A stretch of DNA of 36,658 nucleotides from Candidatus Zixiibacteriota bacterium (GTDB lineage: Bacteria > Zixibacteria > MSB-5A5 > GN15 > PGXB01), in assembly GCA_030591405.1 (NCBI GenBank), contig JAUVBC010000001.1:1-36658 (forward strand), written 5' to 3'. The notes under the pieces are model-generated. The model made no database searches, was not told where the DNA came from, and saw nothing but the letters and a program-made list of their open reading frames with translations. Both the position numbers and the translations under genes were made by a program. Below, piece after piece: positions 1-36,658 of the stretch. Within the stretch, counting starts at the first letter, position 1; every line of letters begins with the position of its first letter.

Positions 1-560
1 ATCGTATTCGTGATAATGATACGACTTTAGCCTATAAATTTGAGAATAGCTTACAGCGTTTTGCATATTTTATAAAGATATATGGAGACACCTATCAATA
101 TCATGGGTGGCGATTCTGGGCATATTCCGGTTTGAATTATAGTATTGACGGCGCTTTTGCCAATGATACCGGTTTGACCTTTTATGCTACTCCCGTTAAC
201 AGTTCAAGTTTACCTAACTATCGACTGGGAAGATATTACATATTGGAAGACAACATGGCAAAACTTCCGCTTGGTGATTCAATTACTTTTACAAGTATTT
301 ATAAGGAACGATTGTTCTCCAGAGACAGGAGTGACAGTATAAAGGCCTTTAACACGGTTCTGGATGATGGAAAATATAAAACGGGCTGGCAAATTCCTCT
401 GGCGACGGATGTCTTTTATCAATTAATTACATTTGATAGCGATGAATCTGGGTATTATTTCAAGGTAGATACGGTGTCGGCCGCGGGGGAGACGCTGGTT
501 GTTGAATCGACACTGGTGAAGCGCGGCGATTATGTGATTCCTTTCAAAGTAGATATTTGA
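1..560 (+). CDS. hypothetical protein, C-terminal part (5' end lies upstream of the window)
   Basis: Reading frame 3 is open from nt 3 to the TGA at 558..560. The TTG at 132 in the ORF track is only the first start-like codon, not necessarily the start. No recognisable motifs. Confidence 0.5.
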   Translation, partial: RIRDNDTTLAYKFENSLQRFAYFIKIYGDTYQYHGWRFWAYSGLNYSIDGAFANDTGLTFYATPVNSSSLPNYRLGRYYILEDNMAKLPLGDSITFTSIYKERLFSRDRSDSIKAFNTVLDDGKYKTGWQIPLATDVFYQLITFDSDESGYYFKVDTVSAAGETLVVESTLVKRGDYVIPFKVDI

Positions 561-579
561 TATTTTAATAATATTTTTA

Positions 580-608
580 TTGATATATAGTTGTTTTTCA
601 TTTACAAT
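580..608 (+). promoter_or_regulatory. putative sigma70-type promoter for the SPFH gene
   Basis: TTGATA (580..585), a 17-nt spacer, then TACAAT (603..608), about 50 nt upstream of ATG 659. Confidence 0.4.
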
Positions 609-658
609 CTCCTTTAGAATATTAGATACTTAAGTGTTATATAATTAAAGGAGGTCGT

Positions 659-1468
659 ATGACTCGAAATCAATTAATGTTACTGCCGTTTTTGCTTATC
701 CTGATATTTGTTTCAGGAATGGCAGGATGCGGAACCCAGGTACCATCGGGCCATCGGGGAGTATTTTATTATAAGTTTGGCGATGGTACCGAAATGGGTA
801 AAATTTATGACGAAGGTTTCAATTGGCATATCCCGTGGAACAATATTTTTGTCTACAAAATTCAGCTTGATGAGCGCAGGGAAGATCTACATGTTCTTTC
901 TTCTGATGGCGCCTCAATTGGATTGGAGATGACCGTCTGGTTCCGGCCGATTTTTAACAAGCTTGATTCTTTGCAAATTACAGTGGGGCCCAACTATTAT
1001 AATGTTGCTGTGGCTCCGGCTCTTCGTGGCGTTTCCAGACAGGTGGTTGGCAAATTTAAACCGGAAGAGATTTATTCAACCAAAAGGGAAGAGATTGCCA
1101 ATGAAATTGTGCTGGAAATGCAAAATTTAATGAAGGATAAATTTATTTCGATCGAGAATATTATTATCCGCAATGTTGGCCTACCGCTAAAAATAACAGA
1201 GGCTATCAATGCCAAATTAGAAGCATCTCAAGATGCCGAAAAAATGGAATTTGTTCTTCTGAAAGAAACCCAGGAAGCTGAAAGAAAAAGGATTGAAGCC
1301 AGGGGTATTGCCGATTTTCAAAAGATCGTTTCATCCGGCTTGACTCCCTCCTTACTCACCTGGAAAGGTATTGAGGCAACGCAAAAACTGGCCGAATCCC
1401 CCAACACTAAAATAGTCGTAATCGGCAACAGCAAGGATGGCTTGCCGATTATTCTCGACTCAAAATAG
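659..1468 (+). CDS. SPFH/band-7 (prohibitin/HflC-like) domain lipoprotein
   Basis: GGAGG at 650..654, 4 nt before the ATG. N-terminal signal with a lipobox-like GMAGC. Body shows SPFH hallmarks (HVLSSDGASIGLEMTVWFRP, VAPALRGVSRQVVGKF) and an A/E/K-rich coiled tail (EAERKRIEARGIADFQK). Confidence 0.85.
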   Translation: MTRNQLMLLPFLLILIFVSGMAGCGTQVPSGHRGVFYYKFGDGTEMGKIYDEGFNWHIPWNNIFVYKIQLDERREDLHVLSSDGASIGLEMTVWFRPIFNKLDSLQITVGPNYYNVAVAPALRGVSRQVVGKFKPEEIYSTKREEIANEIVLEMQNLMKDKFISIENIIIRNVGLPLKITEAINAKLEASQDAEKMEFVLLKETQEAERKRIEARGIADFQKIVSSGLTPSLLTWKGIEATQKLAESPNTKIVVIGNSKDGLPIILDSK

Positions 1469-1489
1469 CTTACCGTATACTTTATAAAA

Positions 1490-1519
1490 GGACCGCCTGA
1501 ATAGGGCGGTCCTTTTTTT
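1490..1519 (+). terminator. rho-independent terminator
   Basis: GGACCGCC (1490..1497) pairs with GGCGGTCC (1505..1512), followed by a 7-T run (1513..1519). Confidence 0.8.
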
Positions 1520-1950
1520 CAATAATTATGTAACCTCTTGCATATTTGGCTGATAAACATGCAACTTCAGATGAGTAATTTTGAGATATTTTGGTAAAAA
1601 TGAATATGTGATTTCGATTCAATAGAAGAAGTATTATCTTTCCATAATCACGTAACGCTATGTATAATATAACGATATGTCATAAGGCATATATGCAAAT
1701 AAGGATATATTATCCTGGAAAATACTCATTTATTCTAATCTTATTTCTGTTTGCTTCATTTTGATAATAAGGCAGGGAAATTGCAGTAACTTTCTCCGAC
1801 AAACTATATTTTAGATTTGTGGGTGTTGAAATATATATGATTTTTAGAGAAAATATAGACATTAAAGGCAAGCAAAATAATTTTACCGGAGAAATCTCTA
1901 AGATAATGGTAATAAAGGGATTTCGGGGAAATTATGGCGCCAGAAATATC

Positions 1951-1980
1951 TTGACATATTCAGGTTTAAGGATATATTAT
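1951..1980 (+). promoter_or_regulatory. putative sigma70-type promoter for the giant gene
   Basis: TTGACA (1951..1956), an 18-nt spacer, then TATTAT (1975..1980). This would give a leader of about 185 nt. Weak because the region is AT-rich. Confidence 0.3.
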
Positions 1981-2167
1981 TGGTGGTTTTGTTATACTGC
2001 ATTAGTACTTACTAATTTGTTTTATGTCTCGGTTTATTCCGAGACGATTGCTTTAAAGGATGCACAGAAGATATTGGGCAGCTATAACTTGTTAGTTGGT
2101 TATGCTCTTCTCAGTACCGTACCGCCAGTACGTGAGCATCACGGTTTATTGACATACTTTTGGAGGA

Positions 2168-2245
2168 ATGATGTATAGATATAAGATCACGGTTACGGCA
2201 CTTGCCCTAACCTTTTTTCTATTGTTTTCATTAAACGTTTTTGGT
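2168..2245 (+). other. signal peptide of the giant protein (approximate)
   Basis: MMYRYKITVTALALTFFLLFSLNVFG: a basic N-region followed by a hydrophobic core. The cleavage position is a guess. Confidence 0.6.
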
Positions 2246-5200
2246 GATGTAACAAAAGATGGCGGGATATCGGTTCTGGCCGATATTACTTCCGGCCCCT
2301 TAAGGAGTTTATGCGAAGGTTGCCCAAACTATCCGCCGGAATTTGAACCGCCGACTCAGGAAAGCTTTTCAATATGCCAGGGATCAACGATTTATGATAC
2401 AATTGTTGTCACTGATATTGATGACTGGCAGACACTAAGTCTGTCTCTTTATTCTGGTCCCGGGACATTGACTTATACTCCTTCTGTTTCCCCTGCCAAT
2501 GGATATTATGAATACATGCCTGCCGAAGAAGGAACTTTTGACGTAGTTTTTGTCGCTACCGATAATGAGAGTGAGCCGGTTTATTTTACCAAAACATATG
2601 TTATCTATTTTAATCGTTCTCCAATTATTACCAATGGTGGAATGATTGAAAAAGTGGCTATAATTGGCGAAGAACTAAACTATGATGTTGATGCCACCGA
2701 TGCTGAGGATGATCCGATTGCTTTCTCCTTAATATCAGGAGATGGTTCTATTGATGCCAATACCGGAATGCTCACGTTTACTCCTGCCGATTACGGTATT
2801 TATGAATTTGAAGTGGAAGTTTCTGACTCCTGCGGGGCAGATACTTCACTGGTTACTTTTGATGTTATTCTTGGTTTTGTACTTGATTGTCCTCCATCAA
2901 GTGCGACGGAATTTATATGTCAGCCCGATACCTTATGTTATCCGATCGGTGGTATCCCTGAAGCGGCAGATGTGACCGTTGAGCCATCATCGGCGTGGTT
3001 TGATCGCGATATAAACTCAATCTGTTTTTATACTAACTGCTCGGTAATTAAAGATATAAAAGTTATTGTCAGCACGGAAAATTCAAAATGTGATGATTGT
3101 CCGCCGGTTGATCTTGACAGTTGTATGTTTACTGTTGACGTTACTTTAAATTCCATCCCGATTGTAATACTTCCGGAAGATCAGTCATTCTGGCTCTGTG
3201 ATCCGGCTGAAGTCTGCGTTCCGGTCGGTATTGATGATAATGATGATAATTTAACTGATATTACTGTCGAAGTTTCTCCCGGGGGCTATTTCGGAAATTA
3301 TAGCGATATAACCGGGATGGCTTGTTTTACGCCACCTGCTACTGGCGTTTATGAAATGATCGTTACTGCGTGGGATGAATGTGAAGCATACGATGTTGAT
3401 ACTATCAATCTCGATGTAACTATCAATACTGCGCCGACAGCCACTTGCTCATCGGTTCAGGAACTTTTAGTTTGTGATTTATCTCTGGTAACACTGAGCG
3501 GATTTGTTTGCGATGATATCGATGGCAATCTGGTTTCTTGTATGGTTGACAATGGTACCTTAAGCGGAAATGATGTTACCTTTACTCCGGTCGAAGGTGA
3601 AAATATAATAACTCTGACCGCTACTGATGAATGCGGTGAAGTTACAACTTGCCAAACAACTGTTATGGTTACTCTGAATAGTCCGCCAACCGCGGTTTGT
3701 TCGGATATTCAAGACCTTTTAGTTTGTGATTTATCACCGGTAACACTGAGTGGATTTGTTTGTGATGATATCGATGGAAATCTGGTCAACTGCGAGATCG
3801 ACAACGGAACATTAACAGATAATGATGTTACTTTCACGCCGGTAGAGGGCGAAAATGTTATTACATTAACTGCTACTGACGAATGCGGAGTTTCAACCAT
3901 TTGTCAGACAATAATAAATGTTGCTCTTAATAGAGCGCCATATGTAGCCTGCCCGCCATCCGAAGATCTGTTTGTTTGCGATCTATCTCCGATAACGATT
4001 TCCGGATTTAGTTATATTGATCCTGACGGTAATATGGTGAGTGCCGAGGTCAACAATGGCGAATTGGTTGGCGGCGATGTTACTTTTACGCCAGTTGAGG
4101 GTAGCAACAATATTACGATAACAATTACTGACGAATGCGGCGAGACTGCCAAATGTTATACAAACATTATGGTAACACTAAACAGTGCACCGACGGCGAG
4201 CTGTCCGCCTCATCAGGAGCTGTTTGTTTGCGATTTGTCTGATATTACGATAGGCGGTTTTCAGTATGAAGATATTGACGGCAATATATTTATTGCCGAA
4301 GTTGATAATGGCACTTTGAACGGAAGCGAAGTTACTTTCACCCCGGTAAACGGCGAGAATTTAATTACACTGACCGTTACCGATGAGTGCGGAGAGACTT
4401 CCACCTGTCAGGCTTCTGTAATAGTAACGCTGAACAGCCCGCCAACAGCCACTTGTCCCCAGGTCAATATTCGCGCCCTTTGTGATTTGTCACCTCATAC
4501 AATAAGTGGCTTTATATGCGATGATATTGATGATAATTTAGTTTCATGTGAAGTTGACAATGGAGCCTTAATTGGTGATGAGGTCACTTTTACACCTATC
4601 GAGGGCGAAAATATTATCACACTTACCGCTACCGATGAGTGCGGCGAAGTAACCACATGTCAAACGATATTTAATATTGTTTTAGATGTGGCGCCAACGG
4701 CGACAGTACCTGATGATCAAGAAATATTTGTTTGTGATTTATCACCAATTACTTTAGATGGATTTATATGCGAAGATCGTTATGCCAACCTTGTTTCATG
4801 CGAAGTTGACAATGGAACTCTTGAAGGCACCGAAGTTACCTTTACTCCTGTTGTTGGCGACAATACAATTACATTGACCGCCACTGATGAATGTGGTAAT
4901 ACTGCTTCCAATTCTGTTGTAATTACAGTTACTCTCAACAACGCGCCGACCGCAACCTGCCCAGGTGATCAGGAAATGTTCCTTTGTGATCTGTCAGAGA
5001 TTACGATTCCGGGATTTGTTTGCGATGATATAGATGGCAATTTAGTCTCCTGCGAAGTTAATAATGGTTCGCTGGTCGAAGATGCTGTTACCTTTATACC
5101 GGTAGCAGGTGAAAATATAATTACTCTAACCGCCACCGATGAATGCGGAGCGGTTGTTACCTGTCAAACAATAATTACAGTTATCCTGAATAGTGCGCCG

Positions 5201-8200
5201 ACGGCGACATGCCCGGGTGATTTGGAACTGTTTGTTTGCGACTTGAGCGAAATTTGTATTGACGGATTTATCTGCGATGATATTGATGCTAATTTAATAA
5301 ACTGTGACGTAACCGGTGGCTATTTTGTTGGCCAGCCGGGTCGCACAACAATATCAAAAGATGGAAGTGCCGTTTCAATTGAATCTATTTTGAATGTCAC
5401 CGAAACCAATACCGGTGATGCTACGACTCCTGTCGGTGAAACCGTTTGTTTCATTCCGGTTGAAGGCACCAATGTTATTACTTTGACCGCTACCGATGAT
5501 TGCGGATTAGAAACGACCTGTCAAACGACCGTAACAGTAACTCTTAATAATGCGCCGACTGCCTCGGTTCCGGAGCCGGATGAACTATTTGTTTGCGATT
5601 TATCCGAAATAACGATTCCGGGATTTATCTGCGATGATATCGATGGCAATCTGATCTCCTGCGAAGTTGATAACGGCAGCTTATCTGGCGATATGGTTTC
5701 ATTCATTCCAGTCCTTGGACAAAACACAATAACTTTAACCGCGACTGATGAGTGCGGCATAGTAACGACAAATCAAACAACTATTAACATAACTATGAAT
5801 GGAGCCCCAACTGTAACCTGCCCGGAAGATCTGCAGTTGCAGGTTTGCGATTTATCGCCAATAACAATCTCCGGATTCTATGTTGACGATACTAATGGCA
5901 ATCTTACGTTTGTTGGTGTGAATACCGGTGATCTGGTTGAGGATATGGTAACATTTACGCCGGTCGAAGGCGAAAATATAATCATCCTTACCGCCAGAGA
6001 TGAGTGCGGGGAAGAAGTGACTTGCCAGACAATAGTTAACGTTACCCTTAACAGCGCTCCTGTTGTTACCTGTCCGCCAACTCAGAATTTACTCGTTTGT
6101 GATCTGTCTTCAGTAACCCTTTCAGGATTTTTGTATGAAGATGTTGATGGAAACATAATTACGGCTGATGTTGATAATGGAATTCTGAGCGGCAACGATG
6201 TTACTTTTATTCCCGTTGAGGGAGAAAATATTATTACTTTGACCGTGACCGATGAATGCGGCGAAATTGTCACTTGTCAAACAACAGTTAATATAATACT
6301 AAATAATGCACCAACCGCTACAACACCTGCTAATCAAGAACTGTATCTATGTGATCTGTCACCAATAACATTAGATGGCTTTATCTGTAATGATATTGAT
6401 GGCAACCTTGCCAGTTGTGAAGTAAATAATGGAACTATTAACGGAACCGAAGTGATTTTCACTCCGGTAGTTGGAAACAATGTCATAATCCTGACCGCAA
6501 CTGATGAGTGCGGAGAAACGGCCACAAGTGAATTTTCTGTCGAGGTCGAAGTTGCTCCCACCTTTGAATTGGTTTGTCCCGGCGATGTAACCAAGTTTAT
6601 CTGCGGACCCGAAACCCTTTCATATCCGATTGGCGGAATTCCATTTGGTGCTACTGTAACAGTAACTCCTTCATCGGCATGGTTTGACGCTGAGACCAAT
6701 GAAGTAGGCTTCTATACCAACTGTTCGGTTGAAAAAGAAATTGTTGTTACGGTTGAAACCGATTGTTTTACCGAGGTGTGTCAGTTTACGTCATCGGTCA
6801 CAATGAATTCAAACCCATTAGTAGTATTATCTCCGGATGAATCTCACTTCTTATGTGAGCCGGCTGAAATATGTTTCCCGGTCGGAATAAATGATATCGA
6901 TTATAATCTGGCTGAAGTAACAATTGATGTTCAGCCATTCGATCCAAATGCTCCGGCGGCGTCATATAATGAAATCTCTGGAAAAATCTGTTTTACCCCG
7001 ACAACAACAGATAAGTATGTTGTGTATGTCACCGCAACTGATGAATGCGATTCGAGTGCGACCGATTCGATTGTTATTGATGTTGTTATCGATTCGGCTC
7101 CGACCGTTTCCTGTCCTCAGGATCAGCAATTAATGGTTTGTGATCTGTCTGATATTACAATTAGCGGATTTGTCTGCGATGATATCGATGGTAATCTGAT
7201 CTCATGCGAAGTCGACAATGGGACTCTGATCGATGGTAGTGTGATCTTTACTCCGGTTGAAGGAGAAAATCTGATCACTTTGACGGCGACCAATGAATGC
7301 GGCAAAGTCACCTCATGTCAGACAACTATTATGGTTACACTAAATAGTGCACCTGTTGTTGAATGTCCGGTCGCACAAGACTTATTTGTTTGCGATCTTT
7401 CTCCAATTACTTTGAGCGGATTCATTTATAATGATGTCGATGGCAACTTAGCATCTTATGAAGTTGATAATGGAACTCTGACCGGCAATGATGTTACATT
7501 CACGCCGGTTGTTGGTGAAAATGTTATTACAATGACGGTAACCGATGAATGCGGTGCGGTTACAGCCTGTCAGACAATTATAAATGTAACTCTTAACACG
7601 GCCCCAACCGCTACCTGTCCGACAGTTGCCGAACAGTTTGTTTGTGATCTTTCACCAATCAATGTTGCCGGATTCGTATTCGACGATATTGATGGTAATA
7701 TAGTTACCGCTGGAGTGGATAATGGAGATTTGGTTGAAGGCAGTGTGATCTTCAATCCGATTGAAGGCGAAAATACAATTACTCTTACGGTCACTGATGA
7801 GTGCGGAGAAATCGCCACCTGTCAAACCACCATTATGGTGACACTTAATACTGCACCGGCAGTTATCTGTCCTGAGAATAAGACAGTTTTTGCATGCGAT
7901 CTATCAGAATTAACAATACCTGGATTTTTCTGGAATGATAAAGATGCCAATATAGCGTCGGTTGAAGTTGATAATGGTGTCCTTATTGGAAATAATGTTA
8001 CTTTTACTCCAGTAGTTGGAGAAAATATAATAACATTTACCGTCACCGATGAATGCGGCGAAATTGCTTCATGTCAGGCAATTGTGATGGTTACATTGAA
8101 CTCGGCGCCGACAGTTATCTGCCCGACCGATGAAAATCTGTTTGTTTGTGATTTATCAGAAATAACTATCCCCGGATTTTCATGGGATGATATTGATGGC

Positions 8201-11200
8201 AATCTGATATATACCGATGTCGACAACGGTTTGCTTGTCGGACATGACGTTATATTTACTCCGGTAGTTGGCAAAAATATTATTACATTTACCGCTACCG
8301 ATGATTGCGGAGTAGCTACAAACTGTCAGACTATTATTACTGTCAATATGAACAATGCGCCAACGGCAACCTGTCCGGAAACACAGGATCTTTTTGTTTG
8401 TGATTTGTCAGATATTACTATCCCCGGATTTTCCTGGGATGATGTTGATGGCAATCTGATATATACTGAAGTGGATAATGGCAGTCTTATTGGACATGAA
8501 GTTGTCTTTACTCCGGTAATCGGTGAAAATACAATTACACTTACAGTTACTGACGAATGCGGTGAAACTGCCACCTGTCAAACAATAATCAATGTCAGCC
8601 TGAATAATCCTCCGACAGCAACTTGTGTTGCTGACCAGCAATTAGAAGTTTGCGATTTATCTCCGATTACTTTAAGAGGATTTATCTGCGATGATATCGA
8701 CGGCAATTTAATTAATTGCGAAGTTGATAACGGCGAACTGATCGAAGATGCGGTGACTTTCACTCCGGTTGAAGGTGATAACTTTATTACACTCACCGCT
8801 ACCGACGAGTGCGGCGAAAGAGTTACCTGTCAGACTTTGATTACGGTCACTCTCAACAGTGCCCCGACAGTAACCTGCCCGGGCGATCAGACATTATTTG
8901 TTTGCGATTTATCACCAATATCAATTCCGGGATTTAATTGCGATGATATTGATGGCAATCTGGTGAGTTGTGAGGTAAACAACGGAAATAAAGAGGAAGA
9001 TGTTGTTACTTTCACTCCGGTAGTTGGCGAAAATATTATTACTTTGACTGCCACCGATGAATGCGGTGAAATAACTACTTGCCAAACTATTATCATCGTT
9101 AATCTCAACAGCGCTCCTACGGCGACTTGCCCGGGAGATCAGGAACTGTTTGTTTGTGATCTTTCCGCGATTACATTAGGTGCTTTCTTCTATGATGATA
9201 TCGATGGCAATCTTGTATCGTATGATGTTGACAATGGTTTATTAAGCGGCAATGAAGTTACCTTCACACCGGTTGCAGGTGTCAACACCATTACCCTGAC
9301 CGCCACCGATGAATGCGGTGAAGTTACTACCTGTCAGACAACAATAACAGTAACCCTCAACAGTGCCCCGACAGCAACTTGTCCCGGCGATATGGAAAAA
9401 TTTGTTTGTGATTTGTCACCGATTACTTTGAGTGGTTTCTATTATGATGATATTGACGGCAATCTGGCGACTTATGAAGTTGATAATGGAATTTTAAATG
9501 GTAACGAAGTTACTTTTACGCCAATTGTCGGTGAAAATGTTATTACTTTAACAACTATTGATGAGTGCGGGGAAGAGGCTAATTGTCATGTGACGATAAC
9601 GGTTGCACTTAACAGTGTCCCGACAGCAACCTGCCCCGGCGATCAGGCACTGTTTGTATGCGACCTGTCCCCAATCACTCTTTCAGGATTTATTTGTGAT
9701 GATGTTGACGGAAATTTAGTGACCTGTGAAATTGACAACGGCACGATTGTTGATGGGACGGTAACCTTTACGCCGGTTGTTGGCGAAAATATTATTACAC
9801 TGATCGCTACTGACGAATGCGGATTGATTAATTCGTGCCAGACAATTATTTCGGTTGGCCTTAATAGTCCTCCGACCGCTTCAACTCCGGAAGATATACA
9901 GACAGTAGCCTGCGATCTGTCACCGATAACGATTGATGGATTTGTCTGTGATGATATCGATGGAAATCTTGTTTCTTGTGAAACTAATTTCGGCACTTTG
10001 AATGGAACCGAATTAACCTTTACTCCGGTTGAGGGTCTTAATACTATAATTCTTACCGCGACCGATGAGTGCGGTTTGATTGCAACATCCGAGTTTAATA
10101 TCACCGTTGAGGTCACACCCGGATTTGAGCTGACCTGCCCGCAGAGTAGCACTATCTTTATCTGCGAACCGGCTACGCTTCGTTATCCGATTGGTGGTAT
10201 CCCTGAAGGTGCAACAGTGACCGTCGTTCCGTCGTCGGCCTGGTTTGATGCCGCAACCGGTAAGGTCGGTTTCTATACCAACTGCTCGGTTGTCAGAGAT
10301 ATTGAAGTTTATGTCGAAACTGAATGTCATACTGAAGTTTGTCAGTTTACTGTTACCGCTATTATGAATTCAAGTCCGCTGGTTATATCAGTACCTGATA
10401 CGACAATGACGGTTTGTGAAAACGAATCGGCCTGTATCCCGGCTGGAATCACCGATATTGATGATAATATAATTAGTATTACTGTTACCGATAAAGCTAC
10501 CGGTGACCCGATCGGCAGCTATGATCCTATTTCCGGTGGTATCTGTTTTACACCTGAAGTTTCAGGCGAATACGAATTGATACTGGAAGCTATTGACGAG
10601 TGCGGCGCCAAAGATGCCGATACCAGCAGAATTAATGTTACCATTAACAGTGCGCCGACAGCTACCTGTCCCGGTGATATGGAACTGTTTGTTTGTGACT
10701 TATCCGCAATTACTCTTTCCGGATTTATCTGTGACGATATTGATGGTAACTTGGTGATATGCGAAGTTGATAATGGAACTTTGACTGATAACGCAGTTAC
10801 TTTTACTCCAGTCGTTGGACTTAATACAATAAAACTCACAGCAATAGATGCCTGCGATGACACAGTAACTTGTGTCAGCAATATTACTATTACTCTTAAC
10901 AGCGCGCCGACAACATCGACTCCGGATGATAAAGAGATGTTTGTTTGCGATCTGTCCGATATTACTCTTACCGGATTTATCTGCGATGATGTTGATGGCA
11001 ATTTGGTATCTTGCGAAGTCGATAATGGAACACTAAACGGCAACGATGTTACCTTTACTCCAGTTGCCGGAACCAATACAATTACTTTAACGGCGACCGA
11101 TGAGTGCGGTGAAACATCAATCAGCGAAACTATAATTACAATAACTCTTAACTCTGCGCCGACTGTTACCTGCGCAGAAAGTTATGAAATCTTTGTTTGT

Positions 11201-14200
11201 GATTTATCAGATATAACTTTGACAGGATTTAGCTGTGACGATGTTGATGGCAACTTAGTTAGCTGTGAAGTTGACAAAGGAGTCCTCACTGACGGCGAAG
11301 TAATATTCACTCCTGTTGATGGTATCAATGAGATCACATTGACAACTACTGATGAATGCGGTGCGACAACCTCTTGTGTGACTACTATAACTGTAACATT
11401 GAATAGTCCGCCGACAATAACCGCTCCTGAAAATCAGGATATAATGGTTTGTGACTTAAGCGAAATCTGCCTTGATGGATTCTCTTGCGATGATGTTGAC
11501 GACAATATTGTATCTTGTGAAATTACCGGTGCCACGCTTGAAGGAACTACCGCCTGCTTTATTCCTGTTATTGGTGAAAATATTATCAGTATGACCACAA
11601 CTGATGAATGCGGCGAGACTGCCTCACGCGATATTATCTTTAATGTGATAATGAGTCAGATTCCGGAAATTGTTGATCCCGGAAATCAATTTGAGCTACT
11701 CTGCGAGGCCGGCCCGGTTTGCACCGATATTGTTATCATCCCGCCGGAAGCAGTTGTTACCGTGACCGCTTTATTTGGCGAGGCAACAATAGAGGGTACC
11801 TTTGAAGATAATCGCGTCTGTTTTCAGGCCGATGCCGAAGGTATCTATACTGTCACGGTTTTTGCCGAGACACTATGCGGAACGGCATCGGTGACATATA
11901 CGGTTGATGTTGAATTCAATGTCGCTCCGGTTATTAATGCTGGCCCTGACTTTGAATTGTTCCAGTGCGAATTTGTTGAGTACTGCTTCATGCCCGATCT
12001 TCTGGAGGATGCCAACGATAATATAATTTCGGTTGATGTTTCTTATAACGGATTCTATAATGAAACGACCGGTGAAATATGTTTCCTTCCAACTGGAGTT
12101 GGCGAATATTGTCTTGAGATAACGGTTACCGATGATTGTCAGTTAACTGCTTCAGATATAATCTGTATCACCGTTACCAGCGGCGTGGCGGCTGTAATAG
12201 ACTGCCCGACCGGCCCAATTGATACGCTTATCTGTGATCCGGCCGAAATGTGCATTTCGCTGCCGATTACACCGGCAACAGCACAGGTTACGGTTTCTCA
12301 GGGTACTTATGATATCGCAACCGGCAAACTTTGTTTTGATGCCAATTATGCCGGAACCTATGTTATTGATGTTAATGCCGAGGATGCCTGTGGTTCAGAT
12401 TACTGCCAGGTAACGGTTAATGTATTATTTGGAGATAGCGCCAAAATTACCTGTCCTGATCTTCCGGTTTCGGCATCATTATGCGAAGCGGGAATGGTAT
12501 CGGTATTCCTCCCGATTGAACCGGATACCGCTCATGTTACAGTGAGTCCATTTGGCACTTATAATCCTGATACCGATGAATTGACTTTCCAGGCTAATGC
12601 TTCAGGTTTATACGAATTTACAGTTACGGCCGAGGCTCCTTGTCAAACGGTTGAATGCGATATTCAGGTCAATGTCGCCATTGAACAGGCACCGCAGATA
12701 ACTTGTCCTGACGATATTGAGAGAACGGTTTGTCTGCCCACAACTGACGAGATCTGTTTTCCGCTTGAGATAACCGGCTCAGCAGCCGAAGTCACCATTT
12801 CGCCGAATGGCAGCTATGTGGATGGTGTTGTTTGTATTCCGATTGACGATGCCGGAACATATCCGATTGAAATAACAGCGACTAATTTCTGTGGGACCTC
12901 TACCTGTGATGACCTGAATATAATCGTTTATGAAGATATGGCTCCAACTTTGACAGTTCCTGAAGACAGAATTATCTCATCCTGCACCGATGTGATGGAA
13001 GAGATTTGTATTGATGGTATTTACGGTTCGGATCCCGATAGCGATGAATTCACAATTCAGAAAATATCTGGCCCGGGAACATATATATCGGCCGAGGCCG
13101 ATTCCGGATCGGTATGTTTCATTCCGGAAAGCAATGATATAACATATACATTTGTAATTGAATTATTCGATGGATGTCACACCATTGTAGAATCGTTTGA
13201 TGTGACAATCTATCCATCCAACGTTTGCGAGACATGTCTTGAAGTGGCCCTTGAAACTGATACTTGCTATATCGTCGGTTCAACGGTTCCGGTACACGTC
13301 ACGGTGAATGCCATCGAAGAAATCGGCGGGTTTGATCTATTGATCTATTATGACGCTTCGGTTATGGCCTTCTTATCAATTGGACAGGGCGACGCAATAT
13401 CCGAGTGGGAGTATCTGACCTATAGCCATGAAAGTATTACATGCGGTGGCGCCTGCCCAACCGGCATGATTCGTATTATTGGTATTGCCGATCGTACCAT
13501 CCCGATGACGCATCCGCCGCAAGAGCAGTTAACACCTTCGGGAATTATGGTTACCATGAATATGCGTATATCGCGTGATTGGAATATTGGCGGACTCTTC
13601 CTGCCGATGGGATTCTATTGGTTTGACTGTGGCGATAATACTTTCTCTGATCCAACCGGTAACCTTTTATATATGGATGGTATTATATTGGATGCTTTCG
13701 GCGGTGTCGTTTGGGATGAGGCCGATGAGGATCTGTTCCCAGAGGGAAATCGTCAGTTAGGCATTGGTGCCCCGGATTCGTGTCTTGCCGGAGATAAACT
13801 AACTCCGGTTAGATGTGTGTCATTTAAAAACGGCGGTATTTGCGTTATCCATCCAGATGATATTGATGACCGCGGCGATCTCAACCTTAATGGTGTTGCT
13901 TATGAAATTGCTGATGCGGTTGTTTATACCAACTATTTTATACATGGTTTTGCCGCATTCTTGATAAATATTGATGGGCAAACAGCAGCGTCAGAAATTA
14001 ACCGTGACGGAATACCATTAACGGTTGCCGATCTGGTTTATTTGATAAGAATTCTTACCGGTGATGTTCCGCCAAGCCCGAAAGTTGCTCCTCCGGGATC
14101 GGCAGTTAAAATCATGACCCAGATTGAAAATAATAATCTATCGGTCAAGAGTGATGTTAATTATCCGACCGGCGCGGGATTACTTGTTTTCGAATACAGT

Positions 14201-14725
14201 GATGCTGTTCCGGAAATGCCTTCTCTGGGAAGTGTAGCTTCGGATATGGATATAGTTTATAATATCACCGATTCTGAAATAAGGGTTTTGATCTATAGCT
14301 TTGATCTTGATAAGAAAATTGATGTTGGTCAGGGTGATTTGCTGAATTTGAACTTTAGAGGCAACGGCTCTATTCGTCTTACCGAGACCTATTTTGCCGG
14401 CTATTACGGTGAATTGCTGAAGACGGAAATTGTGAATGGCCTGCTACCGGGCGACTTTGTTCTTTCGCAAAACTATCCTAATCCGTTTAATCCGTCAACC
14501 ACTATCAACCTGACGGTTCCAATCGCATGTGACTGGAAGATTGATATATTTAATACCGCCGGACAGGTGGTTAGAACGTATGACGGTGTGACCGAACCTG
14601 GTACCGTATCTATTGTCTGGGATGGTCTCAATTATAACAGACAAAGCGTGGCCACAGGAATATATTTCTACCGGGTTAAAGCTGCAGATTACACCGAAAC
14701 AAGAAAAATGATTCTGCTCAAGTAG
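2168..14725 (+). CDS. giant (4185 aa) secreted Cys-rich repeat surface protein/adhesin with cohesin-like, dockerin-like and T9SS-type C-terminal sorting domains
   Basis: Uninterrupted 12,558-nt ORF. GGAGG lies at 2162..2166. By analogy with the SPFH gene (GGAGG + 4 nt + ATG), the second ATG at 2171 may be the true start. Contains a signal peptide, more than 40 Cys-rich Ig-like modules and a C-terminal NYPNPFNPSTTI...GIYFYRVKA...KMILLK domain. TAG stop at 14723..14725. Confidence 0.92.
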   Translation: MMYRYKITVTALALTFFLLFSLNVFGDVTKDGGISVLADITSGPLRSLCEGCPNYPPEFEPPTQESFSICQGSTIYDTIVVTDIDDWQTLSLSLYSGPGTLTYTPSVSPANGYYEYMPAEEGTFDVVFVATDNESEPVYFTKTYVIYFNRSPIITNGGMIEKVAIIGEELNYDVDATDAEDDPIAFSLISGDGSIDANTGMLTFTPADYGIYEFEVEVSDSCGADTSLVTFDVILGFVLDCPPSSATEFICQPDTLCYPIGGIPEAADVTVEPSSAWFDRDINSICFYTNCSVIKDIKVIVSTENSKCDDCPPVDLDSCMFTVDVTLNSIPIVILPEDQSFWLCDPAEVCVPVGIDDNDDNLTDITVEVSPGGYFGNYSDITGMACFTPPATGVYEMIVTAWDECEAYDVDTINLDVTINTAPTATCSSVQELLVCDLSLVTLSGFVCDDIDGNLVSCMVDNGTLSGNDVTFTPVEGENIITLTATDECGEVTTCQTTVMVTLNSPPTAVCSDIQDLLVCDLSPVTLSGFVCDDIDGNLVNCEIDNGTLTDNDVTFTPVEGENVITLTATDECGVSTICQTIINVALNRAPYVACPPSEDLFVCDLSPITISGFSYIDPDGNMVSAEVNNGELVGGDVTFTPVEGSNNITITITDECGETAKCYTNIMVTLNSAPTASCPPHQELFVCDLSDITIGGFQYEDIDGNIFIAEVDNGTLNGSEVTFTPVNGENLITLTVTDECGETSTCQASVIVTLNSPPTATCPQVNIRALCDLSPHTISGFICDDIDDNLVSCEVDNGALIGDEVTFTPIEGENIITLTATDECGEVTTCQTIFNIVLDVAPTATVPDDQEIFVCDLSPITLDGFICEDRYANLVSCEVDNGTLEGTEVTFTPVVGDNTITLTATDECGNTASNSVVITVTLNNAPTATCPGDQEMFLCDLSEITIPGFVCDDIDGNLVSCEVNNGSLVEDAVTFIPVAGENIITLTATDECGAVVTCQTIITVILNSAPTATCPGDLELFVCDLSEICIDGFICDDIDANLINCDVTGGYFVGQPGRTTISKDGSAVSIESILNVTETNTGDATTPVGETVCFIPVEGTNVITLTATDDCGLETTCQTTVTVTLNNAPTASVPEPDELFVCDLSEITIPGFICDDIDGNLISCEVDNGSLSGDMVSFIPVLGQNTITLTATDECGIVTTNQTTINITMNGAPTVTCPEDLQLQVCDLSPITISGFYVDDTNGNLTFVGVNTGDLVEDMVTFTPVEGENIIILTARDECGEEVTCQTIVNVTLNSAPVVTCPPTQNLLVCDLSSVTLSGFLYEDVDGNIITADVDNGILSGNDVTFIPVEGENIITLTVTDECGEIVTCQTTVNIILNNAPTATTPANQELYLCDLSPITLDGFICNDIDGNLASCEVNNGTINGTEVIFTPVVGNNVIILTATDECGETATSEFSVEVEVAPTFELVCPGDVTKFICGPETLSYPIGGIPFGATVTVTPSSAWFDAETNEVGFYTNCSVEKEIVVTVETDCFTEVCQFTSSVTMNSNPLVVLSPDESHFLCEPAEICFPVGINDIDYNLAEVTIDVQPFDPNAPAASYNEISGKICFTPTTTDKYVVYVTATDECDSSATDSIVIDVVIDSAPTVSCPQDQQLMVCDLSDITISGFVCDDIDGNLISCEVDNGTLIDGSVIFTPVEGENLITLTATNECGKVTSCQTTIMVTLNSAPVVECPVAQDLFVCDLSPITLSGFIYNDVDGNLASYEVDNGTLTGNDVTFTPVVGENVITMTVTDECGAVTACQTIINVTLNTAPTATCPTVAEQFVCDLSPINVAGFVFDDIDGNIVTAGVDNGDLVEGSVIFNPIEGENTITLTVTDECGEIATCQTTIMVTLNTAPAVICPENKTVFACDLSELTIPGFFWNDKDANIASVEVDNGVLIGNNVTFTPVVGENIITFTVTDECGEIASCQAIVMVTLNSAPTVICPTDENLFVCDLSEITIPGFSWDDIDGNLIYTDVDNGLLVGHDVIFTPVVGKNIITFTATDDCGVATNCQTIITVNMNNAPTATCPETQDLFVCDLSDITIPGFSWDDVDGNLIYTEVDNGSLIGHEVVFTPVIGENTITLTVTDECGETATCQTIINVSLNNPPTATCVADQQLEVCDLSPITLRGFICDDIDGNLINCEVDNGELIEDAVTFTPVEGDNFITLTATDECGERVTCQTLITVTLNSAPTVTCPGDQTLFVCDLSPISIPGFNCDDIDGNLVSCEVNNGNKEEDVVTFTPVVGENIITLTATDECGEITTCQTIIIVNLNSAPTATCPGDQELFVCDLSAITLGAFFYDDIDGNLVSYDVDNGLLSGNEVTFTPVAGVNTITLTATDECGEVTTCQTTITVTLNSAPTATCPGDMEKFVCDLSPITLSGFYYDDIDGNLATYEVDNGILNGNEVTFTPIVGENVITLTTIDECGEEANCHVTITVALNSVPTATCPGDQALFVCDLSPITLSGFICDDVDGNLVTCEIDNGTIVDGTVTFTPVVGENIITLIATDECGLINSCQTIISVGLNSPPTASTPEDIQTVACDLSPITIDGFVCDDIDGNLVSCETNFGTLNGTELTFTPVEGLNTIILTATDECGLIATSEFNITVEVTPGFELTCPQSSTIFICEPATLRYPIGGIPEGATVTVVPSSAWFDAATGKVGFYTNCSVVRDIEVYVETECHTEVCQFTVTAIMNSSPLVISVPDTTMTVCENESACIPAGITDIDDNIISITVTDKATGDPIGSYDPISGGICFTPEVSGEYELILEAIDECGAKDADTSRINVTINSAPTATCPGDMELFVCDLSAITLSGFICDDIDGNLVICEVDNGTLTDNAVTFTPVVGLNTIKLTAIDACDDTVTCVSNITITLNSAPTTSTPDDKEMFVCDLSDITLTGFICDDVDGNLVSCEVDNGTLNGNDVTFTPVAGTNTITLTATDECGETSISETIITITLNSAPTVTCAESYEIFVCDLSDITLTGFSCDDVDGNLVSCEVDKGVLTDGEVIFTPVDGINEITLTTTDECGATTSCVTTITVTLNSPPTITAPENQDIMVCDLSEICLDGFSCDDVDDNIVSCEITGATLEGTTACFIPVIGENIISMTTTDECGETASRDIIFNVIMSQIPEIVDPGNQFELLCEAGPVCTDIVIIPPEAVVTVTALFGEATIEGTFEDNRVCFQADAEGIYTVTVFAETLCGTASVTYTVDVEFNVAPVINAGPDFELFQCEFVEYCFMPDLLEDANDNIISVDVSYNGFYNETTGEICFLPTGVGEYCLEITVTDDCQLTASDIICITVTSGVAAVIDCPTGPIDTLICDPAEMCISLPITPATAQVTVSQGTYDIATGKLCFDANYAGTYVIDVNAEDACGSDYCQVTVNVLFGDSAKITCPDLPVSASLCEAGMVSVFLPIEPDTAHVTVSPFGTYNPDTDELTFQANASGLYEFTVTAEAPCQTVECDIQVNVAIEQAPQITCPDDIERTVCLPTTDEICFPLEITGSAAEVTISPNGSYVDGVVCIPIDDAGTYPIEITATNFCGTSTCDDLNIIVYEDMAPTLTVPEDRIISSCTDVMEEICIDGIYGSDPDSDEFTIQKISGPGTYISAEADSGSVCFIPESNDITYTFVIELFDGCHTIVESFDVTIYPSNVCETCLEVALETDTCYIVGSTVPVHVTVNAIEEIGGFDLLIYYDASVMAFLSIGQGDAISEWEYLTYSHESITCGGACPTGMIRIIGIADRTIPMTHPPQEQLTPSGIMVTMNMRISRDWNIGGLFLPMGFYWFDCGDNTFSDPTGNLLYMDGIILDAFGGVVWDEADEDLFPEGNRQLGIGAPDSCLAGDKLTPVRCVSFKNGGICVIHPDDIDDRGDLNLNGVAYEIADAVVYTNYFIHGFAAFLINIDGQTAASEINRDGIPLTVADLVYLIRILTGDVPPSPKVAPPGSAVKIMTQIENNNLSVKSDVNYPTGAGLLVFEYSDAVPEMPSLGSVASDMDIVYNITDSEIRVLIYSFDLDKKIDVGQGDLLNLNFRGNGSIRLTETYFAGYYGELLKTEIVNGLLPGDFVLSQNYPNPFNPSTTINLTVPIACDWKIDIFNTAGQVVRTYDGVTEPGTVSIVWDGLNYNRQSVATGIYFYRVKAADYTETRKMILLK
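2333..2872 (+). other. two cadherin-like / He_PIG-like Ig modules (approximate bounds)
   Basis: IVVTDIDDWQTLSLSLYSGPGTLTY...FDVVFVATDN, then LNYDVDATDAEDDPIAFSLISGDGSIDANTGMLTFTPADYGIYEFEVEVSD. This is the classic 'putative Ig domain' pattern. Confidence 0.5.
2873..3430 (+). other. super-block 1 header (two Cys-rich modules)
   Basis: LDCPPSSATEFICQPDTLCYPIGGIPEAADVTVEPSSAWFD...FYTNCSV, then LCDPAEVCVPVGIDDNDDNL...CFTPPATGVYEMIVTAWDEC. Clear paralogs at 6560.. and 10121.. Confidence 0.7.
3431..6559 (+). repeat. tandem array 1: 12 copies of an 84-aa/252-nt Cys-rich Ig/HYR-like repeat
   Basis: Repeat starts verified at 3431, 3683, 3935 ... 5195. Copy 8 carries a 105-nt insertion, then starts fall at 5552, 5804, 6056 and 6308. 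Consensus: APTATCPGDQELFVCDLSPITLSGFICDDIDGNLVSCEVDNGTL.GN.VTFTPV.GENIITLTATDECGE.TTCQT.I.VTLNS. Confidence 0.9.
6560..7096 (+). other. super-block 2 header (two Cys-rich modules)
   Basis: FELVCPGDVTKFICGPETLSYPIGGIPFGATVTVTPSSAWFDAETNEVGFYTNCSV..., then LCEPAEICFPVGINDIDYNL...CFTPTTTDKYVVYVTATDEC. Paralog of 2873..3430. Confidence 0.7.
7097..10120 (+). repeat. tandem array 2: 12 copies of the 84-aa/252-nt repeat
   Basis: Starts at 7097+252k for k=0..11 (spot-checked at 7097 and 7349; the end falls exactly at 10120). No length variation. Confidence 0.9.
10121..10651 (+). other. super-block 3 header (two Cys-rich modules)
   Basis: GFELTCPQSSTIFICEPATLRYPIGGIPEGATVTVVPSSAWFDAATGKVGFYTNCSV..., then VCENESACIPAGITDIDDNI...CFTPEVSGEYELILEAIDEC. 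Confidence 0.7.
10652..11659 (+). repeat. tandem array 3: 4 copies of the 84-aa/252-nt repeat
   Basis: Starts verified at 10652, 10904, 11156 and 11408. Confidence 0.9.
11660..13237 (+). other. six divergent Cys-rich Ig-like modules (about 80-95 aa each)
   Basis: A recurrent pattern, e.g. ITCPD..LC....C..LPI.P..A.VTVSP.G.Y....CF.A...G.Y...V.A...C....C...VNV. It resembles the header modules rather than the 84-aa repeat. Confidence 0.6.
13238..13700 (+). other. cohesin-like module (approximate bounds)
   Basis: LEVALETDTCYIVGSTVPVHVTVNAIEEIGGFDLLIYYDASVMAFLSIGQGDAISEWEYLTY. This resembles the cohesin family signature (a hydrophobic strand, G.F, then .YD...L.F). Confidence 0.55.
13868..14065 (+). 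other. dockerin-like module (two EF-hand-like segments)
   Basis: DRGDLNLNGVAYEIADAVVYTNYFIHG ... EINRDGIPLTVADLVYLIRILTGD. These are duplicated D/N-x-D/N-x-(D/N)G loops, each followed by a helix, as in dockerins. Confidence 0.55.
14462..14722 (+). other. T9SS type-A C-terminal sorting domain / FlgD-Ig-like domain
   Basis: LSQNYPNPFNPSTTINL...IFNTAGQVVRTY...VWDGLNYNRQSVATGIYFYRVKA...KMILLK. This matches the Por_Secre_tail (TIGR04183) pattern. Confidence 0.8.
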
Positions 14726-14788
14726 ATCTTCTGCAAAGAAGAGATACTTCTGGGCAGATCAACTATAGCAGCCCTATAGAAAAAGAGA

Positions 14789-14820
14789 GTCGGTCAATTC
14801 AATTGGCCGACTTTTATTTT
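14789..14820. terminator. bidirectional rho-independent terminator between convergent genes
   Basis: GTCGGTCAA / TTGGCCGAC form a 9-bp stem with one G-U pair and a 5-nt loop. An A-rich run lies upstream and TTTTATTTT downstream. It sits between the giant gene and rlmH. Confidence 0.7.
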
Positions 14821-15290
14821 TACTTGTGATATTTACTGCCGGATAATATTGAAAAGCCGCGATATAGCTGCTCTAATAGTACCGGCCTGATAATTTGATG
14901 AGACATCGTCATAGGGGAGAGGGATATTATTTCGTGACACGATTTCAAAAATGATTTATCGAGGCCATAAATGCCGCCTATAATAAAGTCGCAGGAACCA
15001 AAACAGTTGTTTGGTAATGTCGATAAACATTTTGAAAATTGTATTGAATTGTAAGGTTTTCCAGAATCGGAAAGAGCGATTTGGTATCGAGATTTTAGTC
15101 TTGGTTTTATTAAATCTGCCTCAAGTGCACTAAGTTCTAACTCGGATAGATTTTTGGAAAGTTTTTTGCCGGGAATAAAATCGAAGGTAAGGACGGTATA
15201 CTTTTGCAGTAGTTTGCTATAATGAGATATAGCTTCATCAACCCATTGGTCTTTATTCTTTCCAATTGAGATTATATTAATTTTTAGCAT
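14820..15290 (-). CDS. rlmH: 23S rRNA (pseudouridine1915-N3)-methyltransferase RlmH (SPOUT family)
   Basis: MLKINIISIGKNK...ISLSPMTMSHQIIRPVLLEQLYRGFSILSGSKYHK is the typical RlmH length and C-terminus. ATG at 15290 overlaps the yjbQ TGA (TGATG). The ORF-track TTG at 15293 is an alternative start. Confidence 0.85.
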   Translation of the reverse strand: MLKINIISIGKNKDQWVDEAISHYSKLLQKYTVLTFDFIPGKKLSKNLSELELSALEADLIKPRLKSRYQIALSDSGKPYNSIQFSKCLSTLPNNCFGSCDFIIGGIYGLDKSFLKSCHEIISLSPMTMSHQIIRPVLLEQLYRGFSILSGSKYHK

Positions 15291-15688
15291 CAATCTGCTA
15301 CTATTTTCAGATATAAGCGTCGATTGCGAGGTCCGTCAAATTCGCAAAAAAGAATTCCCTGCCAGGTTCCCAAAAGTAGTTTCGAATCTGAGACAATTAG
15401 CTGCAGGGTCGGGCCAAAAAGTGATGATTTTATATGCGCATCAGAATTGCCTTCGCCATGATAATAATTATCTTGCTGTGGAATTTCTTTGTTGAGTTTA
15501 TACAGTATATCACGTTTTACATCCGGATCGGCATTTTCATTAATAGTAATAGCTGCTGTTGTATGCGGGACATGAAGATGAACAATTCCATTGCTTATAT
15601 TTTCTGATGCGATTTCTTCTCTTATTAGATGCGTGATATCTATTAATTCTTCGCGTTGGTTTGTCTGTATTTTGAGTTCTTTAAGCAT
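15290..15688 (-). CDS. yjbQ: YjbQ/UPF0047 family protein (secondary thiamine-phosphate synthase-like)
   Basis: VHLHVPHTTAAITINENADPDVKRD...GNSDAHIKSSLFGPTLQLIV...LLLGTWQGILFCEFDGPRNRRLYLKI. The likely start is the ATG at 15688 (MLKELKIQT), embedded in the ftsY end (AATGCTTAA). The ORF-track extension to 15796 overlaps ftsY and is probably not translated. Confidence 0.8.
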   Translation of the reverse strand: MLKELKIQTNQREELIDITHLIREEIASENISNGIVHLHVPHTTAAITINENADPDVKRDILYKLNKEIPQQDNYYHGEGNSDAHIKSSLFGPTLQLIVSDSKLLLGTWQGILFCEFDGPRNRRLYLKIVAD

Positions 15689-16598
15689 TAAATAGCGCCT
15701 CAGCGTAGTTATTGGCATCAAAAGGTTCCAAATCCTCAATACTCTCTCCAAGTCCAATAAAATCAACCGGTACCGAAAGTTCTTCGGCAATAGCAATCAT
15801 CACGCCGCCTTTGGCGGTACCATCAAGTTTGGTGATAATCAGGCTGTCGCATCCGATAGCCTCGATAAATATTTTTACCTGAGAAATAGCATTCTGCCCG
15901 GTTGTTCCATCAATAACCAATCGTGAAAATATCTGTTCAGCCGGAATAACCTTTTCGGTGACCCTGCGAATTTTTTCAAGTTCTTTCATCAGATTTGTTT
16001 TGGTATGAAGTCTGCCAGCCGTATCGATCAATAGGATATCAATTCCACGCGATTTGGCAGCAACTGCGGCATCATAAGCGATAGAGGCGGGGTCTGCGCC
16101 GGTTTGCGCCTTAACGAAGTCTACTCCCGATCTTTCGGCCCAGATGGCGAGCTGTTCAACTGCGGCGGCCCGAAAAGTATCGCAAGCCGCGATCATAACT
16201 TTTTTATTTTGCTTTTTGAAATAATGAGCCAATTTACCGACCGTTGTCGTTTTACCGGTGCCGTTGACTCCGGCAATAAGCCAAACTAATGGTGTTGGAC
16301 TATTTTCAGCAAAAATCTCTCGCCGCTTAGCCGAAAGTATTTTTGATATTTCATCTCTTAATATATTGATGACACCATCAGCATCTGAAATTTTATTCTC
16401 AGATGCTTTTTTCCTGAGATTATCAATTATTTTTTCAGTCGCGGAAATTCCGACATCAGCTTTTAATAAAATCTCCTCGATCTCGTCAATCAAATCATCA
16501 TCTAATTTGCGACCTTTGAGCAGACTACCGATTTGACCAAAAATCGTATCCCGGGTCTTCGTCAGTGATTGTTTTAATTTCTTTAGTGCAGATAACAT
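15681..16598 (-). CDS. ftsY: signal recognition particle receptor FtsY (NG domain only)
   Basis: GVNGTGKTTTVGKLA (G1), DTAGRL (G3), TKLDGTAKGG (G4), plus an N-domain helix bundle. Confidence 0.95.
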   Translation of the reverse strand: MLSALKKLKQSLTKTRDTIFGQIGSLLKGRKLDDDLIDEIEEILLKADVGISATEKIIDNLRKKASENKISDADGVINILRDEISKILSAKRREIFAENSPTPLVWLIAGVNGTGKTTTVGKLAHYFKKQNKKVMIAACDTFRAAAVEQLAIWAERSGVDFVKAQTGADPASIAYDAAVAAKSRGIDILLIDTAGRLHTKTNLMKELEKIRRVTEKVIPAEQIFSRLVIDGTTGQNAISQVKIFIEAIGCDSLIITKLDGTAKGGVMIAIAEELSVPVDFIGLGESIEDLEPFDANNYAEALFNA

Positions 16599-16619
16599 AT
16601 TGTCAGTCCTGATAATTAT

Positions 16620-19600
16620 CTATATCTCTGATGAATCATCAGTCGCTTTTATGCTAACATCACCCACCAACCGTTTTTTGATGCTTTCCGGGATGTCGGA
16701 ATACTTTTTCACCATACTATCGCCAATGGTACCGTCAACCGCTGTCCCATTTTCATCAGCATCAAAACGAACCGAAACAACTTTGGAGACGCCGGGGTTT
16801 TCCATAGTGATACCATAGAGAACATGAGCCGATTCCATGCTGAGCTTATTATGAGTAATGATGATAAACTGGGTTTCATCAGAAAAAGTTTTTATCAATT
16901 TCAAAAAGCGCTTGATGTTGGCATCATCGAGAGGAGCATCGACTTCATCCAAAACGCAGAACGGGGAAGGTTTGGTCAGATAAATCGCAAACAATAATGA
17001 AATTGCGGTTAATGCTCTTTCACCGCCCGACATCTGCGCGATCGATAGCAGCTTTTTCCCTCTCGGTCGTGCAATGATCTCAATAGGAGATTCAAGCGGT
17101 TCTTCCGGATTGGTCAGGCGGACATCGGCTTCACCACCAGTAAATAGTTCTTCAAATACTTTTTTGAAGTTTCCACGGACCTCATCAAACGTATCTGAAA
17201 AAAGTTTTTTGGCGGTAGAGTTTATTTTAGTGATAGTTGTTTGCAAAGTTGATTTAGCGCTTAGTAAGTCAGCCAACTGGGTTGATAAAAATTCATGACG
17301 CTCACTCGATTCGCTAAACTCTTCCAAAGCAAGCAGATTTACTGCTCCCATATTCCTGATTGATTCCTTCAGCTCCAGCATTCTTTCCCGTCTCTTTTCT
17401 TCTGGAATTTTACTGTTGGGAATTTCGGCAATTATCTCATCAAGATTTATATCACACTCTTCCTGAAGATTTTCCTTGATATTTCTAACTTCGGAATCAA
17501 TCTCAGTCAATCTGATTTCTGTTTCATGCAATTGTGAGCCGATATTCTCGCGATTTTGCCTGATACTTTTTACTTCATTTTCACGCTTGTCGATTTCAAG
17601 CTGAATGCTTTCCCGTTTTTCGCGGAGTTTTGTTTGTTTTTCAGAAAGGGCGGTTCGGCTTTCAAAAGTTGTTTTTAATTCTTTTTCAAGAATAAACATC
17701 TTCTCAATGGCTTTTTTGGATTCTTCTTCTGCAATTATTATCTCTTCTGACTTCACAGTGGAATTTTGTTCAATATCGGAAATTAATTCACGAGTATGGG
17801 ATATTTGCGTTTCCAGTTGTTGTTTTTTACTTCTTTGTTCAACCAGTCCAATCTGTAAATTCGACATCTGTTTTTCGATTGCCTCGGATTCGATCTCAAG
17901 TTGATTCAGTAAAACAGAATGTTCTTCCTGTGCCTTGGTAAGTTTATCTTTATCAACTGAAAGTTGATCATGGCTAAGATTCAGGTTGTACTGTCGATTT
18001 TTCAGCATCTCCAACTTTTGATTTTGACTTGAGCGCTCATTGCTTAATCTGGCTATGTCGTTTTGTTTTGTCTGGTGGTCATATTTCACAGCCATTAAAT
18101 CTTTTTCGATTATTTCCAGTTCCTTTTCAAGCGAGTCAATATCAAGTATAACCGTTCTGAGCTCAGCCTGCCTGGTGCCGATTGCGGCTGTGATTTTATC
18201 ACGAGATTCTTTTAGTGAATTTATTCTACCGGTAAGATCGGCAATGATTTTTTCCTGGTGTGCCACTTTTTCTTTGCGCCCAAGCAGCGATGTCTCATCG
18301 GATGAACCACCGGAAACTACGGCGTTATTTTTAAAATATTTTCCGTCGGGTGTAACCGCTTCAAAATAGGGAGGAAGCAGGTTTACAATTTCGCAGCCGT
18401 CCCCGGGGCCCATGACCGCCACCCGCGATAATAGCACCTTCGCCAAACTGCTTAATTCATCGGAAACGGAAACAAATTTATCGCCCCAATCCAAAAAGCG
18501 ATTACTATTTATTGTTGGTCTGACTGATGGCTCCATTGAATTGGCTTCATCGAGTATAATAAATCCGGCTCGTCCCTTTTTTTCTTCTCTAAGATAGTTG
18601 ATAATATTGTCAACAGTGTCGCGATCGCGGCATATTAAATAACCGGCCGTTTCTCCCAGTGCTGCTTCAATAGCATACTCATATCCTTCTGACGGGATCA
18701 GATTATCGGCAACCGTTCCCAGCAGGTTGGGCCAGCGATGTGACTCATCAAGGGCAGCTTTAACACCACTTCCAAATCCTTCGTAGTGGGCCATCATTTC
18801 AACCAACAGATGACGCCGCGCCTCGGCCGCTTCGAATGATGCTGTCAAGTCATAGATCTTACCCGAGACTTCATCCGAATCACTATTTTGTTTTTCGATG
18901 TCATTTTCAAAGCGATTTTGTTTGTCGTCGAGTTCTTTTGTCTTATTTGACTTTGTTTCCAGTTCATTTTCCAGAGTAGATTGTCTGGCGAAAAATTCTT
19001 TTTTCTTTATTTCAGTTTCGTCGATTATTCGACTCAATTTAATAATAGAACTATTAAGGTCGTCGTCCTGTTCTTTTAGATTTCGGTCATCACTTTTGCC
19101 GCCAGACAACTGAGATTCCAATTGCATCAGTTTTTGATTTAATTCGTCAGCGGTCAGCCTGGCTCTAAGTACTTTTTCATCGCTGATTTTGGATAATTCA
19201 CCTTGTTTGTCAACTGCACCTGTCATTTGTTCCAACTCATCGCCAAGTTTTGACAGGCCTTTTAAGACATCCTCGATCTGCTCATTCAGGATTTCTTTTC
19301 GTGTCCCAAGAGCTTTTATATCAAGTTCATTTTTATCTTTTAATGCTCTGGCATTCTCCTTTTTCTCGCGCAGAATACTGATATCTCTTTCAATCGTATG
19401 AGCCGCTTCAGATTTTTCATACACTTCGGATGATATTTGAGTCAGATCACGATCCAGATCGGTTAAATTCTTTCGTTCCTTTTCTTGTTGAGCCGACAAT
19501 GAAGTAACAGCAGTATCGAAATTTATCTTGCTATCAGATAAGATATCTTTTTTTGAAAGAAGCTCACTACGTTCCAGATTGAGTTGGTCAATAGCAGCTT

Positions 19601-20291
19601 TGCCAAGAAATATTTCCCAGCCTTTTAATTCATCCGAATATTGTTTATATTTTTCTGCTTTGCTGACCTGCCGTTTGAGAGAATTGACCCGAGTATTTAC
19701 TTCGGCAACAATATCTTTCAGGCGCAATAAATCCTGTTCGGTTGATTCCAGTTTACGAAGAGCTGCCTGCTTACGGTTTTTATACTTGGATATGCCGGCT
19801 GCTTCCTCAAAAAGGAAACGACGTTCATCGGTTCGGTCGGATAAAATAGCATCAACCATATCCTGCTGTATCATCGAATAAGCATGAGCACCAACACCAG
19901 TATCCATCAACAAGTCAATAATGTCTTTTAAACGACAAGGGACCTTGTTGAGCAAGTATTCGGAATCACCTGAACGAAACAATCGGCGGGTGATCTGCAC
20001 TTCGCCATACTCGGTTGGAAGGCGATCTTTTGTATTTTGAATAACTAAAGTAACTTCGGCCATTCCCAGCGGTTTCAGGTCGCGGGTTCCGTTAAATATG
20101 ATTTCTTCCATCTTTGTTCCGCGGAGCAGAGATACTTTTTGCTCACCTAATACCCAGCGGATTGAATCAAGAATATTACTTTTTCCGCACCCATTGGGAC
20201 CAACCACTGCAGTGACACCATCGGTTAGTTTGATGACGGTTTTATCTGGAAATGATTTAAATCCAAGAAGTTCTAATCTTTTAAGATACAA
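16620..20291 (-). CDS. smc: chromosome segregation protein SMC
   Basis: N-terminal MYLKRLELLGFKSF...GPNGCGKSNILDSIRWVLGEQ (Walker A). Long E/K/L-rich coiled coils and a central hinge (GYEYAIEAALGE). C-terminal LSGGERALTAISLLFAI and LDEVDAPLDDAN (signature and Walker B). Confidence 0.95.
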   Translation of the reverse strand: MYLKRLELLGFKSFPDKTVIKLTDGVTAVVGPNGCGKSNILDSIRWVLGEQKVSLLRGTKMEEIIFNGTRDLKPLGMAEVTLVIQNTKDRLPTEYGEVQITRRLFRSGDSEYLLNKVPCRLKDIIDLLMDTGVGAHAYSMIQQDMVDAILSDRTDERRFLFEEAAGISKYKNRKQAALRKLESTEQDLLRLKDIVAEVNTRVNSLKRQVSKAEKYKQYSDELKGWEIFLGKAAIDQLNLERSELLSKKDILSDSKINFDTAVTSLSAQQEKERKNLTDLDRDLTQISSEVYEKSEAAHTIERDISILREKKENARALKDKNELDIKALGTRKEILNEQIEDVLKGLSKLGDELEQMTGAVDKQGELSKISDEKVLRARLTADELNQKLMQLESQLSGGKSDDRNLKEQDDDLNSSIIKLSRIIDETEIKKKEFFARQSTLENELETKSNKTKELDDKQNRFENDIEKQNSDSDEVSGKIYDLTASFEAAEARRHLLVEMMAHYEGFGSGVKAALDESHRWPNLLGTVADNLIPSEGYEYAIEAALGETAGYLICRDRDTVDNIINYLREEKKGRAGFIILDEANSMEPSVRPTINSNRFLDWGDKFVSVSDELSSLAKVLLSRVAVMGPGDGCEIVNLLPPYFEAVTPDGKYFKNNAVVSGGSSDETSLLGRKEKVAHQEKIIADLTGRINSLKESRDKITAAIGTRQAELRTVILDIDSLEKELEIIEKDLMAVKYDHQTKQNDIARLSNERSSQNQKLEMLKNRQYNLNLSHDQLSVDKDKLTKAQEEHSVLLNQLEIESEAIEKQMSNLQIGLVEQRSKKQQLETQISHTRELISDIEQNSTVKSEEIIIAEEESKKAIEKMFILEKELKTTFESRTALSEKQTKLREKRESIQLEIDKRENEVKSIRQNRENIGSQLHETEIRLTEIDSEVRNIKENLQEECDINLDEIIAEIPNSKIPEEKRRERMLELKESIRNMGAVNLLALEEFSESSERHEFLSTQLADLLSAKSTLQTTITKINSTAKKLFSDTFDEVRGNFKKVFEELFTGGEADVRLTNPEEPLESPIEIIARPRGKKLLSIAQMSGGERALTAISLLFAIYLTKPSPFCVLDEVDAPLDDANIKRFLKLIKTFSDETQFIIITHNKLSMESAHVLYGITMENPGVSKVVSVRFDADENGTAVDGTIGDSMVKKYSDIPESIKKRLVGDVSIKATDDSSEI

Positions 20292-20318
20292 TGTTCCTCC
20301 AGTATCCTATGAAGCGGA

Positions 20319-20885
20319 CTAATTTATTTTAGATTGTCCATAATCTATCAAGCGATTTACGGTTTCAATCATCGATTTATATATGTTTTTCTCATCACGT
20401 AAGTATCTGGTTTTAATTTCAAGATTAAAAAATGGCTGGCCCAAATGATTGGCCCTGCCGACCCGAATCGTATTCGGATATGAAAGGAGTATCGCCTGAG
20501 CAAAATAATTGATATCAAGGTTCATATCTAAAATTAGATTATACTTATGCTCATTCAAAAGCTCGATATAGCTTTTTTTGGGGAGTCCTGAGATGGTTAG
20601 ATGTTTGGCCGTCGGCGTTAATATATAATATCCTTTGCGGGGAAAAATATCGTATATCCTGCTCCCCGGTGAGGCCAGTAGATATATCTGAGCTTTTGAA
20701 AATATTCTGGTAACCTCTGGAAGTAGATTTTTTACCATTGTAAGTTCACGCTGGTCAGGAGGCAGGCAGACAAGCACCGATTCAACTTTGTTTAAATCGG
20801 ATGGGAGATTAATGTCTCCCGGTGCAAATTTGCTTGCCATCAAACGAAGCTTGAATCGAGCCATATAATCTCTAAAGCTCGCCAA
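20319..20885 (-). CDS. hypothetical protein (188 aa) embedded between rodZ and smc
   Basis: An ORF with no motif I can name. It overlaps the rodZ stop by 14 nt and ends 27 nt before the smc start, so it is probably co-transcribed. Confidence 0.55.
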   Translation of the reverse strand: MASFRDYMARFKLRLMASKFAPGDINLPSDLNKVESVLVCLPPDQRELTMVKNLLPEVTRIFSKAQIYLLASPGSRIYDIFPRKGYYILTPTAKHLTISGLPKKSYIELLNEHKYNLILDMNLDINYFAQAILLSYPNTIRVGRANHLGQPFFNLEIKTRYLRDEKNIYKSMIETVNRLIDYGQSKIN

Positions 20886-21759
20886 TGCCCTGTTCCTCCG
20901 AGTTTATCTCTTCAGCTATTTGAAAGTACTGCTCTTTATTCAAATTAGTGATTTCAATGTTCCTGACCGGACGTCCGGTTTGAGAGAATGGTCTAAGAAG
21001 GTTGCCATTTAATTTCATCACTAATCCATTGGGATTCCCGGCGGTCAACAAAAATTGCTCATGGGCTGAAACGGTGCGGTAACTGCCTGAGTCAAGGTTC
21101 CGGTTTAGGACCGTATCGCCATCAGCCATGATCAAGATCCAACTCAAATCAGTCGCATCAATGCGTAATTTCATTTCCGGTCCTAAAGGTATCGGTGGGG
21201 TCGTTGGAATTGATTCGATCTCAGCAGATGCAACAGTTGTATCTGCTGAATTGTCGGGTGCGTTATCAGCAACTTTTCCAGTAGTAATCTCAATTAATGA
21301 CTGTTCAGTCTCAGGTTTATCAGCATTATCTCCTGAATTAAAAATAAATAATATCGCTATAATGATAATAACGACTACGGCAGCTATCCAAATACCGATC
21401 TTGGCAAATGAATTGTTATTATTTATATCATTGGTTTCAAGGGACTTGATTTCTTCTTCAGTCGCCTCGGGACCAAGCGCCTCGACCCGCTCAAGTTCCA
21501 AACTCTCTGCAGTTGTCACCACAAATATAAGATCGGGATCCTGACCCAATTCGCGGGCATATGATCGGGCAAACAGATTATAATACACAGTGGAAGGGAA
21601 TTCTTCAACGCGGCCGGCTTCAATTGCCTCGAGATAGCCTTCGGATACTTTAGTATCCTTGGCAATATCCTTGAGCTCTTTTTTCTGTTCCAGTCTGAGC
21701 GCCTTAAGTTGTTTACCAATATCAATATGATAGTTACCCATTGGACTCCTTATATTCAA
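20872..21759 (-). CDS. rodZ: RodZ-like cytoskeleton protein (HTH + TM + DUF4115-like C-terminal domain)
   Basis: IGKQLKALRLEQKKELKDIAKDTKVSEGYLEAIEAGRVEEFPSTVYYNLFARSYARELG (XRE-type HTH). A single TM segment (IGIWIAAVVVIIIIAILFIF) and a C-terminal beta-rich domain (LRIDATDLSWILIMADGD...). The start could be the internal ATG at 21741. Confidence 0.8.
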   Translation of the reverse strand: MNIRSPMGNYHIDIGKQLKALRLEQKKELKDIAKDTKVSEGYLEAIEAGRVEEFPSTVYYNLFARSYARELGQDPDLIFVVTTAESLELERVEALGPEATEEEIKSLETNDINNNNSFAKIGIWIAAVVVIIIIAILFIFNSGDNADKPETEQSLIEITTGKVADNAPDNSADTTVASAEIESIPTTPPIPLGPEMKLRIDATDLSWILIMADGDTVLNRNLDSGSYRTVSAHEQFLLTAGNPNGLVMKLNGNLLRPFSQTGRPVRNIEITNLNKEQYFQIAEEINSEEQGIGEL

Positions 21760-22357
21760 TTATTCTGCCGGCCAAATTATCAAGCAGATTCATCGGCAGA
21801 CCAATTACATTATCCAAATTTCCCTCAATTCTGTCAACTAAAAAACCCCCCGCGCCTTGTATTCCATAGGCTCCGGCCTTATCGAGAGGTTCTTTTGTGG
21901 AAATATATTCAATTAAACGTGATTTTTCAATTTTATTAAAATAGACATCGGTCAATTCATAATCGGTAAAGACCGGTCCGTTTGCCTGTTGTAATGAAAC
22001 TGCCGAACAAACAGTATGGCAATTGCCCGATAATTTGGTCAGCATCGCCAGCGCTTCTTTGGGAGAATTTGGCTTACCAAGGACTTCATTATCAATAACA
22101 ACAATTGTATCACAACCCAAAACGATAAAATTTTTTGGTGCCTTTTGTGTTATCGCTATTGCTTTTTTTTGAGCCAGATCGGATGCCGTTTGATACGGAT
22201 GGTCCCAGTTTTCGCCATTCTCATCAATACCGGGAATAATCTGCTCGAATTTAATACCTGCTTCTTTGAGTAATCGAACCCTCCGTGGTGAACCAGAGGC
22301 GAGAATCAGCTTATTATCTGCAAGGAGTTTATTTAGATTGAAATAGTTTTTCATCAT
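21734..22357 (-). CDS. maf: Maf-like nucleoside triphosphate pyrophosphatase
   Basis: LILASGSPRRVRLLKEAGIKFE, GCDTIVVIDNEVLGKP, EPLDKAGAYGIQGAGGFLVDRIEGNLDNVIGLP. Confidence 0.9.
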   Translation of the reverse strand: MMKNYFNLNKLLADNKLILASGSPRRVRLLKEAGIKFEQIIPGIDENGENWDHPYQTASDLAQKKAIAITQKAPKNFIVLGCDTIVVIDNEVLGKPNSPKEALAMLTKLSGNCHTVCSAVSLQQANGPVFTDYELTDVYFNKIEKSRLIEYISTKEPLDKAGAYGIQGAGGFLVDRIEGNLDNVIGLPMNLLDNLAGRIIEYKESNG

Positions 22358-22790
22358 CCAACATTATTGTAACCGGGCCATCATTATTCAATGCAATATC
22401 CATTTTGGCGCCAAAGATTCCGGATTCCATCTTTAGGCCGCTCATCTGGAACTCTTTTATTAACCGTTCATACATTTTTTCGGCCTCGTCGGGAGGCATG
22501 CTATTATCAAACCCGGGACGCCGGCCTTTCCGACAATTGGCGTATAACGTAAATTGAGATACTACCAAAAGCTCTCCAGATATATCTAACAGCGATAAAT
22601 TCATTTTTCCCTGCTCATCTTCAAACAGGCGCAGATTCAGACATTTTTCGGCCATCTTTCCCAGATTGCTGTTCATCTCATCTTTTTTAAAACCGCAGAG
22701 AACAAGTAAGCCGCGACCAATCTGACCAACTATTTTATTGTCAACCATAACCGAAGCCTGACTGACTCTTTGTATAAGCAGACGCATCAT
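22329..22790 (-). CDS. dtd: D-aminoacyl-tRNA deacylase
   Basis: MRLLIQRVSQASV...SQFTLYANCRKGRRPGF...GIFGAKMDIALNNDGPVTIMLD. Tandem ATGs at 22790 and 22787; the second is more likely the start. Confidence 0.9.
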   Translation of the reverse strand: MMRLLIQRVSQASVMVDNKIVGQIGRGLLVLCGFKKDEMNSNLGKMAEKCLNLRLFEDEQGKMNLSLLDISGELLVVSQFTLYANCRKGRRPGFDNSMPPDEAEKMYERLIKEFQMSGLKMESGIFGAKMDIALNNDGPVTIMLDDEKLFQSK

Positions 22791-22850
22791 GTAATAAATG
22801 TAAGTTCTTAATATTTATCAATGAATTTAGTGCATTTAAAAAATTAATAA

Positions 22851-22879
22851 TTGCATTATCGACTAAAACAGCGTATTAA
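22851..22879 (+). promoter_or_regulatory. putative promoter for the activase gene
   Basis: TTGCAT (22851..22856), a 17-nt spacer, then TATTAA (22874..22879), in the divergent intergenic region. Confidence 0.3.
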
Positions 22880-22909
22880 CTTCCAGTAAACATTTAAAGC
22901 GAGAAATCA

Positions 22910-25900
22910 GTGGATAATTATTCTATAGGCGTAGACATCGGGTCGGTTTCAGTCAAAGTGGCTGTGCTTGATAACCACCAAAATATTATCAAAACTGAAT
23001 ATCGACGCTATCATGGTCGCCCGTTTCAGATTTTAAAGGAACTTCTCGATAACAGCTTCAAAGATTATTTATCAGAAGCGGTCTTTATCGGATTCACCGG
23101 AATCGGGGGGAGAGTCGGAGCGGAGATACTGGGCGGATTATCATTTGGCGAAATCGCCTGTATTGCCTCGGCCAACTATGTTCTTTTGCCTAATGTTCAA
23201 TCAATCATCGAGATGGGCGGAGAAGACTCAAAATATATTCAGCTTGATCCTGAGAAGAAGGTTGTTGTCGATTTTAGCATGAATAATCTTTGCGCCGCCG
23301 GAACTGGTTCCTTTTTGGATCAGCAAGCGGGGCGTCTGAAAATATCAATTGATAAAGAGTTCGGACAGATGGCGCTGAAATCAAAAAATCCGCCAAGAAT
23401 CGCAGGGCGGTGTTCTGTTTTTGCTAAGTCCGATATGATTCATCTACAGCAGATTGCCACACCCGATTTTGAGATTGTCGCAGGACTTTGCTACGCGGTC
23501 GCCAGGAATTTTAAAAGCAGCATTGCTCGAGGTAAGAAATTTATCCCTCCAGTTGCTTTTGAGGGCGGGGTAGCGGCTAACCCGGGTGTTATCAGAGCCT
23601 TCAAAGATATTCTGGAAATAGACGAAAACGATCTGATAATTCCCAAATATTTTAATGTGATTGGTGCCATTGGCGCCGCTATGCAGGCCCAAACACACGC
23701 GGATAATAAGCTTGTAAATATAAACAGTGAAAAAATAACAGGATATTTGAATTATAGGAATCTTCCCGAAGCAGGTCTTAATAAGCTAAGTTTTGATTAT
23801 CCCGATTCAAAATATTATTCTGTAACCAAAACAGAAACAAATAAAGAAAAGAAAAATATTGAGGTTTATCTCGGTCTGGATGTCGGCTCTCTTTCAACTA
23901 ATTTGGTTCTGATTGACAAAGATAAAAAAGTTATTGCGCGGCGTTACCTGATGACCGAAGGGCGGCCAATTGAGGCGGTCAGGCGTGGTTTGGGTGAGAT
24001 CGGTGATGAGATTGGCGAGATGGTGAAAGTTTTAGGTGTTGGCACCACCGGTTCAGGAAGATACCTGACCGGAGATTTTGTCGGCGCCGATATTGTCAAA
24101 AATGAGATTACTGCTCAGGCGACCGCCGCAATAGAAATTGATCCAAACGTTGATACAATTTTTGAGATCGGCGGGCAGGATTCCAAATATATCTCACTGC
24201 AAAATAAAACCGTGATTGATTTTGAGATGAATAAAGCCTGTGCCGCCGGAACCGGATCATTTCTCCAGGAGCAGGCCGAAAAGCTGGAAATCAATATTGA
24301 AAAGGAATTTGGAGATAGAGCGCTTTCGGCCGAATGTCCGGTTGGGTGTGGTGAACGCTGCACAGTGTTTATGGAATCAGATCTGGTTAGTCATCAAAGA
24401 CGAGGCGCCAAAACTGATGATATTATTGCTGGACTGGCCTACTCAATCGTATCTAACTATTTGACCAAAGTAGTTGGCGACCGAAAAATTGGTGATAACA
24501 TTTTTTTCCAGGGCGGGGTTGCTTGGAATCGCGGTGTCGTGGCAGCTTTTGAAAAAATGATCGGGAAAAAAGTAACGGTTCCTCCACACCATGACATTAC
24601 TGGCGCAATCGGAACTGCTCTTTTGGCGATGGAGGCTGATACCGGGGGGGCAACCAATTTCCGAGGTTTTGATCTGTCGAAAAGGGAATACTCAGTCAGT
24701 AGTTTCACCTGCGAGGATTGCGATAATCACTGCGAAATCAGAAAAGTGGAACTGGAGAATGAAGAGCCGCTTTACTATGGCAGCCGTTGTGAAAAATATG
24801 ATATAAAAGAAAAATCTGAGGCTAATGAAACAATAGATTATTTCCAACTTCGCCAGCAGTATTTATTAAAGCGGTATATCGATGTCGATTCAAAGACTCT
24901 TACCAGAGGGCGGGTCGGATTCCCGCGGATTCTTCATTTTTTTGAGCATTATCCTTTCTGGAAAGCAATATTTGAATCACTCGGTTTTAAAGTTGTTAAT
25001 AGCGATATTTCTAATCAGGAGATTGTAGAATCGGCTCTTGAAAGGTTCTCGGCCGAAACCTGTTTTCCGATAAAATTGGCTTATGGGCATATTCAAAATC
25101 TAATTGAAAAAAAGGTTGATTATATATTTCTTCCCAGTCTAACCCGCTTTACCGAGGGAGATAGCCCCGAGGAAGGGAGTTCGATCTGTTTATATGTCCA
25201 GTCTATTTCAAGTTCGATTCAGGCACGATTTAATTTTGAAAAGACTGGTATTAAATTTATTGGCGACCCGATTCATCTGCAACAGAATAGTAAGTTGATG
25301 CACAAGCAGATGCGACAATTAGCTAAAGAATTACATGTATCAGATAATAAAATGAAAACTGCCATTGATAAAGGATTTAAAGCATATAGTCTGTTTACAG
25401 ATAATTTGCTTCGAACCGGCAAGGAGTTTTTGAAAAATCTTCAGCCGGACGAAAAATGTTTGGTTGTTGTCAGTCGACCATATAATGGCTTTGATCGCCG
25501 TCTTTCTCTTGAGATACCGAAGAAAATCAGAAAGATGGGAATAAAGGTCATTCATATAGATTTTCTGAGTCTCGATATTCATAACGACGATTTAGCTTCG
25601 ATGTATTGGTTATATGGCAGAAAGATTCTTTCATCGGCCAATATTATCCGAAATCATCCAAATTTGTATGCCGTTTTTTTAACATCGTTTGGTTGCGGTC
25701 CCGATTCGTTTATTACCCATTTCTTCAGAAAAAGTATGTCAGGGAAGCCATACCTGCAGCTCGAACTTGACGAACATTCGGCCGACGCCGGAATGATAAC
25801 CCGGTTAGAAGCCTTTTGGGATTCATTAAGACACTATGAATATAAAGAGCCGATTACCGAATATTCCCCGGCGAAACAGCGTTTCAATGCCGACAATAAG

Positions 25901-27091
25901 ATATTATATATTCCCAAGATGTGTGACCATGCCTACGCCGTCAGAGCTGCCTTTGAAAGATGTGGCATGAATGCGGTGGTAATGGATGATCCTGATGAAC
26001 AAAGCTTGTTTTATGGAAAAAAATTTACATCAGGAAAGGAATGCTTCCCCTGCGTTGTTACCACCGGAGATATGATTCGCCAGATAAATTCTAAAGGTTT
26101 TGATCCTGACCGGGCTGTATTTTTTATGCCGGGCGCTAATGGCCCCTGCCGCTTTGGACTATATAGTCAGTTGCATCGAGCTATCCTCGATGAATTGGGA
26201 CACAAGGATATACCAATTTATTCGCCCAATTCCGGGACTTCTTATGGAGATTTTGCTTTAGAGAAAACTGATTTTCGTAGGGTTGCCTGGAAAGGCTCGG
26301 TGTTTGTCGATTGGATTATTAAGGGACTTTTAAAAGTCAGACCATTTGAGATCGAAAAGGGAGAGGCTGAAAAAGTTTATAATAAATACCTGAAAAAGAT
26401 TGAAGATGTTATTGTAAATAATAGTAGCATTCGGAAATTGGCTGAGGAAGCAGGTCAAGCATTTAAAAATATTCCTGTCAAGGAGTCAATAAAACCGATA
26501 ATTGGGCTTGTTGGCGAAATTTACCTGCGTAACAACAGATATTCTAACAATCGTTTAATAGAAAAGCTTGAAGCTCTTGGATGCGAGGTCAGAATAGCTG
26601 TTTTTACCGAGTGGATCAACTATACGACCCTGACCTATCGTCTCGATTCCATTAATTACCGTCGCATAAAAGGGGTGATTGGCTCAATAATTCAGGGATA
26701 TATTCAGCACTGGGATGAACATAAAATTGCTCGGCGTTTTGCCAAAACATTTCCAATCGATGATGAAGTGCCAATTGAAAAGATACTGCGGAATGCCCAA
26801 CCTTATCTGCCGGTCGAAGTCAGGGGTGAGGCAGCCCTTTCGATAGGTAAGGCGATTGATTTTGTCGGCAATGGTGCCACCGGTATTGTTAACTGTATGC
26901 CTTTTAATTGTATGCCGGGAACCATCGTCAGTTCGTTGTCGTCCAAAATCGCCGATGATCTGGGTGGCGTTCCCTGGTTAAATATTAGTTATGAAGGACT
27001 TCAGGATACCGGTGAGGAAACCAAACTGGAAGCTTTTGTTGATCAGGTAAAAAGTAATTTTTATCTTCAAAAAAAAGCAAAAATTATTTAA
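22910..27091 (+). CDS. acyl-CoA dehydratase activase-related fusion protein (2x BcrA/BadF/HgdC-type ATPase + 2x DUF2229-like domains)
   Basis: GTG start. Two tandem ASKHA-fold activase domains: GVDIGSVSVK...EMGGEDSKYI...CAAGTGSFLDQQA...CSVFAKSDM, and GLDVGSLSTN...EIGGQDSKYI...CAAGTGSFLQEQA...CTVFMESDL. A CEDCDNHC..(x20)..C linker follows. The C-terminal half resembles the 'CoA enzyme activase uncharacterised domain' (GFPRILHFFEHYPFWKAIFESLGFKVV). Confidence 0.85.
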   Translation: MDNYSIGVDIGSVSVKVAVLDNHQNIIKTEYRRYHGRPFQILKELLDNSFKDYLSEAVFIGFTGIGGRVGAEILGGLSFGEIACIASANYVLLPNVQSIIEMGGEDSKYIQLDPEKKVVVDFSMNNLCAAGTGSFLDQQAGRLKISIDKEFGQMALKSKNPPRIAGRCSVFAKSDMIHLQQIATPDFEIVAGLCYAVARNFKSSIARGKKFIPPVAFEGGVAANPGVIRAFKDILEIDENDLIIPKYFNVIGAIGAAMQAQTHADNKLVNINSEKITGYLNYRNLPEAGLNKLSFDYPDSKYYSVTKTETNKEKKNIEVYLGLDVGSLSTNLVLIDKDKKVIARRYLMTEGRPIEAVRRGLGEIGDEIGEMVKVLGVGTTGSGRYLTGDFVGADIVKNEITAQATAAIEIDPNVDTIFEIGGQDSKYISLQNKTVIDFEMNKACAAGTGSFLQEQAEKLEINIEKEFGDRALSAECPVGCGERCTVFMESDLVSHQRRGAKTDDIIAGLAYSIVSNYLTKVVGDRKIGDNIFFQGGVAWNRGVVAAFEKMIGKKVTVPPHHDITGAIGTALLAMEADTGGATNFRGFDLSKREYSVSSFTCEDCDNHCEIRKVELENEEPLYYGSRCEKYDIKEKSEANETIDYFQLRQQYLLKRYIDVDSKTLTRGRVGFPRILHFFEHYPFWKAIFESLGFKVVNSDISNQEIVESALERFSAETCFPIKLAYGHIQNLIEKKVDYIFLPSLTRFTEGDSPEEGSSICLYVQSISSSIQARFNFEKTGIKFIGDPIHLQQNSKLMHKQMRQLAKELHVSDNKMKTAIDKGFKAYSLFTDNLLRTGKEFLKNLQPDEKCLVVVSRPYNGFDRRLSLEIPKKIRKMGIKVIHIDFLSLDIHNDDLASMYWLYGRKILSSANIIRNHPNLYAVFLTSFGCGPDSFITHFFRKSMSGKPYLQLELDEHSADAGMITRLEAFWDSLRHYEYKEPITEYSPAKQRFNADNKILYIPKMCDHAYAVRAAFERCGMNAVVMDDPDEQSLFYGKKFTSGKECFPCVVTTGDMIRQINSKGFDPDRAVFFMPGANGPCRFGLYSQLHRAILDELGHKDIPIYSPNSGTSYGDFALEKTDFRRVAWKGSVFVDWIIKGLLKVRPFEIEKGEAEKVYNKYLKKIEDVIVNNSSIRKLAEEAGQAFKNIPVKESIKPIIGLVGEIYLRNNRYSNNRLIEKLEALGCEVRIAVFTEWINYTTLTYRLDSINYRRIKGVIGSIIQGYIQHWDEHKIARRFAKTFPIDDEVPIEKILRNAQPYLPVEVRGEAALSIGKAIDFVGNGATGIVNCMPFNCMPGTIVSSLSSKIADDLGGVPWLNISYEGLQDTGEETKLEAFVDQVKSNFYLQKKAKII

Positions 27092-27196
27092 TATATAGGT
27101 GAATGATAAAAACTTATACAAACAGGCGGGAACATTTCTTAATTAGTCTTTGTTTAAACTGGCAAATAGTTTATTAACAAGCTTAGGAGACATACT

Positions 27197-27520
27197 ATGA
27201 GTAAGCCGATCGAAGTAACAGACGATAGTTTTGAACAGGAAGTTTTAAAATCAGAAACACCGGTGGTGGTCGATTTCTGGGCGCCCTGGTGTGGCCCGTG
27301 CAAAATGATTGCCCCGATTTTGGAAGAGATCGCCGAAGAATACGATGGTAAGATAAAAATTGCCAAAGTTGACGTTGACACTCATTCAAAGATTGCCGGA
27401 CAGTATAAAGTGATGTCTATCCCGGCGCTGTTCTTTTTCAAGAATGGCGAGTTGGTGGATCAGGTAATTGGAGCTTTACCAAAAGCGCAATTAGTAGATA
27501 AAGTATCAAAAATACTATAG
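27197..27520 (+). CDS. trxA: thioredoxin
   Basis: AGGAGA RBS 6 nt upstream. VVVDFWAPWCGPCKMIAPILEE is the canonical WCGPC active site. 107 aa. Confidence 0.95.
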   Translation: MSKPIEVTDDSFEQEVLKSETPVVVDFWAPWCGPCKMIAPILEEIAEEYDGKIKIAKVDVDTHSKIAGQYKVMSIPALFFFKNGELVDQVIGALPKAQLVDKVSKIL

Positions 27521-27536
27521 GTTTTGTTCCTCATAG

Positions 27537-27574
27537 CTGCCGCTGATCTGATGAATTAGCGGCAGTGTTTTTTT
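27537..27574 (+). terminator. rho-independent terminator after trxA
   Basis: CTGCCGCT (27537..27544) pairs with AGCGGCAG (27558..27565), followed by a T7 run (27568..27574). Confidence 0.7.
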
Positions 27575-27613
27575 GAGGAAAACCTTTTGATAAAATGAAC
27601 AAAGGATATTCTT

Positions 27614-27769
27614 ATGGATTTAAATGACATATTAATGCTCGGGCTGTTTTTAGGGATATGGCTTTTCCTTACCAGAGTGATTTTTCCCAAAATCGGTATA
27701 AGCACCTGAGGTGTTGATAGCTGCCAATCTCCGTCGGAGATTGATAAGGACAAAAATTCAATTAAATAA
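27614..27769 (+). CDS. candidate small membrane (seleno)protein; 31 codons to an in-frame TGA, 51 codons if the UGA is read as Sec
   Basis: Not in the ORF track. AAGGA lies 7 nt before ATG 27614. The product is MDLNDILMLGLFLGIWLFLTRVIFPKIGIST-[TGA 27707..27709]-GVDSCQSPSEIDKDKNSIK-TAA (27767..27769): one TM helix followed by U-x4-C. A hairpin sits downstream of the UGA. Speculative. Confidence 0.3.
27725..27743 (+). promoter_or_regulatory. SECIS-like hairpin (alternatively a plain structural hairpin)
   Basis: CAATCTCC (27725..27732), loop GTC, then GGAGATTG (27736..27743): a perfect 8-bp stem. The loop G/U lie 27-28 nt from the U of the in-frame TGA. No T-run on either strand, so it is not an obvious terminator. 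Confidence 0.3.
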
Positions 27770-27831
27770 TGTGAATAGTTTGGATCTATTTATTGTATAA
27801 AATCTGAACAGATGTGATGGAGCCATAGGTA

Positions 27832-28707
27832 TTGATTTTGGTGTTTAGCAGACCGAGTCAAATGCCGATAGATAGATTAATGAGGTATTATCAAAATCAG
27901 CAAAGCGGAACCGGAAGGATGGGCGGTTTTCAGATTGGACCCGGCTCACTCAGTCCGGTAATAAAATACCTGCTTATTGTCAATGGGATATTCTTTGTTA
28001 TTCAGGGTTTATCATCGTTTGAATTAACCAGATATTTGGGACTAACTCCGGCACTGTTTTTCAGTGAATTTCCGAATTTACTGTTTCAGCCTGTTACCTA
28101 TATGTTTCTGCATGGAGGATTCTTTCATCTCCTGTTTAATATGTTTGCTCTCTGGATGTTTGGAACAGAAATAGAAAACAGTTGGGGCAGCAATAAATTT
28201 TTCAGATATTATATGTACTGCGGATTAGGCGGCGCTATTTTGTCTTTGATGTTCAATTATAATATGACTTCGCCTATCGTTGGTGCATCTGGTGCGATCT
28301 ATGGAATTCTGGCCGCTTATTGGCTGATGTTTCCGGATAGATATCTTTTAATATTTTTTGTTTTCCCGATGAAGGTCCGTTGGGCAATTCCATTGTTTGG
28401 ATTAATAAACTTTGTCGCGGCCGGTCCAAATGTGGCCCATCTGGCTCATCTCGGTGGTGCCCTTGTTGGATTTATTTATTTGAAATCAGACTGGCGGTGG
28501 AGCGGTCTGGGAAATAGATTTAAAAACTTGCGCTATAAACAAAAAAGCGCTAAACTTGAAAAAAATAGGCATAAAGCTGAAGAGGTTATGCAAAAGGTTG
28601 ATCGGATTCTGGATAAGATAAATGAAGTTGGTTTTGAAAAAATCTCCAAAGAAGATCGGAAGTTTCTGGAAGAGGCGAGTGAGATTTTATCAAAGAAAGA
28701 CAAATAA
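27832..28707 (+). CDS. rhomboid family intramembrane serine protease with a C-terminal coiled-coil tail
   Basis: Multi-TM core with HGGFFHLLFNMFALWMFG, a catalytic GASGAIYG and HLAHLGGALVGFIY. The start is uncertain: TTG 27832 has GGAG 9 nt upstream, and ATG 27862 is an alternative. Confidence 0.85.
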   Translation: MILVFSRPSQMPIDRLMRYYQNQQSGTGRMGGFQIGPGSLSPVIKYLLIVNGIFFVIQGLSSFELTRYLGLTPALFFSEFPNLLFQPVTYMFLHGGFFHLLFNMFALWMFGTEIENSWGSNKFFRYYMYCGLGGAILSLMFNYNMTSPIVGASGAIYGILAAYWLMFPDRYLLIFFVFPMKVRWAIPLFGLINFVAAGPNVAHLAHLGGALVGFIYLKSDWRWSGLGNRFKNLRYKQKSAKLEKNRHKAEEVMQKVDRILDKINEVGFEKISKEDRKFLEEASEILSKKDK

Positions 28708-28724
28708 AGTAAGGTAGTCATCCT

Positions 28725-29930
28725 ATGCGAAAGAAAATTCTTATTGCCGAAAAATCAGATGCTATCAGGAATATTGCCGAATCTTTGTTACATCAGCATG
28801 GCTATGACGTTATCTCATCGGCAACTGCCGACAAAGCCAAAGAATTGATCATTACCTCTGAACCAAATATGGTGATTGTTGACTCGGGCTTGAAAGATCA
28901 GAACGGTGCCTATTTATATGATTTGTTGGAAGAATCGGAACAGACCGCCTCAATTCCGCTTTTGATTATTACTGATTCTAATAGTTCTGATTTATCATAT
29001 CCACCTGAGGTTCTTCTTACCAGGCCTTTTGAAACTGATGACTTACTTGAAAAAGTTAAATTATTTATTGGCTCGGGGAATGAGCAAAAACCAGCGGAAA
29101 CGATCGATGAGGTGGATCCTTTTTCGGTTGGCAATATAGATGATGATTTTCTTGATGCCGCGCTTGGTATTGATGAGATTGATGTTGAATCATCGGAAGT
29201 GATGGATCAAACAACTATTACTGAACGGGCCAGACAAAAACGAAAGACCAATGATACTACTGATATTGGTATTGGTCATAAGAGTGAATCTGAAAATGAT
29301 CACAATGATTCCGGTAAGGTTGAATCGTTACTAATCAGGGAAGATGGTTCAGAGCAAAGAGTACCGGAAAAAGAAGAATTACCCGACCTTTCGGCTTCAT
29401 CAAAAATAGAGATCACAACAAATCAGTTTGGTGACGATGATCCAAAACCTCCGGCTGCATCCGAAAAGCCAGATAGCAAAAAACCGGGTGATCATGATTA
29501 TGACTGGTTTATCAATGAAATGAAAAAAGATACCAGCGGAATAAAATTTGATAAGACAAGTAGTGATACCGGCTCTCAAAAAATTCAGACAACTGATTCA
29601 TCTGAAGGTTTGAATCCAATCATGCCGCAGAAAGATAAAGAACTATCTGCCGAACCAGAGATAAAGGCTGGCGGTGTTGATAAGTTTATATCGGAATTCA
29701 AACAAGAGATGAAGCAATTATCTCCTGACTCTGCTAAACCACAGAGTTTTTCGAAGTCTGATAAAACAAATACTGGGGCAGAGATAGAGCTGGAAATCAA
29801 TCAATTGACCGATTTCATTGCCCAGAAAATTGTCGATCAACTTATGTCAAAAATCAGCAAAGAAGATATAAGCAGATTAATCAAGGAATACCTGCCGCAG
29901 CTTAAAGGCGCCAAAAACAGTCAAGAATAA
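28725..29930 (+). CDS. atypical receiver (REC) domain protein with a long acidic low-complexity C-terminal region
   Basis: The N-terminal ~115 aa align by eye to CheY-like receivers (KILIAEKSD...MVIVDSGL...LLIITD...TRPF). The remaining ~285 aa are D/E/S/K-rich with no recognisable output domain. Confidence 0.7.
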   Translation: MRKKILIAEKSDAIRNIAESLLHQHGYDVISSATADKAKELIITSEPNMVIVDSGLKDQNGAYLYDLLEESEQTASIPLLIITDSNSSDLSYPPEVLLTRPFETDDLLEKVKLFIGSGNEQKPAETIDEVDPFSVGNIDDDFLDAALGIDEIDVESSEVMDQTTITERARQKRKTNDTTDIGIGHKSESENDHNDSGKVESLLIREDGSEQRVPEKEELPDLSASSKIEITTNQFGDDDPKPPAASEKPDSKKPGDHDYDWFINEMKKDTSGIKFDKTSSDTGSQKIQTTDSSEGLNPIMPQKDKELSAEPEIKAGGVDKFISEFKQEMKQLSPDSAKPQSFSKSDKTNTGAEIELEINQLTDFIAQKIVDQLMSKISKEDISRLIKEYLPQLKGAKNSQE

Positions 29931-29994
29931 ATGGGTGGCGCGGGAACAATTTTATCATTATAATGTTCAATTATAAAACTTTGCAGGAGTAATT

Positions 29995-30732
29995 GTGTTT
30001 GAAAGCAGCGTAAGTTATTTGGGAGCATTTTTGGCGGGTGGTCTTTCATTTGTATCACCATGTGTATTACCTCTGATTCCAGGTTATATTTCTTTTATAT
30101 CCGGTGTCTCGCTTGAGGAGTTGACCGACAAAGAAAAAGCTCAAAAACATCTTTCAAAAGTTCTCTGGAATACAATATTTTTTGTAATTGGTTTCTCGCT
30201 TGTCTTTATTGCGCTGGGAGCATCGGCTTCGTTTATAGGTCAATGGTTATTAAATAATCTGAAAATATTCAATTATGTCGGCGGCGCATTAATATTTCTT
30301 TTTGGAATTCATGTCACCGGTTTAATTCGTATTAAAGCACTTAATTATGAAAAAAGATTTCATTCCGGTCAGAAGAAATTTGGCCTTTTGGGATCAGTTG
30401 TTATCGGGATGGCTTTTGCTTTTGGATGGACACCTTGTATTGGTCCTATTCTCGGTTCGATTCTAACTCTGGCTGCAAATCAGAATACGGTTGGTGAAGG
30501 AATCCTCCTTTTAGTATTTTATTCGGCTGGACTGGGAATACCATTCATATTAACGGCTTTATTATTTAATTTCCTGATAGGCTTTTTTGGTTTTGTCAAA
30601 CGTCATTTCAGAGCGGTTGAGCTGATGTCCGGCGGATTGCTAATGCTGATTGGCGTTCTGGTTTTCTTTAACCTGCTTGGTCCTATTGCCAATTATCTTC
30701 TGGAACTGTTCCCATCTCTCAACGTCGGGTAA
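29995..30732 (+). CDS. ccdA: cytochrome c biogenesis / thiol-disulfide transporter CcdA (DsbD transmembrane family)
   Basis: GTG start with a CAGGAG RBS. SPCVLPLIPGYISFISG and GWTPCIGPILGSIL are the two conserved Cys-containing TM motifs of CcdA/DsbD. Confidence 0.9.
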   Translation: MFESSVSYLGAFLAGGLSFVSPCVLPLIPGYISFISGVSLEELTDKEKAQKHLSKVLWNTIFFVIGFSLVFIALGASASFIGQWLLNNLKIFNYVGGALIFLFGIHVTGLIRIKALNYEKRFHSGQKKFGLLGSVVIGMAFAFGWTPCIGPILGSILTLAANQNTVGEGILLLVFYSAGLGIPFILTALLFNFLIGFFGFVKRHFRAVELMSGGLLMLIGVLVFFNLLGPIANYLLELFPSLNVG

Positions 30733-30799
30733 GAAGTTATAGTTTAATCATTAGATTTTGTATCTAAAAAGAAAACTGTTTTTTTAAAAAATATGCCCT

Positions 30800-30829
30800 G
30801 GCCACTTGACCGCTCGAGTGGCCTTTCTT
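30800..30829 (+). terminator. possible terminator after ccdA
   Basis: GGCCACT (30800..30806) pairs with AGTGGCC (30817..30823) around a 10-nt loop, followed by TTTCTT. Weak T-tract. Confidence 0.35.
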
Positions 30830-30874
30830 ATATTAGTCCAAAGTTAAGAATATAATTCGGCGGCAACATAGATT

Positions 30875-31636
30875 ATGTCCGAAAAACAAAATAATAAGAA
30901 AAACGATACAGTTCTGGCTCTTTGTATTCAGGAGATATCTGAGGATGGTTCGGAACTAAATATCGGCGATAATTTCAGCATCGAAGATGTCAGATATTTG
31001 CATCAGGCATTTGTGGCCGATACGCTCGTCAATATACTGGGAATAAAATCAACTGATGTTCATCTTTTTTATGGTGACTTTCCGGGGACTAAAAAATCCG
31101 TAACTACTATACTTGATTATCTCCGCACCAAACTTAAGGGAAAAAAATCAAGCAATTTGATCAATGAATTAAAAATCACTTCTCTACCCGCCGAACGGTG
31201 GGGAGTTAAGATGGAGAGAGTCTTTAAAAAGTGTTTTGACGATGGCTACAAACATGTTCTTTTAATTGGCAGTAGAACTCCAACTTTAAAAGAAAGTTCG
31301 ATCAAGACTGCATTAAAGCTTCTTCAGAAATCTGACGCAGCTTTTGGCCCGACGGTTGAAGGGCGGTACTATCTAATTGGATTATCCGGCGGATATCATG
31401 TTGAACTGTCGGCCCATGACTGGCGCTCACCCAATATATATTCTGAGGTTGTCGGATGTTTCCGCGAACAAGGATTAACCTGGTCGGAACTTGAGTTATG
31501 GTATGCGGTGGAACATCCCGAAGATCTCGAATATCTTATCCGCGATATCAATCAATACCGTTTGGAAGGTGATGAAATTTCTGCCCGGGAAACTGAAATG
31601 GTTTTGCAAAGAGTAGCCGAAAGGCAGCCGGATTGA
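30875..31636 (+). CDS. DUF2064 family (GT-A/nucleotidyltransferase-like) protein
   Basis: KHVLLIGSRTPTL...SDAAFGPTVEGRYYLIGL...HDWRSPNIYSEV...WYAVEHPEDLEYL. This resembles the DUF2064/TIGR04282 pattern (GPa.DGGYyLiGl; dW.t..v). Confidence 0.65.
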   Translation: MSEKQNNKKNDTVLALCIQEISEDGSELNIGDNFSIEDVRYLHQAFVADTLVNILGIKSTDVHLFYGDFPGTKKSVTTILDYLRTKLKGKKSSNLINELKITSLPAERWGVKMERVFKKCFDDGYKHVLLIGSRTPTLKESSIKTALKLLQKSDAAFGPTVEGRYYLIGLSGGYHVELSAHDWRSPNIYSEVVGCFREQGLTWSELELWYAVEHPEDLEYLIRDINQYRLEGDEISARETEMVLQRVAERQPD

Positions 31637-32364
31637 AACAGAGGCAATTACAACGTCTGACGACGAAAGATATTCAACAAATCATTCCTGATAAAATCGA
31701 TACGATTTTACTTCCGGTCGGGACCGTCGAGGCGCATGGTGCAGCAGCATTGGGAACCGATAATATTATACCGGAATCACTGGCCGAATATCTGGCCGAT
31801 AAAATCAATGCTTTGATTGCACCAACTGTTAATTATGGAATTACCAAATCGCTTTATGGCCATCCCGGTTCAATCACTGTTGAGTCCGATAGTTTTATTA
31901 ACTATATGTTTGATATCCTAAAATCATTCAGTGATAATAAATTTGCTAAAGTAATTGTTCTCAATGGTCATGGTGGCAATGATAAAGCTCTTGGCGAAAT
32001 CGCTATAAGATTTCACAGACAGACTCTTACCAAAATAGCGGTAATTAATTGGTGGGATATTTGTGCCGAAATGACTCAGGAGTTTTTTGGCGAGCATGGG
32101 GGACATGGTGCGCAAGATGAGGCCTCAATGGTCCAGGCGGTGGACGAGTCGTTGGTGAATAAATCATTATATGATGATGATATGGCATATTTTTATCAAC
32201 CGGGTGCAAAGATATATCCGATTCCCGGTTCGATATTATTATACAAAGAGAATGAGGGCATCCCGGATTACGATGCCGCCAAGGCGAAACAGTATCAGGC
32301 GAAAGTATTTGCCAAAATGGAAGAATTTCTTAAGCTGATATTAAATCGCTGGGAAAAGATATAA
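31633..32364 (+). CDS. creatininase-family amidohydrolase
   Basis: ILLPVGTVEAHGAAALGTDNIIPE...VIVLNGHGGN...GGHGAQDEASMV. TTG start overlaps the upstream TGA (TTGA), implying translational coupling. Confidence 0.8.
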   Translation: MKQRQLQRLTTKDIQQIIPDKIDTILLPVGTVEAHGAAALGTDNIIPESLAEYLADKINALIAPTVNYGITKSLYGHPGSITVESDSFINYMFDILKSFSDNKFAKVIVLNGHGGNDKALGEIAIRFHRQTLTKIAVINWWDICAEMTQEFFGEHGGHGAQDEASMVQAVDESLVNKSLYDDDMAYFYQPGAKIYPIPGSILLYKENEGIPDYDAAKAKQYQAKVFAKMEEFLKLILNRWEKI

Positions 32365-32396
32365 AATATTTTTCTGATTCCGAAGTAAAATATCCA

Positions 32397-33059
32397 TTAC
32401 AATCTAAATGATAATCCGGCATGTATAGCTAAAGTGTTCATTATGAGATCATCGCTTGCAGTTAAAGAAACTACACTTCCGGGTTCCGTTAGAATAGCTG
32501 AGGCCTTAGAACTTAATAAAATATATTTCAGTTCAATGTAAGTCAGTATTTTGGGGGAAATTGGATATTTAAAGCCAGCGCGAAAATTTAGTCCGGGCTT
32601 ATTTTCAACTTCTTCATCACTTTAATAACCTTCGAGAAATAAATAATTCTTCACAAATGTACTCATATTATGATTTATTATATAATAACCTAGGCCAATG
32701 CCTATGTAGTGTTCGAGTTTGCCGCTGGTTATTCTATATAGAATTGATTCTTCGACGCTAATTAATGAATAGCTACCTTCAGTTAAAAAATTTGTTTTTG
32801 TCTTTGAAAAAAGACCGCCAACTGAGAGTTTTAATATGATTGATGGGTGGAAAGTATAATCATAATGAACGTCGATGCCAAAAGCTTTCTTAACATTGTC
32901 ATTCGGTGATGATAATACGGGTCCAATACCAATTTCATGAAGAGCTATTTCTGCTGTGCTAAGATTGAATAAGAAGAAGGTTAAAGAAATAACTATAAAA
33001 CCGAGATTTTTAAAGTTTCTAGAGTGGTTCATATACCCATAACCTATGAAATGATACAA
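32397..33059 (-). pseudogene. outer-membrane beta-barrel paralog interrupted by one in-frame TAA (145 codons + TAA + 74 codons)
   Basis: The ORF 32622..33059 ends at TAA (32622..32624). The same frame then continues open for 74 codons: SDEEVENKPGLNFRAGFKYPISPKILTYIELKY...LAIHAGLSFRL, with a stop at 32397..32399. The total of 663 nt equals the neighbouring paralog, and the C-termini match (EIHAGLSFRL). Confidence 0.65.
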
Positions 33060-33076
33060 AATTGTTAATAGTTAAA

Positions 33077-33739
33077 TTACAATCTAAAAGATAATCCGGC
33101 GTGGATTTCCAATCTATTCAGATTTATATTTCCATCAGAAAGATAACTTATATCAACGATGTCGCCTTCATAAGAGTAGTAAGTATAACCTACTATTTTG
33201 TCAGTAGAATTAATTGACATAGTATATTTTGCTTCGACATATGTAAAGAGTATAGGTGTTAATGGATATTTAAAACCGCCGTGAATATTTAACCCGAATG
33301 AATTTTCAATTAGACCATAAATATTATTATTATCCATTTTATGATTATAAATTGAATAACTGATCCCAAATCCGATATATGGTTCAAATTTATTTAATGT
33401 AGTTTTAAATAGCGTTGATTCTTCTATAGATAAAATAAAATATTTTATCTCGGCACTGAAAGAACCTGTTACATTGTAGCCATCGCCGCCATATATAAAG
33501 ATATTTCTATTTAAAAAATCACCGCTGACCGTAGTTCTTAATGCCAAGAAGTTTTTAGGTGAAAAATCATAATGGATATTGATTCCTAAACCTTTTTTGA
33601 ATTCATCATTTTGATTTAAATAAGATGCCCCAAAACCTATCTCATGCGTGGCCGCACCGGCAGAACTACTCTGGAATAGAAAGAATATCGCGATTATTAT
33701 AATAAAAGTTGATTTCATAAAAACGCTTTCACAAATCAT
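33077..33739 (-). CDS. small outer-membrane beta-barrel protein (about 210-220 aa)
   Basis: Signal peptide MKSTFIIIIAIFFLFQSSSAGA (likely start ATG 33718). Alternating hydrophobic beta-strand pattern. C-terminal ...HAGLSFRL. Confidence 0.7.
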   Translation of the reverse strand: MICESVFMKSTFIIIIAIFFLFQSSSAGAATHEIGFGASYLNQNDEFKKGLGINIHYDFSPKNFLALRTTVSGDFLNRNIFIYGGDGYNVTGSFSAEIKYFILSIEESTLFKTTLNKFEPYIGFGISYSIYNHKMDNNNIYGLIENSFGLNIHGGFKYPLTPILFTYVEAKYTMSINSTDKIVGYTYYSYEGDIVDISYLSDGNINLNRLEIHAGLSFRL

Positions 33740-33785
33740 ATTTATGTATTTAAATTACTCAAAAAGCCAGAAATGTCAATAGAAT

Positions 33786-33813
33786 AAAAAGGCGGCCGGT
33801 TGGTCGCCTTTTT
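33786..33813 (-). terminator. rho-independent terminator ending the outer-membrane operon (bidirectional geometry)
   Basis: AGGCGGCC (33790..33797) pairs with GGTCGCCT (33802..33809): 8 bp including one G-T, with a GGTT loop. An A5 run lies on one side and a T5 run on the other. Confidence 0.7.
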
Positions 33814-33840
33814 AATTTGTATCAGATAATCAAAAAATTA

Positions 33841-35235
33841 TTAAAATCTATATGCCGCAGTTAAAAATAATCTATTGTATGAGATTTCTTCGTCAACAAT
33901 AAGATTATGAGTTCCGGTTAGAATTGGATTTTCCGGATCAGTTTCATCATACTCACTTGCATATATAAAATCAGAATTTCGTTCGTAGGAACCATGCACA
34001 TAAGCGAGATCAATTGTCATCACCTGATCTATCAATAAACCCAATCCCAAAGTGAAGCCGCTTCGATTCCGATTAATAAAGCTGTCTTTAATCGGAAGCG
34101 GGTCGCGAAAATATCCGGCTCTTGCCGATAATCCAAGTTCGGGGAAAACATATTCGCCACCGAGTCGGACTCTGACAACTTCAATATAATATGATCTTAT
34201 ATTATCATTGAATATTTCCATATTAACATTGTCACTATATTCAAGCTGACTCCAATCGGTGTAATCAAAATCGGCCATCAAGGTCGTATTATTGAATTGA
34301 GCCGAAACACCACCCGATAAAACAAACGGTTTTTTGACTTCATACTCGGTATAATCAGAATATGAAAAAAGGGAATTATTAATTATTTCAAATCCATTGT
34401 ACTCTTCTTCAATATTTAGGGTCAGAGGGGTTTCCACTGCCATCCCGAGAGCAATGGCGTGGTTTATCCGTATCGAAAGACCCATTTTTAAATTATAACC
34501 AAGATATGTATCAACAATAAGATCTTCGGCTTGATACGAAAGGAGATCAAGTGAATCGAGAGCATATTCCCAATTGTAATTATGCTTGCCGGTATAAAGA
34601 TATAAGGCACCGCCAAAAGCAATCTTGGGAGATAAATCAATTCCTATCCCGGCGCCCCATTGTGTCAAAGCACCTGACTGGAATACATTACCAAGAGCAA
34701 TAATATCTCCGGTCGCCGAGGTGTCGATATGATTTAATTTGAAAAGCCGGTCAAAGCTTACACCTCTTGTCATCCCGATACTAACGACCATCGAACCACG
34801 ATAAGTCGGATAGGGGATAGTAATAATAGCTGAATTTATCCGAGTATTTGTTTTAGAGTTTTCCGCAGAATTAAGAGATGGAAGATAACCATCGAAACGG
34901 GGAGAGAGCGTGCTGTCCTGAGGGACTGCTCCGCTATAATCGACTTCTTTTCTGATTGGCCGAACCGATGATTTGTTTGTATACTTTTGATTTGACAATC
35001 CAAAATTAAATTCAATACGAGGAATTCTGGCCAGATTCGCCGGGTTATAAAAGAGTGCGGCACCATCAATCGCCATAATACCGGCTCCCCCCATCGCCAT
35101 CTGGCGGGCGCCATACCCAAAGAAATTCCCGGCAGTTATCTCTTCAACCTGCTCGATATATTCAGCGGAAGAAATACTAGTTACTAAAACAAAACAAAGT
35201 AAAATCTTTATAGTCATTTGAACAGGTTGTTTCAT
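33841..35235 (-). CDS. FadL/PorV-family outer-membrane beta-barrel channel
   Basis: Signal peptide. N-terminal hatch-like motif GARQMAMGGAGIMAIDGAALFYNPANLARI, typical of FadL/TodX/PorV-type barrels. C-terminal LFLTAAYRF (terminal Phe). ATGA overlap with the upstream gene. Confidence 0.7.
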   Translation of the reverse strand: MKQPVQMTIKILLCFVLVTSISSAEYIEQVEEITAGNFFGYGARQMAMGGAGIMAIDGAALFYNPANLARIPRIEFNFGLSNQKYTNKSSVRPIRKEVDYSGAVPQDSTLSPRFDGYLPSLNSAENSKTNTRINSAIITIPYPTYRGSMVVSIGMTRGVSFDRLFKLNHIDTSATGDIIALGNVFQSGALTQWGAGIGIDLSPKIAFGGALYLYTGKHNYNWEYALDSLDLLSYQAEDLIVDTYLGYNLKMGLSIRINHAIALGMAVETPLTLNIEEEYNGFEIINNSLFSYSDYTEYEVKKPFVLSGGVSAQFNNTTLMADFDYTDWSQLEYSDNVNMEIFNDNIRSYYIEVVRVRLGGEYVFPELGLSARAGYFRDPLPIKDSFINRNRSGFTLGLGLLIDQVMTIDLAYVHGSYERNSDFIYASEYDETDPENPILTGTHNLIVDEEISYNRLFLTAAYRF

Positions 35236-35780
35236 CGTGATCTTCCTCCGCCACGCCGTGGTGCCTTTTTATCCTCTTTTTTCTCTTCTTTTTCTTTCGT
35301 ATTATTGGGGTTGTCGGTCGGTTGTTGCTCCTGATCAGATGTTTTAACGGTGGAACCGCTGGCACCTACATCCCCGCCGCCGCTTGAACGACTAATATTG
35401 GTTGTACCAATCGAATAAGGCGGTCTTAAGGTTTCGCGCCGTTCCACTTTTTTCCCGCTCGTTGAACGGAGTGAGGGATTTTCATCATTGCTTTTTTGCG
35501 CATGTTGATTATTGCCGTCATACCAATAGTTATCCCACCACCAGGGGTAAGCATAGTACTGTCCCCAGCGCGGATTGGACCACCAGTAATCGGGATAATT
35601 TCCATAAAAATAACCATACGGGTATTCATGGTATTCAGCGTGACAGCCGAGGCAATCGGCCTGATAATCTTCGGCCGCATAATGAGCTTCAGAATCGGGA
35701 TGCTGGAGGATCGTATAACAGCCGGAAATCATCAGAGTGAGGAATAAAATCGCCAATATCAGTGTGATTATTTTACGCAT
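35232..35780 (-). CDS. W/Y-rich lipoprotein with a single CxxCH motif and a basic low-complexity tail
   Basis: Lipobox LMISGC. CLGCH at nt 35640..35654. YPYGYFYGNYPDYWWSNPRWGQYYAYPWWWDNYWYDG, followed by an S/G/K/E/R-rich tail. Confidence 0.65.
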   Translation of the reverse strand: MRKIITLILAILFLTLMISGCYTILQHPDSEAHYAAEDYQADCLGCHAEYHEYPYGYFYGNYPDYWWSNPRWGQYYAYPWWWDNYWYDGNNQHAQKSNDENPSLRSTSGKKVERRETLRPPYSIGTTNISRSSGGGDVGASGSTVKTSDQEQQPTDNPNNTKEKEEKKEDKKAPRRGGGRSR

Positions 35781-35811
35781 TTATATTATATGCCTCCAAA
35801 ATAGTTTCTTT

Positions 35812-36606
35812 CTAAAAATACTCAACGTAGGTAATACGCAAGCCACGGCCAAATGATGTAACATCCGATTCTTCCCGATTATTCAGAAGATTTTTCAAAA
35901 CCACTTCTAACTCAAGATTCTCGGAGTAAAGCCATTTTATGCCTAAATTTAAATAACCGCGACCCTTACCAAAATCATTCCCACCTTTGTCATCATTTAG
36001 CGCCAAATCATATTCGGCAATGATGGCGACATCGTTATTAAATTGGGTATCGATACCGAAAAAGAAGGATGGTTCGTTATCGCCATCATCATCTTCCATA
36101 GTGAAATTGACTCCGAAATGCCCACCGAGAGATAAATTATACAAGTATAATGACCTCGTCGCAACCGCATAAAAGCCTTTGGATTTGTAAGCGTAACGCT
36201 TCTTTGCGTCATCATAGGAGCCATACCCTTGAGATGTAAAACCGACCGCAATAGCTGGCAGATAATATGCCTCATCAATCAGGCGCAATTTCACATTAAA
36301 TTCGATGTTAGGGTTCCAATTTGCTCCGGTATTGGCGATAATAGCCTCGGCGCCATACGAAATTCCCAGCATAAATCGGCTGGAAAGGCCAATATTAGTT
36401 GCTCCAATAATGCCACCATTAGGAAAGACCCTCAGTGATAAATCAAAGCAACCACGGGGGAGAGTCCAGGCGGTTGGGGCATCAATTAAAGTGCGCGGTT
36501 GAATACCAAAATACGATTCTGTTTCATCTTCCTGACAATAGATTGGGCCAGCGGTTAGCAACAGCAACGAAGCAATAAGAATTATCGATTTAATACCAAA
36601 TCTCAT
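35812..36606 (-). CDS. outer-membrane beta-barrel protein, unknown family (264 aa)
   Basis: GGAGG 5 nt upstream of the ATG. Signal peptide MRFGIKSIILIASLLLLTAG. Amphipathic beta-strand periodicity. C-terminal LRITYVEYF (terminal Phe OMP signature). Confidence 0.7.
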   Translation of the reverse strand: MRFGIKSIILIASLLLLTAGPIYCQEDETESYFGIQPRTLIDAPTAWTLPRGCFDLSLRVFPNGGIIGATNIGLSSRFMLGISYGAEAIIANTGANWNPNIEFNVKLRLIDEAYYLPAIAVGFTSQGYGSYDDAKKRYAYKSKGFYAVATRSLYLYNLSLGGHFGVNFTMEDDDGDNEPSFFFGIDTQFNNDVAIIAEYDLALNDDKGGNDFGKGRGYLNLGIKWLYSENLELEVVLKNLLNNREESDVTSFGRGLRITYVEYF

Positions 36607-36658
36607 TTTATCCTCCTTGATAGTTTTATGCGATAATAATTCTCATAAAAGCTGTAAT

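Follow-up and report, generated by a model that had tools for sequence, protein, structure and literature searches.

A giant T9SS-tagged protein of Zixibacteria with a two-level array of cysteine-rich Ig-like modules and predicted inter-module disulfides

Gene layout, genomic context and the R module

The window analysed here, the whole stretch of 36,658 nucleotides from Candidatus Zixiibacteriota bacterium, carries at 2168..14725 on the forward strand a gene of 12,558 nt that starts with ATG and encodes a protein of 4185 aa. The single reading frame reported by the initial annotation is thus borne out. The gene and its parts are as follows:

2168..14725, +, whole gene: putative 4185-aa giant T9SS cargo or surface fibre, with collinear orthologues in L002 (85.8% nt identity) and L001 (75% nt identity)
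2168..2245, +, Sec signal peptide, aa 1-26, MMYRYKITVTALALTFFLLFSLNVFG/D, identified by eye from the translation
2246..2872, +, N-terminal Ig-like tip modules N1 and N2 (PKD/PKD_4/Big_9 matches at aa 163-233; Cys census)
2873..3430, +, header H1, comprising Ha1 (aa 236-330) and Hb1 (aa 331-421)
3431..6559, +, run A, twelve 84-aa R modules (same 12 units in L001; 11 and a cut 12th in L002)
5321..5425, +, 35-aa in-frame insertion in unit A08, best-fit placement (also in L002, L001 and P0134)
6560..7096, +, header H2, comprising Ha2 and Hb2 (orthologue of H2 of L001, 100% bootstrap)
7097..10120, +, run B, 12 R modules
10121..10651, +, header H3, comprising Ha3 and Hb3
10652..11659, +, run C, 4 R modules
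11660..13192, +, six more Ha/Hb-like Ig modules, aa 3165-3675 (HMM matches, Cys pattern)
13238..13846, +, cohesin-fold domain, aa ~3691-3893, after a linker with three Cys (Pfam Cohesin, AF2, Foldseek)
13865..14071, +, dockerin-like segment with two DxNxDG...D loops and a helix after each (51-sequence alignment, AF2 helices)
14102..14434, +, beta-sandwich domain following the dockerin-like segment and preceding the CTD (strands in the AF2 model, cassette positions 300-410)
14474..14725, +, T9SS type A C-terminal sorting domain (CTD; TIGR04183, PF18962, FlgD_ig)

The signal peptide was recognised by eye from a basic start, a 20-residue hydrophobic stretch and a VFG/D site. Between it and the C-terminal cassette lie about 42 consecutive Ig-like beta-sandwich modules. 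Their order is two tip modules, three super-units (an Ha-Hb header followed by 12, 12 and 4 R modules, respectively) and six Ha/Hb-like modules, followed by the cassette of about 500 aa. The first two of the six modules after run C represent a degenerate fourth header, and Ha1 has a unique insert of about 10 aa containing a Cys. The two N-terminal modules had been described as cadherin-like, which was not confirmed: aa 163-233 scores as PKD/PKD_4/Big_9, and the preceding module has no significant Pfam match.

The gene is a positional orthologue, within Zixibacteria, of a giant T9SS cargo gene that has a Band-7 gene on one side and rlmH-ftsY-smc on the other. The downstream genes rlmH-UPF0047-ftsY(-smc) are common to the relatives L013-L019, and the upstream Band-7 gene is also shared by L015, L017, L018 and L019. 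In the window clade the R-module array would have displaced the heterogeneous modules present in other Zixibacteria orthologues. At this syntenic locus one orthologous gene has had its modules turned over while keeping its layout, a situation for which no earlier description was found and which makes the locus useful for studying repeat-protein evolution. Scanning of metagenomes with H3 alone gave no matches, while a scan with the header alignment did.

The R repeat had been described as Ig-like, HYR-related, Cys-rich and of no recognised form, in agreement with the profile searches, which place it near both HYR and PKD and outside all Pfam models. Among the PKD families (PF00801/PF18911), the best unit reached 19.4 bits with PKD_4, below the gathering threshold of 27, two units jointly reached 25.1 bits, and 5 of the 28 units matched at E<0.1; comparison of the R profile with PDB chains of PKD domains was marginal (E 0.0035-0.02). 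The N-terminal module at aa 178-233, however, does reach PF00801 (23.5 vs 23.5 bits). For HYR (PF02494) the best unit scored 20.5 bits against a threshold of 21.7, again with 5 of 28 units at E<0.1. An AF2 model of an R di-module (pLDDT 96) has 9 strands per module, forming an Ig-like beta-sandwich of ~85 aa, and Foldseek matched it to tandem Ig/cadherin-like stalks, namely SraP, the Aeromonas RTX adhesin repeats (6xi1) and cadherin-23.

The R repeat is therefore an Ig module of a divergent PKD/HYR-like type that stays under all Pfam thresholds. The ~85-aa beta-sandwich and the marginal profile matches link it to PKD (e.g. the PKD domains of collagenases ColG/ColH) and HYR, from which it differs in having gained two to four Cys pairs, including a predicted junction-bridging pair. 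The motif D.DGN..S[CY]EVDNG...TFTP..G...ITLT.TD..G resembles the PKD consensus, and the Cys6-Cys74 pair corresponds to the conserved Cys pair of HYR. Binding of Ca2+ by the DDIDGN loop or by the linkers is conjecture. Representative proteins with R-type modules number about 2,000 among 1.84 billion (E<=0.001); this defines an Ig-like module family outside all Pfam models, with no earlier description found.

Integrity and origin of the repeat array

The 28 R units start at 3431+252k (12 units), 7097+252k (12) and 10652+252k (4), all in codon phase, and the only insertion is that of 105 nt (35 aa) in A08, with the best fit at 5321..5425. The three headers consist of two modules each and are 186, 179 and 177 aa long, with mutual aa identities of 52-54%. 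An independent repeat search of the gene returned spacings of 252, 357 (=252+105), 1041 and 1035. On all these points the initial annotation stands, and the architecture is truly two-level, the module HMM matches and the repeat spacings being in agreement.

The longest exact repeat within the gene is 24 nt, no 25-mer is repeated, and the mean nt identity among the R units is just 62%. Run A with its unit-8 insertion is reproduced unit by unit in L001, L002 and P0134; the insertion has equal length and position in L002 (33 of 35 residues identical) and in L001 (14 of 35). With L002, the closest orthologue (mean pS to the window gene 0.39), there is a unit-by-unit correspondence at 74-96% aa identity, with bootstrap values of 74-100% at most positions, and a dN/dS of 0.13 indicates purifying selection on the array of this intact ORF. 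Relatives in the database are mostly fragments on short contigs, and an exact-sequence look-up found no identical protein in records elsewhere, which might raise the suspicion of an array collapsed, expanded or chimeric through assembly. However, because no 25-mer is repeated and the same run A is present in three to four relatives, such an artefact is extremely improbable.

Among the units, A12 and B12 match each other best in both directions (65% nt, 68% aa) and group together in a neighbour-joining tree, with 94% bootstrap. The degenerate terminal variant previously ascribed to them is correct as regards the shared ATSEF...EVEV, but the loss of Cys6/Cys74 is not theirs alone, occurring also in A06, A09, C02 and C04. 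Likewise, B05 and B06, put forward as the closest pair, are so at the nucleotide level (75% identity and the lowest pS, 0.53, of 378 unit pairs) but not at the amino acid level (69%, vs 79% for A07-B08). The suggestion that duplication or gene conversion is ongoing has to be abandoned: even B05/B06 are 25% different at the nt level, with a pS above the mean between the window gene and L002, and under the selection noted above the array has kept its order and number over three to four genomes. All duplications are ancient.

A repeat of 194 nt with 73% identity recurs at a spacing of 3561 nt. This is the super-unit period; from H1 to H2 the distance is 3579 nt after subtracting the insertion. 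It had been proposed that header and run were duplicated en bloc, and from this proposal the co-duplication of the last unit with the next header is retained, being clearly supported by this repeat and by the A12/B12 clade. Positional pairing of units 1-11, on the other hand, was not seen. In a double-centred permutation analysis of position-wise A/B pairing without unit 12, p was 0.24 (nt) and 0.07 (aa), significance having come from unit 12; the Cys classes of runs A and B compared by position gave p = 0.15 with unit 12 and 0.37 without it; the bootstrapped neighbour-joining tree of units contains no A_i/B_i clades for units 1-11; and synonymous distances between units, which are saturated (mean pS 0.73), likewise gave no pairing of these units. 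Because units 1-11 are unpaired by position and synonymous sites are saturated, a duplication comprising all 12 units of the run is put no higher than plausible.

The unpaired units, the unmatched Cys classes and the tree, together with the adjacency of B05 and B06 as the highest-identity pair, would also fit a separate growth of runs A and B through tandem duplication of single units or unequal crossing-over, with only the last unit and header copied and the equality of 12 and 12 due to coincidence or to selection on length. Such a history is possible but doubtful in view of the exactly 12 units in either run and of the super-unit period. Units A03, A04 and B04 were replaced between the window and L001 while the count remained 12, and the positional signal can therefore be erased with the number unaffected. 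Relatives, moreover, contain high-identity multi-module blocks (401 aa at 95% in P0131), and L015 has a 300-nt repeat that is 92% identical at a spacing of 3567 nt. Under the preferred reading, a block consisting of a run and the next header would have been duplicated in tandem long ago, after which order and copy number would have been fixed by purifying selection, with single units occasionally swapped.

The number of headers is three in the window clade, and two or four, mostly two, in complete related proteins outside it. A fixed header spacing acting as a molecular ruler was rejected as a firm claim, as other spacings (867, 1350, 1574 and 1591 aa) were seen.

Cysteine covariation and predicted disulfide links

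Every one of the 28 units in the window has both Cys15 and Cys68, and because of this the window alone cannot separate pairing within a module from pairing between modules. Cysteines of adjacent modules were scored in the family (about 1,900 modules), yielding 830 pairs from 157 proteins:

Cys15 of module i against Cys68 of module i+1: both 796, only first 0, only second 2, neither 32
Cys15 against Cys68 in one module: both 1223, only first 29, only second 56, neither 57

Cys15 thus covaries with Cys68 of the next module, and far less with Cys68 of its own module. The non-redundant set comprises 708 pairs, of which 695 have both cysteines, 11 have neither and two are discordant, with no case of Cys15 lacking Cys68 in the next module. 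The modules at the chain ends follow the same rule. Cys68 is missing in first-in-chain modules: about 20 of the 29 modules with Cys15 and without Cys68 visibly open the R-type series behind a non-repeat N-terminal region, and four come after a module without Cys15, the remainder being unclassified. Cys15 is often missing in last-in-chain modules, being absent from 26 of the 40 modules directly before the cohesin domain; the linker then contains one Cys (22/26), while it has 2-3 Cys in 11 of the 14 cases in which Cys15 is present. At the tip encoded in the window, N1 has a Cys15-like Cys without Cys68, and N2 has Cys68 without Cys15.

The total number of cysteines is odd in 44 of 46 modules with just one of Cys15/Cys68 and even in 647 of 680 modules with both. 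According to DSSP analysis of the di-module model, the sandwich has these two residues at its opposite ends, Cys15 being part of the A'-B loop and Cys68 of the F-G turn. Within modules, three other pairs are associated in the window (Fisher p = 2.7e-6 for 6-74, 4.7e-8 for 27-37 and 0.0026 for 21-50), and the family-wide tables agree. In the family comparisons as a whole, Fisher values overstate independence because many of the compared modules are related, and the informative boundary cases number in the tens.

The presence of both cysteines in all window units would be expected of an ordinary beads-on-a-string stalk too, with Cys15 and Cys68 paired within the module or reduced and the modules joined by the peptide linker alone; moreover, in cross-linked adhesins such as that of Mobiluncus intradomain disulfides are usual (PMC10619420). 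Intramodule pairing of Cys15 with Cys68 was indeed the initial assumption of this analysis, rejected on the i/i+1 covariation, the chain-end modules and the Cys parity. With the two residues also located at opposite sandwich ends, the beads-on-a-string arrangement is unlikely. Covariation, parity and topology instead suggest that a Cys15(i)-Cys68(i+1) disulfide bridges neighbouring modules. Cys15 of module i would bond Cys68 of module i+1, so that almost all junctions between the tip and the cohesin domain would be braced covalently, and Cys6-Cys74, Cys27-Cys37 and Cys21-Cys50 would form facultative disulfides within modules. In the window clade, each Ha module has one odd Cys outside this proposed scheme.

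Giant repeat adhesins are common, and to our knowledge few chemistries of stalk stiffening are known, namely linkers loaded with Ca2+ in the RTX adhesins and, in Gram-positive bacteria, isopeptide or ester bonds inside a domain. In the literature no description was found of inter-module disulfides as stalk stiffening of such fibres. If true, a module-to-module disulfide chain would be a third solution for stiff, force-resistant stalks; no major concept is changed by it, and the organism is uncultured.

The C-terminal cassette and the proposed surface fibre

The view of the product as a giant T9SS-tagged surface protein, already taken in the initial annotation, is strengthened by TIGR04183, which matches at 36.6 bits (cut-off 23). 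On the C-terminal segment PF18962 scored 29.6 vs 27 bits (26.6 in the whole-protein scan), as appropriate for a type A CTD, and FlgD_ig scored 35.8 bits. Many Zixibacteria proteins are T9SS type A cargo according to the NCBI annotation. No gene for the T9SS machinery (SprA/Sov, PorU, PorV etc.) occurs within the 36.7-kb window, and no paper on T9SS, CTD cleavage, surface attachment or dockerin in Zixibacteria was found in the literature. The product would be exported by Sec and sorted by the type IX secretion system. In Bacteroidota PorU is established to cleave type A CTDs and to attach the cargo to A-LPS (PMC10202324); by analogy, the fibre is most likely anchored at its C-terminus.

The cassette of about 500 aa, comprising the cohesin fold, the dockerin-like segment, an Ig domain and the type A CTD, has 4257 database matches; those with names come nearly all from Zixibacteria, and the N-terminal partners are unrelated across thousands of proteins. 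Pfam Cohesin (PF00963) scored 24.8-26.6 vs 24.1 bits over profile positions 11-56 only, and the AF2 model of the domain (pLDDT 85) matched type I cohesins in Foldseek with target-normalised TM values of 0.75-0.79 (1aoh, 5nrm, 4uyp) and an rmsd of 2.3 A to 5nrm. In the alignment of 51 sequences, D225/N227/D237 and N266/D268/G269/D276 of the dockerin-like loops are invariant, the acidic residue being at loop position 13, not 12. Pfam dockerin models gave no match to the window sequence, and the family consensus alone matched Dockerin_1 (PF00404), at 14.7 vs 22.9 bits (E 0.035).

The confirmed cohesin fold and the family-wide invariance of the dockerin-like loops recall cellulosomes, and proteins of Cloacimonadota, bacteria of the FCB group, that combine cohesin and dockerin modules with a T9SS CTD have been interpreted along these lines (PMC8542988). 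The main job of the protein would then be to recruit dockerin enzymes or to dock onto cohesin proteins, the Ig stalk being a mere spacer. Unlike the multi-cohesin scaffoldins and dockerin enzymes of Cloacimonadota, however, each protein here has one cohesin and one dockerin-like segment, both in the anchor-proximal cassette and off the stalk, and no CAZyme or CBM matches were obtained. As thousands of proteins bear the cassette on unrelated N-terminal parts, a general anchoring or assembly module fits better, and a scaffold role is improbable. The conserved cassette has the look of a module used generally for surface display in Zixibacteria, for which no earlier description was found.

Taken together, the gene probably encodes a surface fibre of Zixibacteria, a T9SS-sorted, disulfide-braced rod of Ig modules with a block-duplicated two-level repeat, a reading to which we give a probability of roughly 0.6. 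The long tandem-repeat stalk and the surface-anchor CTD are those of fibrillar adhesins. At ~4 nm per module the rod would be 150-200 nm long, stiff and resistant to protease and force, and would hold the N-terminal modules off the outer membrane. The Pfam scan found no known ligand-binding domain at the distal end, the N-terminus being two Ig/PKD-like modules, and a role as adhesin or spacer is therefore one that we infer.

It is also conceivable, but very unlikely, that the stalk is the periodic building block of a surface lattice cross-linked both covalently and non-covalently, a ruler network resembling that of titin but built through T9SS on a Gram-negative cell. The Ha-Hb landmarks would then recur about every 14 modules (~50-55 nm), a spacing outlasting replacement of the intervening modules; the unpaired Ha Cys of the window clade could make fibre-to-fibre disulfides, and the anchor-proximal cohesin and dockerin-like modules, common to thousands of cargo proteins in Zixibacteria, could daisy-chain the fibre bases. 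Titin has A-band super-repeats, higher-order units of 7 or 11 Ig-type modules, and the likeness is in a higher-order unit that is itself repeated, of ~14 modules in the present protein. Unlike in titin, there is no evidence here of a partner with matching periodicity, and not every orthologue keeps the spacing.

The surface fibre proposed above has several known counterparts. SprB and RemA of Flavobacterium johnsoniae are giant T9SS surface adhesins of Bacteroidota, which likewise have a Sec signal, a T9SS CTD and thousands of residues of tandem beta-sandwich repeats forming a surface filament. SprB has a type B CTD and SprB repeats and functions in gliding motility, whereas the protein described here, from another phylum, has a type A CTD, a different, Cys-rich module and the cohesin/dockerin-like cassette, with no link to motility found. 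In the extenders of RTX adhesins (MpIBP, the Aeromonas RTX adhesin 6xi1, SiiE, LapA), long tandem runs of Ig-like domains project the tip and the junctions are stiffened (PMC7493085, PMC5550230). The likeness to these lies in the long Ig-like runs and the Foldseek match to 6xi1; RTX extenders, however, use T1SS, Ca2+ in the linkers and often near-identical repeats, as against T9SS, predicted junction disulfides and ~60% identity here. Covalent bonds reinforce the Ig-like stalk of the Mobiluncus mulieris adhesin (PMC10619420), which, with Cpe0147 and Spy0128, is also similar in being a long, covalently reinforced Ig-like chain. The isopeptide, ester, thioester and disulfide bonds of these Gram-positive stalks are intradomain, whereas the conserved pair in the R modules is predicted to lie between domains.

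Architecture of the giant gene and its close orthologues

The giant gene is one ORF of 4185 codons (2168..14725, plus strand, ATG start), for which the initial annotation proposed 28 in-phase units of 84 aa (here called R modules), grouped into runs A, B and C of 12, 12 and 4 units, with a single 105-nt insertion. Translation from the annotated run starts placed all units in exact codon phase, and an independent repeat search found unit spacings of 252 nt plus one of 357 nt (252+105), spacings of 1041 and 1035 nt across the headers, and super-unit periods of 3684 and 3561 nt, so that both the count and the insertion were borne out.

Run A: from 3431, plus strand, 12 R units, in-phase translation
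Unit A08 (unit 8 of run A): 5195..5551, plus strand, a single in-frame insertion of 105 nt with its best placement at 5321..5425
Run B: from 7097, plus strand, 12 R units, in-phase translation
Run C: from 10652, plus strand, 4 R units, in-phase translation

The headers ahead of the runs (H1, H2 and H3) are 186, 179 and 177 aa long with a mutual identity of 52-54%, and HMMs constructed on parts of the window itself resolved each into two modules, Ha and Hb, in agreement with the annotated two-module headers of about 180 aa. These HMMs also indicated that Hb is distantly related to R (E ~1e-8) and detected six further Ha/Hb-like modules downstream of run C. The mean identity among units is 62% at the nucleotide and 59% at the amino acid level, and Tandem Repeats Finder reported only one stretch above threshold, indicating that the array is strongly diverged. 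The two-level repeat is real, though not without precedent, since such repeats are known elsewhere, as in titin; relatives of the giant protein have two-level forms of their own, with recurring Ha-Hb landmarks or multi-module block repeats.

The longest exact repeat within the gene is 24 nt. An assembly artefact was ruled out by the absence of any recurring 25-mer in the gene and by the same run A layout in the related loci L001 and L002 and in the protein P0134. In a genome-collection scan, L002, from a Candidatus Zixiibacteriota MAG, was collinear with window positions 1-6447 (85.8% nucleotide identity) and L001 with positions 2-8112 (75%), both alignments including the upstream genes. Both loci encode the N-terminus, Ha-Hb, 12 R units and a 35-aa insertion splitting unit 8; the contig end of L002 falls inside unit 12, and L001 continues past run A with another Ha-Hb, followed by four R units. 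Another partial orthologue, P0134, has an identical layout. Units at the same position in the window and L002 share 74-96% of amino acids, those of L001 are mostly position-matched too, and clades of window and orthologue units by position had bootstrap values of 74-100%. Compared with L002, the window gene has an overall dN/dS ratio of 0.13 and no unit above 0.31; the giant gene is under purifying selection.

The dS values relative to L002 are mosaic, being 0.06-0.15 in units A05-A06 (window 4439-4942) and 0.4-1.5 in the other units, which points to a tract recently recombined between lineages. On L048, a short contig of the window clade, a closed ORF of 641 aa (1222-3147) runs from the N-terminus through Ha and Hb into about two R units, and may represent a paralogue that was truncated, a frameshift or a pseudogene.

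The R module and its predicted junction disulfides

None of the 28 R units reached a gathering score in Pfam. The closest models were PKD_4 (19.4 bits, cut-off 27) and HYR (20.5, cut-off 21.7), with Big_9 and K319L-like PKD also among the best sub-threshold matches, and a profile of the 28 units matched collagenase and protease PKD domains in the PDB marginally (E 0.0035-0.02). An AF2 model of a di-repeat, built from an alignment of the window's own di-repeats, is all-beta (pLDDT 96), and its Foldseek neighbours are tandem stalk domains, namely SraP cadherin-like modules, CbhA, Aeromonas RTX adhesin repeats, Rib, titin and cadherin-23. These data substantiate the annotated HYR/Ig-like, Cys-rich form, here also related to PKD and captured by no Pfam model; by score, the R module does not belong to Pfam PKD or HYR. 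Of 1.84 billion searched, 2158 representative proteins matched the R profile at E<=1e-3 and 113 did so at E<=1e-30, and judged by these matches the family is genuine, yet small. The first homologue search returned 10 proteins, and the five with a source name all came from Zixibacteria or FCB-group MAGs.

Weak matches to the R profile were also observed in giant proteins, up to >5,900 aa long, of Saprospiraceae and other Bacteroidota (L020-L041), with long-period super-repeats of their own (for example about 685 aa in L023, about 320 aa in L033 and L034).

In the window, Cys6 and Cys74 of the module are jointly absent in 6 units (Fisher p = 2.7e-6), Cys27 and Cys37 are jointly absent in 11 (p = 4.7e-8), and Cys21 and Cys50 are jointly gained in 2 (p = 0.0026). 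Cys15 and Cys68 are invariant, so the window alone is uninformative on their partners, and 1886 R-type modules from 329 proteins were aligned to the R HMM. The family-wide tables confirmed the three intramodule pairs and gave the following counts for Cys15 and Cys68.

Presence of Cys15 (first) and Cys68 (second) in modules of the R family; i and i+1 are neighbours along the chain
Cys15(i) and Cys68(i+1), 830 adjacent pairs: neither 32; only second 2; only first 0; both 796
Cys15 and Cys68, same module: neither 57; only second 56; only first 29; both 1223
Cys15(i) and Cys68(i-1): neither 39; only second 46; only first 26; both 795

After removal of pairs more than 80% identical, 708 remained, with both cysteines in 695, neither in 11 and 2 discordant; Cys15 followed by a module lacking Cys68 was found in 0 of the 708. 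Of the 29 modules with Cys15 and no Cys68, about 20 visibly open the R-type series behind an N-terminal region without repeats, four come after a module without Cys15, and the remainder are unclassified. Modules directly ahead of the cohesin lack Cys15 in 26 of 40 cases, 22 of these 26 having one linker cysteine, and in the 14 that retain Cys15 the linker mostly contains two or three. The cysteine count is odd in 44 of 46 modules holding just one of the two residues and even in 647 of 680 holding both. The di-repeat model puts Cys15 after strand A', in the A'-B loop at the sandwich's C-terminal end, and Cys68 in the F-G turn at its N-terminal end; they cannot meet inside a module, and contact is possible across a junction. 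The first N-terminal Ig-like module of the window protein (N1) has a Cys15-like residue and no Cys68, the second (N2) has Cys68 and no Cys15, Ha1, which follows N2, alone has an additional cysteine in a 10-aa insert, and the last module of the chain has Cys15 and a linker with three cysteines. As predicted from covariation, among modules that are not independent of one another, nearly every junction is most likely braced by a Cys15(i)-Cys68(i+1) bond.

The Ha modules of the window clade, in the window Ha1 (2873-3157), Ha2 (6560-6811) and Ha3 (10121-10372), fit this scheme poorly, each keeping an odd cysteine once inter-module pairs are assigned. Both candidates, Cys1519 and Cys2706, belong to the motif FYTNC; in distant orthologues this site reads SDCC, and hence the count is even. 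The leftover residue could be a free thiol or be paired otherwise. The window also contains a thioredoxin gene (27197-27520) and a DsbD-type transmembrane gene (29995-30732), which may be relevant to oxidative folding of the giant protein, with its 212 cysteines, or be ordinary housekeeping genes.

The C-terminal cassette and comparison with known stalks

The last 506 aa match 4257 proteins at E<=1e-5, and the named matches are nearly all from Zixibacteria. Many of these proteins are short (about 860-885 aa) with unrelated N-terminal parts. An AF2 model of the cassette (51-sequence alignment, pLDDT 85) shows four parts.

Cassette: 13193-14725, plus strand, cohesin fold, dockerin-like segment, beta-sandwich (Ig domain), type A CTD

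The first part has a cohesin fold (target-normalised TM 0.75-0.79 to type I cohesins), its Pfam Cohesin score being barely over threshold. The second has three helices and two invariant DxNxDG...D loops and is dockerin-like, though under the Pfam threshold, the third is the beta-sandwich, and the fourth is a type A CTD, by which the giant protein is a predicted T9SS type A cargo, in line with the T9SS tag initially annotated. In Bacteroidota, type A CTDs are cut by PorU and the new C-terminus is joined to anionic LPS (PMC10202324); by analogy, the cassette would be placed beside the membrane with the N-terminus distal. A scaffoldin role was proposed for cohesin/dockerin proteins of Cloacimonadota (PMC8542988), whereas here a single cohesin/dockerin-like pair adjoins the anchor on thousands of cargo proteins, which points to a shared module for assembly or retention and not to a scaffoldin. 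No paper on the cohesin/dockerin-like/CTD cassette of Zixibacteria was found in the literature.

The giant protein has signals for export and sorting, a stalk of about 42 Ig-like modules and a conserved cassette, and it evolves under purifying selection; domain scans found no catalytic or carbohydrate-binding domain in it. It would be anchored at the surface via the CTD as a fibre of probably 150-200 nm, presumably made rigid by the predicted disulfides, with a putative role in adhesion or spacing. It would act in the manner of stalks from known fibrillar adhesins, among them the T9SS adhesin SprB. It resembles in this respect the extenders of RTX adhesins, which are stiffened by Ca2+ (PMC7493085), and Gram-positive adhesins, whose cross-links are intradomain (PMC10619420). 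We found no description of the R-module family, of its predicted junction-bridging disulfide or of module turnover at a syntenic locus.

The conserved locus and the origin of the two-level repeat

The genes around the giant gene are housekeeping genes (Band-7, RlmH, UPF0047, FtsY, SMC, RodZ, Maf, Dtd and thioredoxin). In L013-L019, other Zixibacteria loci with a giant gene, rlmH-UPF0047-ftsY(-smc) lies downstream of that gene wherever the locus reaches far enough, and Band-7 also lies upstream in L015, L017, L018 and L019. The giant gene products of these loci share 27-46% identity with the window protein at the N-terminus and 41-49% over the C-terminal ~500 aa; given the common flanking genes and termini, they are positional orthologues. 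Their middle parts are unlike that of the window protein and consist of heterogeneous Ha/Hb-like modules. The complete ones have two strong Ha modules apiece, usually arranged in Ha-Hb pairs, and L050 and L051 contain four. R runs between headers are limited to the window clade (window, L001, L002, L048 and P0134); L003, L008, L009 and L010 each have a single R run of 9-19 copies, and R runs also occur behind other N-terminal domains, e.g. VWA in the protein P0131.

The giant gene sits in a locus (window 659-20291) that is conserved in Zixibacteria, with orthologous termini and internal modules varying in type and number, from roughly 1,500 aa to more than 3,450 aa. In the window (2873-10651) the Ha-to-Ha spacing is 1229 and 1187 aa, and together with L001, L015, L017, L019 and L042 the values cluster at 1150-1230 aa (~14 modules), despite unrelated intervening module types; in other orthologues it is 867, 1350, 1574 and 1591 aa.

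The initial annotation explained the array by en-bloc duplication of a header with its 12 units. Units A12 and B12 are reciprocal best matches and form a joint clade (94% bootstrap), and H2 and H3 are linked by a 194-nt repeat, 73% identical, whose copies lie 3561 nt apart. There are three headers in the window clade and two or four, most often two, in complete relatives outside it. In the header tree the first headers of clade members join H1 (100%), and the grouping of H2 and H3 with the second header of L042 is weak (29-46%). Taken together, these data fit the arrangement N-terminus + H1 + [R12 H2] + [R12 H3] + R4 + tail. This evidence favours duplication of a block, but support does not extend to the whole run: units 1-11 of runs A and B are not paired by position (p = 0.24 for nucleotides, 0.07 for amino acids), cysteine classes do not match by position between the two runs (p = 0.15, or 0.37 when unit 12 is left out), and the unit tree contains no clades of corresponding A and B units. 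Synonymous sites between units are saturated (mean pS 0.73), and units A03, A04 and B04 were replaced between the window and L001 with the count still 12, showing that positional signal can be erased without a change in copy number. A whole-run block duplication in the giant gene is likely.

In P0131 a block of 401 aa (aa 1279-1679) is repeated 687 aa further on at 95% identity, and in L015 300 nt are repeated at 92% with a spacing of 3567 nt (10754-11053 and 14321-14620); either block duplication or conversion is active in the family, or these assemblies are affected by it. Units B05 and B06, annotated as the most similar pair, are so in nucleotides (75%) but not in amino acids. Their pS of 0.53 is the lowest of any unit pair, so no duplication is recent, and the proposed ongoing local duplication or conversion at this pair was not upheld.

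Immediately upstream, an ORF of 119 aa (1819-2178) shares 11 nt with the beginning of the giant gene. It has no Pfam match, is kept in L002 (93% amino acid identity) and L001 (70%), and may be co-transcribed with the giant gene.
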